Source: Lytechinus pictus
Lineage: Eukaryota
Length of the DNA stretch: 64,000 nucleotides
Assembly (NCBI RefSeq): GCF_037042905.1
Contig: NC_087249.1
Span: 28,086,001 to 28,150,000, forward strand
Reading direction: 5' to 3'
This document shows positions 1-64,000 of the stretch, one piece after another. The notes beneath the pieces are model-generated. The model ran no database searches. It was not told the DNA's origin and saw only the letters and a program-made list of their open reading frames with translations. Positions within the stretch are counted from its first letter, which is position 1. Each line of letters opens with the position of its first letter. Both the position numbers and the translations under genes were made by a program.

Positions 1-272
1 GTTATGATTTACATTTAACGTCACACTTATGCATGTTATCATCATAAATGATATTGCGTTTGAAGTGATGAAAACATTCTTTTCTTCAGCCATTTTTGTA
101 TAAACTCTGTTTTCACTGGACCAGGATTGATGCTGATGAAGATGCTGTTGATACAGATTCTTTGGCTCAGTGGTAAAGAAGAAACTTTATTATGACCTGG
201 CATTTTAGTACTTACTAGACCTTCTCATTGTTTGGATATTAAATGGACTTATTTTTTTACTCCTTTCATTAG

Positions 273-422
273 ACAACCAGTACAAGCAGCTCAAGCCAAC
301 CTCCAGCCAGACAGCAAGCTCCCCCTCCTCCTCCCCCAGACCCCAGGGAGACACCGGAATACAAGGCTGCAATTGAACTCGAGATGTGGAAGGAACAGCA
401 AGCTGGCATGTTTGAGAACCAA
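273..422 (+). CDS. CEP120: CEP120 exon ([50 protein letters not shown])
   Basis: ttag acceptor (AG at 271-272), gtaagg donor at 423; 150 nt, phase 0/0. Confidence 0.9.
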
Positions 423-3400
423 GTAAGGAAACTCTATGAAGTATTAAACACATTAAATATTTTGATTTAGAAAAGTGAAAAAGTCTCCCAGATAGCCTTT
501 GATATTCAAGACGTAACCCCTCTCCCTCCACATCCCTTTTATCTTCAATACGTATACTGTTTTGTATCACTGACTGCTTATACCTTAGTCACATTTGCTC
601 CATGGCGGCCGTACGGCGAGTCGAAAACAATTTTAACATTGCTTTTAATAAAATGAATAAAACAGGTGTTTTTTACTCGCCGTATGGCTACCGTAGAGCA
701 AATGTGGCTGAGGTATTAGTTGTTTTATTCACTATGCAAGAATGGTATACTGTATTAGCATTATCTGTGTTTGATTTATCCTGTAAAACAATCAGAGTAT
801 CATAGTTTTATTGTTTTCTATTTCATTGTAGATGAAAGAAAAAGAGCTTAATCAGCTTCAATCACTAGCTGAAGAATTCAAAAGGAGAGACAGGGAGAGA
901 ACATTAGTACTCAAGAAAAAGGTAAAAACTGCATTTTTAACAGTATTCATGTTAAATTTATAGGTTATGCATGTTTTGCCAATCCACTATTTCTAATCTG
1001 TATCCAGATTTTGCTTTATGACTCTGCCAGTAATCAACAGAAATCATTATGATTATGTAAAAACGTGTGTTATACAATTTGAATTCTGCATAGTGAAATA
1101 TAGCTGAACGTACCCTAGTTTCCATGCACTTTAATGATGCGTACAAGTATATTCAATTGGTCTAGAAGCAGTTGATCTACTTCTTAGATCATCTAATACT
1201 GCATGGGCTAAACCAATTTGGTCTACTATCAATCTGGTCTTATTGCCGATTGGTCTACAGTACATGAGGGCCCGTATTCTGAAGTCAGGTTTAACTTAGA
1301 CCATGGTCTAACTCTGTGCTCAAATTATGGAAAGCCAAACATGTCAAAATTTTCCTTACATTGCATGTTTCTTTTGCTTACTGTGCTCTTTCCTAACTTG
1401 TGAATGGTGAAGAAAATTATCTTATTTATCTTTCCGAAACAGTTAAGAATTAATTATTTGAGCAAAAAATGAGCTGATACATTTATATTATATTGTTAGA
1501 GATTTATGCAACTATTGGCTGTCCATTGTTAAACCACAACTTTAAACAAGAGTTTAGATTAAACTCGAATTCAGAATACGGGCCTAGGTCTATATAATAC
1601 TTAGTCCAATTATCATTAAGTCTAATGGCCAGTTAGTCTAATTTCCACTTTGCCTACTTATTCTTACTTTATCAAATGAAAATTGGTTCAACAGTAAATT
1701 TAACCATTCAGACCAAGTGGATATTGGATGAAAATGGGAAGTTAGACCAAATGATAAATGGGCTAAATGGCAATTAGACTAAATGGATGGTTGTAGACAA
1801 AGTAGGATTAGACCATCTGGAATGAGACCAAGTGGAAAGAATATGAAGCGGGTGTAGAATAATCAGCGATTTACTACAAAATATCAATTGGTCCAGATCT
1901 GATGATTTTCTTTGTCATTTTAGACGGACGAGTATGCAGCACTGGAAGAACAATTAAAGCTTGCCTTGGCCGACGTAGAGAGACGGGAACACCAGCTAGC
2001 TGCTAATGAAGCGGAAGTAGTGAGGCTTCGGGCAGATCTAGAGAGGGAGCACCAACATAAGCTTGTAGAAATACAAGAAGCTTCGAGGAGATTAAAGGAA
2101 GATTGCCTGCATCAGATAGAACTTGAGAAGTAAGCAATTCTGTGAAAATATTCATACATGCCATATAAAGCATTGTTCAGATTTGACATTGTCCAGATTT
2201 TAATTTGTTGTCAAATTTCAAAGATCAGTACCAAATAGCATATAGCACCTCACAAATTCCAGTGTGCTACTCTCATAAAAGAAATTGTGAATGTAATTTG
2301 TAAAGGGTTTATAAAGTCAATATATATGGATAAATGAAGCAATTGATTCCTATTTTCCTGTAAAAAAGGCCTTTTTTTTATTTTTAGGGTTATTTGTATT
2401 TTGTTTTCATGTTAATGAAATCAAGTTGAATTGATATGCTCTTAATTGTTATTGAGTGATTATTTTGAAGTTGTCTCCTGACTGTGGTTAGCCTTGTGTT
2501 GTGCATTTGAAGGCAAAACATTTAGATACAATTTTATATTTCAACACATAATGATTCTGCCCTAAAAGGCACTGCTATTATTCTAATTGAAATTCCTTGT
2601 TAGTTATTTTTGTCCTATTCTCCATCATTAACATACCCAATAGTAAATTACAGCAGAAATTACCCCTACAAATTTCTGAAAAAGTACTACATGATTGACA
2701 AGTAGAGATCCAAAGTGTTAATTTCACAGCTGGGTTGAGAAAATGTACTTTGTTGGTATTTCCTGTAATTGATTTTTGAGCTACATTGAATTCTATGGAT
2801 ATCTATCATTGAAAGGATGTTAATTATTCAAACATCCTGTTTATGTGAAGGTTTTTGGGTGAGATTAGGCTGGGTGTACAAAATTGATTACAATTATATA
2901 TACTCTGTATAAAAGGCAGGTAGGAAATACCAACGTGTGCATTTATAATAACGATAAAAGCAACCAAAGGAGTCAAAATGTGATAAAAAGAGAGTGAGGA
3001 AAAAATGGTAAAATTCAGGCTTGTTGTAATATTGTTTCTTAGATGGAAGCTCAGTCAAAATAAAAGAAACGTTTTTCCATCTTTCATTCCAACCAATCGG
3101 AGTGTTTCATTTCATGTCTATTTTGAACAATGAAATATGGATTTTCATTTTCATCATTCAATTCATGATATTTAGTAATCAGTCTCCATGAAAAGAATAG
3201 TGTGTGTTTTATTTACATGTTCAAAATCTAATCTATACAAAATCCACCTCAGTACATGTATAACAGTATTTAAAGATTGCTCTTACCAAGTGACATATAT
3301 ATTTGGTGGGGTTCACATGGAGTTTCTATTGTACATGTACATGTATGTAACTGATATTCTATGCCCATATTGATTGTGTTTTAGATCAAGAGTGCGGGTA

Positions 3401-6400
3401 TTGGAGGAAGAGAAACAGAGATTGGCCTCACAGCTAGCAGATGCTGATCAGAGATTAGCAAAGAAAGATCAAGAATTTGAACAATTCAGGCAGGAGTCTA
3501 GCAGTAAACCAGAGATTAAACTTCAGGCACAGATCAACCTTCTTACTCTGGAAAAGGTATTTCTGTGAACATATGTAGAATCAGACATTGATGAAATTGT
3601 TCAAATTGTTATTATACATGTCAGTTCTTTGTTGGATTATGAATATATTGTATGTAGTCTTGATTGTTTTTTTTTTAGGTAATGTAAAAATAACATTTAT
3701 CAATCAACATTGTTTCTCAATTAGATTATTAAGTAAGTTATATATCATTGGATAATAGAAAATACAGTTAAGATTTGAATTAAAAACATGTTATATGTCT
3801 TTGGAGTTTTGATGTGTATACATGTATTTGGAAATGTGGGCTTTTTAGACTAATATTCATTCAAATTTAATGGCATAAGTTGGAAATAAATGTTGATGAT
3901 GTTTAAGTATTCATTACTTTAATTTCATTTTGTTTGAAGGGATTTCATATGATCTAATACAGCGCTTCTCAACCTTTTTTTACTCGAGGACCACTTTGAC
4001 TGACTCTCAGATTTTTTTCGAGGCCCACCTACGAAAATTTTAAGAAAATGTCAATTTTGAGGTGAAAATGTTTCGTGAAATTTGAACACAAAGCTCTGAA
4101 GCACATTCGAAACAAACAGTTTGAGAACTAATCTGCATTTGCAAATGTCCGGTAAATGGGCGACAATTAACTACATACACAATATTCATGCACAAGTCAT
4201 GAGGTTCACATTAAAGTAAGATCGAAACCACATAGTGTGCTTGATACCTAAGCCTGTTTAGGACATACCATGTTCGAAGAGGTCTGTGAAAAGTCTATAG
4301 TTTGATTTTCTTTTATTTTTTTTCTCCCTCTGGAGCTTCTCGCAGCCCACCTGAGAGAGATTCGCGGTCCACCGTTTGAGAAGCGCTGATCTAATATAAA
4401 TGTATAATCTCTCTCTCTCTTTCTCCCGACTCCCCAACCACCATGCACCCTTCTTAGGTTGAACTAGAGCGGAAGTTTGAATCGGTGACCAAATCCAAGA
4501 TCCACTACAAGCAGCAATGGGGGCGAGCATTGAAGGAACTTGCTAGGCTGAAGCAGAAGGAGGCCACGGAGGCTAGACAGAGACTCAAGAGACAGCAGCA
4601 GGAGCTGGAGCATATGAGGTTAAGATACCTAGCTGCGGAGGAGAAAGAGGTCGCCAAGGAGGAGAAGAAGGAACTGCAGGAGATCAAGGGAGAATTAAAC
4701 AGGTTGGTCTGAAGAAGATCCTTGTGTATTGGAAGTCTTTAATGAGTAACAAGAGCGGAAACTGTAAGAAAACTTGTCTTTGGAAGCAATTAGAAACATA
4801 TGTATTAGGGGCAATATAGATGTTTTAATTTATTATTATTATTATTTGCCCTGGTATGATTGTATCAAATTGTAACTTTGGATGTGAGCCTAGTTATGCA
4901 ATAGAAAACAAAGCATCCAATTAAAATTGTTCCTACCAAGTACCCATTTATCTCACGTGGATGAAGTTTGACTAATGTAGATAAATATCCTCCTTAATGG
5001 GGTTTGTTGTTTCTGTTATTTAAAGGGGAATCCAACCCAACTGAAAACTTGTTTTTATAAGGAAAAGAAAAATCGACAAGTTGATAGGTGAAAGTTTGAA
5101 CAATATTGGACAAACAACAAGAAAGTTATGAATTTTTAAAAGTTGTAAATATTGGTAATCACTATACCCATGGAGACTTCAAATTGGCCGCATATGGGAT
5201 GTCATAGTGATGTAAGGCAAGGACTACTCTTTCATGTACTCCAATACATATTATGGCTAAAATGTCATTTTTTCCTAAAAGTTTTATTTCAAATTATATT
5301 TTTCTTTCATGAGGATATAAAACAATATACTACCTGGGTTATATTTAGAATACTGCCCCAGGGGAATGGGTACTTAGGAGAAAACCCCAAATCCCTGATA
5401 ATAAAGTACATGGCCTATGGGAAAGTTGTCCTTGCCCCTTGTCATAATTTACTTCCCCAGTTGCCAATTTGAAATCTACATAGTATTAGTGATCTCAATT
5501 TTAAAACAGCTATAACTTTCTTAATGCTTGTCCGATTTCTTTCAAACTTTCACCATTCTGTTTAATTTTTTTTTCTCCTTCCCAACACAACATTTTATGG
5601 CCAAGGCTGGATTCCCCTTTAAGTTTATGATGTTTTCATTAATTGGATGGATTCCACCAGGCATTGTTCTGGGGCCCATAACACAAAGCCTAGCGATTGA
5701 TCCTACAGTTGAATTGTATGATTGGTAGTATACAAATAGCGAATAGGCATGAGTGCGATGGTGCGAGATTTCGCATGAGGTGAAAGTGCATTATTTGTTT
5801 TATAAAATAGCAACACAGAAACAATTTTTTTAAAAGTTACAGTACAGTTTTGTTGGACTTTTACCGCACTGGTTTGCTCGAGCGTGCAATGTCAATTTTC
5901 GTTGCACACCTTTTGCACTACCGTGCAGTGCACAAAAAAAGTTGGATGTCATGTGACGCGTATTGACCAATCGCGATGCTTGAAATAATACAGCTATTTT
6001 ATAATATACAAATAGCGAATAGGCATGAGTGCGATGGTGCGAGATTTCGCATGAGGTGAAAGAAAGATGCTCTATTCAACGAGGCGTTAGCCAAGTTGAA
6101 TAGAGCATCTCTTTCTTTCACCGAATGCAAAATCTCGCACCATTGCACGAATGAGAATATTCGCTATTTGTGTTGTACAACGCCTCGGAATCTAGCGAAA
6201 ATATGAACAAGACAAAACCTTCATTTTTACTGAGCGCAATGAATTAAATCGTATTGTGACGTCACCTCATAAAGCTGTGCAACGGTACATTTTGGATGGT
6301 TCGTTGTGTGTGCAATGGTACGACTATTTGACATTCAGCCTCCCATTTGCTCGCGTACAACAAGCTAAGTAGGCGTTGTACAACGCATAATGATCTATGT

Positions 6401-7037
6401 TATCAATCATAAAAGTCATCCCTACCATCAAATACTAAGCTTTATGTGTTTCTGGGCCCTGGTCCACTCCTATCTCCTGCTGTTTGGATTGACATTGATC
6501 TGCGATGTTGTGTTCATGAAATTAATGTCAATATATAAATTAGTAACCATACCACGGTGAGATTTCAACTGTAGTTAAAGGGGGATGACTTTATAATATA
6601 AAAGTAACGTTTTTAGCATTTATACTAGTTTAATGAATCATTGGTGGTAGTTATATTATATTATAAAAAGAGGTTATTAAAATGTTTAGTAGCTTTTAAA
6701 TATCAAAGATAAATGTACCATTCATACTTCTTCAGAATTTATATAACCAGTTTGAATGTTAATTTTTTTTTTCATGTATAGATTAAAAGACAGTGAAAGG
6801 AGTAAAGAGAAGCAGCAGCAGGCAACCTCACAACCAGGAGAAGAAGACATGAACTCAGAAGAACACCAACAGGAAGGCATGCACCGTATAGAGGATGCAG
6901 CACTGGAAGAACATGTAGCGAGGTTGATAGAAGAAAGAGATACGTTACTAAGAACTGGGGTTTATACACATCAAGATAGGATTATTAGTGAACTAGACAA
7001 GCAGATAAGACAAGCCATTGCACAGAAAGGGTCATGA
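273..7037 (+). CDS. CEP120: Centrosomal protein CEP120, 3' part (C-terminal coiled coil). Coding exons 273-422, 832-921, 1924-2129, 3385-3556, 4458-4702, 6782-7037; 5' exons lie upstream of the window
   Basis: The spliced translation [20 protein letters not shown]...[23 protein letters not shown]...[18 protein letters not shown]...[29 protein letters not shown] closely matches the vertebrate CEP120 C-terminus as recalled. All introns are GT-AG with consistent phases. Confidence 0.95.
581..715. mobile_element. Small palindromic MITE
   Basis: taccttagtcacatttgctc..ccgtacggcgagt pairs with actcgccgtatgg..gagcaaatgtggctgaggta. Confidence 0.75.
832..921 (+). CDS. CEP120: CEP120 exon ([30 protein letters not shown])
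   Basis: AG at 830-831, GT at 922; 90 nt. Confidence 0.92.
1269..1584. mobile_element. MITE with ggcccgtattctgaa TIRs (copy 1), inserted in an older ttggtcta/tagaccaa sub-repeat element (about 1155-1860)
   Basis: 15-bp TIRs; an inverted sister copy lies at 7856-8161. Confidence 0.85.
1924..2129 (+). CDS. CEP120: CEP120 exon ([12 protein letters not shown]...[11 protein letters not shown])
   Basis: AG at 1922-1923, gtaagc at 2130; phase 0/2. Confidence 0.92.
3385..3556 (+). CDS. CEP120: CEP120 exon ([13 protein letters not shown]...[17 protein letters not shown])
   Basis: Lies within ORF 3374-3568; AG at 3383-3384, GT at 3557. Confidence 0.93.
3960..4388. mobile_element. Non-autonomous hAT-type DNA transposon
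   Basis: TIR cagcgcttctcaa / ttgagaagcgctg; exact 8-bp TSD atctaata at 3952-3959 and 4389-4396. Confidence 0.9.
4458..4702 (+). CDS. CEP120: CEP120 exon ([33 protein letters not shown]...ELNR)
   Basis: Overlaps ORF 4485-4712; AG at 4456-4457, GT at 4703. Confidence 0.95.
5024..5618. mobile_element. Non-autonomous TTAA-flanked DNA transposon (Kolobok-like AG..CT termini)
   Basis: ttaa|aggggaatcca ... tggattcccct|ttaa. Confidence 0.8.
5670..6460. mobile_element. ggggccc..aacacaaag-type MITE interrupted by a nested insert (about 5730-6385) containing a 57-bp direct repeat and a palindrome of about 164 bp
   Basis: Termini ggggcccataacacaaag / ctttatgtgtttctgggccc; an uninterrupted relative lies at about 61285-61407. 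Confidence 0.65.
6782..7037 (+). CDS. CEP120: CEP120 terminal coding exon (…[37 protein letters not shown])
   Basis: Lies within ORF 6756-7037; AG at 6780-6781; TGA at 7035-7037. Confidence 0.95.
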
Positions 7038-7855
7038 CAGCAATGATAGAAGGAACAACTGCTGCTCGAAATTGAGGATTCTACAGAAGAAATCATTATT
7101 TTTTTATGATTATATACAATCAAGACTGGATGGTGTTAGACAAGCAGATAAGATTGGCCATGGCACAGAAAAGGGTCACAACAGCAAGGGTAGAGGGAAC
7201 AACTGAATTTGATTGACAGACACTTGGAAAATTCTAGAAAGGAGTTGATAATTTTGTTAATGACTTTGTTGAAGAAAACTAGACAAGCAGATAAGACAAA
7301 TCATTTCAGATGGTGTTGTTGAGGTTTATATACCATCAAGACTCAATTGAAAGTGAACGAGATAAAGAGATATGATTACCTTGTAAAGGATGAGTGAAGG
7401 GCTGTGGCTGGAAAATAGAAAGACAGCCATGAGGAGTCTAGAGAAAATAGATGCTGTTAAGGTTTGTTGGTTTATCAGTGAAACCAACTAAAACAAGACA
7501 AGCTGTTCTAAATACACCATTAAGCCAACATAAATAAAGGGCCCAATTGCATAAACGTTACAGTATTAGTATATTACTATATTATAGTAACTTTGCCTTC
7601 CTATCTTAATAGGACCTACTCAGATTCAACATTTTGACAAGTATGTTCTTCGCAAATTTTGATGAGTATAAAGTTGAAAATGAGGCTGTTCTACTCCCAT
7701 GATGGTGCTGTATGCATGAAATTTCTACAAAACACAACAAAAATCAATGATTGGCTGGAATGTTCTCAGTGGAGTGTTCATGTGGGGTGACTAACAATTA
7801 AAAGTTTCTAAGTAGTTCCTACCTCGGATCTCTCCTTTCCAGCAAAGAATACATG

Positions 7856-8161
7856 GGCCCGTATTCTTAAGTCGGGTTTAACTTAAACTCAGGTTTGAAG
7901 TTGTGGTTTAAGTATGGATGGCCAATTGTTACATAAATCACTAACAGTAGAGATATCATATTTCAGCTCATTTGGCTCTTAGATCATTCATAATTGTCTA
8001 GGAAGTATAAATAGATGATTGTCTTCACCATCGATGAATCAGGAAAGAGCACAGTAAACATTAGAAACATACAATGTAATAAAAATGTTTATGTGTTTTC
8101 CATAATTTTAGCACAGAGTTAGACCATGGTCTAAGTTAAACCTGACTTCAGAATACGGGCC
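7856..8161. mobile_element. MITE with ggcccgtattct TIRs (copy 2, inverted relative to 1269-1584)
   Basis: Shared internal sequence in reverse complement (gagttagaccatggtctaagttaaacctgacttcagaatacgggcc). Confidence 0.85.
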
Positions 8162-8860
8162 ATTGTGTATTGTGAAGCCTCTACCATCCTTCTTCAATGG
8201 GTTATTTAATCTGATAGTCCAGCCTACTTCAATTTTTGATTTGATATGCTTTTTTAAAACCCCAGGTCCTCTGCATCACCATTCATCTTCTCTATGTTCC
8301 TATTATCCATTTCATCTATCATTATGAACAATTCCCTGTATAATCTCTTTCCTGGGCCCCAGTGTCGCATAAGAAAATAGTATTAGGGTAACTTTGCCAT
8401 CCAATTGTAATTACCATGGTAACGCTGCTCAACAACCAATCAAAATCGAGGATTCCATAGAGTTAAGGAAGTCTCATATCCAGTGTACACCGAAATCTCC
8501 ATGACGATAATTATGCAAAGTTTAGGGAGAGCATTGCTGTACGATGTAAGATAAATTTATTTATACTATTTATTGTAAAAATGTACAAACATACATATGA
8601 ATTTTAATTAGACCAATAGTGTGACTGGTGTACCTTGAACTTAAGTGTTAAATGCATTAGCGAATTCTCTGGAGATTAGCCTTATGATTGTCACTAGATT
8701 TTGAAGTGTGTAAACTTGAATTATGTATTTCTAAAAGTCGAGTGATTTTATGTCTCAGTGTGTTTTTGTTTGTACTTGTCTATCTTTTCGTCATTTCCAA
8801 AAGATGCCTTGAATTCTGTGGATACAAGACTTTGCAGTTGAAAAAGTTTTTGTTTACATT

Positions 8861-9083
8861 GGGTGATTTCAAGTTCGGTGTTATTTCTGGATATCTCTTC
8901 GTACTTTGTTCATATTCTCCAAGCCTGCTAATCTCTGCCGACAGGGCTGGAAGGTATGGGATTAGTGTCATTAGGTGTAAGTGGTATAATGTTTCTAAAC
9001 CCACATTCCCTTTTGGGGCTTGGTTTGGCAGTTTCATACAGACTCTCAGCCACCATTATGAACACCACCGAACTTGAAATTGC
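8861..9083. mobile_element. MITE with gggtgatttcaagttcggtg TIR family
   Basis: Left gggtgatttcaagttcggtg, right caccgaacttgaaat; same TIR as 29984-31690. Confidence 0.7.
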
Positions 9084-12000
9084 ATGATATGAATGTTCAT
9101 CCTTGCCAAATGATCTACATTATATTTATCAAAATTGTATTTTCATTTCAGATGTTAACTTGGCTAATCCATTAATTCATTACAATCAGCCATTTTAAAT
9201 GACAAAAGTGTTTTGTTTTGCCTCGTTTTGAAATTGAGAAATGTTCATTTTTTCCAGAATGAAATTTATGACTACCAAATCAGTATCGAGTGTGATTTAT
9301 ATAGTTTATGCAGGTGTAAACTAAGTATGTTTTTGTACTTGTAAATATGTACATCTTTGTGTAAATTTGTTGTTTTGTATATTGTGTAAATATTTGATGA
9401 ATAAATGATATAGGTTTCATGAATTTCTCTTTTTTTGTGCTATTTCGGTAGATTGATGTTTAGATTAACAAGGGTATCGTGATGTAGTAGTGGCTTTGCT
9501 GCATGTAGGGCTTTCATACTGTCTATTTCCAATCTACAATTTTCTTGTCTATTTACCAAAAGGATTGAAAGGAAAGTCTGGGCTCTGCTTAATAGATGAG
9601 GTTCCTTAGAAGGATCAAATGGGGAAAAAAGGATTTTACACAAAATAATGCAAAACCCGGTTATGATACCTATTACTGTAAGGTAAAGTAGTGAAAATAA
9701 AGTTCCTTTAGATAAAATAGATCCTGTCTATAAAGCTTTTTCAAGTTATGGATGCTTTCATGAAGAGCTGTTTGAATTGAGCTCCAAATTGGTTTAAAAA
9801 AAAAGAATTATGAGATCCTAGTAAACAAAATTATAATAGTTTGAAAGAAATTGGAGAAGGATAAGAATATTATGGACGATTGTAAATTAAGATTGCTTTT
9901 TAAATCTCAACTTGGCAATAATGTGAGAAAAGGAATGACAAATTACCATTTTGTAAATATTTGTAGGAACTGAAATCTTACTGGTAACTTGTCTGGCTTT
10001 GTTGTACTTTATAGCTTACATCTTCAGAGTTGGCCATTTCTTAACCAATTTAAGAGAAGGGAGAAAATACAAGTGGAAGAGTCATATTTTCTTGACATGA
10101 AATTTGTAATGTTTTTTTCTCTCTCACTGTAACATTTCTTACTTGTTCCTACGTCTGGCAACCTTTCTTTGAAAAGTATCTGGTATATTTCAATGTATAT
10201 TAGGAACCCCATGGAACGTTTGATGAAGGGTTACTTTTTCATGAAATTCAAAACTTTGAAGAAAAAATAAACTGAGCTTGAAACTAATCAGTGAAATATT
10301 GGTAAAACTTTTATTACAATATAACTCATTGAAATGCTCAACAATTCTTGATTAAAAATTTACATATATTTCTTATGTAAACATATATACACACATGCAT
10401 ATATACCATGCCTAAGGCTGCATAAAGTTAACATATATACATCTATATACATCAGCTTTAAAAAAAAATGAAGATTTTCATAATGAAAATCATTTTCTTT
10501 GGCTTAGGCAAGGATTGTTTCAATCCTTCAAATGTAAATTGCATCATAGCAAAATGGAGAAATAATCAACTCTCCAATTTTTTTTGAGAAAACCTTTTCT
10601 GTAAAAATAGAATACTAGTAAATCATGAAGAAAAAATAAATGTAATCAATAAATCATATTTCATGAGGAAAATACATTTCAGTTTCAGGTATGATCATAT
10701 GTATCACATACTTTTCTTGTCAATTTCCTACTTGAAAACATCGCTAACATTAACCCACTTTCTTCCATAAACCCTGAACTGGAACCCTAACATGTAACCC
10801 TAACACTTGATAAAAATCACTTTGAAGAAAATACCAAGTGACCTAAATTTTAAAGCATTTCTAATAATGAATTTTCATTTGTAGAAGTAACCAAATATTC
10901 AATAAAATAAGACAAATTTTCTTCACTATTCAGTATAAATTAATTATACTTCATATCTTTTACAACATTTGTTGTCTAAATCCTTAACTGACATGATTTT
11001 GAGAATGTCATAAATTATCAAACCATTTTATTTCTAATACTATCAACGTTGAGTTCATTGTGATAAATACTAAGAAATATAACCCTCTAATCATGGAAAG
11101 CGAGGTCCTCATATGAGAAAGATGCAAAAATATCTCAAAATAAATTACATTTGACAAAATAAGTTTTCCTACCTTGAAAACCTGATATATAGGCAGCTCA
11201 TAGACTTGTTTCTTTTTCACTTTCTGTGATTCTGTATTACGAGATGATACCATGATGAATATCTGAGTAAAATATGATTAATCTTTCTTTTCAAGACAAA
11301 TCCTTGTAAATTCAATTTATTTCAGAGCTATTATCACAAGGCATAATCTTAACAATTACTTGATTCCATAAAATTAATACAAATTGGGAATATATTAAAC
11401 ATGTTGTAATGGAGGTAGATGTAAAACTGGAAATGTCCAGACATCCATTCACCTTTCCATAATTCTAGAATGTCGTTATAAAATTACTTAATCGAAATGA
11501 ATATATTTCTGAACAGTATTTTCTTATTGGTGCTGGACAAGAATGTAACAGAAACTAGATTATGCTATCTATTTTTTTTTCTTCCAATTTTCAACATATA
11601 TACACAATGTACTTAACTTGATTCGCATGCAGAACGGTACTATGCAAAACACATTTACATGGTTTTTTTTTTCTTTGACATGAACAAGAAATTCCATTCA
11701 CATTAAATACAAGATTTTAACACATGTACACATACATTATTTGAAAATGAGTGAAGATGGATTGATAATCAACGAGTGATCATTAACGGCAAAAATTTAC
11801 ATTCAGTGATACACCTACTGGCCCTTAATTCACTGAGGAAATTCAGAACAAGGATGATAAAATATCATCCGCATGGCTAATGCAAAATTTGATACTAACA
11901 AATTTATTTGCATTCCCTTCAAACTACATAGGAGAGCATTTAAAGCATCCAGTACATTGAACTTTTTTGTGAACTCCAGTCATTCAGTTCTTAATCAATT

Positions 12001-13984
12001 CCCCAAGAAATATAAATCAACAACTCTGTTGCTGATCACCTTTGGTGGATGAAAAAGGAAAACTGTGCTTGTTGTTCTCACACAAAGACTTGGAAAGGCT
12101 GGTAATAATATCAGAGCAGCTATCAATAACATTTTCATAAACATTAGTATGAACTCAAAAGATTAACCTATATCATTATCAAGTATTTTACAGTGTGTCA
12201 ATTATGCACAATCAAGAATGAATTCATTTAATACATGAAAAACATTTTTACATATCTCATCATTCTATTCGTCAAGGACAAACTTAATTACACCAAACCT
12301 ATGGTAAATTTCTCAATCGCTTTGATTTAAAACAAAAATGTACAGTGGAATCAATCTCAAAACCTATGAATAACACTTAACAGGATGAAATCTTTGCGAG
12401 AAATTAAGAGATCTCATGTAATTTCACCATCATTCAAGGAAGAATATGAGGAACTAGCTTAGAGAAGAATTTTGTCTTGTACATTATTCATGTGCAAGAG
12501 ATCTTGTGTATATGTCTAACAGTTATTCAATTAGTAAAAAGGAAATAGTTCTGAGATTTTTTTTCTCTTTTAAATTGTTTCTATCCTCATGATAGTTATG
12601 TCAGTTTGATCAATACAATTTGAATTTTGCATTCCGCTGAATTCTCTAATTTTCATGGCATCATCTAAAATAAAGTTTGTTACATAATCACAGAGATTCA
12701 GTATAATGACATTAAAATATGCAAAATATCTTTCTTAACAATAGAGAGCTCAACTAGAGACTGAACAAAGTCACATTCATTCATAATATGAATTTTAAAA
12801 AACATCTAGCTATGATTGGCAGTATTTTATTAAAATTAGAACTTTTTCATGTTCAACATTTTTCGTTCTAGATTTCGATGACATCTTACCCGTCACAATC
12901 CAGTGTCAAGTTAGATTGATATCGGGATCTTGAACACATTTAAAAACAAATAAAAATAAGGGATATCCCAACATCTAAAATTCTTCATCTGTACTATGTT
13001 TAACAAAATTGATTTCTGACCCATAATCAATGAAATTTTAAAGAATGTCACATCTCCTCACTTTCCTGTAAACAAAAATCTCTGACATATCTTGTGATGT
13101 AATATTTGTCACAACAGAGGCTGCGTTACTATCTCACCCATAATAACGATACCTACTTATCAAGCACATATCATATACTTTATCGGAAAACAGGAAATTC
13201 TATACGATAATGCAGATTAATAAGCCTGGCTTTAGTACAGCAGCGGTACGCACCGATTGGGTGAAAAAAAAATTGCATTAAAATGATACACCATTCACAG
13301 GAGACATCGATGAAACTGATCAAGAAAACAAAGAAATACCATATACCAATCCCGCTTACATTATTTCATTCAAATTCATTTAATTTGATTTAGGTTTGAA
13401 TATGAATGTAAATATTGTGGCAAAAATATCTATACCAGTATAACTAAAAAGAATACAGAATGTTCTACTCTCAGATAATTTGCTCAGCACTACCACTTTT
13501 TTTGTCGGAGCACCATCGTGGAGAAAAATGTTACCGGAATCCAATTGCATTGGCCAGATTGCAGTGCCCCGTACTCACTCAGGCCTAGTTATAATCCAAT
13601 GCAAATTCATAAATTGTATGAAACCTAATTCTTGTATTTTCATTTCATGGTATCGCATTTGCAAAGTTGAAGTATTTAGACAGTGTCAACATAGTAATAA
13701 AACTCAATTCCGCATGATGATTTTCATACCTTTCTCTCTTTTATCCAATCAGAGATGACCAAGGCAAAATTCATAAAGAATATTTTATCTCCATAACAGA
13801 TATTCTATCTCAATAAGAACAACCATAAGTGGTTGACTTGGCAGTCATTTGTCATTAAGTCCAATCCAATCATATTAAATCATTACCATAATCCAGTTAG
13901 TAAATATGATTTTGGTATCACATGAATTTGTAAAACAATATATCTTATACGTACTATCAACTAACCCCCCCCCCCCCATGAATT

Positions 13985-14945
13985 AACAAGTGGAATGCCT
14001 CTGGCCGTCTCACCTGCATCACGCGATTCAATATAGCAGCAGTGCTGATTTTGAAAACTACTATAACTCGCACAAGATGTTCAGTGATACTTGGTTACTC
14101 TTATTTCCACGTTTTATGAACTAGACCAATACACTTATAGAGATATGATGGCAATTCAACAAATACCCCCAACGTGGCCAAAGTTCTTTGACCTTACATG
14201 ACCTTTGACCTTGATCATGTGACCTGAAACTCGCACAGGATGTTCAGTGATACTTGATTACTATTATGTCCAAGTTTTATGAACTAGACCAACACACTTT
14301 CAAATTTATGGCTGTAATTCAACAAATACCCCAATTTGGCCAAAGTTCATTGACCCTAAATGACCTTTGACCTTGATCATGTGACCTGAAACTTGCACAG
14401 GATGTTCAGTAATACTTGATTACTATTATGTCCAAGTTTCATGAATCAGATCCATAAACTTTCAAAGTTATGATGGTAATTCAACAGATACCCCCAATTC
14501 GGCCAAAGTTCATTGACCCTAAATGACCTTTGACCTTGGTCATGTGACGTGAAACTCATGCAGGATGATCAGTGATACTTGATTAACCTTATGTATAAGT
14601 TTCATGAACTAGGTCCATATATTTTCTAAGTTATGATGACATTTCAAAAACTTAACCTTAGGTTAAGATTTTGATGTTGATTCCCCCAACATGGTCTAAG
14701 TTCATTGACCCTAAATGACCTTTGACCTTGGTCATGTGACATGAAACTCAGGCAGGATGTTCAGTAATACTTGATTAACCTTATGGCCAAGTTTCATGAA
14801 CTAGGTCCATATACTTTCTAAGTTATGCTGTTATTTCAAAAACTTAACCTCAGGTTAAGATTTGGTGTTGACGCCGCCGCCGCCGCCGCCGTCGTCGGAA
14901 AAGCGGCGCCTATAGTCTCACTCTGCTATGCAGGTGAGACAAAAA
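13985..14945 (-). mobile_element. DINE-1/HINE (Helentron-associated)-like non-autonomous element with internal tandem repeats of about 120-180 bp
   Basis: Subterminal inverted repeat gtctcacctgcat (14007-14019) / atgcaggtgagac (14928-14940), an adjacent partial IR, a (gcc)n microsatellite and a tgacctttgacc repeat array; A-run ends; sister copy at 42831-43696. Confidence 0.7.
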
Positions 14946-15923
14946 CTACATGTAAGTCATCCTTTAAAGTCTAAAATACCCTGTGTTTGACAAATGCATT
15001 AGTAATCATTTTTTAGTCTAATAAATCATGATGTTCAGTCAATTTAAAGAAGGGTAGCGTAGAGAAAAGTGCAGCATTCTCAGATGGCAAGAAAAACAAC
15101 ATACAATCCAATATATACACTTAACCCCTTTTCTCTGTGTCTCTATATGAACAAGCAAATCTGACGACACACACACAGTAGCAGCAGCAGAAGAAAACTA
15201 CTTTGCGTAATACATGAACAGATAAGCTGTTTAGTCAGAGTTCATATTGAAAACATGTAAAGTCATCACTTTTATACATTATATATTTAAAATATATACA
15301 AGAGGTATATGCATGAGTTGATACTTTGTATATAGATTATTTTACATCACCCCAACTCAAGAAAGACATCATCTGTAGGCAATACTATGTATGCTTGTTA
15401 TCTAGCCTACTTATATCTTAGGCTGTGTCTTGTTGACAAAGTTTGAGGGATCTGTGAAAAATATTTCAATACAAGATATTCTCATTCCTTACAGAGGTAC
15501 TCCTTAACATGATGATCAGTTTGATGTTTTCTTTAAAAACAATCAAGTCCACCTTGGTGTCCTGTCAATGAGCAATACCATATACATTTACCCGATATAT
15601 CAATTCTCTCTACAAGAAAACATAACAAATTACCTCTAATTTAAGGTCACCTACCAAGCTGCCAACCTTAATCGTGAAAATAATCCATTCTTTATTTCTT
15701 TTTATCCTATCTTCAAGCCTAAAATCTTATTTTTCTTTAAAATTTTGAAAAAACATACCAAATATCATCATTCTTACAAGTTTCAAAAATTCTATTTTTA
15801 GGGATAAAATCCTATTTAGTGTCACTTTCCTCTTGAAAATTCAACTATACAAGATAAAATCCAACTACTTGGCAGCTCTGCACCTACCAATGCTGGCTTC
15901 TCAGAAGCGCTTACTGGGCAGGC

Positions 15924-16093
15924 GGGTGTTTCATAAAGCTGTTCGTAAGTTAAGAGCGACTTTAAGAACGACTGGTGATCCTTTCTTGTTGTAAATGATA
16001 CACACCATTGGCGATGATTTAGCGCGCAAGAAAGGATCACCAGTCGTTCTTAAAGTCGCTCTTAACTTACGAACAGCTTTATGAAACGGCCCC
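15924..16093. mobile_element. Near-perfect palindromic MITE (arms of about 57 bp)
   Basis: gtttcataaagctgttcgtaagttaagagcgactttaagaacgactggtgatcc and its exact reverse complement; degenerate relatives at about 20059-20226, 35455-35610 and 42439-46673. Confidence 0.85.
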
Positions 16094-17165
16094 CAGGTTT
16101 AACAGCATGTGTTTCATGTATTGCATTTTTAGTTATCTAGCACACAGATAGCACATGGTTCTGAAACTAAAGTGTTCCAGTCATACTGTTAGGAATCAAC
16201 ATTGTTGATTGATACGGCACTATGTACAACAATAAAGCTAGTCTTGAGTTATGAAATCATTTCAAGATAAACTTGTTTAAATGGTTCTTAATTTCTGGGA
16301 AGGTTAATTACACTATCATAATGCAAGGAAAACATATTTACATACTCGGCATAACCCTGTAGATGATCACAATCAATGAAAAGAACATTTCACATCTGCA
16401 CATAATGAAACCACATGTCCATGTGCACACGCATAAGCTCTTTCCAAATGTTGCAAATCATCATGCTGAAAGTTATTATTACTGAAATAATTTACTATCT
16501 ATACATTACCAATTTGAACATTCATTGTAAGGACAATATGGTTTAAAAAGGGGTTTTAGTCCCAATCCACATACAGAACTCCTTTAGTACTCAAAATTAC
16601 TTCAGATAATTCATCTATGATTGGCCAAAATTGTACATCAAAGGAATGCTATTTTTACAAAAATTATTCCACTTTTAAAAAAATCTTTCTACTTGCTTTG
16701 TATTTGAAGTGAAAGTTCCCTTACCTTATGTATTCAATGACCTTAATTCATCCCAAGTGGGCTCAATATACCTCTAATATCATTTTGGAAACATTGTTCC
16801 TTTCAACATCATACTTCACAGAATCATGCAGTAAACATCACATGAATCCATGCATGTATTCATACCGTTTTTTTGTGAAACGAAAGCTACATTCACACAG
16901 AAGTATGACAATCTTATTTCATATAAATTCTGAAATCTACAGAAAATAAAGGAATTAGAATTACACCCCTTTGAACTCTGGAATAAGTTATCTTTCCCAT
17001 CAGGAACCCTGTAACACAAAGCCTAGCAATGATCATAGAAGACATTTTAAAGAAATAATAGCATTGACCACAATGTGTGATCAATCTTAAAATCAAGGAT
17101 ACGATCAATAACAAAGCTTTGTCTTACAGGCCCAGATGACTCTTTCCTACCTCAGACAGAGACAT

Positions 17166-17523
17166 CTAAAACTGTGAGAATCCCGGGGGTGGACGAATGC
17201 CCCCTTTGGGTTTGTAGCCAGATCCATGGAATTCTTTAGCGTGGACATTGAGGCGACTACCCTTACTCCCACCACCACCACCACCAGGGGATCCTTTCCT
17301 ACCACGGGAGGAGTCTCTACCGCCACCGTAGGGCACCGGGGACACCCTATCAGGGTTGGAAGAGGGTTTGAAGGCTTGAGGACCGGTCTGAAAGGCTGGA
17401 CTGGAATGAGCCATGGGGTTGAAGCTGTTCCCATCCTGAGTAGACCAAGGGATTTGGGAGTTGCCGTTAGCGCCCCTCTGATGATGGCGACTGTCGGGGA
17501 CCATGGGGCTCATTGGCGGGGTC
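17166..17523 (-). CDS. YTHDC2: YTHDC2 last coding exon, low-complexity tail with PAM2-like and PPPGF motifs
   Basis: Acceptor ttcccctggacag; phase 2 places it in the frame of ORF 17166-17513, ending …[30 protein letters not shown]. Confidence 0.82.
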
Positions 17524-20500
17524 CTGTCCAGGGGAAGTGGAAAAGAAATAGAACTATATTAGAAAATAATGAAGAGAGATTTCTATCCTGTGAGGCTCTG
17601 CATATGAAGGAGGTCAGATATTATGTACAAATAAGAAAACACTGCAATGCCAGTACATACAGCTACAGGAATTTGGTAGAAAACCTGGAACAAATATGTC
17701 CGTAAACGAAATAATAAACAATATATCCTACATAAATCAGATCCTGATGTACATGACCAACCATATTCTAGCTATGCTGTTGAAACAAAACGCCCATGAA
17801 GAAAATGTGCTATTCCGTGACGTCAATGATAGAATAGTGCACCATTATTCCATCATGGATGTCCCAGATCATGCAATCGCTACGTTCTACTTTCAATTTG
17901 TAATAAAACACTAAACAACGGACCTATCATTGTTTTCATCATTATGACATTGGTGTATAAATAATTATAAGTTCACTAAAAATCACATATCGTTATTTCC
18001 ACTGTTTGTTTGTTATCACTTTCATTTCCAGGGAGAGGGTCAAGTAGAGCATAGAATCTAATAATTCTACCGGATATATTTGTGGATGTATTACCTCTGT
18101 GAGTTATTCCACCTGCCAGCTGGACCACCCCTTGATGTGGGAGACTGTCTCCAGGCTCCCCCTTGACCTTGGTTCTGACCCCTGTAACCACCATTGGTCT
18201 GCTGGTAGGAGGGGCTTGATGGGGGTGGGGGTCGACCACTGCCACCACCACCACCTCTACCACCGTATGCACCTGATTATACAAGATTGAGTAGCATGGA
18301 GGGGGGGGGGGTGTATAGGGTAAAATAAAGAGAAGGGAAGTGAAAGAAAAAAAAATATGGGGAGAAATGGCAGACATTGGGTTTAACTTTAAATTATCTG
18401 TTCAGCCACTGAAGAGAGTTGTTTATAGCAGAGAGTTGAGCTGATTTGGCCTCAGATTGTGACAACACATATTATCTTTTTGTGTGTGCTTTTCAGCGAA
18501 TGCAGTATTCACCATACTATGTTTAAAATGAGCTGGGCTAGCCACATTCTCTAAATTAGAGGCTCTGGTTTGTCTAAGAGCCATCTATTTCAGAAAGTGA
18601 AGTCAATAAGGTCCTACTTTGTCAAAAAATACACAAATTTTCTGTTCTTCCTACGAATAAGTATGCAACATAAAGTGTCAAACTTGATTTATCGACAACT
18701 CTGGTTTGACTTCAGAGCTCTGTATTGAGTGCTTATCCAACTTATTTTTAATATGTAACAACATGTAGCTGACGATTTGTTCAGACCCAGGGCTTGCCCT
18801 GCATAGCAGTATCTGTCACATTAACCTGAATTTGAACTAAATTGACTATACTCTTCAGAAGAATGGCTTTGAAGAATATAATTAGTTTAGTTTGAACTTA
18901 CCTCCCTGTCTCTGATCATTCCCTCTCCAGTTTCCTCTTCCCTTCCCTTGCTGCTGAGAGAAAGAAATAAGTCTCATTACAATCTATATTCATCCATCAT
19001 TTACAATATTCCATGTTTGATTCACACAGGTGATTAACTAAATGCTACAAGAAATACATTCAAATTGAACTTCCATTTATTTTCATTATTTTTTAACCAA
19101 AACAAAAATATTATAGGAGTAATTCCATGAAATAATCATCCCATTTTTTTCCATTGAAAAACTTTAGATAAAAAAATAAATTAATCTAAATTTTCAAACC
19201 TGAATTCAAACTTTAAAATTTTGTTATGTTAAAATAAGTGTATAATTCAATATTCTCATTTATACATCAGTCCATGGGACAAGCTTTACCTGTGAATTTG
19301 CAAAGCGATTTGACAAACTGCCACTAGGAGGGCTGTTGAATTGTTCTATTGCTGTAAGAAAGGAGATTAAAAAATGAGTCACTTTACAAATCATGGCAAT
19401 TCCATATGAGAGATATAATACTGTTATCAACGTTTACATGCCTGTTGACATCTTGCCTTCCATCTTTACAATTCAATAACATGAAATATGCTACCAACTA
19501 TACTGTACTAACATTCAGGATATTAATCAATACTATTAATCCTTTTTCAAAGGAAAACTGTCAAATAAAGTCAAACATGCATTATACCAATACTGACTTC
19601 ATTAGAACTGTACAATTTTGGTTTGTAAAAGCTCATGTGATGTTACCTTTGTATATAACAATGAATATGCACTTTTACAAGTATATCAGAGGACCAATCA
19701 ACATTAAGGCTATTCACAATTTTATTCCTTTCATTATATTAAGTCTTTAACTGATGAAAGGAATATAAAAATGCATAAACTCCATAATTTTGTTCATATT
19801 GATACATATGTGCTTATTACTTTGCATGGGATGATAATAATATTACAGTGTATACAAATTTTAAGTCCAAGTGGGAGGATATTAAAGGAAAATAAGACAA
19901 TAGTGGAAAACACAGTTTAATTATGACACTGAATGGACTAAATTATAGGGATTTATTTTTAAGTACAAATGAGTAAATAATTCTGTGCACTGTCCAACTG
20001 TAACTACCTCAATGACATGTTGAAGAATTCCAATTCATAAATGAGCTGCTGCTTCCAGGTGGGTGTTTACAACATAAAGTTATGAGCAACTTTCCAAACG
20101 ACGGGTGACCTTTCATTGGTAACTAAATCCACATAAAAAAAAAAGGGTGTTTTATTAACCGCGAGAGGATCACCAGTTGTTCATAAAGTTGCTCGTAAGT
20201 TACAAACAGCTTTCTGAAACACCCACCAGGAATAGATGAATTCCCTAATTTAATAGGTACATACCCATTGGTTTAGGTCTCTGGCCAACTCCTACTGGCT
20301 GTTGTAGACCTAGAGATTGTTCTTCATTGGTCAGTACTTTAATCAATGTCTTCAGCACAGCCTGTAAAGATTATTTCATACAAAGATATTGTTTATTAAT
20401 AATAATATTCCGCATTTATATAGCGCTTAATACATCGGAACAACCTCTCTAAGCGCTTTACAGACATATTATTACCCCGGTCATCGGATCCTTGCATGCC

Positions 20501-23500
20501 CGCATACAATGTATGCACCTTCTCCACTCCCTGGGGAGCATTCCAACAAGAGTTCCAAGACTCAATTGCTAGGCATACTACATATTATAGGCTTTCACAT
20601 CCTACCGGGTACCCATTTAACACCTGGGTGAAGAGTGGCAAAGTGTGGATTAACGCTTTGCCAAAGGACGCTAGGCCATGGTGGGATTCGAACACATGAC
20701 CCTCTGATTACAAGGCGAGAGTCAGAACCGCTACACCATGACGCTTCCACGTTATTATCTACTTTCTTCTCTTTAACATGATTCTGAGCATACCATTTTC
20801 TTGGACATTCTCATACATATTCTGATTTGTCATTATCACATTTTGTTATGAAGATGCCATATGTTTTCTTTCAAAGGCTACGACCTTACCCAAATAATAA
20901 ACACTGATTTCATACAGGCAAACATTCAAATTCACTCACAAAAAAAAAAAAAAAAATACAGGGTCTTGGTATCTGGCTACAAAAATAAACACTGGTAGTA
21001 AGAGCTATATTGTTTCTATTCTTAATATTTATTCTAAATCCATAGAATTTAGATCTATAGAAATGATCTAAGAATGAAACGTTATTTGAGACACTATACA
21101 ACATACCTCATCAGCTTGAGACCAAGGCTTAGCTGGAGTTCTCATCCTTCTCATGAACAATGTATGCCATTTGGTCCTTAACTGCAGGACCAAACTCGCT
21201 GACTGTATACAAGGGAAAACAAATTCAATGCTTGTTAGACATCACATACTTGAAGTTTGCCTTTTTGAAAATAGGTTAGAAAACAGAAATATCATGTTTC
21301 AATATTGCAAAACGGAAGACAAATTTCCATAACCAGAAGATGTCTTCCATGAAATGAATTTATAATGCTGCACGACTGATGGGGTACAATGGGGTACTTC
21401 ATTCATCAATTCATTAATTTAGATTATTGTTTTCCTTAATCTAACCCTAATCTACCATATGGGCAAATTTATCCTCATATATTACCATGGACCACACTAA
21501 CCATTGGCTCAGACTTGATGACCAACCACTCATCCAACTTGAGTGTTGCCTTGGCAACCTTGACATCATCATCCTCTCCTTCACTGGAGTCATTAGCAGC
21601 ATCTCCATTGGGTCCCATTCTGGATGCTATGGATGATGCGGTCCCTTCCGGTAGGACAAGGGCATCGTAAGGTAGACGGGTGGGGCCACAGAACAGGGCG
21701 ATGGTGATGGGTGAGATGAGGGTCACACACCGCACACTGGTACGGAAGTGAGAGCTGAGGAAGTTTGGAGACACAGAAATGATGGCTTTGTAAGGACTAA
21801 GGTAGGGGTAATGATGATAACAATAATATGCACTATGTATCATCAGGAAAAGTAAATATCCTGCTATAGGACATAAGTTGATAAATTATCAAGTCTGTCA
21901 AAGTCCTGCTTGATTCTCCAGTGGTGCAAAATATTCACTGACACACAATTGCCACCTTTCGCAATCATCACGGGCGCTAATATTAGGGTCCCCTAACACA
22001 AAAGTTGACGCTTTTGATTTTTAAGATTGATTGTACATTATAGTCAATAGAATCAAACGTAGAAAACTGCTCTACAATCAATGCTAAGATTTGTGTTACA
22101 GGGGGGTTACAGGCCCTACAGATCTGCTTTTCGTGTGCAAAATTCTTTCCCGCGACACCCGCACGCCATACATGCAATGTATTACGACTGATGGCTGGAG
22201 ATATTCGAAATGCAGGACCTAAAATAGAATATGACATGGATAAGAAAGTGGTTTTTCAAACAAATCGAGTACATATTGAGTGAGGAAAAACTTACTAAAT
22301 TAAGGCTTAGATATAGATCATTACAGTCCATCGAATCAATATTGCATTTAATGTGGATTATTGGTGGATCTCTGGCAATTGATTCCATGGGTCAGATCAC
22401 CTCTCTAGCCGAACCCATTTCGCATATGTACACAGCGTATGCAATACGTTTGCATGCGGGTTTCTTTTGTTCACTCCTTCTACACAAACGATACGCCTCT
22501 TGCACACGATGTAAAGGGTATTATGTTTTACTTTCCTCAGAAATGGGGGTTAGATTCAAATTCCGGGGGGACCACTTCCATTGATGGTTGGATACCAGGC
22601 ACGACCATGGGGTTTTGAAAAGTACCCTAAACAAGGGAAGCAAGTCTTTTCCAGATTATGAAAATGCATCTTTTAACAATTATTTGGCTTGTGAAACCCT
22701 ACAAGTATTGGAAATATATCCCTTTTTTCAGTATTTTAATCATCGTTTTTGACACTTTTATAACGTTACATAGGCCTATACGTAACATACTTACCCACTC
22801 TTTCCCTTTTTACGCGTTGTTGCGCCTGGTATCCACTCTTCAATGAAAGTGGGCCCCCCCGGTCTGGGAGGAACCAAATGTGGATTTGGAAAGTCGTCCT
22901 AAATCGGATATATTGCTGTTACCATAGTAGCAACCAGAATTTTGCACACGAAACGCAAATTGAATGTTTCCGTTCCAGATGCGAAACGAAAAAAAAATCT
23001 CATGTCACACAATTTGCATTGCAGGACAGAGTTTTAAGACCATGACGACGGGCCCAAAAGTCTCTTCTAAAATCAACTAACGTCGTAAATAAGCGTTCGC
23101 GTTCTTCCAACAAAAGGTCGGGAATGACAACTTTTGAACCGGGGGTAAAGAAAAAAGGGATAGGGGAAGGGATGGACTTCATGTCTCCTTCATACCTGGT
23201 GAGCTCATCATATAGAAGCCAGTCTGAAGGTAAACTATCCACAGTTCTCATATGCTCCTCACCAAGTGAGGTCTTGCCCTTAGCCACTTCATGGAGTACT
23301 GAGTTGGGATGGAAGCGCACCTTGGATTCCGTTCTGTAATAAACAGAGATAAACAATATCAGCATTGTAATCATCATAGTAGTTGTCATCATCATCATCA
23401 TCATCATCATCATCGTCACCATCATCTCATCATCGTAGTCATCATCATCATCACAATCATCATCATTATTATCATCATCATCTTCATCATCATTATCACA

Positions 23501-26500
23501 ATCATTATCACTAGAGCCACTACCAATCACCCTATTGACCACCACCTTCTTTTGTCACTATTAAGATCACTAATACTAACATGCCAACATTTATATAGTG
23601 CTTAATACGATGTTTCTAACTGCTGCATACTATTATTCCGGCTATAGCAAGGCCACCCTGATCAGGTGCTCGAGCATTCAAGGAATTTCTTCCTACCGGG
23701 TACCCATTTACTACACCTGGGAGGAGAGTGGCAAAAGTAGATAAATGCCTTGCCAAAGGACGTGAGTGCCGCGGTGAGATTTGAACCCAGACCTTGTGGT
23801 TCATAGTCTGGGGACTTATCCACTGAGCCACAACACCTCTACAACAGTAATCCTCATTGCCTAATCCTCAATATCTTTAATCATGCAACTTATAAATCCA
23901 CTCTGCAGAGTGCTCAAGGCACTCATTGTTGTAAGTACTTTGGTTATAGCCCATCCACCATTCCAACACACAGGTAAATCAAGGAATTCCTGGCAGTTAC
24001 CTATTGTAGTTCAGAGATACTATCATCATAAATGTCAAATGAAGATTGTTTCTATAACAAACTATCAGATATGAAAGCCTGAGAAATCATTATTTCACTC
24101 ATCAGTACACTGTTGACAAAGAACTGTAAAGATAAGCGTCCACATCATTGTTTCCAAGAGGATTTATCATGTTTAAAGAATTAAACCGATGGAATTCCAT
24201 TGTCACGATCGATCACAATGCTAAGTGAAACAGGGCCCCCAATATGACTTACTTGGTGGTGAGTTGTCTGCGTTCTCTATCTACTTTGAGGATGTTAGGA
24301 TACATGCCAGCACATAGAGATGCCTTGACCACAGCCCAGTTCTCTGAGTTGGTGTTGAGATCACGGATGTCTCCTGGTCCCCTTGCCCTGACAAAGCCAG
24401 ACGCTCTCAGCTGGCCTAACAGCTGGGTTCTAAACAAGGATAAAATATTTAAAGGGATGGTCGGGCTGAAAGTATGTATAGCTAAATAGATAGAATAGAA
24501 TTCACTGAGCAAAATGCTGAAAATTTCATAAAAATTGGACAACAAATAACAAAGTTATTGAATTTTAAAGTTTAGCAATATTTTGTGAAAACAGTCATCA
24601 TGAATATTCATTAGGTGGGCTGATGATGTCACATCTCCACTTGTTCTTTTGTATTTTATTATATGAAAATAGGTTTATTCAAATTTTTTCCTCCAAGAAC
24701 TAGAAAAATTTGATTGTCAACTGATTTAGTGCATTAGATATTTATTGCTGCAACTTATTTCATTATAAGGGAGACATATTATTCACACAAGTATGAAATA
24801 ATGAAAAAAATATGATTTTATGTAATAACATAATAAAACGGAAAGTGGAGATGTGACATCATCAGCCCACCTAATGAATATTCATGACGACTGTTTTCAC
24901 AAAATATTGCTAAACTTTAAACTCCAATAACTTTATTATTTGTTATCCGATTTTGATGAAATTTTCGGCATTTTGCTCAGTGAATTCTACTCTATGTATT
25001 AAGATACAAATATTTTCAGCCCGGACCATCCCTTTAAAACAATGCAATAACCAAATACAATATTCTGAACCTATTTTAGACACAATTCACATAACCACGA
25101 AGCTATAAGCAAGAATACAGTGCTACTTTATTCGCGATGTAGATTGCAATTGACAAAATAAATGACATGTACTACAAGGTATTTGAAGAACAGATTAAAA
25201 GTGAATTGTGACAAAGAACACTGTGTGGCCAGCAAATAGCATTCCACCAAAATACATACATATATATATATTTCTCTACATCTATGTTTAAGGTGATTTT
25301 TTTGGTCTTCTTTCATTGTTCGTAATGCGCCTTAACGCCCTCTACCTTCGTCTTTATGTGTATTATGACAGAATAAACCCATTCATTGACTTCACCCTTT
25401 CGTAGGATGTAGGCATATATATATATATATATATATTCATGAAGGAAAACAAATATATTTATTCACCCTTCAAGTGCATCTTTCTTTTCATTTTCTCATT
25501 TTCTTAAGTACAGAGACATGCAATTCATAAAATTGTTGATTATTATTTGAATAGACTTCCTCTAATGAGTTTAAACTTCATCTGATCTTTCAAAATAGAT
25601 GTTCAAATGACACAATACTCATTATCATACCTCATTCCAACAATCATCTCCATGGTTGCTCTTGATAAAAAGTTTCTATCACAGAATGTACCTTCCCATC
25701 CATCACTACGAGCTCGCTGCCATGACTGGTACAGATATTCAAATACAAAATCAGACATGATTGAGTGAATGCAGAATTCTAATCATATAATAACATGTGA
25801 TGGAACATTACTATTTCATTTTCAATACGATTTCCATTTGGCAAAAGGTAATATTATTGATATTAACGACTGTACAATTTTTGTCAAACAACAGAATCTG
25901 GCTGTTAAAAACATTAAAATGCATCGACTAACATCTATTCTAATTTAAGTAGAAATATGGTGAAAAGGGCAAGTGCTGATCCTGGTTTTGGAAAATTTAA
26001 GTATGTCAGTGCTGCATATAATTGAAATGTGAATTTACTTGTAACAACACCTCTCCCTGGGAAACAGTGTATGTTACTGATGAAGCTATCCTGTATGAAT
26101 AAGTTTTAATAATAATAATAACAAGGTCATAAGGAACAGCAACTCCAGATAACAAAGGATTTTGGTTTTGTTATTGAGATCTCAGTAGGCGGTGCTGCAC
26201 CATCCCGAGTTTGCTCAATCTCGAGATTTTAGCCCGATCAGCCCTCTTCGCGATTAATCTCGAGATTCATGAAACCCCGTCTGCACCATCCCACGAGGAG
26301 CTATATCTGCTCGAGCGAGGCAACAAGCCCGATATTCCGGGCATGCGCACTTTCGGATCTTGGAGTTTCAACGGCCCGCGCTTTTGAATAACTTCCCGCG
26401 ATATGCAAGCAATGAACTCCTTTCATTAGTACTTTCGCCGAATTCAACCGGTGTTATGCAACAATCCTTTCAGCTCAGCGAGTGAAGAAGTGATGTATTC

Positions 26501-29500
26501 TTCGTGAAATATGATGGCGGAGTAGGAGGCAACGACAGAGAGAGAGAGAGAGAGGGAGAAGGAGGAAAGAAATGCTATTTGCTCACATTTTGCGAAGGAA
26601 TAAGACAACACTGCTGTCAGTGTTGTTATTGAATATGACCATCGTCGATGCGATGAGCGCCTCCCCCTTCGGTCTGGTCTCTCCCGGGGTCTCTCCCAAA
26701 ATCCATTCACTGGTGGGGACACCATCGTTGCTTATGAACGCTATTCGCATGTATAAAGTTGACTTTCGCACGTGTTTATGTTTTGACCAAGGCGGAAGTG
26801 GAACGCGAATTGCATTATGGACTGACGTCATGAATAAATTACCCCGAGTCCAATCTCGAGTGCGTCTGCACCGACGAATTAGCGGGATAATTCGTAAAAT
26901 AGCGCGCTATTTTGCAAATAAACCCGAGTTGACTTGGGATTGCAATCTCGAGATTAATCCTACGAACTAGCGCGATAATTGCGTCTGCACCGCCAACTAT
27001 CTCGAGATTTTTCAGATCGGGATAATTTGCCGGATCAGAAATAGCGCGCTAATTTGAAACTTCGGGATGGTGCAGACGGCCCTAGTGAGAGTGCTTATAA
27101 GCATGACTTGGAGGAAATAAAATACTTTACTAAATGAAGTCACATAGATTGGTGCCTTGATGACTTCTACTGACCTGGAATGCCCTAAGCAAGGCCATGT
27201 GATCACTGAAAGTGTTGGAAGAATATTTCTTGCGGATTTGCATGGCACCACGTTTCTGAGAAGGGTGGCTGGGAAGCACAACTGTGAATAGAGGTGACAT
27301 GAAAAAGTTAGGTTACACAATGAAGTTGTAATGCCTAGAAGAGCGACTAAATCTGATGAGTACTGCTCAACTGTCTCTTCAATAAGTATTGAACAAATAA
27401 GAGATTGATAATTACACTAGTCATACTGAAACCACATACTATAAAACTTCTATCACTTCTATCTTGAAAATAACAGACATGGCACAGATAACAATAACTC
27501 AGATTTATCAACCAGTTATGTATCATTATCATGTATTTACGTATGCCCAAAGGTTGATTCTCAAAACATTGATGGGGCGCACAGCACATCCCTAGCACCC
27601 GTGCCTACATTCGCCACTCGATATAATGCATGAATCTAAGATTTAGCAACAGGTCATGTATTTTTGTAATAACATTGGGGGGGGGAGGCATGCATGCCTT
27701 GCACCCCTGCTTGCATCCACCACTGGATATAATGCATGAATCTAAGATTTAGCAACAGGTCATATATTTTTGTAATAACATGGGGGGAGGCATGCATCCC
27801 TTGCACCCCTGCTTGCATCCACCACTGGATATAATGCATGAATCTAAGATTTAGCAACAGGTTATGTATTTTTGTAATAACATGGGGGGGGAGGCATGCA
27901 TCCCCTGCACCCCTGCTTGCATCCGCCACTGGATACAATGCATGAATCTAAGATTTAGCAACAGGTCATGTATTTTTTGTAATAACATGGGGGGGAGGCA
28001 TGCATCCCTTGCACCCCTGCTTGCATTCGCCACTGGATATAATGCATGAATCTAAGATTTAGCAACAAGTGATGTATTTTTGTAATAACATGGGGGGGGG
28101 GAGGCATGCATCCCTTGCATCCCTGCTTGCATCCGCCACTGGATATAATGCATGAATCTAAGATTTAGCAACATGTCATGTATTTTTGTAATAACATGGG
28201 GGGGAGGCATGCATCCCTTGCACCCCTGCTTGCATCCGCCACTGGATATAATGCATGAATCTAAGATTTAGCAACAGGTCGTGTATTTTTGTAATAACAT
28301 GGGGGGGAGGCATGCATCCCTTGCACCCCTGCTTGCATCCGCCACTGGATATAATGCATGAATCTAAGATTTAGCAACAAGTCATGTATTTTTGTAGTAT
28401 CATGGGGGGGGGGGGAGGCATGCATCCCTTGCACCCCTGCTTGCATCCACCACTGGATATAATGCATGAATTATTCTTACATGGGTCTTTGTAGGCAAGA
28501 GCACACACGATGGTAAGGACTGGATCAAGGCACTTCAAGACAATGGCATAGAGGACCATTTTACCGAGCCTTGGGTCTACTGGCAGGTCTGCTAGGTGAC
28601 AACCAAGCTCCGTCAGGTCCTCCCATTTATCCATAGCATCAATAGACTGTCGACAAAAAATATGGAGGAAACCTTTTGAAACTTGTTAGATCAACATTCA
28701 ACACAGATACTGTAACAGGCATCTAATAAAGTACAAATTGATGTGTCAAACACTGTATGAAATAATCTAATTGTAAATTCTATTTATAAAAGCTTAATAA
28801 GTTTCATATTAGTTTATGTATCCATGTGTAAAATATGAGTGTCTGTAAACACCTTACATCATTAGTAAACTTTTGAGGAGGCCAACGACACATTCCTCAT
28901 GATGTAAAGAGGTCAGTGAGCTCCCAGTAATTCACAATGATGCTTGCTAACTGCACATTTACATAAAATATGTACATCTGACCCCCTACATGTAATACCT
29001 TCCTGAAATGATTCGTGCTTATTCAAAGTTAGAATGTTTTCTACTTCCGAATACAAAGTAATGAAAGCTACAATACTATCAAATTATCATCACTGGTTCA
29101 GTTCATGAAGTGAAATGGGAATGGAGACAGAAGGTATTGGATGTATAAAACAGTTTTAAGGAATTGTGCAATGTACATTTTGTGCAATGTTAGAGAAAAT
29201 AACTTGTTATCATGAATGAATAAATGGTTACTAATAGTTGGAAACCGAAGATATTAGAAGTACCTTGAGTAGATTGACGGCATTCCTGATAGCTACAGTA
29301 GCAGGTGGTTCAGGAGCTCTCTTCAAGAAGTCACCTACTGATGTTTCGTTAGGGGCAAGAAGTTTGGTGTGAAGACACAATTCCTAGAAAGGATAATAAT
29401 TACGTATCAGGTTTTGATATTTTTGCCCATCAGATTCAGTTTCATATTACAGTGATCATTTCACTTCCATCGTTCTTGTTCCCAGAGGAAAGCATGATTC

Positions 29501-32500
29501 AAAAGTTTAGAGATGACAATTTACACAGACAGATAGATACTAAGAAGGGAATGCACAATATGGTTTAAATATTAAATCTTATTGAGATATTTTGCAATTT
29601 ATGTATCAATTCTAGTAAAGAGGAATAAATATAAAATCAACAAAGTTTAAGAGTGACAGCCATATCATGTTCAAACCTTTCCCTAACATGACAAAAAAAA
29701 GTCTCAATTTTCCTATCAATATTCATATCATCAATGACATATGAATTTTGGATACTGCAAAAAGAAGGGATTTTTTTTATAGAAACATGGTAAAAACAAA
29801 GAGAATTTGTTTTCTTACATGTAATGGTGTTCTGAGGATTTCAGGAACCTGGAAGTCAGGTAGACTCTGGTAGCGAACTCTACTAATCAGATGAAAACAC
29901 ATTCCTGGACGAACACGACCAGCTCTGCAAAATATAAACACAAACAAAGTATGATATCAATTCATATTTCTGGAACCCTCAATGGGTGAGTTCAAGTACG
30001 GTGTTGAAATCGGGTGTTGTGACAACACCAACACCAGCCACAACACTGTACTTGAAATCAGGCTGGTGTTGGGATTAACCTCGAAAAATATGACGTATTT
30101 CTGGCAGTTCGTGTTGAAGACTGGTGTTGAATGTTGTCTGCTGTCTGTTGTCACATCACTGACATCGTATCCAGAGCAAGTAAAAAACTGTACATGATTC
30201 GTAGTCTGAAAAAGTTCAACCTCTCTAGAAAAGACCTGCTAACTATCTTTACATGCTATCTACGACCCATACTAGAGTACTGTGCACCTGTGTGGCACTC
30301 GTCCATAACAGCCAATGAATCAAAACAAATAGAATCTATCCAGAAAAGAGCATTGCGTATAATTTTTGGCAAAGATTATTACTCATATGATAATGCACTT
30401 TCAACTTCTGGCCTTACAACCTTGTATGACAGACGTGTCACTTTGTGTATGAAATTTGCACTGTCCCTTGAAAAGTTCTTTCCTCATTGGCTATCCCCCA
30501 AACAATCCGAATTTAGAGCCCTCCGAAATAGTGAGAAATATAGACTGACGAAGTGCCGCACAGAACGATACAAGAAAAGTACCATGCCCTATCTAATCAG
30601 GCTTTTAAATGATAGATGAGTCTTTTAAATGATAGATGAGTAACACATATGTTTCCATGAAGTTTAAATGTGCTATGTATTTCCCCAAATGAATTGATCT
30701 TATAATGTATTAATTACCCTTTTTATATCCATGTTGAATATTATCAATTTGCTATGTATGTTCAAGTAATTATATATTCTTTTATATTGCAAACACCAGA
30801 TGAATGAAACAGTGGCCAATCTTACAAATTATGCCTTTATCCTATTTTGAAACAATACCTCATTTATTTTGAAACTTAAATAATAATTTGCTGAAAGATG
30901 TTTTTTTAACCCCCCCCCCTCCCGTTCCATATATCTTTATCTCCATTATGTTGAACCTTTTCGATTTTTTGTTCAGCAGGACCATTTTTTCTTCTTTACG
31001 TTCTACTTGTAAATGCTCCATCAATTATATGTACATGTATATTTTTCTGTAACTCCTGCCAGTAGGCCTACTCGTAATTACATGTAGCATCACTTCTAAT
31101 ATCCGCTTCCTTACACACACACTCAACTTATCATTTCTCTTATTTTGGAATCATTATTGTTCATTATAATTTTTACGGTATATCGAAATTAGTATTGTAA
31201 TTTTTGTAAATTAGAATCATTATTATTGTAGCCTTGAATCATCACTGTATATTTGAATTGTTATGGTTAAATTGAATTAAGATTATTATTGTAATTGAGA
31301 TTTTATTCATGTCTATGTGCAATTTATATGTTTTTATTGTAAATTCAACGGCAATTCAGCCTTCGTGGCTGCTAAATTAGCTTTTACAGTTACGATGAGT
31401 ACAATTCATTTGAGCTTTATATATTTCGATGAAGAATAATGTTTATTCTTTCGAATTCTTGAATTAATTAAAGCATTTGTATTCTGTGCTATGAGAATAT
31501 AATGCATTTCTCTCTGATTTCATTTTTTTCGTCGAGCCTTCTTGCGTGAAGTTGAGATGATTTAGCAGCACAGCGCAGAGGCGTGACGTCAGGTGCTATC
31601 GATAACGCAATCGATATCGTTCCTCTGAACCTAACTCGGTTCAGCGGCCTTTTAACGCTCTCAACACCAACACCGAACTTGAAATCACCCAATGACATCG
31701 CAAATATTTCTAATAAAAAATTTAACCAAAGACTCAGGTCCTTTTTTTACTATTTACCCCTGTGTTAAAGTCTGTGGTTGAATTGTGCTAATCTCAGTAT
31801 TTCATTTTTACCAGATATTTAATCTTTATGGTAAACAGTTTTAAGCAACAAAAACAGTGTTTATTTCACAGTATCACTGTTCAACCATCTACATCAATAG
31901 TATGGTTTAGGTGTGTACATGAATTGACCAAATAAGTATATCAAATAAAAATAGTTATTGATCATAAGGTATGAAATAACACAGGACAATAATCAGAACA
32001 CAAGTACTGAATTAAATTACACACCATCATCTTAATAGTTTGATATTAATACATACCTTCCTCTTCTCTGCTTGGCACTTGCTTTGGATATCCAGTTGCT
32101 CTTCAGTGATGAGATGTTGGCTATTGCATCAAATGATTTCTATAATAATAATAATAATAATAGCTGGATTTATAAAGCGCTTTTTGCCAGAGGATACAAA
32201 GCGCTGCTATCATTACCCCGGCTTTAGTTCGAGCTACCATCACCGGCGCTCAGTGCATGCAAGGAATTAATCCTGCTGGGTACCCATTCACCTCACCTGG
32301 GTCGAGTGCAGCACAGTGTGGATAAATTTCTTGCTGAAGGAAAACACGCCATGGCTAGGATTTGAACCCACGACCCTCTGTTTGAAAGGCGAGAGTCAGA
32401 ACCACTAGACCACGACGCGCCCACAATTTAAGATAAACATTGTTTATTTTAACATGTCACTCTGTATTATCATTGGAATACATGGTCTAAAACTTTGCCC

Positions 32501-35500
32501 AGATTTGTCTTATGAAGCAAAGATGAAAATTATATATATATATCTACTTCAAAATGTGCTAATTATAACAACCCTTGACAATCAATAATGTAATAATTCA
32601 AAATGAAAACATGCAAACTATCTATCAAGGACAGGATAAGGAACAGTAGTTTCTAACGTCAAATTACACAAATTTAAGACCATTTTCATGTAACACTTTC
32701 ACAATTTCTGACTTCTCACCTCTTGAAAAGCTATTGGATTTCTATCCTAATTGCTCTCCCCATCCTTCAGGACTTATTCAATGAAATGTTTTGATAAGTT
32801 TGATACTAAGAAACCATGTTTACTTGACTAGCTAAGGGCAAAATTGTTATTAATAACAAACAGTATGAAACACGACCCCGATCGCTTTTTTATTTCAAGA
32901 TTACGGAGTGGAAAATCGAGATTGATACATTTGCCAAAGGATAGTAATGCCAGGTACGTAGTGATGTCATACCTACCTCCTTGACTTTTCCAGAGTCTAT
33001 AACAAAGACTACATCGTTGATAGTTACACTGGTTTCTGCTATATTTGTTGAAAGCACCTGTAAACAGCAAAATAAATGGAAACAAATATTCCTTTCAAAC
33101 AATCCTTAACATCAAATAACTGTTAAACTTGAACATGTGAGAGGACACCTGAATGGGAGAATGAGGTAATTACTATATTTCTAGTGCTGATTGAGTTCTT
33201 TAAATTTTTGCAGGGCAATACAGATAACAAAATGAATGGAAACAAATATTCCTTTCAAACATTTCTTAAAGTCAAATAACAATTAAACTTGAACATGTGA
33301 GAGGACACCTGAATGGGAGAATGAGGTAATTACTATATTTCTAGTGCTGATTGAGTTCTTTAAATTTTTGCAGGGCGATACAGATAACAAAATGAATGGA
33401 AACAAATATTCCTTTCAAACAATTCTTAAAGTCAAATAACAATTAAACTTGAACATGTGAGAGGACACCTGAATGGGAGAATGAGGAAATTACTATATTT
33501 CTAGAGCTGAATGTGTTTAAAGTTTTACAGGGTGATACAGATAACATATGGGAGGGTAAACATTCTCTACATTATGGCTGAGTTTTACCTTAAGTACATG
33601 ACTCTTCACATATTCATTCATATTGAAGTTAACACACTCATATCTTTTTGTATAAAGTCATAATTACGAATAAAGCAAAATTTGTCCTCTTAGATTGAGA
33701 TGACAATAACAACACAAAATGTGAAGTATATTTAGCAATGCGGTCATGGGGGTGGTATGGCTGTTATGGTTGTCATTCTTACAATCTTTCTAATGTTCTG
33801 GCCTGGTGTCTTGAAGACCTTCTTTTGATCATGACTCTGCATGCTGGAATGAAGTGTGTAGATCTGATAGGACTGACGATCACTGAAGGTATCATCCTGG
33901 AGCAACATGTCACGGAGGGTAACAATGTCATCATAACCAGGTAGGAAGACAAGTATGGCACCTCAGAGAAAGAAAAGAAATTAAGAATCATATGAAAGTA
34001 GCTTCTAATTGTCTAATATATTTGCAGTAAATGGCACAGTAATGAAAGGTATTATACTGTAAACCTTGACCTTCCATAATTTTAAGTGTTAAAAAAAAAG
34101 CAAATAAATGTGGTACTTACGTCTTCTTAGGCAAATATAAAGTCAAACAGATTTCTGTGGACCCAAGAGATTTAACTGTATTCACTTCCAGTTTTTTTCA
34201 ATGGGGTAGCCTCCTTTGATGACATTCTGCATGAGGGCCCTAATGTCTACTGAACACTTTTAAATAGAGCCACTGTACAATATAGACTACTTAACAAATA
34301 ACATTGTAAACATTGTCCTTTTTTAAAATGAAATGGTAAACAACCATGTAAGTTTTACAATTTATCAATCACAATCATAAGCTTTATCATCATGGTATCA
34401 TCACCCCTCCCCCTCCATTATAATCATTTACACACATTATTCTAAAAAAAATACCTTCTTGTGAGTTGCTGCATATGTAGTCAAGGAGAGCAAGGATCAG
34501 ATTGAGGTCAACCCTTTCATCATCAAAGCTGTGATGATAAGCTTGAAGGAGCTCTCTGTCTTCAGCACTAACTTCACTGTGATTCCTCAATAACTCACTC
34601 TCATCCTCATTGGTAGCTTGGACCGTGTCCCTGTGGGGGCAAGATTCAGAAGGAATTTGATGTCAGACCAGACAGACCTAGAATGCATAACAACTTGCTT
34701 AAATACCATACGGCAGTTCCATTAAATAATCAGCCTGTTTAAATACAAGGTCTGCACCTTTCTCTATATTTACTTCACTTCACTGGCGGCTCAAGTTATG
34801 ATAATTTCAAAGAATAAGAACTTGACTAAGGTCCCACCTATAATGGGCAAGATGAAATAACTTTGTGGAATTGCCAAAAGGTCAGTTTTTTAAGAGGTTC
34901 TAATGCACATCTTATACATGCCAAATATATACCCTGGAAACCTAATAAACCCACAGCAATACTATGGATCTTCATAAACCTTTTCACTTAGATATCTTTG
35001 GAAATATTTCTACTAATTGAAAATGGTCAGCTGGTTTGCTGAACTTACAGATATGCTTGCAGAAGTTCCAATACTTCTGTTTGGTTGAACATCCTTGCAA
35101 AATCCAAAGCTGACCTGTAAACAAAAGTAAAACATTTTTTACAGTAAATCTGAAATTTAAGGAATGTTTTTTAATATAAGCTGTAACACACCTATGACCG
35201 ATAACATGGTAAAGAAAGGCAAAGAATACGATGTTTCTCAGAGAACTAACTGAAACCTACAATTCAATAATGAAGAATTACTTACAATCATTAACCTACA
35301 TGCATGTCCATCCCCACTTTTTCCCCTTATTACTTCACTCCACAAACTGTTCAAGTCCTGATAACCTGAGTGTTACAACTTAACATATAAACTTGATGTG
35401 AATATCCATATCAGATATTGAGACAGAGTTGCCTGAAATAAATAAAGTGTGCTGTCTCATAAGACTGTTCGTACAGTAACACATGACTTAACACACAACT

Positions 35501-38500
35501 GGAACATGTTCTTCGGAGCTCAGCTCAGGCAGCTACATAGGGATATTCAGCACAAGAAAGGGTCAACAGTCACGCATAAAGTCAGGCGGAACTTATAAAC
35601 AGTTTTGTGAGCTCGTCCTGTGGTCTTTATTTACCTTTCATCGGATGCTTTGAGAGAAGCGTTTGCACCAAGGCTAAGAAGCTGTTCAACCATCTCTACA
35701 TTGCCTCGCCCTGCTGCAACCATCAGTGGAGTCACACTAGACTCTGAATGTGCATAGTCAACTGTGTTCATTTCAGAGGAAAAAAAAGGAAAAGGACCAT
35801 AACGCACAGTCACAATACCAATTTGGCTTCAAAGTTTTGCGGAGGATGATGTACTCCTCAGATGCTTCACGTTATAGAAAAGCTGAACAATGACGTGAAA
35901 GTGAAATAGATTAACTTTGTTAAAAGCTTCAATTAATATACATTCTAAATTCAAAAGAACCATTGTCTTTAAGAGAATGTTTGTATATTTTCCATGCCTA
36001 CAGGCTTGCAATCTAGATGAAGAAGTCCTTGGCTGGGAATGATTCAAGTGATAACTGAAATGAAAAACTAATGTCTAGTATGGGAAAACTAATAACTACG
36101 CCACTCACCACTGACATTCTCATTGAGGAGAAGGTAGAGGAGTTGAGAGAAGTAATCATCATCACCTGTCTTCCAACAGTCTGAGAGGGCGCTATCCATA
36201 TCATGGATGAGCCACTCTGCCATGTCCTCAACATCAATAGATGTCTGTGAGAATAAACAAGATTTTTCATTTAACTTTTGAGCATTATGTCTGTGTCAAA
36301 TCGTGTGTTTATAAAAATAAACAAGACATAACTGATTTATCAAGAAACATCTGGCATGCTTTAGGATAGCCAACTTGAATAAAAGAAAGCAGAATCTAAT
36401 TCAAGGTAATATCAAAAGATCAATTGTAAAATTTAATTTCAAAACAAAGAGTACACTATCACAATTTGTCCCCATCCTTCATATAAATCTATTTTCACTT
36501 TTACATGAAATTAGTAATTAATGAATAATTTAATCAGTAATTGATCATCATTATTGTAACATTCATTCATATACCAATAATATTCCTACAACACCATTTC
36601 AAATCATTGTAATTTTATGTTTATTCTGTTGATTTTTTAATGTATGTTTGTTACTGTGTTTAATCATTTGAAAATGAAAATAAATCCAACTGACATTAAA
36701 CTGGAATAAGATGATCCTACTTTGCTGGACTCAAGGACATTTTCTTTCAAAATTCTATTTAATCATCTTTTCATATTAACCGTCTGCTTGCTGAACCAAA
36801 AGCAAGGCACCATATGGATGGTGATGAACTATATTCTTACATCAGCTGCAGATGGTCCCATAGTTGTAGCTCGGAAGTCTCTTGATAACGAGTCTACTGA
36901 TGGGTGCACAGGAGCCACTGAATGGCCCTTGCTTGCTGAGGCTCCGCCTACCTGGTCAGTATTGTACCATTTGTTGAGCTGTTGTTGTTGCTTGGCAACT
37001 GATGGATAGCAAGTGGAAAGAATCTTACTTTACCAAAGGATGGTATATTAAAACAATATCTAATCACAAAACTGAATTTATAAAGATACAAACTGATGAC
37101 AAACATTTACATATTTATTGTAAATAATGGTACATGGAACATATGCAAGTTTCTAGGAAAGAAAACTAATGTGAAGATAAAAAAAACTCAAAATAATCAA
37201 AAAACGTAAATTTTTTCAATTTTCCTGATTATGACCAGCATGAAATACGATTGCAGGGATTATTCCAGTCAGTATATTTAAGAAAACCTCTTGAAATCCA
37301 AATAGAAACCACATACATATTAAAGAAGTATTCCTTTTCTTATGCATACATGATAAAAATTCTTCAGTTCTTTCAGTCCTACCATGATACCATTACCTTT
37401 TCCTTTCTCCTTCTGATATTCAATCATCTTTGCATTTGTGTACCGTGTGCTGAATAAATGAAAAAGAAAGTTTTAACATAATATAAAAAGAAGCATGATT
37501 TAGGATATATTTTTCCCTGTAGTAGAATCATATTCAGGTCAAATTATAATTGTTTAGTACCAGTCCTAATTACCATCACACATTTCTTAATTACGACACA
37601 AAATTATTCATTATAATTACTTCATGTCTCATAAATGCTAGTTCAAGTTGTGGTAACAAACAAAAAATGAGTTTGATATAATGAAATGACCATTAAAGAA
37701 TTTGTGTATAAATAAAAAGAAATAAGTGCCAAATGATTCCAGTAGGAAATGTGAAATTGCTGAGTGATTAACCAAACCATTATGGCATTCCAGTTTGGTG
37801 GGGTTTTCCCCCAAGCAATAATATTACACATGTGCGTGCCTGTGTTGCTGATCTTCAGAGTGGTCATTTTTCAGTCAAGATTTCATGACTTCAAAAAGTT
37901 CAGTTCATGTAAAGATCTAGGCCGAGGCTGAAATAATGACAATTAGCCTCGGTTGATATCAAAATCTCTCTCATGAAATCATTGCTACTGTTGACAATAC
38001 AGTTCAGTAGTCTAACTTTTAACCTTTACTGCCTCATTGTGACTTACCACTTCAGGGCATCTTCAAGAAATAGCTCTTCAACATCAAACATATTTCCTGG
38101 AACTAGAAGACAATGGAAAGAAACAAATTCAATTAAGCATTCATTTCTCCAGATAACATATCATATTTCTCTTCTATCTTTGCTGAACATCACATAGCAG
38201 TAGCATAGCAATTTACACATATACAAAACATACAAACGGTGGGGAATGTTTGTGTTTACATACATAAATATCGGTTGCTGGCATCAAACAAGGGTTTTCA
38301 TTTCTTTTTACCAGAGGACAATTTTCCTTCCCTATCAGCAATATGTCTCTCTCACTCTTCATGGTTCTGAATATAATCAAGAATGCAGCTCACATTTACA
38401 CAATAAAAAAAGTCATTGAGACCGCACTGCACAGTTACCACCTACAAGGTTTGAATCAATATCAATTATCATCAAAACAATAATGAACGGATGAGAACCG

Positions 38501-41500
38501 AGCAAAATGTAAGAAAACAGATTCACCTACCAGAGACAATGGGGCAGTTATTGAAGTAGCGTACAAAGAGTTGAACGTCAAGGGCAGCACTCATGAGAAC
38601 AAGTGTGAGATGTCTTTTCCTTGTCATGAGGTCTCTGATCTGAGTCACAAGGAAATCACTAAATCTATCCCTCTCATGAATTTCATCCTGGTTTGGAAGA
38701 TAACAAAAGGAAAAACACTAAATAGTTGAACAAGTCATCACGGATTTGTAAATTATAGCAGCACAACACAACACAATATAATTAACATAAATTAAAATGA
38801 TTTTAAATTCGAAATCTAGAAAGCTTTGAATATGCGTAAAACAATATAAATGGTAAAATGTTTCCTGTTAAATATAAGTTAAACGATCATCTTAAAAGAT
38901 ATTTCATGCATACTGCATATTTCATTAACACAAATGACAAAGCTTTCCACTCATATGTGACCACGTAACATGTTGCAAGAGGTGGAGAGGAGGGGTTTTT
39001 TGCATCTCAACTGAATAGGAGTTTGATGGACACTTACAATAATAACATGAGTGATTACATCAAGGGCTGCATCTCCTGTCATTAGGGTTCGTAGTAGAAC
39101 ACCGTTGGTGCAATAAGTAAGCAGGGTCTTCGGTGAAACTCTGCAAGTGAAAAGACATAGAATTATCTGAAGGTAGATAAGAATTACAAGTGTATTTCAC
39201 AGCACTTTGAGCAGTCGTAGATTGATAAAGTGCTATAATGTATAAAATTGGAAATTGGAAATTATTATTATTATATCAATCTGTATTGAAATTTTAATCA
39301 AACTACTGTTTCATAAATCCAAAATCAGCAACATGTTCATGAATGAATAATTTCTTTTCAAAAAGGAGAAAACTCCACCCTTATTCTCCATGCCCCTTTA
39401 AGGATGGTAATCACATACAAGCTCTAATGGCAAGTGCTGAAGATTCTTGTGGTCAAAGTAATGTGTAAGGCTAAGTCGTAAAAATGGGTATTGACTTAAT
39501 AATGGTGGTAAAGGTTTTAGAATAGGTGTAGATACAGAAGTAGGAGCAACAGATTTAACCCTAAAAGAGCCGGATTATTGGGACCCCTCTCACAGGGGGG
39601 GGGGGGGGGTGGTGGATTACGCCCCCCCCCCTGAGATTTCGGCCTTCGATTGCACGAGCGCCGCAAAAATTTGCAGTGGTATTGTGCGACACCACACCAC
39701 ACGGCTGTATGGTTAATTTTTTGAAATAAGATTTTTCATTTAATGAATTATTTATGCTAATTTATGTATGAAATAAAACATTTGCTCTAATCAACTATAA
39801 TACGGCCCCAAAACTGCTAATTTTTTATTCTCAGACTCTTTGTAGAATACCGATCAAAAAATTTGGAATCACAATTTTTCTGATGTATATTTTATTTCTT
39901 ATGAATTTCTTTGTTTTTTTACTTTGTTTTTTATTGGTTTTTTCAATAGGAATTGCTGCAGACTTAATTCTGATCATAAACAAGACAAAATTAATTAAGT
40001 TTAATCAGTAAAAGTAGAAATAATGATACATTTATGAATTTTGGCTAAGTACACAATTTGCATTGGATTAAATGAATTTGTACATAAATTCACGTTTTTG
40101 AGCAGTTTTGGGTTTGACATGCACCTAATGTTGCGTAATTTCGTAACCGCAGACCTGGGCATCGCAAATTTGGTCTCAAAAGTTGTGCAAGATTTGAAAG
40201 TAAAAAGCTCCCCGGGCCTTTTAGGGTTAAGGTAGAGCACTTCTTACAAAATCAGATATTGACTAAAAATATAGGGTCTGTCCTTGACATCCGATGTAAC
40301 TGCATACCTTTCTATTTCTACTTTTCTGTTGCCAATATTTGAAATGCATACCTGCTTTCTAGTCTAATTTGATAACCAACTGTCTGACCTATTGCCTCTC
40401 CTCTTTCAGCTGCAACCCTCTCAGATACTGAAAGGGCTGATATCCGTCTAGGCTGGGTACAGATGATGCGACATGGCCTTTTCATTTCAAAGCATTCATC
40501 CAATATGAATTGAGGAAGCTGTTCAAATGAAGGAATATTTTACTGTTATATGAATAACGGGATAACGTAGTATTTATATTACGCAATTGTCTATTTGTCT
40601 ATTCAAAGGCACACAATATATAATCACAACTTAAGCTCCAGGTGCTCTTTCAAGAGCTGAGTGCATTCAAGAAATCAATCCTGCCAGATAGCCATTCACC
40701 CAACCTGGGTTGAGTGCAGCACAATATGGACACTTTTCTTGCTGTAGGAAAACACTGCATGGTTGGGACTCAAACCCATGACCTTCTGATTGAAAGATGA
40801 GAGTCAAACCACCTGATCATGATTTCACTTCTTATATTAATGTTAGGGTCAACTAGTGGCGTTTTAAGCAGTGAAACTGTCCATGGGGGAGGGGATGATC
40901 TATAGAGTTCCCCTCCCCGTCAAATAGTGAACACACAAAAATTTCTGCCAGTGTAAGGTCATAGGCCTTATCAATCGGCTGATTTTCACATGAAATATTT
41001 CCCCCTCCAACATCAAAAAGTGGAATAATTGAATAACAAGATTTTTTTAAAGATGTACCTGAGTTGTCTTTCCAGATCCAGTATCACCAACAACTAGGAC
41101 TACTCTGTTATTATTGATGGTTGCAAGTATTTCATTCCTCATAGCATAAACTGGCAGCGTCTGACGAAAGCTATCAAGATCTGACCGATTTCTCTTGGAG
41201 GGCACCTGAGGAAGACTGCTGTTGAGACGTCCAGTCGCTTTGTTCATCTCACGGGCTGGGTTTACTGTTAATCATATACATGGGAAAGATTTAGCTGTAA
41301 CTCTATTTTGAATCAGCTTTTCAGAGCATGTTTTTACTGGGTGGTTGATGACTCCCTTGTCAAATCTTGGCTTTAAAATGTCCAACCTCAGACATTCGCA
41401 CAAATCTTTATATGAAACATGGAGGCATAGTTTTTTTTTATCATTTTTTGTTTTTTTGATAATCAAATGGTTTGGTAATCAATACTTTAAAAAATCATGC

Positions 41501-44500
41501 AAATCAAATGTATGTATTTCTATTATTGATACAACTACACTCAACTTAGATGTATGTATTCTTCCTAAAACTTGTGTAAAAAATTGGCGGAAGGCATTTC
41601 AGACATCAATTGCTTACCAAAAATCAAATTCTTACCAAACTCTAATTCAATAAAAATATCAAGTTTTGCCTTGTTTTAAAAAAGAAAAAGAAAAAGAGAA
41701 AATGCTTGGGATAAAACTTAACTGATTACAAGTGACTTTTCCGTTAACCTTCACTGGGAAATCAGAAATTTGATATAAATTCACCTTCACTTGGTCCAAA
41801 TCTTCTCCTCTCCACCTTAGGCTGTAGTTCCTGTCGTTCTTTAGCAGTGACTGGAAACTGTTGCAGCAATCCCTGCAACTCGTTGCAAGTTGCTGCTCCC
41901 ATCTGGAAAGCAGGTGAGCAATCTTCTTCTCCGTTATCATCCATCCTGTTGATTGATTTCTTGGTCAGGGTCAGGTAACGATTGGATCCCTTCCTGCAGT
42001 CAACAAAAAAAAGAGGAAATCAATGAATTATTCTCAATTACAGTATCGCTTAAAAACGTTTATAATGAACAACCCTATCAGCTACCATTGAAAAAACTAA
42101 AATGTATTTTCATACAGCAATTGGATTCACTTTTAGCAAAAATAATATATTTACAGGTATATAACGACCTCTGTCATATCTGACCTTTTAGAAGAAGAGT
42201 TTATAATATTATGAGACCTTGCCAAAGACTATGACAGATCTAGAAGATTTAAAAGACCAGCAATTACATAAAGCCTCAAAGCGGACTCAATGAGAGGGAC
42301 AGATGATAATTAAAAGAACTAACATATTTTAAGAGTGTGTATTATGTGCAGGTAATTCTCTATTAGATGTACACAAAATCAATAATTCAGATAGCCACAT
42401 ACACAGTAAGGTTTCACAGCCCTGATAACTTACCAGAAGGGTGTTTAACAAAGATTTAAATATGACTTAGTGTCGCAACTAGGCATTTAAGAGCGACTTG
42501 AAGTCATACTTAACCCTATTTTAACTGGGCTATTTCAGACCAGGATATACAGGGGGGGAGGGTCAATTTGACCCCCCCCCCCCTTCAGATCTCGGCCGCT
42601 AATTGCACAATCACCGCGAAAATTTGCGGGCGCATAGGGCCGGATGTACACTCCAAGACTGTATAGTAAAATTTTCAATTTTTTTTTCATTAAGTAATTA
42701 TGCAAATAAGCGTATGAAATTTGCCATATTTTTTTGTGTATGTTTTTGCCTTTAACTGACTTTATATAGCTAGTAGAATGCTACTTTTTGGTGAGAGTAT
42801 CAATTTTTACATTTCTGACAAATATCTACAAACAAGTGGAACGCCTCTGGCAGTCTCGCCTGCATTACGCAATTCGATATACCAGCAATGCTGCCTTTGA
42901 AAACAGCTTATAAATAATTATTCACAGAAGAAAACACTACTATGATAATTTAAAATATTATGTCCATTGACCCAACATGACCTTTGACCATGATCATGTG
43001 ACCTAAGACATGTGCAAAATAATCAATCATACTTGGATTACCCTTATGTCGATGTTTCATGAGCTACATCCATACACTTTCTAAGTTATAATGCCAATTC
43101 AACACATACTCCCAACACGGCCAGAGTTCATTGACCTTTAAAGACCTTTGATCTTGGCCATGTTCCTGAAACGTGCACAGGGTATTCAGGGATACAATGC
43201 TGTTCTTATGTCTAAGTTTCATGAACTAGTTCCATAAACTTTTAAAGTTACATGAATGATGACGATTCCACAAATACCCCCAACATTACCAAAATTTGTT
43301 GACTCTAAATGATCTTTGACCTTAGTCATGTGACCTGAAACTCCCACATGATATTCAGGGATACATGGTTGCTCTTATGTCCAAGTTTCATGAACTAGAT
43401 CCATAAACTTTTAAAGTTATGATGACAATTCCTCAAATAACGCCAACATGGCCAAGGTTTGTTGACCGTAAGTGACCTTTGATCTTAATCATGTGACCTG
43501 AAATTCAGGCAGGATATTCAGTAATACTTGATTACCCTTATTTCCAAGTTTTATGAACTAGGTCTATATACTTTTTAAGTTATGATGACATTTAAAAAAC
43601 TTAACCTTGGTTAAACTTAAGATTTCAATGTTGACGACGCCGCCGTCGGAAAAGCGTCGCCTATAGTCTCGTTCTGCTATGCAGGCGAGACAAAAATTGA
43701 CAAAATATAATTAATTTCTTATGTATTTTATTTAATTTTTTTTTTTTCATATATTTTGTTTTTCGAACCTTTGTTTTTTCTGATGAACTTTGCCGGGGAC
43801 CCTTTTGCAATCATAAACAGCATTAAATAAATCCATTTAAACCAAGAAAAGTAAAAATAATAATACATTTATGGTTTTTGGTTGAAAAACACAATTTGCA
43901 TTGACTTTGTACATGGAATCACTTTTTGAGCAATTTTGGGTCTGACATGCACTTAAGAAATGTTCAATCATTTCGGAAACGCGTACCCGGGCGTCGCAAA
44001 TTTAGTCTCAATAAAAATACTAATACTAATAGCTGGATTTATATAGCGCTTTTTGCCCGAGGATACAAAGCGCATGCTCTTATTACCCCGGCTATAGCTC
44101 GAGCTACCAACACCGGTGCTCAGTGCATGCAAGGAATTCAAATTCAAATTTATTTATTTCACTTCCATCAAACAAAAACAAATTGTATACCATATATAAA
44201 CATAAATATTTGTATCCGGTGCAAAAAAAAAATTAATAATACATATGTTGTGAAAAAAACACTTAGACAATTTGGTCAACACATTGTAGGTTTTAAATAT
44301 GTATACTATTTTTCAATAGAAATGAAATTAAGATGGAAATGGAGGGACCCACTAAAGAGCAATGCTTGTACAATGTGGGCCCCTCAAAAAATAGATAACA
44401 CAACAAATAACAAAATAACATAGTACAAATACAGATATATATGTAATCAAATGAGAAAAAAATAAATAAATGAGAGAGAAATAATACTCACGAAATAAAT

Positions 44501-47500
44501 ACGAAGTTATCAAAAAATACAGTTTGATATAGGACAAAACAACCCATCCTAAAATATATCCACCCTTCCCCACCCCACCCCCCCCCCCCTCCCTAGAAAA
44601 AGAGAAGAAAAAAGGGGAGAAAGCCCTGAGAAGATGGATGGGTGCTGCTGAACTTAGGTAGAACATATGCCATCGTGGACTCAAGCAAACTGGATTCAAT
44701 GATGTGTATAAAAAGATAAAAAATATATAAAAATAACCTGGAAAGAATATAATGCACGAAAAATGTGATTGATGCTGTGAACAAATAACCGGTAGGAAGG
44801 CGGATAAGCGGACAGGAAAGAAAGAGAAAATAGAGGAGAGGATAGACACAATAATGTATGAGGTTCAATAACGAGCACATCTGAGAAGGACTTGTGTCAG
44901 ATTTTTTTTTTTTCAATAAAAAAAGGATGATTATTTTATGTTTTAATTATAGTCTTTATAGTAATAATGATGACTTGACAGAGATGATGAATTAGACTTA
45001 ATTTGGGAGTATATTATAAGATTTTAATAGAAATAATTTGAATTTAGTCTTAAAAGAGTTCAAAGATTTTGCAGTTGTTATATCATTATGAAGTGAGTTC
45101 CATAACTTCGGTCCATCATAAATAAATGTGTTCTGAGCCAGCAAAGTTCTTAAAAGTGGTAAATGGAATTCACCCAATCGCCTTGTTGGATAGTTATGAA
45201 TGGATTGATTTTTTGGAAACATTGAATTAAATACATTTGGGAGGTAGTTGTTGTTATAGTTATACATAAACTGACCGAGATTAAACAAATATAAGTCTTT
45301 AATTTTCAATATTTTATGTTAAAAAAATAATGGGTCAGTATGAGACAAATATGCTGTGTGACTTATGATATGAAGAGACTTCTTTTGTAATAGGAGTAAT
45401 TTGTCTAAGAGTGTTTGTTGTGTATTACCCCACGCTAAAATTCCATAATTTAAATAAGGCAATACAAGGGATGAATATAATGTAAGCAGGGACGATAATG
45501 GTAAACAAAATTTGAGCTTGTTAATTATACCAATGTTGCGTGAAATGGTTTTACATATGTTATCTATGTGGAATTTCCTTGAGAGCTTATCATCGACTGT
45601 TATTCCAAGAAATTTAATATGGGATACATTTTCCAAGGGAGTTCCATCCAAAATAATATCAAATGGAAGTGTATTTATAGAGTTGCTAAACAACATATAT
45701 TTTGTTTTTTGAAGATTTATTGACAATTTATTTGCTCTTATCCATTGGGTGACATTTTCTAGTTCAGAGTTGATTATATTAGCAAGGTGAAGAGGATTTT
45801 TATGTGAAAAAATAAGTTAGAGTCGTCCGCAAAGAGAATAAAAGAAAGAACATCTGATGATCTACAATAATCATTAATATGAACTATAAACAAAATTGGG
45901 CCTAAAAGACTACCCTGTGGAACTCCACAATTAATTTATTTCATTTGAGAATTGCACCCGTTTAAAAAGACATGTTGCTTCTTATTCAAGAGGTAGCTCC
46001 TGAACCACTCCAAGGCCCTACCACGCACTCCATAATGATGTAATTTGTTAAGTAAAATATCATGATTAATGGTGTCGAAGGCCTTGGAGAAGTCCAGGAA
46101 CAAACCAATTAAATGTGAAGATTTATCGATTGAATGTGCCGCTTTTTCAATGAAACTCAATAATGCATATGTGTAGTGCTATGCTTTTCCCTAAATCCAA
46201 ATTGGGAATTTGAAAATATATTATTTGATTTGAAAAAATTTATAGTTCTTTTATAAATAATCTTTTCTAGAATTTTCGACAATGTAGATAACAAAGAAAT
46301 TGGGCGGTAATTATTATCATCTAATTTGTCACCCTTTTTAAACAAAGGAATGACTTTTGCTATTTTCATATGATCAATCCTGCCGGGTACCCATTCACCT
46401 CAACTGGGTCGAGTGCAGCACAGTGTGGATAAATTTCGTGCTGAAGGAAAACACGCCATGGTTAGGATTTGAACCTGCGATCCTCTGTGAGAGTCAGGAC
46501 CACTAGATCATGATGCGCCCAAAAGATGCACAAGACTTGAAAGTAAAAAATCAGCGAGCAGGGCGGTCAAAAAAATTAGCGCAACAGCGTAGTGACAAAA
46601 TTTGTCAAGGGGGGGGGGGGTCAATTTGACCTCCCCCCTTAAAAAAGGGTTAAATCTTTGTGCAACGCCCCCCAGAACACATTTTGCTTTTTTCATGGTC
46701 ACGCTTACAAGGCATAAATTAAATCGACGGCCAGACCGTCGATGCCCCTATAACTGGCCTTTACAAAAAATGTTCAATTCACGGCCAAAAAAGCCGTGCG
46801 CTTTTTTTCTAACTGGCCGACGTGCCCTTTTTTCAAAATTGGTCATGCCCTTTCTCAGACTCAATGTAACTGTAAGATTAAAGTTTACAAAGTTCTCCCA
46901 TATTTCACAAGCAAAAATACAGAAGAGAGAGAAAAAACAAAGTTAACAACTTCCCTCAATTCAAACTGCAAGCCATTTTCCGTGATTTTGTTTGATCTAC
47001 ACACACACACACACGCATAGTCAGCATACAGTGTACATGTACTAGCTGCTGCACGTGGCCTGGCCTACCTGCCTGTGTGGTGTGCGGCAGGCTTGCATGA
47101 TCAGAGGAGATTTGCAAACTCTGAATCAAAGTGAACAATCTCGCATGATTAACAGTTTTTCCAACAAAATAATCACAAAATCGGCAGGAAATTTTTATAA
47201 TTACATGTATATGGATTCTCAGATTAATGATTTGGTGATGTAGTCGGAGGAGCAAGTAATTGAGTTTTCATTACGAGATCGGTCTAGTTGTTTCGTGTTC
47301 GCATTGATAACAAGAAGACACGACAATGGGAAGAGAGATGCCTAGCCTGTGTAGGTGTGATGCCGCGATGTTTCACCTAATTTTTAAGTTTGACATTGTT
47401 CCACTTTGAAATTTTATTCGTTTCTAAAACATTTTAGTTTTCTTACAATTTTCAAATATATTATATAAAAAAAGAAGTATCAGTACGATTTTTGTTAGAC

Positions 47501-50015
47501 GATTACATTTGTTTTGTTTGCTTGAAGTTTGAATTTTTTTCCCTCTTTAATTCTTTCTTCATTCCTTTCTTTATTGCTTTCTTTCTTTCATTTTTCTTTC
47601 TATTCTATCCTTTTTTCTTCATCCTTCTATCCTTCCTGCTTGCCTTTTTTTTGTTCTATCTTATTTCAAATCTTTCCTAGCTTTCTTTCCTGATCCTTTT
47701 TCTCTGTTAATTTTTTGTTCTTTCCTTCCTTTTCTTACTTTCCTTTTATTTCCTTTCTTCTTTCTTTCCTTAATTTTGTTTTGCTCCCTTCCTCTCCTTT
47801 TTCTTTTCATTCTTTCTGTCATTCCCTCTTTCTTCTGAAGTTCTTTCGTTCTTTTCTTGCTTTCACCCTCTCTTCGCTCCATTTCCTTTCATTCCTTTTC
47901 TTTTCCTTTCCCTTATTCTTTCTTATCTTCCTGTTTTTTTTCTTTCCCTCTTTCTTTTTTCCATTCCTTCTTTCTTCATCCTATCTTTTCTGAATTCCCT
48001 TTTCCATTCCATCTATCTTTATTTCTTATTATTTCCTAGCTTTCCTTCCTTTTTTTTATGTTCATTTATTTTCTTTATTCTTTCCTCATTTGCATGTCCC
48101 TCGTTGCTTTTCTTTCTTTCTGTCTGCCTTTCTTTTTTTTCCTTCTTTTTTTAATTCATTTTTTTTATTTCCTTCATTCTTTCTTTTCTTAAAATTTTCT
48201 TTGCTTCCTTTTCCCTTCCTCTCCCTTTTCTTTTTGTTCTTTCTCTCCTTCTATTATTTTCTTTCTTTTTTCATTCTCTCCTTCCTCTCTTTCATCCTTT
48301 ATTTCATTCTTTTTCCTTTTTGTTATTCCCTTCCTTCCTTCCTTCCTCCCTTCCTGTTTTTCTTCTTTCTTTTTCTCAAAGAATGAAGGAAACATTTTTC
48401 TTTCCATCATTCCTTCATTCATCCTCCGTTTTTTTCTTACTCTCTTATTTTCTTTCTCTCCTTTTTTCTTTCAAACATTCATTCATCTTCCCTTCCTTTT
48501 TTCTTTTTTCATTTATTTCAAAGAATGAAGGAACCTTTTTTCTTTCCTTTATTATTTCTTTCATCCTTCTTTTATTCTAACTTTCTTTCTTTTCACGGTT
48601 TTTCCCTTCAATTTCTTTACTTCATTTTTCCCCTTCATTTTTTCTTTCTTTCTTCTCCATTCATCTGTTTTCTTTGTCTCCTTCATTCTTTATTTCACCC
48701 ATTTGTTCCTTTCCTTTTCTTTCTTTTTTTTCCTTTCTTTATATTTTTCTTTCTTCATTTCTTTCTTTCTTCCTTTATAATTATTTTCAGTGACTCCCTT
48801 TTTTATTTTGTGCCACGGTCACAAAAGTACATGAAAATATATGAGAGAGGAAATCATTCACATAGCATATCAACAAACTAATTTCGGTCATGGCCAGCAA
48901 AATAAAATAACTTTGAAAAAAAAAATACATTTTTACAAATACAAGGTACATCAGTTCATGTTAAAAAGAGGAAAAAGGCAATGGTACATGTCCATAGAAC
49001 AGCACTTCTTTTCTTTAAATGGTAAAATCTTGTTATGAAATATTTTTTTGGGGGCAAGTGAAATATATATTCGGGCAAGTATTTTCCAACTATTTAGAAA
49101 TAAAAAAGGTTATGTAGCATCCTGTACAAGATTAAGTACATTAGACATCTAAAAGAAAGGATACCGAAAAAAAATGGCCTTCGAAGCCCTTCTTTGAAAA
49201 AGATTTTGGCCTTGGTGCCCTTTGTAGTGGCCTTGGTGCCCTAAAAAATAGGAGGCATTTCAAGGCCAAACTGGCCTTGCCCTAAAAATGACGAAATTTA
49301 AGGCCTGCGCTTACATAGATAAATGCATAGAAACATACATCAACCACAAACTGTAAAGAGTTGTATATGACAAGTCCCGCCCAAACCAATTGCAAGCCAT
49401 AGCTATCTTACCCTTTACTCTTTGATTTGAGACCGCATGTGGTAGCAAGGCGATGGATGTAAGCCCTCTCATTGTTACTGAAAGATGCAGGAAACTCCAA
49501 TACTACAAGACAAAGCAGAAGAAAATCCAAATGACATTTGCACCACTTAAAGTTTAGATACTCTAATATACAAGCACAGCTTCGAATGGAATTCATTTCA
49601 GTAATACATTAACACAGCCATTAACACAGCCATCCCCTAAATCGAAAATATTATGAAATGAAAATGTACAGATTGTTTTATTTTTAGGCTTATAAATCCA
49701 GCTCCAATGAAATGCTAGATATTACTACTATGGTACTAATAATTTATTCAATTATTGGTATAGATAAAGATCAACAAACAGTACTGGTTAAAAGGGTCAA
49801 CTTCACTATTTATTTTATGTACAGAGAAGAAATATGAACAAATGACTGAAAGAACTTTAAAAACAAACAAAAAATATTCTGAATACTAACTGACCTGTCT
49901 CTGATTCATCATGTCTGAATTGTTGGATTGCAATGTCTACTGAAATCTTGAACTCCTCCCCAACACATATCTCTTTCTTTGGCTTTCTAGATTTACCTCT
50001 CCCTCTGTCTCCCAT
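17166..50015 (-). CDS. YTHDC2: YTHDC2-family 3'-5' DExH RNA helicase (R3H + DExH + ankyrin insert + HELICc + HA2 + OB). 31 coding exons, about 1390 aa, no YTH domain
   Basis: Manual splicing gives a continuous frame of 4173 nt. Motifs: R3H ([17 protein letters not shown]), [27 protein letters not shown], ankyrin ([10 protein letters not shown]), [83 protein letters not shown]. The ankyrin insert plus R3H are diagnostic of YTHDC2. Confidence 0.95.
18095..18272 (-). CDS. YTHDC2: YTHDC2 exon 30, RGG/G-rich ([24 protein letters not shown]...[12 protein letters not shown])
   Basis: GC-rich island in AT-rich intron DNA; AG/gtaata flanks; phase 1/2. Confidence 0.8.
18902..18953 (-). CDS. YTHDC2: YTHDC2 exon 29 ([17 protein letters not shown])
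   Basis: CAGCAG (NAGNAG) acceptor, gtaagt donor; phase 0/1. Confidence 0.78.
19290..19351 (-). CDS. YTHDC2: YTHDC2 exon 28 ([20 protein letters not shown])
   Basis: ttacag/gtaaag flanks; phase 1/0 fits the neighbouring exons. Confidence 0.75.
20265..20361 (-). CDS. YTHDC2: YTHDC2 exon 27 ([32 protein letters not shown])
   Basis: Last segment that aligns to vertebrate YTHDC2; AG/gtatgt flanks. Confidence 0.92.
20397..20749 (-). mobile_element. tRNA-derived SINE with CORE-like central domain and (tta)n tail
   Basis: Minus strand: A box TGGTGTAGCGG, B box GTTCGAATCC, central ttggcaaag...cacccaggtgttaaatgggtacc. Confidence 0.85.
21107..21202 (-). CDS. YTHDC2: YTHDC2 exon 26 ([32 protein letters not shown])
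   Basis: 96 nt, phase 0/0; resembles vertebrate YTHDC2. Confidence 0.93.
21502..21754 (-). CDS. YTHDC2: YTHDC2 exon 25 ([18 protein letters not shown]...[14 protein letters not shown])
   Basis: Lies in ORF 21475-21843; AG/gttagt flanks. Confidence 0.9.
21954..23119. mobile_element. Composite DNA element of about 1.2 kb (copy 1) with acctttcg-type ends and two internal MITEs
   Basis: Colinear, highly similar copy at 58495-59691; internal IR pairs at about 21984-22105 and 22563-22862. Confidence 0.8.
23196..23333 (-). CDS. YTHDC2: YTHDC2 exon 24, OB fold ([13 protein letters not shown]...[10 protein letters not shown])
   Basis: Lies in ORF 23000-23545; AG/GT flanks. Confidence 0.92.
23370..23510. 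repeat. (CAT)n microsatellite
   Basis: Seen directly; it produces the spurious poly-D/M/H/I ORFs. Confidence 0.95.
23570..23840 (-). mobile_element. tRNA-derived SINE (diverged)
   Basis: gtggctcagtgg A box, ggttcaaatc B box, gggtacc core shared with the other SINEs. Confidence 0.75.
24253..24429 (-). CDS. YTHDC2: YTHDC2 exon 23 ([17 protein letters not shown]...AGMYPN...)
   Basis: Lies in ORF 24249-24545; AG/gtaagt flanks. Confidence 0.94.
24453..25033. mobile_element. TTAA-flanked (Kolobok-like) MITE with inverted arms of about 190 bp
   Basis: ttaa|agggatggtcgggctgaa ... ttcagcccggaccatccct|ttaa; arms 24453-24640 and 24845-25033. Confidence 0.85.
25631..25725 (-). CDS. YTHDC2: YTHDC2 exon 22 ([31 protein letters not shown])
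   Basis: AG/gtatga flanks. Confidence 0.92.
26187..27082. mobile_element. GC-rich non-autonomous DNA transposon (Harbinger-like GGC termini)
   Basis: ctgcaccatcccgagttt / aaacttcgggatggtgcagacggcc TIRs; internal tctcgagatt and cgtctgcacc sub-repeats. Confidence 0.75.
27175..27281 (-). CDS. YTHDC2: YTHDC2 exon 21 ([10 protein letters not shown]...[11 protein letters not shown])
   Basis: AG/gtcagt flanks. Confidence 0.92.
27600..28470. repeat. Tandem repeat, unit of about 104 bp, about 8.3 copies
   Basis: aatgcatgaat recurs at about 27625, 27731, 27833, 27937, 28041, 28147, 28250, 28353 and 28461. Confidence 0.95.
28481..28646 (-). CDS. YTHDC2: YTHDC2 exon 20, HA2 ([15 protein letters not shown]...DPRLGKM...AYKDP)
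   Basis: Overlaps ORF 28371-28634; AG/gtaaga flanks. Confidence 0.94.
29264..29383 (-). CDS. YTHDC2: YTHDC2 exon 19 ([11 protein letters not shown]...APEPP...NAVNLLK)
   Basis: 120 nt, phase 0/0. Confidence 0.93.
29819..29924 (-). CDS. YTHDC2: YTHDC2 exon 18 ([12 protein letters not shown]...PEILRTPLH)
   Basis: End of motif VI; AG/GT flanks. Confidence 0.93.
29984..31690. mobile_element. Harbinger-like MITE (gggtga..caagt.cggtgttg TIR, 3-bp TSD aat) interrupted by a LINE
   Basis: aat|gggtgagttcaagtacggtgttg ... caacaccgaacttgaaatcaccc|aat. Confidence 0.75.
30140..31400 (+). mobile_element. 5'-truncated CR1/L2-group LINE: RT C-terminal ORF (30131-30619) plus AT-rich 3' UTR
   Basis: [12 protein letters not shown]...[12 protein letters not shown]...LTTLYDRR is the typical C-terminus of a CR1/L2-type ORF2; the 3' end is approximate. 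Confidence 0.85.
32057..32139 (-). CDS. YTHDC2: YTHDC2 exon 17 ([27 protein letters not shown])
   Basis: Start of motif VI; acceptor preceded by a SINE (tta)n tail. Confidence 0.92.
32141..32424 (-). mobile_element. tRNA-derived SINE abutting the exon 17 acceptor
   Basis: gtggtctagtgg A box, ggttcaaatcc B box, (tta)n tail ending at the AG at 32140-32141. Confidence 0.88.
32977..33057 (-). CDS. YTHDC2: YTHDC2 exon 16 ([27 protein letters not shown])
   Basis: Lies in ORF 32890-33102; motif V. Confidence 0.94.
33068..33545. repeat. Tandem repeat, 160-bp unit, 3 copies
   Basis: aatggaaacaaatattcctttcaaac at about 33076, 33235 and 33395. Confidence 0.92.
33783..33961 (-). CDS. YTHDC2: YTHDC2 exon 15 ([13 protein letters not shown]...[14 protein letters not shown]...RKI)
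   Basis: Read directly; less common GAG acceptor; gtaaga donor. Confidence 0.92.
34455..34630 (-). CDS. YTHDC2: YTHDC2 exon 14 (…[22 protein letters not shown]…)
   Basis: Overlaps ORF 34390-34590; AG/GT flanks. Confidence 0.92.
35049..35114 (-). CDS. YTHDC2: YTHDC2 exon 13 ([21 protein letters not shown])
   Basis: AG/gtaagt flanks; second ankyrin segment. Confidence 0.9.
35635..35761 (-). CDS. YTHDC2: YTHDC2 exon 12, ankyrin repeat ([20 protein letters not shown]...)
   Basis: Lies in ORF 35631-35813; AG/GT flanks. Confidence 0.93.
36109..36244 (-). CDS. YTHDC2: YTHDC2 exon 11 ([15 protein letters not shown]...LLLNENVS)
   Basis: AG/gtgagt flanks. Confidence 0.9.
36841..36998 (-). CDS. YTHDC2: YTHDC2 exon 10 ([11 protein letters not shown]...SAAD)
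   Basis: AG/gtaaga flanks; phase 1/0; internal alternative donor at 36951. Confidence 0.8.
37397..37449 (-). CDS. YTHDC2: YTHDC2 exon 9 ([17 protein letters not shown])
   Basis: AG/gtaatg flanks; phase 2/1. Confidence 0.85.
38048..38102 (-). CDS. YTHDC2: YTHDC2 exon 8 ([17 protein letters not shown])
   Basis: AG/gtaagt flanks; phase 1/2. Confidence 0.9.
38531..38687 (-). CDS. YTHDC2: YTHDC2 exon 7, Walker B and motif III ([12 protein letters not shown]...LMSAALD)
   Basis: Read directly from the sequence; AG/GT flanks. Confidence 0.94.
39038..39140 (-). CDS. YTHDC2: YTHDC2 exon 6 ([34 protein letters not shown])
   Basis: Read directly from the sequence; AG/gtaagt flanks. Confidence 0.93.
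39559..40226. mobile_element. Non-autonomous piggyBac-type element
   Basis: ttaa|ccctaaaag ... cttttaggg|ttaa; related in sequence to 42514-46649. Confidence 0.85.
40352..40518 (-). CDS. YTHDC2: YTHDC2 exon 5 (LPQFILD...TQPRRISA...GYQIRLES)
   Basis: Overlaps ORF 40318-40503; AG/GT flanks. Confidence 0.94.
40620..40825 (-). mobile_element. Degenerate SINE of the same family as 32141-32424
   Basis: ccattcacccaacctgggttgagtgcagcacaat...ggaaaacactgcatgg. Confidence 0.7.
41059..41264 (-). CDS. YTHDC2: YTHDC2 exon 4, Walker A ([10 protein letters not shown])
   Basis: Overlaps ORF 41047-41247; alternative in-frame acceptor at 41255. Confidence 0.92.
41785..41993 (-). CDS. YTHDC2: YTHDC2 exon 3 ([12 protein letters not shown]...[13 protein letters not shown])
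   Basis: ctgcag acceptor, gtgaat donor; phase 2/1. Confidence 0.92.
42831..43696 (-). mobile_element. DINE-1/HINE-like element (copy 2)
   Basis: aacaagtggaacgcctctggcagtctcgcctgcat ... atgcaggcgagacaaaaa; same architecture as 13985-14945. Confidence 0.75.
44016..46520 (-). mobile_element. tRNA-derived SINE split into 44016-44138 and about 46373-46520 by a LINE
   Basis: Joining ...gcatgcaaggaatt to aatcctgccgggtaccc... reproduces the intact copy at 32141-32424. Confidence 0.85.
44139..46372 (-). mobile_element. 5'-truncated, frameshifted L2/Crack-group LINE (reverse transcriptase remnant plus 3' UTR)
   Basis: ORFs 46157-46369, 45936-46160, 45319-45726 and 44998-45309 give [31 protein letters not shown] and FADD; tail aataaataaa(tttgaa)n. 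Confidence 0.92.
47520..48790. repeat. CT-rich polypyrimidine low-complexity tract (about 1.3 kb)
   Basis: Seen directly; it gives F/L/S-rich and K/E/R-rich spurious ORFs. Confidence 0.95.
49412..49502 (-). CDS. YTHDC2: YTHDC2 exon 2, R3H core ([30 protein letters not shown])
   Basis: Lies in ORF 49408-49596; AG/GT flanks; phase 1/2. Confidence 0.93.
49895..50015 (-). CDS. YTHDC2: YTHDC2 coding exon 1 ([40 protein letters not shown]); the exon begins at 50026
   Basis: acag acceptor before 50026; in-frame TAA 9 nt upstream of ATG 50015; donor gtcagt at 49894. Confidence 0.88.
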
Positions 50016-50169
50016 CGTTGATTAATCTGTATTTAAAAAAAAGTCAGTTTCAAAATATTGTGACCATTTAGATTTTAATACTCCAATTACGAGATCAAAT
50101 AGAATTATTCAAAGATATGTAATAAAACACGGAGCTTGCGGGAGCGCCATAGGAATTGTACATCGACCG

Positions 50170-51930
50170 CGCACCAAATGTTGGAACAATTAAGTATTTT
50201 GACCTGATAATGATATTGCAAAATTGATATCCGTCCAATGTCACGCCAACATCCCAATGTTGACAATGGGGAAATATCAGGAAAGTGTCAAAATATAAAT
50301 GTTGGGCCAAGGTTAGAATCTAGACTCTTTACAATATCGAAAAGGTAGTGTTTAGCAAAAACATAAATCAAATGTCAACAATGTCGTCAATCGCGAATGT
50401 TGGCAATTGGTCAAAAATATAAAGTTGGGCCAATGTAACCTCATTATGATTTTGCAAAATTGATATCCGTCCAACATCACAACAGAATCACAATGTTGAC
50501 AATTAGGGAAAGGTTGGAAAAGTATCAAAATATGAAATAATGTTGGGCAAACTTTGACCTCTTAAGAGGTCATGAAGTTGGGCCAACATCAGTACAAAGT
50601 CAACAATGTCGTCAGTTGGGAAATGTTGGCAAATTGTCAAAACACAATGTTGGGCAACAGTAAATGTTTTTGACCTAATATATCGTCAAATTTATATCCA
50701 TCCAACTTCTTGCCAACATCACAATTTTGACAACAGGGAAAGGTCTGGAAAGAGTTAAAACATAAATGATGGCCAACATTAAAATCTTGATTTTTTTAAT
50801 GATGTCGTTAAAGAAAGTAGAGTTGAACCAACATCAATACAACGTCAACATTTTCGTCAGTCGCGAAATGTTGGCAAATGGTCAAAACACAACATTGGGC
50901 TGCATTAAATATTTTGACCTAATTATTATTTTTTTTGGCTTTATTTTTGTAAAACAACCATAATTGGTCTTCTATATTCATTTCATTTCGAAGTAATACA
51001 TTTGCATCATTCTTTAACATTTGCCTCCATTTCTGGAGATAGATACATGGTTTTCTAGATTTTACATGCTTCTCTATTTCAAAAAGATAACAGGTAAAAC
51101 AAAATATCAATTAGTCTTCTAATTGTTATTTTTCTCTTGGATTCATTTCCAACAATCCTGGAAACAAAAACTTTGCAAGAAATATTTTTGAATACTCTTT
51201 TCAACTTTTTCCAAAACATTAATTGCAACTATGTTACAAGAAAAAAACATATGCATAGGCCTACAATCACCTCCTTTATTTTGACGAAATTATGATAGAT
51301 ATCGCAAAATTGATGTCCGTCCAACATCTCGGAAACATCACAATATTGACAAAGGGGAAAACTTGGTAAAGTGTCAACAAATATTGGACCAACGTTGTGA
51401 CTTTGACTTCTTTACGACGTCACAAAAGTATTGTTGGGCGAATATCAGTACAAAGTCAACAATTTTGTCAGTCGCGAAAATAATTTTGGCAAATGGAAAA
51501 CATACCTTGTTCAGCCAATGTAAATACTTTGACCTGATTATGACATCGCAAAACTTATATTCGACCATTAACATTGCGCCAACATCACAGAGTTGACATT
51601 TAGACAAAGTCTGGAAAGTGTCAAAATATAAATGTTGGGCCAAGATTAAAATCTAGACATTTTTATGATGTCCCAAAAGTAGCGTTGAGCCAATGTTAAT
51701 ACAATGTCAACAATATCATCAGTCATGATATGTTGGCAAATGGTAAAACAACAAAGTTTGGCATTGTAATTTTTGACCCGATTATGATATCGCAAACGTT
51801 AATATCTGTCCAACATCTCACCACATCGCAGAGTAGAAATTGTGGTATGGCAAAACTAAAATATTGGGCCAACATCAATACAACATTATGAATATCGTAA
51901 TTTGCGAAATGTTGGCAAAATAACGTTTGG
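50170..51930. repeat. Degenerate array of ccaacat/atgttgg sub-repeats (probably transposon-derived)
   Basis: Recurrent gtccaacatc, aatgttgggccaa and gtcaacaat motifs. Confidence 0.7.
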
Positions 51931-52074
51931 TCAATGAAATTACTTACATGTAGACCTCAGTGATTATGATATATATGGCAAAAATTATCAAAATAACAGC
52001 ACTAGTGTTGACAACATTTGAATATAGTTCGTTTCATAGTTGTAGGTCAGTCAGCAATGAAATTCTCCTTACAC

Positions 52075-52370
52075 TGTACATCATTATAATCAAGAATATA
52101 TTTTTACCTGTCCGGAATTATGATGTAATTTGTCACGCACGAAAATAAAAGGGGTAAATATTAGATCTCTAGATCTAGATCTATATGCGGCAAGTGCAAT
52201 GCAAAGAAAACGGTTGGAAAATAGGGTCTATGAAATAATTTTATCATATTCATGATTTTCATAATATTTGGACTACCAAGTGCAAATTTTTTTTGAAAAT
52301 GTATTTTCTCTAGTTGTCATTTTTAAAGCACTGAAATGAAGGTGTCCGGCAATAGGAAACACTGCCATAC
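52075..52370. repeat. Direct duplication of about 300 bp, copy 1
   Basis: Colinear with 53790-54080 (…tagttgtcattttaaagcactgaaat.aaggt..ccggcaatagga..acactgccata). Confidence 0.85.
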
Positions 52371-54480
52371 ACGTATACACTCGGCCTACGCCGGCTACGG
52401 CAGGCCAACGCCAGCGACCCAGGGCCAGGCTCACGGCGGAGTATATGGATGAAGCAGGGACTCAGTTTTATGATTATGAGGGGAGAAATAAAAAGCTCTC
52501 CTAAAACTTTTAAGGGGAACATTAGGGGAGCACTACAAAATCTCTTGTCCGATTTCAAAATGGATGGAGGAACATACACTAAGTTACAACCCACAACCAA
52601 AGGAGACAAACCATCAGATATAGATCTATGCAATACTTATCTTATTGAACTTTTAAATGTCATTCTTGCAAATGTTATTGCTTACAACATAATTATGTTA
52701 TTTACAAAACCTTGACAGAGAATGAGGTTTTCAAGGTGGACTCTAACAGTTTGATCATTGACTGACACTCTTGTTAATGTTAAGCAATTGCTGAGGCGAG
52801 TGATAAATCGCTCTACCAAAAATGGATTACGAGAGCGGTAGCGATTGATCACTCTCACTCCCCTTAAAACCGAGTCCCTGGATGAAGGTCTATCGTGTGA
52901 CACAGAAATCCTGACATCAAGATACAAACTGGACCCTCAAAAAAAGGAAAAGTTTTACCTCAGACTCAGTCTGACTCTGTCGCGTTCGTTCTCGCAATCT
53001 CGGTATCGATCAGGACATTGCCAATGAGCCATTTTTGTATTCAATTGACAGAAAGAATTACTGAACTTTTCTTTTTTTTGCATATAATCGAGGTAAGTGC
53101 ATAATCTATTTTTCCCCTTTTTATTTGGAGTGCTATTGCGATCCCAATCTACCCCATTTTGGAGAGTATAGTCACGTATTGTATTACCGACACTATCATA
53201 TTTCCGGACGCACATATTACTGCGTACGAAATCAATTTCGTACCGTAAGACTTCCGCAGTTCAATTTCACAGGTCAATTCAAAGAAAAAGATTGGAAAAA
53301 CAAAGCCAAAAAATCAAACTTTTACCTTATTTTTCTCTAAAATGACAGAAAATGCTTAAAATATCATATAACATAGTTTTGCATTAAAAATTGATCCCAA
53401 TTGATATATTTTCTGATGGAAATATGGACCTGATTTGCAGAATTTCAATCTCGTCCGCTCCTTGATCAGATCGTCGACGGCTAGTTCTCAAGGTACCCAG
53501 TACCGTACCCGGACGTGCGCGAGGTTTATCGTGATACTAGAGAGCCGTTGACGATCGACAGCGCATCGATAGAACTTGGTGACTGAGCGTCACGATATGA
53601 ACGAGCATAATACTGGAAAGTGTAAAATAAAATTAGTTAGCAAACACAAATTTATTACAAAGATCTGCTCAAAGTCAAATTGTAAATTTTTTGTTTGCTT
53701 TCTTAGATTTTTTAGAAGCAAACAAAACTTAGATTAGTTAGAATTTACTCATTATGATATATGATGAAAAAAAACACACCAATTCTTTCTTACATCATTA
53801 TATAAATTATAATCAAGAATATTTTTACCCGTCTGGCGCGCGTCCAGAATTATAATGTAATTTGTCAAGCACGAAAATAATTGTTTTTCGTGGAGGGGTA
53901 TGCGGCAAGTGCGGTGCAACTGCAAAGAAAACGGTTGGAAAATATAAAAAATAATTTTATCATATTCATAATTTTCATATTTGGAATAGCAAGTGCTAAT
54001 TTTTCTTGATTGTATTTCCTCTAGTTGTCATTTTAAAGCACTGAAATAAAGGTGGCCGGCAATAGGATACACACTGCCATATTAATTATCCTAAGGCTAT
54101 GGCTATGACTTATGAGTATGACGTCTGCCTCGTAATTATACACGGACGAGTCCTGGGCTCCGGCCCGCGAAGCGGGCCGTAGCTCCCTGGGTTAACGGCG
54201 GGGAAGGAAGCTAGGCACGGCAACGATTGAACGAGTATTTAATAAAACGTTTACGGTTTAGAGAATACAGGCATACAGCTATTAACGTTGCAGTTAGCTG
54301 CTGGTTGATTTTACTCACCCGTATACATGAAATTCAAAGTTGTCATAAACTCCTCAATATAATCTTGCTAGCTAGCTTACTGTTCATTCTTTTGCAGTCT
54401 AGTCAGCAGCACCATTCGGGTGGCCAGCTCGAGGTCATCTGAGGTCACCTTGATTTTTGATCCCAGCGCCTCGCGCGTAA
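52360..54480 (-). promoter_or_regulatory. Putative YTHDC2 promoter and 5' UTR exon region (CpG-rich patches; candidate donors at 52958 and 54318)
   Basis: Coding exon 1 begins with a splice acceptor, so an upstream exon is required. CpG-rich patches lie at about 52370-52440, 52970-53010, 53450-53600, 54120-54230 and 54460-54480. Minus-strand donors are GAG|GTAAAA and CGG|GTGAGT. Confidence 0.5.
53790..54080. repeat. Direct duplication of about 300 bp, copy 2
   Basis: Colinear with 52075-52370. Confidence 0.85.
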
Positions 54481-54657
54481 ATTACTTGTTGTAACTTGTA
54501 GTTGTACGGTACTTGTCTGCATGCGTACTTTTTTTCTCTAGCTGTTCTCTTTCTTTCTTTCTGTCTTACTGTCTTTCTTTATTTATTTCTCTCTCTTTCT
54601 TTCTTTCTTTCTTTATACTTTCTTCCTTCCGTCCTTCCTTCCTTCGTTCGTTCGTTC

Positions 54658-54904
54658 NNNNNNNNNNNNNNNNNNNNNNNNNNNNNNNNNNNNNNNNNNN
54701 NNNNNNNNNNNNNNNNNNNNNNNNNNNNNNNNNNNNNNNNNNNNNNNNNNNNNNNNNNNNNNNNNNNNNNNNNNNNNNNNNNNNNNNNNNNNNNNNNNNN
54801 NNNNNNNNNNNNNNNNNNNNNNNNNNNNNNNNNNNNNNNNNNNNNNNNNNNNNNNNNNNNNNNNNNNNNNNNNNNNNNNNNNNNNNNNNNNNNNNNNNNN
54901 NNNN
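54658..54904. other. Assembly gap (247 N) next to a CT-rich microsatellite
   Basis: Run of N. Confidence 1.
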
Positions 54905-55184
54905 NTCTGCATATGTATCAATGTAGGCCTATATATAGGGCAGAGATATTGTGCAAAAACTTTTATTCCATCGGGTAAAGCATGTACATGTATCTCATTT
55001 GGTGTAGTTTGGTTATGGTTATAGTGTTCTACTAATAAACTTTTATGAGCCATCATTTTATGGCCTATTTCATTGTTTTACTCATTATTTTCTTGTTTCT
55101 AATGCATAACTGGAAAGTACGGTGGTAAATAAACAATAAAACTGTAATCCATGCATATATATTATGCAAATAAGCTGATCACAT

Positions 55185-55555
55185 GATCCCAATTGGATGA
55201 AGTGAAACCATTGAAACCAATTGAATCCAATAGTAGTTGTCCCAATTGAAACCAATTCATGGCTATTTGTCTCAGTTGAACCCAATTTACTATCTGTCCC
55301 ACCAATTCGGGGACCAAGCGGCCCAGTGGGTCCAATTAAAATGAGTCAGATACCAATTGGGCATTTGGGCAATTGCCCAATTTTATTGGGGACAAATTGA
55401 AGACCCATTTCAGACACATTGGGACCAATTGGTCCCATTAGACATCATTGGTCCCCCATTGAATTCAAATGGGCCAGTTTGCCCAATTGAGACCGATTGC
55501 ATGACCCTACAATAGGAACTCGACTGGTATCTAATTTGGACCCGATTGGACCTAA
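55185..55555. repeat. ccaattg-rich sub-repeat region
   Basis: Many ccaat/attgg copies in both orientations. Confidence 0.6.
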
Positions 55556-55749
55556 TTTTTGTTTGTTTCTTTGAAGGGGTATAGTCCTAATAGTCACTTC
55601 TAAGCTTTGTATATATATATATATATATAATATCATAAGCCTTATATAAAAAGTGCGAATTTTTTGTTTATTTTATGTATTGTCTTAAAATTCAAACATT
55701 TTGGGCAATGTTTATGATCCTAAACGAGATGTGTATCCAACTAAATTAT

Positions 55750-57530
55750 TGCTGCGAACGCGAAGCGTGATCGAGCAGAAATTTTTAATATACGTTTTTA
55801 TCTGATAAAAAAGGCAGCTTGTTAGCCATATGTCAACTATAATGCAAGCGCGAGCTGAAAATGTTAACATTTTTACCTGAAGAATGGAAGAGGATATAAA
55901 GTATAAAAGTAAATAATTAATGCGAGCGCGAAGCGCGAGCTGAAAAATTCGAGATTTAAACCTAAAAATGGGACACTCTATTCATATTTTGTTTAGATCA
56001 TGAAAAGGATGAGTAATCTTCCTACATTAATAATGCGTGTGCAAAGCGCGAGCAGAATTTTTTAAATCTATTTTTAATATTCGTTTTGATCTGATAAAAA
56101 ATAATCTGTTAACGGCTGCTTGTTAGCCATGAAGACGTTACATACTTAACTTTCAAATAATGCGAGCGCGAAGCGCGAGCTGAAAATATTTTTGACATTT
56201 TTACCTGAAGAATGGAAATTCTAAGCACTTTTTGTAATCGTGAAAAGGATAAGTATATACTGATGCGAGCGCAAAGCGCGAGCGGAAAATTATGGACACT
56301 CTATTCACGTTTTGTAAATCATGAAAAGGATGAGTAATTGGACATTTTCTTACATTAATAATGCGAACGCAAAGCGCGAGCTGACAATTTTTGATATTGT
56401 GATCTGAAACTGGATAAATACTTAAATAGAAAACAAGCTGCGTATCTGAATACACGCGTGTTCAGATTTCGACCTAGAATTTGGGTATTCTATATACTTT
56501 TCTTATCATGAAAATCAATAAATCGAGCGCAAAGCGCGAGCTAAAAATATATGATATTCCGATCTGAAAAAAGGGTCAATTTAAGCTCTGTATTTCAAGC
56601 ACTCTGTGGGATAATTGTGAGGTGGATATGGATCACAGTTAAAAAAGAGCTGATATGTTTCATTATTATTAATTTGAGTTTTGACATAGGACCGGGACAT
56701 TATATAAGCCTAGGACATTATATGAAAATGATGACTATATATATCTTCCTATTTCTCTTCCTAAGCATGAGAGCGCGAAATCTGTTAATATTATGGCGTG
56801 AAAACTGGACATTTAAAGCACTTTTGTAATGAATAAGATGCATGAGTTAATATCTTTCAACAATCAATGCTAGCGGAAATCGCGAACCTAAATTTTTTGA
56901 TAAACTGTCACCAAATGGGGATTTTAAGTATATAGTTTGTTCTAGAATTAATATTGAGATATACATAACTCACCAATCAAAATGCGAGCGTGCAGCGCTA
57001 GCTGATACGTTTTGACAATCTGACCTTAATAGGGATATTTTGATAACTTTATGGAATACAGGAAAATAATAGGTACCTGACAAATCAAATTTTGCGAGCG
57101 CGCAGCGCAAGCAGAAAATGCTAATATTCAGACCATTAAAAATAATTTTTACAGAGCACTTTTTAAAAATCAATTTGTAAATCAAACAAAATAATGAAAG
57201 TTCAATTTCCGAGCTGAAATATGTTTTGTATATTGACTTCCAAATTTTATATTTTAAGCTCTATATTGAGCAAGATATGTAACCTAAAAGGCAATGCGAG
57301 CGCGAAGCGCGAGCAAAAAATTTATATCCCGACATAAAAGATTAAAAAAAATTATTTTCCAAGTTTTCCCCTCATCTTATTTTATTCACTCGTCTTCCTC
57401 CTCTTACGTTTCCCTTTCTTTTTTCTCCTCTCTTTTCCCTTCTTTTTCTTTCTCATTTTTGTTCCCCTTTTTTTGCTCCGCCAATAGGGGGGGGGGGCGG
57501 CCCCCTCGGGGCCCCCCTGGATCCGCCTAT
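55750..57530. repeat. Interspersed repeat with recurrent gcgagcgc(g/a)aagcgcgagc motif, ending in a G-rich terminus (…ccccctggatccgcctatg)
   Basis: The motif recurs more than 12 times at 60-200 bp spacing. Confidence 0.75.
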
Positions 57531-57989
57531 GAAAACCAACGGAAAATTTAAGGGTGTTCAATAGGTTTCAATTGGAATTTTGTCCTGGGAATTCCTTCCT
57601 TTCTTTCATTTTTTTTCTTCCTTCCTTCCTTTGATCCTAATTCCTTCCTTCCTAGGGTCTTTCTTTCTTAATTCTTTCTTTAATTGGCTCTATTTAGGGG
57701 CTATATGGCTTAATTCCTCTTTCTTTATTTAAATTCTTCATTTCCTTCTATATCGATCCTTTCTTTCATTTTCTGTCATTCTTTCTTTCACTTTCCCAGC
57801 TAGCATGCAAATCTGCATTGGGCCAAAATATTGATCTGTAAATTGTGACATAAGCTGATTACGTTTCTCTTTATTTTTACCATTACAGGTCTATATTTTA
57901 TCAACACTATAAATTTCTTGCGTGCTATTGCTTGGATATCAATTTTCGATATCGTAATCAGGTTAAAATATTTACGTTTGCCTAACATA

Positions 57990-58430
57990 CAGTGCGTCCC
58001 CCAAAAAACTATACAGTTTTGAAATGGCTGCCAAATAAAATATATCACTTTGGGGGGAGAGACTTATAATATGGAAAGCCAATAAAGTCAACTTTCAAAT
58101 GACACCAAAAAGTTCGAAAACTATTCATGCTTGAGCGAGCACTGCCAACTGAAACAAAGGGTAAGAAAATTAGGCTTGGCCGGAATTAGCCTTTAAATTT
58201 TTGTCAGTTTTTGAGAGGCAAATCCTTTGGAACTTGCTAAGGGTGTTGTGATGAATTAATGATCAACCATGACTAGTTTTGGTTGTTTAAGCAAAGTTTT
58301 CCAACTTGTTGGGGCCATTTGAAAGTTGACTTTATTGGTTTCCATATCTGTGTTTTCCCCAAAAGTAAAATATTTTTATTTGGCAGCCATTTAAAAAGTG
58401 TATATATTTTTTTTGAGGGGGGACGCACTG
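57990..58430. mobile_element. Tc1/mariner-type MITE
   Basis: ta|cagtgcgtcccc...ggggacgcactg|ta, TA TSD, extended TIR aaatggctgccaaataaaa. Confidence 0.88.
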
Positions 58431-58494
58431 TAGTTTTTGCGATACGTTGCCAATATGGATAAATGCCGACATTGACGTGGTGTTTGTTCAGTTG

Positions 58495-59691
58495 GGACCT
58501 TTCGCAATCCTCACGGACGCTAATATTAGGGTCCCCTAACACAAAAGTTAACGCTTAATCATACACTTGATTTTTAAGATTGAATGTGCATTATAGTCAA
58601 TAGAATCAAACGTAGAAAACTGCTCTACAATCAATGCTAAACTTTGTGTTACAGGGGGGTTACAGGCCCTACAGATCTGCTTTTCGTGTGCAAAATCCTT
58701 TTCTGCGACACTCGCACCATACATAGCATGTATATTACGACTGATGGTTTGAGATATTCGAAATGAAGACCTAAAATAGATTATGACATGGATAAGAAAG
58801 TGGTTTTTCAAACAAATCGAGTACATATTGAGTGAGGAAAAACTTACTGAATGAAGGCTTAGATATAGATCATTACAGTCCATCGAATCGATATTACATT
58901 TAATGTGGATTATTGGTGTATCACTGGCAATTGATTTCATGGGTCAGATCAACCTCTCCAGCCGAACATTTCGCGTGAGTTGATATGTGCACACCATTAT
59001 GTAATACATTTGAACTCGTTTCTTTTTGTTTCTTTTGTTTATTCCTTCTACACAAACGATATGCCTCTCGCACACGATGTAATGGGCATTATGTTTTACT
59101 TCCCCCAGAAATGGGGATTAGATTCAAATTCCGGGGGGACCACTTCCATTAATGAGTGGATACCAGGCACGACCATGGGGTTTCGAAAAATACCCTAAAC
59201 AAGCTGGGAAGTAATTCTTTTCCAGATTATGAAAATGCATCTCTTAACAAGAATTTGGCTTGTGAAACCCTACAAGTATTGGATATCCCTTTTTTGTCAG
59301 CATTTTAAACATCGTTTTGACACCCTTATAACGTTACATAGGCCTATACGTAACGTACCTGCCCACTCTGTCCCCTTTTACGCGTGGTCGCTCCTGGGAT
59401 CCACTAATCAATGGAAGTGGGCCCCCCGGGCGGCCTCTCGAGCTCTAGGAGGAGTCAAATGTGGCTTTGGAAAGTCGTCCTCAATGAGATATATCGCTGT
59501 TACCATAGTAGCAACCAAAATTTTGCACACGAAACGCATATTGAATGTTTCCGTCGCAGATGCGAAACGAAAAAAAAATCTCATGTCACACAATTTGCAT
59601 TGCAGGACGACCATGATGACGGGCCCAAAAAGTCTCTTCCAAAATCAACTTACGTCGTAAATAAGCGTGCGCGTCCTCAAACGAAAGGTCC
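58495..59691. mobile_element. Composite DNA element of about 1.2 kb (copy 2)
   Basis: ggacctttcg ... cgaaaggtcc termini; colinear with 21954-23119. Confidence 0.8.
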
Positions 59692-61284
59692 GGAGTGTCG
59701 GCTCACCGACAGCGATGTTGCCGATATTGGCATGCTATAATAGCTGGGTTTGTCTTCCTTTCTCGACCAAGATCTCTCTTAAATTTCCTTCTTCTTTATA
59801 ACTTTTTTTTTTTTTCTCTCCCTCATTCCTCTCTTTCTATTGTCTGCCTTTCTTTAATTTTTTTTCTCTCTTAACTCCTTAATTCCTCCCTTCCTACTTT
59901 CTTTCTAAGCTTTCTTCCTGTTCTGTCGTCCTCTATAAAAATGTGTCTAACTTCTGCCTCTATTCCATTTTTCATCCGTTTTTTTTTTCTGAATTATTTT
60001 TTTTTTCTTCATTTTTTCTCCCCTATATCCCTTTCGTACTTCTCTTTCTTCATTCTTTCTTTTATCCTGGATTTCCCCCCTTATTTCTTTCTTTATTATC
60101 TCTTTGTTTTATATGTTTCCTTTCTTTCCGTTTCCTTTATTTCTCACAATCTCATTTATACTTAAAAAAGGGTTCTTTCTTTAATAATATCTAAGCTCCC
60201 ACTCTTTCTTTTGGGGAAGGGGTACATTATCAGCTGCAATCAATTTTCGGTGAGATAGAAAGAATTTTAGAGTTGAATGGTCTCCACAACGTCCAATATA
60301 TATATATATATATAATATAATTGTGATTATTTCTGTCCTTGACGATGAACATATATAAATACATATATATATAAAGGATCGATAGACATAGCAAAGATAC
60401 TCATATCAGAAAAAAACCCACTATTCATAAAGGCATCAACAATAACCACCAACAAAGACAAAGGACAAATCAAAATTTACAAATATGTGACAAGTAGTAA
60501 AATTAATCAATAATTTATTCAAGAAAAACATTATTGTGAATTTTCTTCAACTGCAAAATAATACCTTCTCTATAAATCCAAATAAGCAAATTCAAATGCA
60601 TATTCTAGTGTGGAGTATTGGCCTTGAAATCATCTCTCCTTGTATCAAGTCGACAGATTATTTCATCAAAATCAGGTAAATTTATACAATCGTGTGTGAG
60701 CTGGTGACATTTATAGAGTCCTATAAGGCCTATAATTTGGAATTTTTCATAAACATGCATTTTTTGGATATCTATCAAAATAAATTATTTTCGATTTTAA
60801 AATATATCAACTTTATCATTACAAATACAAAATAAGATCTGACTATGTCAACCACTTCAACCTCATAAAGGTTACACAGGAATAGCATCAACCCTTTCAC
60901 ACATCCACAATAGTATGCTACAAATAAAAACCAATGCTCATTGGAATGTATCTCTAAAACATATCAGTTGATCTTGTAAACACTAAAATCAGTATGTAAA
61001 TAATTATTTTCTCTAAAATACATATGTAAATGAATTAAGAAAAATAATTATCAATTTCAATTTCTTATCAAATTGCACACATACATATAATTCAGCTTTT
61101 TCATCTATGGCATAGTGTTTATCAAGGTGAATAGAAAGTGATTCACAAATATGGAAGAAAATCTTATAATTTCAGAATCGTTTCTAGTAGAATCTGCATA
61201 ATTCAAATACCTTGGGACTGAAACAATCTGATTGAATTAGGCGAAATTTGACTTTGAAGATGTCAATAAATGTTTCAAATAATC

Positions 61285-61407
61285 TGGGCCCCGTATCAAA
61301 AAGCTATTCGACTGATTCTGGGACTGATTTTAATGATTGATAATAAACAATAATCATAGAAATCTGCTCCATAATCAATTGCTAAGCTCTATGTAACGGG
61401 GCCCCCA
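61285..61407. mobile_element. Short gggcccc-terminated MITE
   Basis: gggccccgtatcaaaaagc / gctctatgtaacggggcccc. Confidence 0.65.
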
Positions 61408-64000
61408 GCCTGAAAAAAAATGTTTGACTAAGGCGATTATTTGACTTTAAGTCAACTTATGCAGACTATACTGTCCACCAAAGTAATCTATAAATTTCAC
61501 ACACAAGAATTATGCTAATTTTACAATCACTCTAATTGTTAAATATATTTTGGGGCTCATTCTAGTTATTCTTCACAAAAATATGACTTCATTAATGTGT
61601 GCTAGGGAAGTTTGAATAAGGAAAAGACAGACTTCCACCCAGGCTTCCTGCTATCGCAGATTTGAAATGAAAAATGAATCAGAAAAAACTCTTGGAACTA
61701 GCTGGATTTTACCCCGTTTGCTGTCCAGCAAGTAGTAAATGAAAGTTTCAGATTCCGCTGATTCCAAGATTTTTTTCAGAATTATTTTTTTCAGTTCGAA
61801 CATGCGATCTTATTAACTGGACACATTTCATAAATATCTTTAAGTATGTTTAAAGCTTTGGTAATGATAATAATGTGAATTACACAAGACTATAATTCTA
61901 GCATTCCTATCTCATAAAAGTGTATTGACTGTTGATCAGATTTAGATTATTTTCTCTGCAAAGTTCCTATTTTTGCTAAATAAAGGCTTTTTGAGTATTC
62001 TCACAAATTTAGTGATTGTAAATAGCTATTGCATCCTGACGTTTTTTTTTTTTTTTGTATTTTAATACTAAAGAGAAAACATGAAATTCCTTTCATTGTC
62101 CACACTTTTATAAATACAAGAGACAAGATATTTTAATTGTTAAATTTACAAACAAATGATATTGAATGTTTGAACATGTTTTTCAAACAACATGTGTTTT
62201 ATAACATACTTTTAAATTTCATCTGAAAATGTTTTCAAAGTTTGAAAATGAATGATCTTCAGAGTTACCAAAGCTTCAAATAAGTTTTGAAACAGGTATT
62301 GCTTGATCCCAAAATTTATGTGGATAAAGTTGATGCATCTTCCATAAATAATTTTTTTTCTAGTACTTGTTGAAGTAGTACTACATGTAGTATGCTTATT
62401 AATTTTAAATATCTTTAAATAAGATATATATCACTCCTGTCAATGTTGCTGAATAGGTAGGATAAAAATAAAGATTGATTAAAAAAAATGCAAGGAAAAT
62501 ACATCTACTGATTCATTTTTTAATACATAGAATATGCCCCAAGCATGGGATCATGACAAGCTTTGATTTCTCAGTTAAAACCTAAATCTCATAATATTGT
62601 CCAATACTCTTCTATGTTCCAATATATGAGGTATGCTATACATTATTACTCTCTTAATTGGTTTCACAAGTTCCAAACCTGAGATGTAGAAAAAATAGTT
62701 CTGCAGACAAAATACAACACACTATACTATCACACAAACACAAACCTTAATTACAATATAAATCTATCTGTATTCACATATATTTACATTTTGATTTTTC
62801 ACAGAAACATAACAAAAATTTGGAGAAAAGAAACATTCCTCAATTAAGTTTTAATTTTGTGTCATTCCATTCAAAGGCAAAACATTTTGAATGAACGGTT
62901 CTACTTCTTTTGAATACATTCTTAAACGTAAGAGCTGTCATATCATATTGAGTTAAACGAAGATTGAAAGTTGTTTAAAGAAAGATATTGTAGTTTGACA
63001 AAGTAACAATATCAAATCAATATCACTCACACCAAAAATTTACAACTTAGTGGTATTAGATAAAATTTGCATAACTCCAAAAGTATGGGGAAAGAGGTAT
63101 TTATTCTATACTTGTATATCAAAGCAGGCAACATTGAATCAAATGTATTCTTCAAAACAATGAGATATCCCAGCAAGGGCATTTTAGCCTCTGAAATGTC
63201 CAAAATACTCCCAGTAATTTCAGAAAAATGACCCATGAATTAGAAATAGGTTCAAATACACACAGTAATTTGGAATGAATAAAAACGTGCAAAGTAGCCT
63301 CTATATCGAGATTCAACCCCTCCCCTTGAAATATGGACACCTATGCATGGAGACATGGACACATTGGACACAAAACTGTCAGGAATCTGAATGCAAATAA
63401 AGCATAATCACGCAGGCAAATATTTTCAAATCTGGTTATATAACAAAGCCAAGGTCTATTAAAGTTTGTCTTATACTTCTGTAAAGTAAAAAAAAATTAT
63501 TGTGGTTATTCCCAGCCTGTTCCAATAGATGGAGTGTCAAATAAGCTCATCTTGCAGATGACACCTCCCTTGTAGAATAAATGTACTTGCCCAGTGCCGA
63601 CGATTTTTTGAATTTTGAAGAAAAAAAAGCTTTCAAACTTCCATGTAATCAGACTAATGGGGTCTCAACTCTCAAGAACAAGAAATAGGTCAGTTTAACA
63701 CCATTTTGTAGGCTCTAAAGGGAGAATATCTCTCTCAAATAGTTTGAAATATCTACCATTATCACCCGTATCAGACATCTGAGCTGGTCATTTACAAAAC
63801 CGTATTTCCCTGTATTTTATTATCATCAGGAAGGGATAGGTATATTGTTTGTATTTTCCTCGGTCTCAATGCGCGTATTGACTTTGCATGCAGAGACGAC
63901 GCAAAATATACCTTTGTATTTTCCCTGGTCTCACATCCGGGCCTTTGAGGATGCGAATGAAGTGATACGCTTCATAATGTTCCGCGCACCAACGATCTAC

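What the first reader, a model, noticed from the sequence alone, without database searches (positions are those of the whole stretch)
17223..17258. PAM2-like poly(A)-binding-protein (MLLE) motif [12 protein letters not shown] near the YTHDC2 C-terminus
Seen: [12 protein letters not shown] in a disordered context, 19 residues before the stop. Established: the PAM2 consensus is xxLNxxAxEFxP (Paip2 SNLNPNAKEFVP; eRF3 QLNVNAKPFVP and NVHAAEFVP), with L3, N4, A7 and F10 as key positions. All four match and only P12 is replaced by G. I am not aware of a PAM2 motif in vertebrate YTHDC2. Inference: this helicase may be tethered to mRNA through PABPC on poly(A) tails instead of through m6A.
Basis: partly seen in the sequence, partly recalled or inferred. 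Interest (0 to 1): 0.82.

Follow-up and report, generated by a model that had tools for sequence, protein, structure and literature searches.

The report
PAM2-like motif in YTH-less YTHDC2 tail
An animal version of the germ-cell RNA helicase YTHDC2 has lost its m6A-reading domain, and its floppy tail instead carries a short peptide that closely resembles the docking motif used by many proteins to bind the poly(A)-binding protein; binding is plausible but unproven.

Summary
[12 protein letters not shown] is encoded at 17258..17223 on the minus strand, in the RNA-supported last exon of a YTHDC2-type helicase, 18 residues before the stop. The helicase has R3H, DEAH core with ankyrin insert, HA2 and OB. 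Seven spliced 3' exons share one open frame containing the motif. No YTH domain is in the transcript, the window or the contig.

The peptide meets every published PAM2 position (L3, N4, V5, A7, E9, F10) except Pro12, which is Gly. Pfam PAM2 scores 18.0 bits against a cut-off of 20. That would rank fifth in this genome.

It is a hydrophobic/charged island in a Gly/Pro/Ser/Gln/Arg-rich, structure-less tail. A close relative keeps it, with only synonymous changes, but the whole tail is constrained, so this is not motif-specific.

The genome encodes a canonical PABPC MLLE domain. A complex prediction gave weak support (0.38 against 0.02 for controls).

Working motifs that depart from the canonical PAM2 exist. 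The same octamer without Pro12 occurs in insect-like Paip1-type genes. Mouse YTHDC2 co-precipitates PABPC1 after RNase.

Verdict: probably (about 0.55) a lower-affinity PAM2 variant, a new candidate member of a known motif class. No distant orthologues could be retrieved, and binding is untested.

The parts
17223..17258 (-). PAM2-like 12-mer [12 protein letters not shown]
   Evidence: Direct translation. Pfam PF07145 gives 18.0 bits, E 0.0023, cut-off 20, aligned over [10 protein letters not shown].
17229..17252 (-). Canonical PAM2 core LNVHAKEF (positions 3-10)
   Evidence: Translation. It fits LNxxAxx[F/W] (PMC7356810) and --Phi-(P/V)-A--F- (PMC2854688). It is the only such match in the window's six frames.
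17166..17523 (-). Last coding exon of the YTHDC2-type gene (stop TAG at 17168-17166; acceptor AG at 17525-17524). It encodes a Gly/Pro/Ser-rich tail without predicted structure.
   Evidence: RNA contigs X1, X5 and X11 join about 17522/3 to about 18094/5. The junction is canonical after a 1-base shift. The frame is continuous. The AF2 model has no secondary structure, pTM 0.13.
17178..17192 (-). PPPGF, a PPG-hydrophobic peptide of the kind bound by GYF domains, 3 residues before the stop
Evidence: Translation. GYF-domain genes exist in the genome. Not tested further.
18095..18272 (-). Penultimate exon, RGG/Gly-rich low-complexity segment
   Evidence: Joints, fixed; translation.
18902..18950 (-). 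Small coding exon
   Evidence: Joints 18270>18900 and 18950>19290; canonical splice sites.
19290..19351 (-). Small coding exon
20265..20361 (-). Coding exon (..[19 protein letters not shown]..), end of the conserved post-OB region
21107..21202 (-). Coding exon ([32 protein letters not shown])
21502..21754 (-). Coding exon, end of the OB region (acceptor AG at 21756-21755)
   Evidence: Single copy in the genome.
23003..24554 (-). ORFs holding the OB-fold exons
   Evidence: Pfam OB_NTP_bind partial hits, E 0.0021 and 0.14.
28374..28685 (-). HA2 (winged-helix plus ratchet) exon of the DEAH/RHA helicase
   Evidence: Pfam HA2_C 42 bits, HA2_N 23 bits. The nearest solved chains are DHX36.
35634..35828 (-). 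Ankyrin-repeat exon lying between the two RecA-domain exon groups
   Evidence: Pfam Ank 27.2 bits. It sits between the motif I/II exons (41271-38526) and the RecA2 exons (33962-32893).
38526..41271 (-). RecA1 exons with intact motif I (GDTGSGKT) and motif II (DEIHER)
   Evidence: Read directly in the ORF translations. Weak P-loop/DEAD hits.
49411..49608 (-). R3H-domain exon
   Evidence: Pfam R3H 25.6 bits, E 1.3e-5, partial profile.

Best explanation
The peptide is a working PAM2-type short linear motif, probably of reduced affinity. It sits in the disordered C-terminal tail of a catalytically intact YTHDC2 orthologue that has lost its YTH domain. Leu3 and Phe10 would insert into the two hydrophobic pockets of the MLLE domain of cytoplasmic poly(A)-binding protein. 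Asn4 would stabilise the beta-turn and Ala7 would pack against the MLLE methionine. Gly12 loses the extra contact that Pro12 normally makes. This would dock the helicase on PABPC-coated poly(A) tails and so bias it to the 3' ends of mRNAs. The RGG-rich segment and the terminal PPPGF peptide would add RNA and effector contacts. Shown: the sequence, the frame, the transcript, the absence of YTH, the fit to the motif definition, the presence of a canonical MLLE in the genome, and conservation in one relative. Inferred: binding and its consequence.
For: The motif is in the only open frame of an RNA-supported spliced transcript. It fits every defined PAM2 position except 12: Phi3=L, polar4=N, 5=V, invariant A7, preferred E9, invariant F10 (PMC2854688; core LNxxAxx[F/W], PMC7356810). 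Pfam PAM2 gives 18.0 bits, E 0.0023. In the whole genome only four sites score higher (27.7, 26.2, 22.3, 22.2 bits); two of them look by eye like Ataxin-2 and eRF3 PAM2s. It is an island: the motif holds 1 of 3 Leu and 1 of 2 Glu of a 230-residue tail that is 21% Gly, 13% Pro and 13% Ser, and 0.04% of shuffles give the core. The tail has no predicted structure. Relative B keeps the peptide, with three synonymous third-position changes in it. The genome encodes a PABPC MLLE with KITGMLLE and conserved pocket residues. Complex prediction, MLLE with the 40-residue tail: ipSAE 0.38 (runs 0.38-0.39), best of 3 controls 0.02, verdict 'weak support'. That mark was reached by 51 of 78 solved complexes and 2 of 108 mismatched pairs. 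At 0.60 or under it was reached by only 5 of those 78 and by all 4 mismatches that passed, of 180. The runs agree in at least 75% of contacts and the partner's pLDDT is at least 54. Precedents for working motifs that depart from the canonical PAM2: LARP4B PAM2w (PMC7356810) and Unkempt's PAM2-like motif, which deviates at one position and whose deletion releases PABPC and shifts binding away from 3'UTRs (10.1101/2023.09.20.558714). The identical octamer followed by T-M, with no Pro12, recurs in insect-like genes where a PAM2 exon precedes MIF4G exons (Paip1 architecture). Those score only 13.5-15.6 bits. HELZ is another RNA helicase with a PAM2 in an unstructured C-terminal half (PMC6769256). 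Mouse YTHDC2 co-immunoprecipitates PABPC1 after RNase (10.1101/2023.01.23.525146).
Against: Pro12, 'usually' present and making an added contact (PMC2854688), is Gly. By my recollection of the ELM LIG_PAM2_1 expression, the peptide would fail it at that position. The Pfam score is under the gathering cut-off. Four to six other sub-threshold sites in the genome score 16.7-17.8 bits, and some of them lie in obvious non-coding ORFs. So a score of about 18 bits alone is not diagnostic. Conservation was seen in only one close relative, where the whole last exon is constrained (9 synonymous against 2 replacement codons), so nothing singles out the motif. The complex prediction is weak, was not calibrated on peptides, and may reflect memory of solved MLLE-PAM2 complexes. 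The scan reads very many windows, so some PAM2 look-alikes are expected somewhere.
Confidence: 0.55

Rival explanations
1. A chance look-alike. The tail is a low-complexity RGG/Gly-Pro-Ser region whose job is RNA binding or condensate formation, and LNVHAKEF resembles PAM2 without binding MLLE usefully, because Pro12 is missing.
For: Below the Pfam cut-off. Sub-threshold hits of similar score occur in non-coding ORFs of this genome. Constraint between relatives covers the whole exon, not the motif in particular. The complex score is weak. The scan tests very many windows.
Against: Seven of eight defined positions are met, including both invariant ones. The chance of the core in this tail's composition is about 4e-4. 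The motif is a compositional island. Motifs that depart from the canonical PAM2 and still work are documented. Mouse YTHDC2 associates with PABPC1 independently of RNA.
Confidence: 0.3
2. A real linear motif that serves a partner other than PABPC. Candidates are the MLLE domain of the UBR5/HYD-type ligase, the divergent single-exon MLLE paralogue on contig C15, or an unrelated reader.
For: The genome holds at least three kinds of MLLE sequence: PABPC-like (L004), a divergent RITGMLLE copy (L005, with a second hit 13 kb away) and a UBR5-like one (L006). MLLE also occurs in UBR5 (PMC2854688).
Against: No test separates these partners here. The core is the one preferred by PABPC MLLE. Only the PABPC-type domain was modelled.
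Confidence: 0.1
3. The exon is translated in another frame, is untranslated, or belongs to another gene, so the peptide does not exist.
For: None found.
Against: Spliced RNA contigs from two organisms and stranded reads link it to the helicase exons. The other two frames of the spliced sequence carry many stops. Substitutions between relatives fall mostly on third positions.
Confidence: 0.02

Closest known systems
Canonical PAM2 motifs of Paip2, Ataxin-2 and eRF3 (Pfam PF07145; MLLE ligands)
   Same: Positions 3-10 (L-N-V-H-A-K-E-F) fit the published definition. V5, E9 and the N-V-H-A run also occur in eRF3 PAM2-C. The context is disordered. The genome's own best-scoring PAM2 sites, which by eye look like Ataxin-2 and eRF3, read STLNPNAKEFNP and STLNVGAKPFVPNVNAPAFVP.
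   Different: Gly replaces Pro12. The Pfam score is 18.0, under the 20-bit cut-off. No binding data.
Variant PAM2 motifs that depart from the canonical form: LARP4/LARP4B PAM2w and Unkempt's PAM2-like motif
   Same: They keep the LNxxAxx[F/W] core or deviate at one position, and still bind PABPC MLLE. Unkempt's motif steers the RNA-binding protein towards 3'UTRs.
   Different: LARP4/4B have Trp at position 10; here Phe10 is canonical and the deviation is at position 12.
Paip1-type PAM2 of insect-like genes in host-associated metagenome contigs (L026, L050 and about 15 others)
   Same: Identical octamer LNVHAKEF, also without Pro12 (followed by T-M), also under the Pfam cut-off (13.5-15.6 bits). 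It sits in a protein whose family is defined by PABP binding: a PAM2 exon followed by MIF4G exons.
   Different: An unrelated protein, and the motif is N-terminal to a MIF4G domain. Its binding is inferred from position only. Position 12 is Met, not Gly.
HELZ, an SF1 RNA helicase with a PAM2 in its unstructured C-terminal half
   Same: A helicase core followed by a low-complexity tail with a PABPC1-binding PAM2 (PMC6769256, PMC3135610).
   Different: A different helicase superfamily. HELZ's PAM2 is experimentally validated (F1107V abolishes binding). PABPC1 binding was not needed for HELZ-induced decay of a tethered reporter.
YTHDC2 / Bgcn family (R3H, DEAH with ankyrin insert, HA2, OB, YTH)
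   Same: R3H, intact motifs I and II, the ankyrin exon between the RecA halves, HA2 and OB. YTH-less orthologues were already noted in annelids, a sea urchin, Daphnia, nematodes, Hymenoptera and Diptera (PMC5832417).
   Different: No YTH domain. An RGG-rich tail with the PAM2-like and PPPGF peptides takes its place. Unlike Bgcn, the ATPase motifs are intact.

Membership tests
PAM2 motif (PF07145; MLLE ligand) | Hydrophobic residue, usually Leu, at position 3 | tested here: met
   Leu; definition in PMC2854688.
PAM2 motif (PF07145; MLLE ligand) | Polar Asn/Ser at position 4 and Pro/Val/Thr at position 5 | tested here: met
   Asn4 and Val5.
PAM2 motif (PF07145; MLLE ligand) | Invariant Ala at position 7 | tested here: met
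   Ala7.
PAM2 motif (PF07145; MLLE ligand) | Invariant Phe (Trp in PAM2w) at position 10; Glu preferred at position 9 | tested here: met
   Glu9 and Phe10.
PAM2 motif (PF07145; MLLE ligand) | Pro (usually) at position 12 | tested here: not met
   Gly12. [quoted passage not shown]
PAM2 motif (PF07145; MLLE ligand) | Score at or above Pfam's gathering cut-off (20 bits) | tested here: not met
   18.0 bits, E 0.0023.
PAM2 motif (PF07145; MLLE ligand) | Lies in an accessible, disordered region | tested here: met
   Tail composition. The AF2 model has no secondary structure, pTM 0.13.
PAM2 motif (PF07145; MLLE ligand) | Binds the MLLE domain in a Phe10-dependent way | tested here: inconclusive
   In silico only: ipSAE 0.38 against a best control of 0.02, 'weak support'. 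It needs ITC or a pull-down.
PAM2 motif (PF07145; MLLE ligand) | Conserved in orthologues against diverging flanks | tested here: inconclusive
   Identical peptide in one close relative, with 3 synonymous changes. The flanks are constrained too. No distant orthologues were retrievable.
YTHDC2 family | DEAH/RHA helicase core with HA2 and OB, motifs I and II intact | tested here: met
   GDTGSGKT and DEIHER read in the ORFs. HA2_C 42 bits. Partial OB_NTP_bind hits. DHX36 is the nearest solved chain.
YTHDC2 family | Ankyrin-repeat insertion between the two RecA domains (diagnostic according to PMC5832417) | tested here: met
   The Ank exon at 35634-35828 (27.2 bits) lies between the RecA1 and RecA2 exons.
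YTHDC2 family | N-terminal R3H domain | tested here: met
   R3H, E 1.3e-5, 25.6 bits on a single exon covering profile positions 21-49 of 60. The whole-protein cut-off is 26.8.
YTHDC2 family | C-terminal YTH domain | tested here: not met
   None in the spliced C-terminus. None in any ORF of the window (best E 0.82). None on contig C5; the genome's YTH hits are on C1 and C11 only.

The most novel reading that the evidence does not exclude
In this lineage YTHDC2 exchanged its m6A-reader domain for a tail of short docking peptides: an RGG segment, a PAM2 variant for PABPC and a terminal PPPGF for a GYF-domain protein. These peptides place the helicase on the poly(A)/3'UTR end of mRNAs and couple it to repression or decay machinery. 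This would expose, as a readable motif, a direct YTHDC2-PABPC coupling that in mammals is seen only as an unmapped RNase-resistant co-precipitation.
Probability: 0.3. Interest if true: 0.7.

Novelty: new member of a known kind. Interest (0 to 1): 0.5.

Why it matters
[quoted passage not shown] How it is placed on its mRNA targets is unsettled. m6A binding is dispensable in mouse (PMC8887132), and the YTH domain has apparently been lost repeatedly in evolution (PMC5832417). Mouse YTHDC2 co-precipitates PABPC1 without RNA, but no interface is mapped (10.1101/2023.01.23.525146). A PAM2-type peptide in a naturally YTH-less orthologue gives a concrete and cheap hypothesis to test with peptide, MLLE domain and point mutants: direct PABPC docking. 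It would add a DEAH helicase to the list of PAM2-bearing mRNA regulators, alongside the SF1 helicase HELZ. If binding fails, the case becomes a useful negative example of a PAM2 look-alike without Pro12.

Tried and rejected
(1) Searches for orthologous tails all came back empty, so conservation beyond one close relative could not be tested:
- the 115-residue ORF against the 5.8-billion protein set;
- the 118-residue exon against 1.84 billion representatives with phmmer;
- the 85-residue upstream exon, meant to reach neighbouring contigs;
- the ESM Atlas by features;
- PDB by sequence with the tail and with a post-OB exon;
- a back-translated 10-residue pattern in metagenome contigs.

(2) The 8-residue pattern gave 39 metagenome loci. 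None holds YTHDC2 exons by tblastn. They proved useful only as PAM2 precedents.

(3) I considered a YTH domain hidden in small exons or downstream alternative exons, and rejected it. The spliced transcript has none, phmmer with the genome's own YTH domains finds nothing in any window ORF, and RNA contigs run unspliced through the stop into the 3'UTR.

(4) I considered a second YTHDC2 paralogue carrying the YTH domain. The post-OB exon is single-copy, and the C11 YTH exons look YTHDC1-like by eye.

(5) I considered that the highly covered element at 20400-20800 is a tRNA gene. ARAGORN finds none.

(6) The supplements of PMC5832417 hold accession lists only, no sequences.

(7) A full-length PABPC MLLE from this genome could not be used in the complex job, because it is split over two exons. 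A transcript-derived MLLE 80% identical to the first of those exons (P0005) was used instead.

Full report
THE OBSERVATION. Window 17223-17258 translated on the minus strand reads [12 protein letters not shown]. The plus strand reads something else. The peptide lies in an ORF ending ...[34 protein letters not shown], with the stop (TAG) at 17168-17166. Eighteen residues follow Gly12.

THE TRANSCRIPT. I laid contigs and reads of four public runs on 17001-23000. Two runs (X1, X19) are from the window's organism A; X19 is a stranded RNA-seq run kept as raw reads. The other two (X5, X11) are from a close relative, B.
- One contig per run joins 17124-17522 to 18094-18270.
- Further joints are 18270>18900, 18950>19290, 19351>20265, 20360>21106 and 21202>21502.
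- After shifts of 0-2 bases, all six introns are GT..AG on the minus strand.
- The exons are 21502-21754, 21107-21202, 20265-20361, 19290-19351, 18902-18950, 18095-18272 and 17166-17523.
- Spliced together, one frame is open from end to end and the other two are full of stops. The open frame is the motif's frame.
- The stranded reads lie in the orientation expected for a minus-strand RNA.
- Contig X5 runs on unspliced past the stop to 17001 and about 200 bases beyond, so this is the 3'-terminal exon.

THE GENE. Upstream minus-strand ORFs carry these features:
- an R3H exon (49411-49608, E 1.3e-5);
- helicase motif I GDTGSGKT and motif II DEIHER (41271-38526);
- an ankyrin exon (35634-35828, 27.2 bits) lying between the RecA1 and RecA2 exon groups;
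- HA2 (28374-28685, 42 bits);
- partial OB-fold matches (24554-23003).
The nearest solved helicases are DHX36. An ankyrin insert inside a DEAH core, together with R3H, is the architecture Jain et al. call diagnostic of YTHDC2 (PMC5832417). Unlike Bgcn, the ATPase motifs are intact.

There is no YTH domain. The spliced C-terminus has none. phmmer with this genome's own YTH domains finds nothing in any ORF of the window (best E 0.82). The Pfam YTH model hits only contigs C1 and C11 of the 812-Mb genome, not C5. The post-OB exon is single-copy. Apparent YTH loss in annelid and sea-urchin YTHDC2 was already reported, with a caveat about annotation errors (PMC5832417). Here RNA evidence shows that the loss is real in this organism.

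THE MOTIF AGAINST THE PAM2 DEFINITION. Kozlov and Gehring define PAM2 as --Phi-(P/V)-A--F-P (PMC2854688):
- position 3 hydrophobic, usually Leu;
- position 4 Asn or Ser;
- position 5 Pro, Val or Thr;
- position 7 invariant Ala;
- position 9 preferably Glu;
- position 10 invariant Phe, the main determinant of binding;
- position 12 usually Pro, giving an additional contact.
Grimm et al. give LNxxAxx[F/W] as the canonical part shared by all co-structures (PMC7356810). [12 protein letters not shown] meets every position except 12. From memory, the ELM expression LIG_PAM2_1 would reject it at position 12; I could not check the expression itself.

Pfam PAM2 gives 18.0 bits and E 0.0023, against a cut-off of 20, with the alignment ending at Phe10. 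A six-frame scan of the whole genome with the same model returns four sites over the cut-off (27.7, 26.2, 22.3 and 22.2 bits). By eye, two look like Ataxin-2 and eRF3 PAM2s; the other two are unidentified. Six more sites score 16.7-17.8 bits, and several of those sit in tiny non-coding ORFs. The first look of that scan did not pick up this motif, which would rank fifth. So the score is suggestive in a real coding, disordered context, but it is not diagnostic alone.

CONTEXT AND CHANCE. The 230 residues after the conserved post-OB segment are 21% Gly, 13% Pro, 13% Ser, 9% Gln and 9% Arg. They hold only three Leu and two Glu, and one of each lies in the motif. The core LNxxAxx[F/W] appears in 0.04% of shuffles of this tail. 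It appears once, here, in the 128,000 residues of the window's six frames. A single-sequence AlphaFold2 model of the last exon has no secondary structure and pTM 0.13. The peptide is therefore a hydrophobic/charged island in an unstructured tail, which is the usual setting of a linear motif. Against this stands the very large number of windows the scan reads.

CONSERVATION. In relative B the differences listed inside the motif are 17241 G>A, 17244 G>T and 17253 G>A. These fall on the third positions of the His, Val and Arg codons, and all three are synonymous. Across the last exon I count 9 synonymous codons, including an AGC>TCC Ser>Ser double change, and 2 replacements (N>H, R>H). The 3'UTR differs more. 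The whole tail is thus under purifying selection. That supports a functional coding tail but does not single out the motif. The difference table was truncated, so a few unlisted differences near contig ends or gaps cannot be excluded. No more distant orthologue could be obtained.

THE PARTNER. The genome encodes a PABPC-type MLLE (L004):
- first exon ...[51 protein letters not shown];
- last exon VEEAVQVLMNHQ....
It keeps KITGMLLE and, by eye, the pocket residues named in PMC2854688. There is also a divergent single-exon MLLE (L005) and a UBR5-like one (L006).

Because the PABPC MLLE is split over two exons, I used a transcript-derived MLLE that is 80% identical to the first MLLE exon (P0005 residues 20-109), with the last 40 residues of the tail.
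- The complex test gave ipSAE 0.38 (runs 0.39, 0.38, 0.38), against 0.02 for the best of three controls. Its verdict is 'weak support'.
- The mark was reached by 51 of 78 solved complexes and 2 of 108 mismatched pairs. At 0.60 or under, it was reached by only 5 of those 78 and by all 4 mismatches that passed, of 180.
- The runs agree in at least 75% of contacts, and the partner's pLDDT is at least 54.
- Peptides were not part of the calibration. Because MLLE-PAM2 complexes are solved, the pass may reflect likeness rather than binding.

PRECEDENTS.
- LARP4B's PAM2w and Unkempt's PAM2-like motif depart from the canonical PAM2 and still work. Unkempt's motif deviates from the ELM expression at one position, yet its deletion releases PABPC and moves the protein away from 3'UTRs.
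- A back-translated search for LNVHAKEF in metagenome contigs found 39 loci. Many are evident eukaryotic PAM2 contexts, such as ...[15 protein letters not shown]......[21 protein letters not shown]... and ...[13 protein letters not shown].
- About seventeen of those loci, from host-associated metagenomes, carry [11 protein letters not shown] in an intron-flanked exon. In L026 and L050 it is followed by MIF4G exons, which is the Paip1 architecture. Their Pfam PAM2 scores are only 13.5-15.6 bits. So the same octamer without Pro12 is kept in a protein family defined by PABP binding. Its binding is inferred from position only.
- HELZ shows that an RNA helicase can carry a working PAM2 in an unstructured C-terminal half (PMC6769256).
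- Mouse YTHDC2 co-precipitates PABPC1 strongly after RNase, with no interface mapped (10.1101/2023.01.23.525146).
- No paper in the library connects YTHDC2 with a PAM2 motif.

READING. Most likely (about 0.55) this is a functional PAM2 variant of reduced affinity that docks a YTH-less YTHDC2 on PABPC. A chance look-alike inside an RGG tail stands at about 0.3. A real motif for another MLLE protein or another reader stands at about 0.1. A wrong frame or a non-coding exon is essentially excluded.

But mouse YTHDC2 does not need m6A binding either (PMC8887132). PABPC docking would therefore be an added or alternative placement mechanism, not a simple swap.

The kind of motif is known. The carrier, a DEAH helicase of the YTHDC2 family, is new as far as the library shows. 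The finding is a testable hypothesis, not a demonstrated interaction.

Noticed in passing
The genome has two GYF-domain loci (L019, L020). The last 75 coding bases (17166-17240) show no listed difference from relative B.
   Followed up: partly
window 17166-21754 (-); whole window: This YTHDC2 orthologue truly lacks a YTH domain, and the evidence is at RNA level. It has intact ATPase motifs, unlike Bgcn. An RGG/Gly-rich exon (18095-18272) precedes the last exon.
   Followed up: yes
L026:4460-4603(+), L050:9997-10149(-), and L027, L028, L034, L042-L047, L052-L054, L057, L059: Host-associated metagenome contigs carry an animal-like, intron-containing Paip1-type gene whose PAM2 reads [11 protein letters not shown] (no Pro12, Pfam 13.5-15.6 bits), followed by MIF4G exons. 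This is a conserved PAM2 variant with Met at position 12.
   Followed up: partly
window 20400-20800 (in an intron of the helicase gene): A repeat covered thousands-fold in RNA reads and contigs of both organisms, with many loose ends and internal indels. ARAGORN finds no tRNA gene there. It is probably an abundant, transcribed interspersed repeat.
   Followed up: partly
window 27600-28500 (-): A tandem array of about 100-base units inside an intron next to the HA2 exon, read as repeated ORFs ...[24 protein letters not shown]...[21 protein letters not shown].
   Followed up: no
window 45001-46400 (-): A reverse-transcriptase-like ORF series (LINE-type fragment) in an intron. Similar pieces occur in metagenome loci L028 and L052.
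   Followed up: no
window 1900-7050 (+): Exons of a coiled-coil protein on the opposite strand (for example 1924-2130, 3374-3565, 4458-4709, 6756-7034), convergent with the helicase gene. Not identified.
   Followed up: no
L005 (G000:C15:23431530-23431712) and L007 (13 kb away): A divergent MLLE domain encoded in a single exon (RITGMLLEATNEDVMRMLE...), with a second partial MLLE hit nearby. It may be a PABP-like paralogue pair of unknown function.
   Followed up: no
window 54658-54905: A run of 248 N (gap or masked), flanked by Ser/Phe/Leu-rich simple repeats. Left as it is.
   Followed up: no

What the first reader, a model, noticed from the sequence alone, without database searches (positions are those of the whole stretch)
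17166..20361. YTHDC2 orthologue with no YTH (m6A-reader) domain; an RGG/SP low-complexity tail takes its place
Seen in sequence: similarity to vertebrate YTHDC2 ends at [15 protein letters not shown] (exon 27). Four further phase-consistent exons (19290-19351, 18902-18953, 18095-18272, 17166-17523) encode about 215 aa rich in G/R/S/P/Q/N and then TAG. I found no YTH-like peptide (vertebrate RYFIMKS...GIWST...FQG...EWI) between there and CEP120. Established: vertebrate YTHDC2 ends in a YTH domain, the Drosophila relative Bgcn lacks it, and m6A binding by mouse YTHDC2 is reported dispensable for fertility. Inference: this lineage keeps an intact helicase (GKT, DEIH, SAA, QRRGRAGR) but replaced m6A reading with a disordered interaction or condensate tail.
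Basis: partly seen in the sequence, partly recalled or inferred. Interest (0 to 1): 0.8.

Follow-up and report, generated by a model that had tools for sequence, protein, structure and literature searches.

The report
YTHDC2 helicase gene without YTH domain
This is a real, expressed YTHDC2-type RNA helicase gene that ends in a 215-residue disordered tail instead of the usual m6A-reading YTH domain, but the loss of YTH in sea-urchin YTHDC2 was already reported in 2018, so the new parts are RNA-level confirmation and a PABP-binding-like motif in the tail.

Summary
On the minus strand, RNA contigs and stranded RNA reads join 20265|19351, 19290|18950, 18902|18272 and 18095|17523. They then run unspliced through the TAG at 17166-17168 into a roughly 2 kb 3'UTR. 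One correction: transcripts use the second AG of a cagCAG tandem acceptor, so exon 29 is 18902-18950.

The tail is 215 aa, 71% G/R/S/P/Q/N, net charge +19, with no predicted structure. Pfam found no YTH in any of 243 stop-to-stop ORFs of 30 aa or more, on either strand, across 6974-20449. R3H, helicase motifs I, Ia, II, V and VI, an ankyrin insert, HA2 and OB are all present.

The finding is not new. Jain et al. 2018 list purple sea urchin YTHDC2 as "lacking YTH domain", with a caveat about annotation error. Here that caveat is removed for this gene.

The "replacement" reading is inference. The tail has no detectable relative. Its one specific feature is a PAM2-like motif, [12 protein letters not shown] (Pfam 18.4 bits, cutoff 20), followed by a terminal PPPGF. 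The same scan noted both motifs on this window as separate findings. Orthologue C-termini in other echinoderms could not be fetched.

The parts
20265..20361 (-). It encodes [32 protein letters not shown] plus one base, and is the last exon before the low-complexity tail.
   Evidence: AG acceptor and GT donor. Joint 19351->20265 is seen in X1 and X2 contigs and in 6 X22 reads. A 1377-nt X2 contig runs into this exon from upstream exons.
19290..19351 (-). Tail exon 28 (62 nt): [21 protein letters not shown]
   Evidence: Splice sites; joints on both sides.
18902..18950 (-). Tail exon 29 as used in transcripts (49 nt).
   Evidence: Joint 18950->19290 skips 339 with CT..AC ends, in X1 and X2 contigs and 6 X22 reads. 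The arithmetic of X2 contig 14 fits 49 nt.
18095..18272 (-). Tail exon 30 (178 nt): Gly/Arg/Pro/Gln-rich, with RGG, GGGGG and PPPP runs and two Trp.
   Evidence: Translation. Joint 17522->18094 (cut +1) is seen in X1, X2, X21 and X22. No Pfam family matches.
17166..17523 (-). Terminal coding exon part (118 codons plus TAG at 17166-17168). It is disordered and S/P/G-rich.
   Evidence: Open frame. X1 contig 7 is colinear across the stop. AF2 gives pLDDT 59, pTM 0.13 and no secondary structure. phmmer finds 0 hits in 1.84 billion representatives. Organism A RNA runs hold 97-100% of its words and organism B runs 32-47%.
17223..17258 (-). PAM2-like motif [12 protein letters not shown], a candidate ligand of the PABP MLLE domain.
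   Evidence: Pfam PF07145 E=0.0016, 18.4 bits against a gathering score of 20. It was the only notable family hit among the 59 ORFs scanned. LN..A.EF occurs once in the 128,000-residue six-frame translation of the window. L3 and F10, the main MLLE determinants (PMC11565960), are both present; position 12 is G, not P.
17178..17192 (-). PPPGF, four residues from the C-terminus. It fits the PPG-hydrophobic GYF-domain ligand pattern.
   Evidence: Regex match. By analogy, the PPGL of TNRC6 binds the GIGYF2 GYF domain (PMC5467174). In a Pro/Gly-rich tail this could be chance.
14950..17165 (-). 3'UTR; the end point is approximate.
   Evidence: Low, even coverage of minus-strand RNA only (first mate on +), and overlapping contigs of similar depth covering 14921-17522 apart from a high-depth repeat at about 15930-16065. 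The only AATAAA lies at 15696-15691.
24252..49608 (-). Upstream YTHDC2 exons used for family assignment: R3H (49411-49608), motif I (41050-41271), Ia (40321-40539), II and III (38526-38717), ankyrin (35634-35828), V (32893-33105), VI (about 32070 and 29780-29956), HA2 (28374-28685) and the OB start (24252-24554).
   Evidence: ORF translations. Pfam: R3H 1.3e-5, Ank 4.3e-6, HA2_C 1.4e-10, OB_NTP_bind 2.1e-3.

Best explanation
This is a genuine, transcribed YTHDC2-family 3'-5' DExH RNA helicase gene that has lost its C-terminal YTH domain.

Shown:
- The mRNA runs from the OB-fold exons through four short exons and stops at TAG 17166-17168, followed by about 2 kb of 3'UTR.
- No YTH coding potential remains in the 13 kb around and downstream of it.
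- The helicase motifs are intact.

Inferred:
- The protein engages its mRNA targets without m6A, through the helicase core, R3H, OB and partner proteins. This is what mouse genetics indicates for YTHDC2 in general.
- The 215-aa basic, disordered tail acts as a short-motif adaptor rather than a folded reader.
- Its most likely specific contact is the MLLE domain of poly(A)-binding protein, through the PAM2-like [12 protein letters not shown].
- A GYF-domain protein may also bind the terminal PPPGF, and the RG dipeptides may add non-specific RNA affinity.
- That would hold the helicase on polyadenylated mRNPs and link it to repression or decay machinery.

The confidence given (0.65) is for the whole statement. 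I put about 0.9 on the YTH-less expressed gene and about 0.35-0.4 on the PABP-binding adaptor role of the tail.
For: Gene structure and expression: splice joints and colinear contigs in four RNA runs, with strandedness matching the minus strand.

Absence of YTH: Pfam scans of 243 ORFs on both strands, and the PDB search of the last exon.

Family assignment: R3H, Ank, HA2 and OB Pfam hits plus motifs I, Ia, II, V and VI.

Disorder: composition and the AF2 model.

PAM2:
- Pfam E=0.0016.
- The core pattern is unique in the window.
- By the tail's own composition (2 Leu, 2 Glu in 215 aa) the pattern is expected about 2e-6 times (inference).
- The best Atlas feature hits are PAM2-bearing clusters, at 0.76, which is a lead only.

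Hints of coding constraint:
- An in-frame 3-nt indel polymorphism at 17479.
- A second species label expresses the last exon at roughly 97% identity.

Literature:
- YTH loss in S. purpuratus YTHDC2.
- m6A binding is dispensable in mouse.
- PABPC1 is found in MEIOC and RBM46 pull-downs in mammals.
Against: - The PAM2 hit is below Pfam's gathering score, and position 12 is Gly.
- PPPGF is not improbable in a Pro/Gly-rich sequence (roughly 0.06 expected).
- The tail has no detectable homologue among 1.84 billion representatives. Conservation is shown only for one closely related species label, which is too close to prove selection.
- No binding data exist.
- A YTH-bearing paralogue elsewhere in the genome was not excluded. 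The scan's notes mention only YTHDC1.
- In mouse, truncating the YTH domain destabilises the protein, so the domain may have a structural role that the tail would not obviously supply.
Confidence: 0.65

Rival explanations
1. The tail is a neutral leftover. After the YTH exons were lost, the reading frame ran into new short exons. These give a tolerated, functionless disordered extension, and the PAM2-like and PPPGF matches are chance.
For: There are no homologues of the tail at all. The composition is low-complexity. PAM2 is below the Pfam cutoff. The AF2 model has no structure. YTH loss has happened repeatedly in animals without any known replacement.
Against: Four constitutively spliced exons keep a 215-codon frame open. 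The observed indel is in frame. LN..A.EF is very unlikely in a tail that has only 2 Leu and 2 Glu. The exon is expressed in a second species label.
Confidence: 0.25
2. The YTH domain is not lost. It sits on a rare alternative isoform with distal exons outside this window, or on a YTH-bearing YTHDC2 paralogue elsewhere in the genome, which would make this gene a derived duplicate.
For: Only about 6% of each deep run was read, and 51 joints were not listed. The genome could not be searched. Flies show that YTHDC2 duplicates can coexist.
Against: Contigs in two runs and stranded reads in two more show the tail path only, with colinear read-through of the stop. The next gene downstream is a convergent CEP120-like gene on the plus strand, leaving no room. 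Neither strand of 6974-20449 has a YTH hit. Jain et al. found only a YTH-less form in S. purpuratus. The scan's notes list no second YTHDC2.
Confidence: 0.06
3. It is an assembly or annotation artefact: the YTH exons were dropped or misplaced by the assembly.
For: Jain et al. raised this caveat themselves. The window holds an N run at 54658-54905.
Against: RNA contigs assembled independently of the genome give the same exon chain, stop codon and 3'UTR. The N run lies far upstream, not in the 3' region.
Confidence: 0.02

Closest known systems
Strongylocentrotus purpuratus YTHDC2 XP_011672995.1, listed as 'lacking YTH domain' (Jain et al. 2018, eLife 7:e30919, supplementary file 16)
   Same: An echinoderm-type YTHDC2 with the full helicase architecture and no YTH domain. 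It is probably the same gene or its orthologue.
   Different: The paper rests on an annotated protein and flags possible assembly or annotation error. It does not describe the tail. Here the 3' exon chain is confirmed by RNA and the tail is characterised. The organism of this window is coded, so identity with S. purpuratus was not established.
Vertebrate YTHDC2 (human Q9H6S0, mouse B2RR83)
   Same: R3H, DExH core with an ankyrin-repeat insertion, HA2, OB, and intact motifs I, Ia, II, V and VI.
   Different: The vertebrate proteins end in a YTH domain that binds m6A weakly. This one ends in a 215-aa disordered tail.
YTH-less YTHDC2 homologues of Hymenoptera, mosquitoes and nematodes, and Drosophila Bgcn
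   Same: Loss of YTH with retention of the ankyrin-containing helicase body.
   Different: Bgcn also lacks R3H and has dead ATPase motifs, whereas here the ATPase motifs and R3H are intact. These are independent losses in other phyla.
TNRC6/GW182 C-terminal effector domain
   Same: A disordered region that combines a PAM2 motif with a PPG-hydrophobic GYF ligand and scattered Trp residues. It works as an adaptor to PABP, GIGYF2 and deadenylases.
   Different: There is no sequence homology. This is a functional analogy only, and binding is untested here.

Membership tests
YTHDC2 family (DExH helicase) | N-terminal R3H domain | tested here: met
   Pfam R3H E=1.3e-5 on the exon fragment 49411-49608. 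The 25.6 bits fall just under the 26.8 cutoff because only half the domain lies in this exon.
YTHDC2 family (DExH helicase) | Intact DExH helicase motifs I, Ia, II, V and VI | tested here: met
   GSGKT, TQPRR, DEIH, TNIAETS and QRRGR|AGR are found in minus-strand exons.
YTHDC2 family (DExH helicase) | Ankyrin-repeat insertion between the two RecA lobes, which Jain et al. 2018 treat as diagnostic | tested here: met
   Pfam Ank E=4.3e-6 at 35634-35828. This lies between the motif II/III exon (38.6 kb) and the motif V exon (33.0 kb).
YTHDC2 family (DExH helicase) | HA2 and OB-fold extensions | tested here: met
   HA2_C 1.4e-10 and HA2_N 8.4e-5. OB_NTP_bind is weak at 2.1e-3, on an exon fragment.
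YTHDC2 family (DExH helicase) | C-terminal YTH domain | tested here: not met
   No PF04146 hit in 243 ORFs on both strands of 6974-20449. The transcript stops at 17166.
YTHDC2 family (DExH helicase) | Orthology by phylogeny | not tested
   No orthologue sequences could be fetched. The closest solved helicase by sequence is DHX36.
YTH-domain m6A readers | YTH fold with an aromatic cage | tested here: not met
   The gene should not be filed as an m6A reader.
PAM2-containing PABP partners | PAM2 consensus xxLNxxAxEFxP, with Leu3 and Phe10 | tested here: inconclusive
   L3, N4, A7, E9 and F10 are present and P12 is G. Pfam gives 18.4 bits against a cutoff of 20.
PAM2-containing PABP partners | Binding to the MLLE domain of PABP | not testable with these tools
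   Needs a pull-down or ITC.
GYF-domain ligands | PPG followed by a hydrophobic residue in a disordered region | tested here: met
   PPPGF at tail residues 207-211. This is a pattern match only; binding is untested.
RGG/RG-box proteins | Clustered RGG or RG repeats (di- or tri-RGG within a few residues; this definition is from my own knowledge) | tested here: inconclusive
   There are only 2 RGG, 42 residues apart. There is one close RG pair (RGNWRG) and 7 RG in all.

The most novel reading that the evidence does not exclude
In this lineage the YTH domain was functionally swapped for a TNRC6-like effector tail. The PAM2 motif docks the helicase on PABP-bound poly(A) tails, and the terminal PPPGF recruits a GIGYF/4EHP-type repressor. 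The protein would then read 'polyadenylated mRNP' rather than m6A, and would carry its own repression module.
Probability: 0.2. Interest if true: 0.55.

Novelty: already known. Interest (0 to 1): 0.3.

Why it matters
YTHDC2 is usually presented as an m6A reader, yet mouse genetics shows that its m6A pocket is dispensable for fertility. A deuterostome in which the YTH domain is absent from an otherwise intact, expressed helicase supports the view that YTH is a removable accessory.

Jain et al. 2018 already drew that conclusion, with a caveat about annotation error. For this gene the caveat is now removed. The tail's PAM2-like motif gives a concrete, cheap hypothesis for what tethers the YTH-less protein to mRNA.

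Tried and rejected
1. phmmer of the 118-aa last exon against 1.84 billion representatives gave zero hits. This spent the only job of that kind. A conserved OB-region exon would have been the better query for fetching orthologues.

2. Full-length orthologues could not be reached with the search for homologous proteins. Candidates must be 0.55-1.75 times the query length, and only single exons can be given by reference.

3. PDB searches found no PAM2 peptide chain, no YTH chain and no full-length YTHDC2.

4. A YTH vestige was considered. Neither Pfam nor the PDB search supports it, so it was rejected as unsupported.

5. A separate downstream gene fused by read-through was considered. It was rejected because tail exons and upstream exons have similar contig depth and are joined in single contigs.

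6. The first literature search was badly framed and returned nothing useful. Searches showed that only Jain 2018 bears on echinoderm YTHDC2.

7. The exact poly(A) site was not resolved, because a highly expressed tandem repeat abuts the end of the UTR.

Full report
**What is there.** The feature lies on the minus strand. The exons are 20265-20361, 19290-19351, 18902-18953, 18095-18272 and 17166-17523, with TAG at 17166-17168.

**RNA evidence.** I laid two Logan contig sets and two stranded raw-read runs of the same organism label on 14600-20500.
- Joint 19351->20265 skips 913, 18950->19290 skips 339 and 17522->18094 skips 571. All have GT..AG ends on the minus strand.
- A 237-nt contig of run X2 decomposes as 101+2+49+62+23 nt. 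It therefore spans exons 30, 29, 28 and 27, including the 18902|18272 junction.
- The 339-nt skip shows that transcripts use the second AG of a cagCAG tandem acceptor.
- A 1172-nt contig of X1 is colinear from 16933 to 17522, so it reads through the stop codon unspliced.
- Low, even coverage with the first mate on the + strand only (that is, minus-strand RNA) continues to about 15.0-15.4 kb. Overlapping contigs of similar depth reach 14921. Together these indicate a 3'UTR of about 2 kb.
- A 1377-nt X2 contig enters exon 27 from upstream exons, so the tail belongs to the same mRNA as the helicase body.
- No listed joint leaves the last exon towards lower coordinates.

**Absence of YTH.**
- I translated every stop-to-stop ORF of 30 aa or more in 6974-20370 on the minus strand (119 ORFs) and in 7009-20449 on the plus strand (124 ORFs).
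- Each was scanned against Pfam-A at E<=0.5 (alignments A1-A4). PF04146 never appears. The hits are scattered chance matches plus PAM2.
- phmmer of the last exon against all PDB chains, which include the human YTH domains, gave nothing YTH-like at E<=10.
There is no room for further YTHDC2 exons.
- An exon shorter than about 30 codons, or a very degenerate one, would escape this scan. The RNA evidence makes that moot for the main transcript.

**Family assignment.** Minus-strand ORFs upstream carry the following:
- GSGKT (41050-41271) and TQPRR (40321-40539).
- DEIH and SAAL (38526-38717).
- An ankyrin repeat (35634-35828; Pfam Ank 4.3e-6).
- TNIAETS (32893-33105).
- QRRGR|AGR, split between about 32070 and 29926.
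- HA2 (28374-28685; HA2_C 1.4e-10).
- The start of the OB fold (24252-24554; 2.1e-3).
- Half an R3H domain (49411-49608; 1.3e-5).

R3H plus a DExH core with an ankyrin insertion plus HA2 and OB is the YTHDC2 architecture, and Jain et al. treat the ankyrin insertion as diagnostic. Orthology by phylogeny was not tested. The closest solved helicase by sequence is DHX36.

**The tail.** With the observed splice it is 215 aa.
- Composition is G 21%, S 13.5%, P 12%, R 9%, Q 8% and N 7%, together 71%.
- Only 5.6% is I/L/V/M/C. Mean hydropathy is -1.3 and net charge is +19.
- It has 2 RGG, 7 RG and 6 GR, so it is RG-containing rather than a classic RGG box. It also has 4 Trp, 5 Tyr and 8 Phe.
- AlphaFold2 on the last exon alone gives pLDDT 59, pTM 0.13 and no secondary structure. 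A single-sequence run is weak evidence, but it agrees with the composition.
- phmmer of the last exon against 1.84 billion representative proteins found nothing at E<=0.001. The tail has no detectable relatives in that library.
- RNA runs of a second organism label hold 32-47% of the 31-mers of the last exon, against 97-100% for the window's own label. That corresponds to about 3% nucleotide divergence, so a close relative expresses the same exon.
- A 3-nt deletion at 17479 (one His fewer) is carried by most reads and by one contig set. It is an in-frame polymorphism.

**Short motifs.**
- The only Pfam family on the tail is PAM2 (PF07145; E=0.0016; 18.4 bits against a gathering score of 20), at [12 protein letters not shown], 17223-17258.
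- Leu3 and Phe10, described as the main determinants of MLLE binding (PMC11565960), are present, as are Asn4, Ala7 and Glu9. Position 12 is Gly instead of Pro.
- The core LN..A.EF occurs once in the 128,000 residues of the window's six-frame translation.
- The tail holds only two Leu and two Glu. By its own composition the pattern is expected about 2e-6 times (my arithmetic).
- The best Atlas feature hits are clusters in which some members carry PAM2. The scores of 0.76 and below are leads only.
- The protein ends ...[13 protein letters not shown] fits the GYF-ligand pattern that, as PPGL, lets TNRC6 bind GIGYF2 (PMC5467174). In a Pro/Gly-rich sequence I expect this about 0.06 times by chance.
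- The same scan had already filed both motifs on this window as separate findings.

**What is already known.**
- Jain et al. [quoted passage not shown] - Their supplementary file 16 lists S. purpuratus XP_011672995.1 as "lacking YTH domain". It holds no other echinoderm, hemichordate or amphioxus entry.
- Saito et al. 2022 (PMC8887132) show that m6A-pocket mutant mice are fertile. They also show that truncating the YTH domain destabilises the protein.
- No other paper in the library links YTHDC2 with sea urchins.
- The central claim of the finding is therefore published.

**Mechanism.**
- Shown: the gene is YTH-less, expressed and helicase-competent by sequence.
- Inferred: the protein acts on mRNAs independently of m6A, and the tail serves as a disordered adaptor.
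- I put about 0.9 on the YTH-less gene being real, and about 0.35-0.4 on the PAM2-like motif binding PABP.
- PABPC1 turns up in MEIOC and RBM46 pull-downs in mammalian cells. Contact with PABP would therefore fit the pathway, but that is indirect.
- The main rival is that the tail is a tolerated, functionless extension.

**Limits.**
- I could not fetch orthologue C-termini, date the loss, or search the rest of the genome for a YTH-bearing paralogue.
- The scan's own notes mention only a YTHDC1 with YTH on another piece of the genome, and no second YTHDC2.
- The organism is coded, so I cannot say whether this is S. purpuratus itself or a relative.

Noticed in passing
window:18950-18956 (minus strand): There is a tandem (NAGNAG-type) acceptor, cagCAG, at exon 29. 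The transcripts seen use the downstream AG. Use of the upstream AG would add one Gln.
   Followed up: partly
window:17479: An in-frame 3-nt deletion polymorphism (one His of HH) is carried by the X1 contig and by 3 of 4 and 6 of 7 reads in the two raw-read runs.
   Followed up: no
window:14065-14871: A tandem repeat with units of 163 and 192 nt abuts the end of the YTHDC2 3'UTR. Its RNA depth is about 2,500-2,800, against 3-5 for the gene, almost all from the minus strand. Many 'goes back' joints of 158-192 nt occur here. It is probably a dispersed, highly transcribed repeat family.
   Followed up: partly
window:27587-28471: A 103-nt minisatellite of 8.5 copies at 93% identity lies in the intron just downstream of the HA2 exon. 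It gives a run of repeated pseudo-ORFs on the minus strand.
   Followed up: partly
window:45001-46399 (minus strand): Reverse-transcriptase-like ORFs of a non-LTR retrotransposon (for example ...[21 protein letters not shown]... and [11 protein letters not shown]) lie inside a YTHDC2 intron, split into four frames.
   Followed up: no
window:15782-16175, 17752-17948 and 20313-20500: These short stretches have RNA depth far above the gene's, on both strands for the first two. Reads begin in a pile at 20410. They are presumably repeats expressed elsewhere in the genome.
   Followed up: no
Its identity was not tested.
   Followed up: no
Neither Pfam nor the PDB search supports a YTH vestige, so I treat it as chance.
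   Followed up: partly
window:54658-54905: A run of 248 N lies inside the 5' part of the gene region.
   Followed up: no

Follow-up and report, generated by a model that had tools for sequence, protein, structure and literature searches.

A conserved pair of PAM2-like and PPGΦ-type motifs at the C-terminus of sea-urchin YTHDC2, a candidate docking module for PABP and GIGYF-4EHP

The closest analogue of the tail of sea-urchin YTHDC2 described here is the silencing domain of GW182/TNRC6, by analogy and not by membership. In TNRC6, a PAM2 motif binds the MLLE domain of PABP and an RPPPGL peptide binds the GYF domains of GIGYF1/2, contributing to translational repression; the RPPPGL peptide of TNRC6A/C has been co-crystallised with the GIGYF1/2 GYF domains, and the same silencing domain holds the PAM2 motif (PMC10187677). 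The consensus for GIGYF/Smy2 GYF domains is PPGΦ, where Φ is not Trp, and Φ is Phe in the motifs of tristetraprolin (TTP) and ZNF598 (PMC10187677). These motifs recruit GIGYF1/2-4EHP to bound mRNAs, and their mutation abolishes GYF binding (PMC10187677, citing Fu 2016, Tollenaere 2019). In PAM2 motifs, Ala7 and Phe10 are invariant, Pro12 is usual, and positions 6, 8 and 11 face the solvent or lack conservation (PMC2854688). The PAM2-C motif of eRF3 has NVHA.EF as its core (PMC2854688).

We examined the C-terminal end of an orthologue of YTHDC2, an RNA helicase of germ cells, encoded on the minus strand of a 64-kb window from Lytechinus pictus, the window being the whole stretch of DNA that was analysed. 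Nucleotides 17166-17192, read on the minus strand as the reverse complement, are CCA CCC CCG GGA TTC TCA CAG TTT TAG, which encodes PPPGFSQF followed by a stop, and the minus-strand open frame 17169-17558 closes at this stop. The features at this end of the gene are the following.

17166 to 17523, minus strand: last coding exon, with a phase 2 acceptor (RNA junction 17523/18095).
17379 to 17447, minus strand: an older conserved island with the core P[LIM]AHS[ST]P[AS][FY] (orthologue comparison).
17223 to 17258, minus strand: PAM2-like motif, candidate ligand of the PABP MLLE domain (sub-threshold match to Pfam PF07145).
17169 to 17252, minus strand: conserved 28-residue C-terminal block, including the linker GSG[YF]KPKG (comparison of Lytechinus with Diadema).
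17178 to 17195, minus strand: RPPPGF, a PPGΦ-type proline-rich motif and candidate Smy2/GIGYF-type GYF-domain ligand (sequence, identical in five urchin species).
17166 to 17177, minus strand: the final three residues, [S/Q]QF, and the TAG stop at 17166-17168 (sequence).

RPPPGF stands four residues from the C-terminus. The original prediction held that the protein ends with PPPGF, which the minus-strand sequence and the RNA-supported last exon confirm, and that a PAM2-like motif and PPPGF both lie inside about the last 30 residues, which the sequence bears out.

The PAM2-like motif agrees with canonical PAM2 motifs (Paip2, Ataxin-2, Tob, PAN3, eRF3) at Leu3, Asn4, Val5 (as in eRF3), Ala7, Glu9 and Phe10, residues that fit the published PAM2 determinants (PMC2854688), and it shares their disordered setting. 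It departs from them at position 12, where all five urchin species compared have Gly in place of the usual Pro, and in its Pfam score, which is under the gathering cut-off. PF07145 (PAM2) scores 14.3 bits in L. pictus, 16.7 bits in S. purpuratus and 14.2 bits in Diadema (E 0.006-0.035), all three below the 20-bit threshold. On the tail pieces from L. pictus and Diadema, Pfam gives PAM2 and no other family; that from S. purpuratus has a weaker second match, RFX5_DNA_bdg (13.4 bits), and carries LNVNAKEF, a near-canonical PAM2 core. We put the chance that LNV[HN]AKEF binds the PABP MLLE domain slightly above even.

The proline-rich motif follows the Smy2/GIGYF-type rule of Pro-Pro-Gly and then a hydrophobic residue other than Trp. 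It had been proposed from the start as a GYF ligand, and RPPPGF fits both the published PPGΦ consensus and the RPPPGL of TNRC6 (PMC10187677), which upholds it as a candidate. GIGYF is conserved from nematodes to humans (PMC6648886), and sea urchins have eIF4E2/4EHP and PABP (PMC6387300). A PPGΦ motif is nonetheless insufficient for binding, because the motifs of Drosophila ZNF598 (PPPGF, PPGL) and GW182 (PPPGL) do not bind Drosophila GIGYF (PMC6648886). RPPPGF may bind the GYF domain of GIGYF, a proposal that we hold tentatively and at somewhat less than even odds.

As in GW182/TNRC6, the likeness is to a disordered C-terminal effector region of an mRNA-bound repressor that carries a PAM2-type peptide and an R-PPPG-Φ peptide, and the PAM2 ends compare closely (…EFHPG in TNRC6, …EFHGSG in urchin YTHDC2). 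Unlike GW182/TNRC6, the urchin tail has no RRM, UBA, Argonaute-binding region or established CCR4-NOT W-motifs; a Pfam search of the tail found no RRM or other domain, and homology to TNRC6 is limited to the motifs. In the urchin, 12 residues separate the two motifs, which lie at the very C-terminus, whereas in TNRC6 they are internal and about 80 residues apart. Φ is Phe in the candidate ligand of urchin YTHDC2 and Leu in TNRC6. The PPPGF core with Phe as Φ is shared with the tetraproline PPPPGF motifs of TTP and ZNF598. Each of these proteins has three copies, whereas the urchin tail has one, and the hosts differ as well: TTP is a zinc-finger RNA-binding protein and ZNF598 a ubiquitin ligase, while the urchin host is a helicase. 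Compared with vertebrate YTHDC2 and with YTH-less YTHDC2 (Hymenoptera, Diptera, nematodes; Bgcn), the urchin protein shares the architecture from R3H to the C-terminal extension, colinear over ~1150 residues. Vertebrate YTHDC2 ends right after the YTH domain and hymenopteran YTHDC2 ends ~20 residues after the extension, in both cases with no PAM2 or PPPGF tail.

We modelled residues 921-1389 with AlphaFold2 on a 13-sequence alignment of echinoderm and hemichordate proteins. The OB domain and the C-terminal extension have a pLDDT of 70-88, and residues 1165-1389 have a pLDDT below 50 with no secondary structure. The model therefore predicts that both motifs are accessible and sit in disordered sequence, as would be expected of short linear motifs. 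A sequence search of the PDB with the S. purpuratus tail returned nothing at E ≤ 10. A search of a large protein collection with just the tail exon, under a length filter that shuts out full-length proteins, gave no candidates. A back-translated scan of metagenome contigs with the tail exon gave 259 pattern matches, none of which encodes a relative, and a search of a representative protein library with the RTQLL exon gave mostly exon-sized fragments and distant orthologues (~55% identity), none with a similar tail. One relative that is 90% identical in the RTQLL exon retains the YTH domain. The core of the older island in the last coding exon, P[LIM]AHS[ST]P[AS][FY], follows the YTH domain in the starfish, brittle-star and hemichordate orthologues, and the sea cucumber has it too.

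The original prediction called for an alignment of orthologue tails. The closest full-length relatives are echinoderm proteins, and S. purpuratus, L. variegatus and Diadema setosum came in through a look-up of clusters; the urchins compared are L. pictus, L. variegatus, S. purpuratus, D. antillarum and D. setosum (genera Lytechinus, Strongylocentrotus and Diadema). All five species end in LNV[HN]AKEF[HQ]GSG[YF]KPKG[GA][IV]RPPPGF[SQ]QF and a stop. This alignment bears the prediction out, with both motifs co-conserved in 5/5 urchins and the motif codons changing only synonymously. We re-read the last exon from the genomic loci of the other four species (L002-L005), in which the stop codon falls in the same place, and since this reading was made directly from the loci, the conservation of the block is independent of gene models. 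Between Lytechinus and Diadema, amino-acid identity is 86% in the 28-residue block and 48% in the rest of the last exon. Synonymous sites are saturated in the block (16.5 differences over 19.5 sites, pS 0.85; pS 0.75 in the rest of the exon), whereas there are only 5.5 non-synonymous differences over 64.5 sites (pN 0.085, against 0.345 in the rest of the exon; Fisher p = 5e-5). The PPPGF codons are CCA CCC CCG GGA TTC in Lytechinus and CCT CCA CCT GGC TTT in Diadema, with five third-position changes and no amino-acid change, and the PAM2 core has four synonymous changes and none that alters a residue. Substitutions among urchins fall at PAM2 positions 6 (H/N) and 11 (H/Q), in the linker (Y/F, G/A), at the I/V ahead of Arg and at the S/Q after PPPGF; the variable sites are those left free by the PAM2 and PPGΦ definitions, plus the linker. 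These comparisons indicate that strong purifying selection has very probably acted on the C-terminal block in echinoids, with drift in the tail around it, and the many synonymous changes argue against constraint from an overlapping element, for example an RNA structure or an antisense gene.

We propose that the last 28 residues of sea-urchin YTHDC2 may form a selected bipartite short-linear-motif module, and we assign the whole PABP plus GIGYF-4EHP repression mechanism, as judged from sequence, a probability of roughly 0.4. The module lies at the end of a 225-residue disordered tail that would stand where the lost YTH domain was. LNV[HN]AKEF would be a ligand of cytoplasmic poly(A)-binding protein, docking on its MLLE domain, and RPPPGF a ligand of GIGYF, docking on its GYF domain. 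Any mRNAs held by the helicase, R3H and OB parts would thereby be coupled to the poly(A)-tail protein and to cap-blocking 4EHP-GIGYF, and GIGYF would bring its DDX6 and CCR4-NOT partners (contacts: PMC6648886). The coupled mRNAs would be translationally repressed and destabilised, and the module would work like the PAM2 and RPPPGL pair of the GW182/TNRC6 silencing domain. Binding of PABP and GIGYF, bridging of cap and tail, and silencing in the germline by urchin YTHDC2 are steps that we purely infer. CLIP tags of YTHDC2 in mouse are most abundant close to the ends of 3′ UTRs, and the mouse protein can do without its m6A pocket (PMC8887132). The model fits these data, together with the unsettled effector step of mouse YTHDC2 (PMC8887132, PMC13254979). 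A literature search found no link of YTHDC2 with PAM2 or with GYF ligands, so that the idea is novel and also stands without independent support.

The rival that survives best is that the block binds something other than GIGYF, either through another proline-recognition module or as one extended ligand. The proline part could be read by a CD2BP2-type GYF, WW, SH3 or profilin domain, and the whole 28-residue block could be bound by a YTHDC2-specific partner (MEIOC, RBM46, XRN1/2, the ribosome) or act as an intramolecular helicase regulator. Conservation does reach past both consensus motifs: the GSG[YF]KPKG linker is conserved, and so is the terminal QF, a pattern that could point to one partner of another kind. 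Among urchins the terminal -QF is kept and the residue before it is S or Q; a PDZ-ligand reading of the C-terminal -SQF was rejected, as Diadema has -QQF. The failure of the fly ZNF598 and GW182 motifs to bind fly GIGYF (PMC6648886) also speaks for another partner, as does the list of known YTHDC2 partners, which are MEIOC, RBM46 and XRN1/2 and not GIGYF or PABP (PMC8887132, PMC13254979). Against it, the variable positions are exactly those that the PAM2 and PPGΦ definitions leave free, S. purpuratus has the near-canonical LNVNAKEF, and PAM2 is the best Pfam family on the tail pieces. Moreover, mammals have no such tail, yet MEIOC and RBM46 bind there. We regard a different partner as unlikely, though it is the rival to which we give most weight.

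It is also conceivable that the PAM2-like motif alone is the ligand, of PABP or of the MLLE domain of a UBR5-type ubiquitin ligase, and that RPPPGF...QF tunes affinity or stability with no GYF partner. The PAM2-like motif has independent profile support and near-canonical residues, and MLLE contacts are known past PAM2 position 12 (PMC2854688), but RPPPGF lies 12 residues past the PAM2 core, too far for a simple flank. The five PPPGF codons have, in addition, changed only synonymously where synonymous sites are saturated, and the sea cucumber also has PPPGF. YTH-bearing starfish offer some further support in a conserved peptide, STLNASAPP[FW]QG, that occurs with no PPGΦ, but with Pfam's model of PAM2 this peptide reaches 8 bits at best or gives no match. 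A ligand confined to the PAM2-like motif is therefore quite improbable in our judgement.

A third possibility is that PPPGF fits the consensus by chance and has no function, the tail being of low complexity and rich in Pro and Gly. Of the 215 tail residues, 21% are Gly, 13.5% Ser and 12% Pro, and in 200,000 composition-preserving shuffles of the tail PPG[FILMV] appears in 5.8% and PPPGF in 0.27%. A lone PPPGF is thus not improbable, because the tail is rich in Pro and Gly, and scattered PPGΦ motifs do occur in the tails of a few YTH-bearing orthologues (frogs, a barnacle); a PPGΦ motif on its own is weak evidence. LN[PV]xAxEF occurs at a frequency of 5e-6 in the same shuffles, and both motif types fall in the last 31 residues in 0 of 200,000. 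Conservation far above chance is a stronger argument than the presence of the motifs, and it is the decisive one. Five species from three genera share the motif unchanged, the block has a pN four times below that of the rest of the exon, and the motif codons change only synonymously. A chance match is already contradicted by these conservation data, and we consider it very improbable.

We also traced the gene model through the window. Stop-to-stop translation gives a series of small minus-strand exons from about 50.0 kb down to 17.2 kb. In tblastn these exons are colinear with orthologous YTHDC2 proteins, beginning at residue 1 and continuing to where the YTHDC2-specific C-terminal extension ends. 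The product is RefSeq Lytechinus pictus YTHDC2-like isoform X2 (P0343): all 31 of 31 tblastn pieces are colinear over residues 1-1389, and the exon cores are 100% identical to it. The whole coding sequence and the exons that lead up to the last one are the following.

50015 to 17166, minus strand: whole coding sequence of the YTHDC2 orthologue, 1389 amino acids (colinear tblastn matches).
20265 to 21754, minus strand: three exons of the YTHDC2-specific C-terminal extension, 21502-21754, 21107-21202 and 20265-20361 (RNA junctions, tblastn).
18902 to 19351, minus strand: two micro-exons, 18902-18950 and 19290-19351, that join the helicase C-terminal extension to the tail (RNA junctions).
18095 to 18272, minus strand: RGG/Gly-Pro-rich exon of the disordered tail (RNA junctions, translation).

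Contigs and reads from four RNA runs were aligned to 16600-22500. They give GT..AG junctions at 21202/21502, 20361/21107, 19351/20265, 18950/19290, 18272/18902 and 17523/18095, the last supported by two contig runs and two read runs, and splicing the RNA-defined exons yields a single open frame that ends at the PPPGFSQF stop. A CAGCAG tandem acceptor accounts for isoforms X1 and X2, X1 having an extra Q. One RNA contig covers 17522 to 16933 without a splice, the stop included, so that the 3′ UTR extends at least to 16933. The end of the PPPGF exon is the true C-terminus of the protein, because the RNA junctions, the contig through the stop and the identity to P0343 all place it there.

Pfam finds R3H, DEAD, Ank_2, Helicase_C, HA2_N, HA2_C and OB_NTP_bind in P0343, and the protein has the order of a YTHDC2 orthologue: R3H, a DEXH helicase core with an ankyrin insert, HA2, OB and the C-terminal extension. 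The YTH domain (PF04146) has no Pfam match in P0343 at E ≤ 1, whereas the brittle-star orthologue gives 1.9e-40. Likewise, tblastn of YTH-bearing orthologues against the 64-kb window gives no credible YTH match, the sole match to the YTH-region query segment (26 bits, E=0.45) lying inside an intron. There is no room for YTH exons, because the RNA junctions join the extension exons directly to the tail exons. The identification of the gene as a YTH-less YTHDC2 orthologue, made in the original prediction, is thus sustained by colinear tblastn, Pfam and the RNA junctions. Rfam gives no matches in the whole window. The loss of YTH in S. purpuratus had already been noted, with the caution that it might be an assembly or annotation error (Jain et al., PMC5832417); this caveat is removed by the RNA junctions and six genomes. 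That warning would favour an artefact, be it overlooked YTH exons or a protein that really ends elsewhere than in the PPPGF exon, but such an artefact is extremely improbable given the direct splicing of extension to tail exons, the contig through the stop, the lack of a credible tblastn YTH match in 64 kb, and the same architecture in five urchin genomes and a sea cucumber.

The YTH loss is real; it is common to sea urchins and one sea cucumber and absent from starfish, brittle star and crinoids. All five urchin species and, among the other echinoderms, the sea cucumber Apostichopus have no YTH domain, while three starfish, a brittle star, two crinoids and a hemichordate keep it and have no PPGΦ in their tails. 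The YTH-less Apostichopus tail has APPPGFQHL and, 36 residues later, PNPRARPFDP, which fits a loose PAM2 pattern and has no match to the Pfam PAM2 model, in what is a single holothurian. The order of the motifs is opposite to that in urchins, and both are upstream of the shared AHS[ST]P island. The PAM2-pattern peptide of the starfish orthologues, which keep YTH, was rejected as an orthologous PAM2 motif: it lies before the YTH domain and is not C-terminal, and its Pfam score is the low one given above.

Beyond echinoderms, about 50 YTH-less orthologues, mainly of Hymenoptera, have neither motif and end ~20 residues past the helicase C-terminal extension. Of ~155 YTH-bearing orthologues, 5 have a PPGΦ in the tail and 3 (the starfish) a PAM2-pattern peptide, and none has both. 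A correlation of the motifs with YTH loss had also been suggested; it holds inside echinoderms and fails across Metazoa, where those ~50 orthologues lost YTH and have neither motif. The link is therefore limited to echinoderms, since YTH-less Hymenoptera have no such tail, and the same Hymenoptera rule out a general rule that the motifs replace YTH in Metazoa. On the evidence of the aligned sequences, the two motifs form a real pair, are conserved together and, within echinoderms, go with the loss of YTH. It is a doubtful further step, to which we give about one chance in four, that YTHDC2 swapped its m6A reader for a GW182-like mini silencing module that recruits PABP and 4EHP-GIGYF, either in the ancestor of urchins and sea cucumbers or independently.

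The original prediction had ranked the tail as a candidate for an undescribed system, which our analysis does not support, as both of its short linear motifs are of known kinds and the helicase that carries them is known as well. What appears to be new is the combination of these two motif classes on YTHDC2 as a possible GW182-like module. The effector step of YTHDC2 at the mitosis-to-meiosis transition is unsettled: XRN1/XRN2 have been proposed, effects at the RNA level are small, and m6A reading is dispensable (PMC8887132, PMC13254979). The urchin tail may be taken as a natural variant that lacks the YTH domain and carries two docking peptides of effector type, which appear to have been selected across three genera. 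It points to two candidate effectors, PABP and GIGYF-4EHP, which are open to peptide-based tests as well as to work in Lytechinus pictus and S. purpuratus, both tractable embryological and genetic models. If the proposal is true, it would reveal the effector pathway that YTHDC2 uses, via partners in other animals, to end the mitotic programme at meiotic entry.

We compared the C-terminal tail, predicted to be disordered, of the YTH-less YTHDC2 orthologue encoded in the window with the tails of other YTHDC2 proteins. One element of the last coding exon is widely shared:

17379-17447, minus strand: conserved island P[LIM]AHS[ST]P[AS][FY]xQGP, also found in P0260, P0262, P0250, P0270, P0222 and P0319

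The AHS[ST]P island is common to the YTHDC2 tails of urchin, sea cucumber, starfish, brittle star and hemichordate, is preceded by WSTQDG in urchins, and lies C-terminal of the YTH domain in those orthologues that have one. Judged by sequence comparison, it is older and more broadly conserved than the PAM2/PPPGF block, the C-terminal 28 residues that carry a PAM2-like motif and the candidate GYF ligand RPPPGF.

The two tail exons (18095-18272 and 17166-17523, minus strand) encode a G/S/N/Q-rich tail containing four tryptophans, three of which are conserved in Diadema in the contexts AWRQS, GRWNNS and PWSTQ. These tryptophans are loosely similar to the CCR4-NOT-binding W-motifs of GW182, but their surroundings depart from the usual W-motif context, G/S/T-W-G/S/T.

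RNA reads and transcript models reveal variation in this part of the gene. RefSeq isoforms X1 and X2 differ by a single Gln (…NSQQQGKG versus …NSQQGKG), a difference explained by the CAGCAG tandem acceptor at the end of the intron (18950/18953, minus strand). At sites 17479 and 17400 we found a 3-base in-frame deletion in the majority of RNA reads and a synonymous AGT to AGC change, both within the variable portion of the last exon; the deletion agrees with the L. variegatus form, which is without one Arg. Among the variants listed, none from the RNA reads falls within the PAM2/PPPGF block. In the last intron, reads at 17585-17978 are oriented against the helicase gene, with a depth of ~13 in raw runs and a contig word depth of 90-200; their source is a repeat or else antisense transcription.

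Repeats occupy the introns of the helicase gene, and a neighboring gene converges on it:

1900-7200, plus strand: convergent neighboring gene with coiled-coil-type exons
20343-20740: tRNA-derived SINE-like repeat
27480-28470: ~104-base unit in ~9 tandem copies, in the intron adjoining the HA2 exon (28482-28649)
32222-32424, 40630-40806 and 46329-46505: related SINE-like copies
~45000-46400, minus strand: non-LTR retrotransposon reverse transcriptase fragment (ORFs)

The SINE-like repeats contain a tRNA-related segment of the GGATTCGAAC… type. RNA depth over the copy at 20343-20740 reaches the thousands with reads at 95-99% identity, and these reads therefore presumably derive from many genomic copies. 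The ~104-base tandem copies stay open in a single minus-strand frame and lie outside the mRNA model.

A eukaryotic contig from a metagenome (the ENA contig of P0001) has a YTHDC2 exon that is 90% identical to the conserved RTQLL exon of the window's gene, retains a YTH domain downstream of it, and has very short introns.

Motif-like peptides are also present in other YTHDC2 orthologues. Three frog proteins (P0259, P0266 and P0282) share the peptide KSPPPGLT at ~1217-1221, in the linker preceding YTH, a further PPGΦ match within the YTHDC2 family. A PAM2-pattern peptide, STLNASAPP[FW]QG, is common to three starfish orthologues (P0262, ~1230; P0270, ~1229; P0250, ~1289). It is located in the linker N-terminal of the YTH domain and, against the Pfam PAM2 model, gives 8 bits or no score. 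The starfish peptide and the urchin PAM2-like motif occupy positions in YTHDC2 that are not equivalent.
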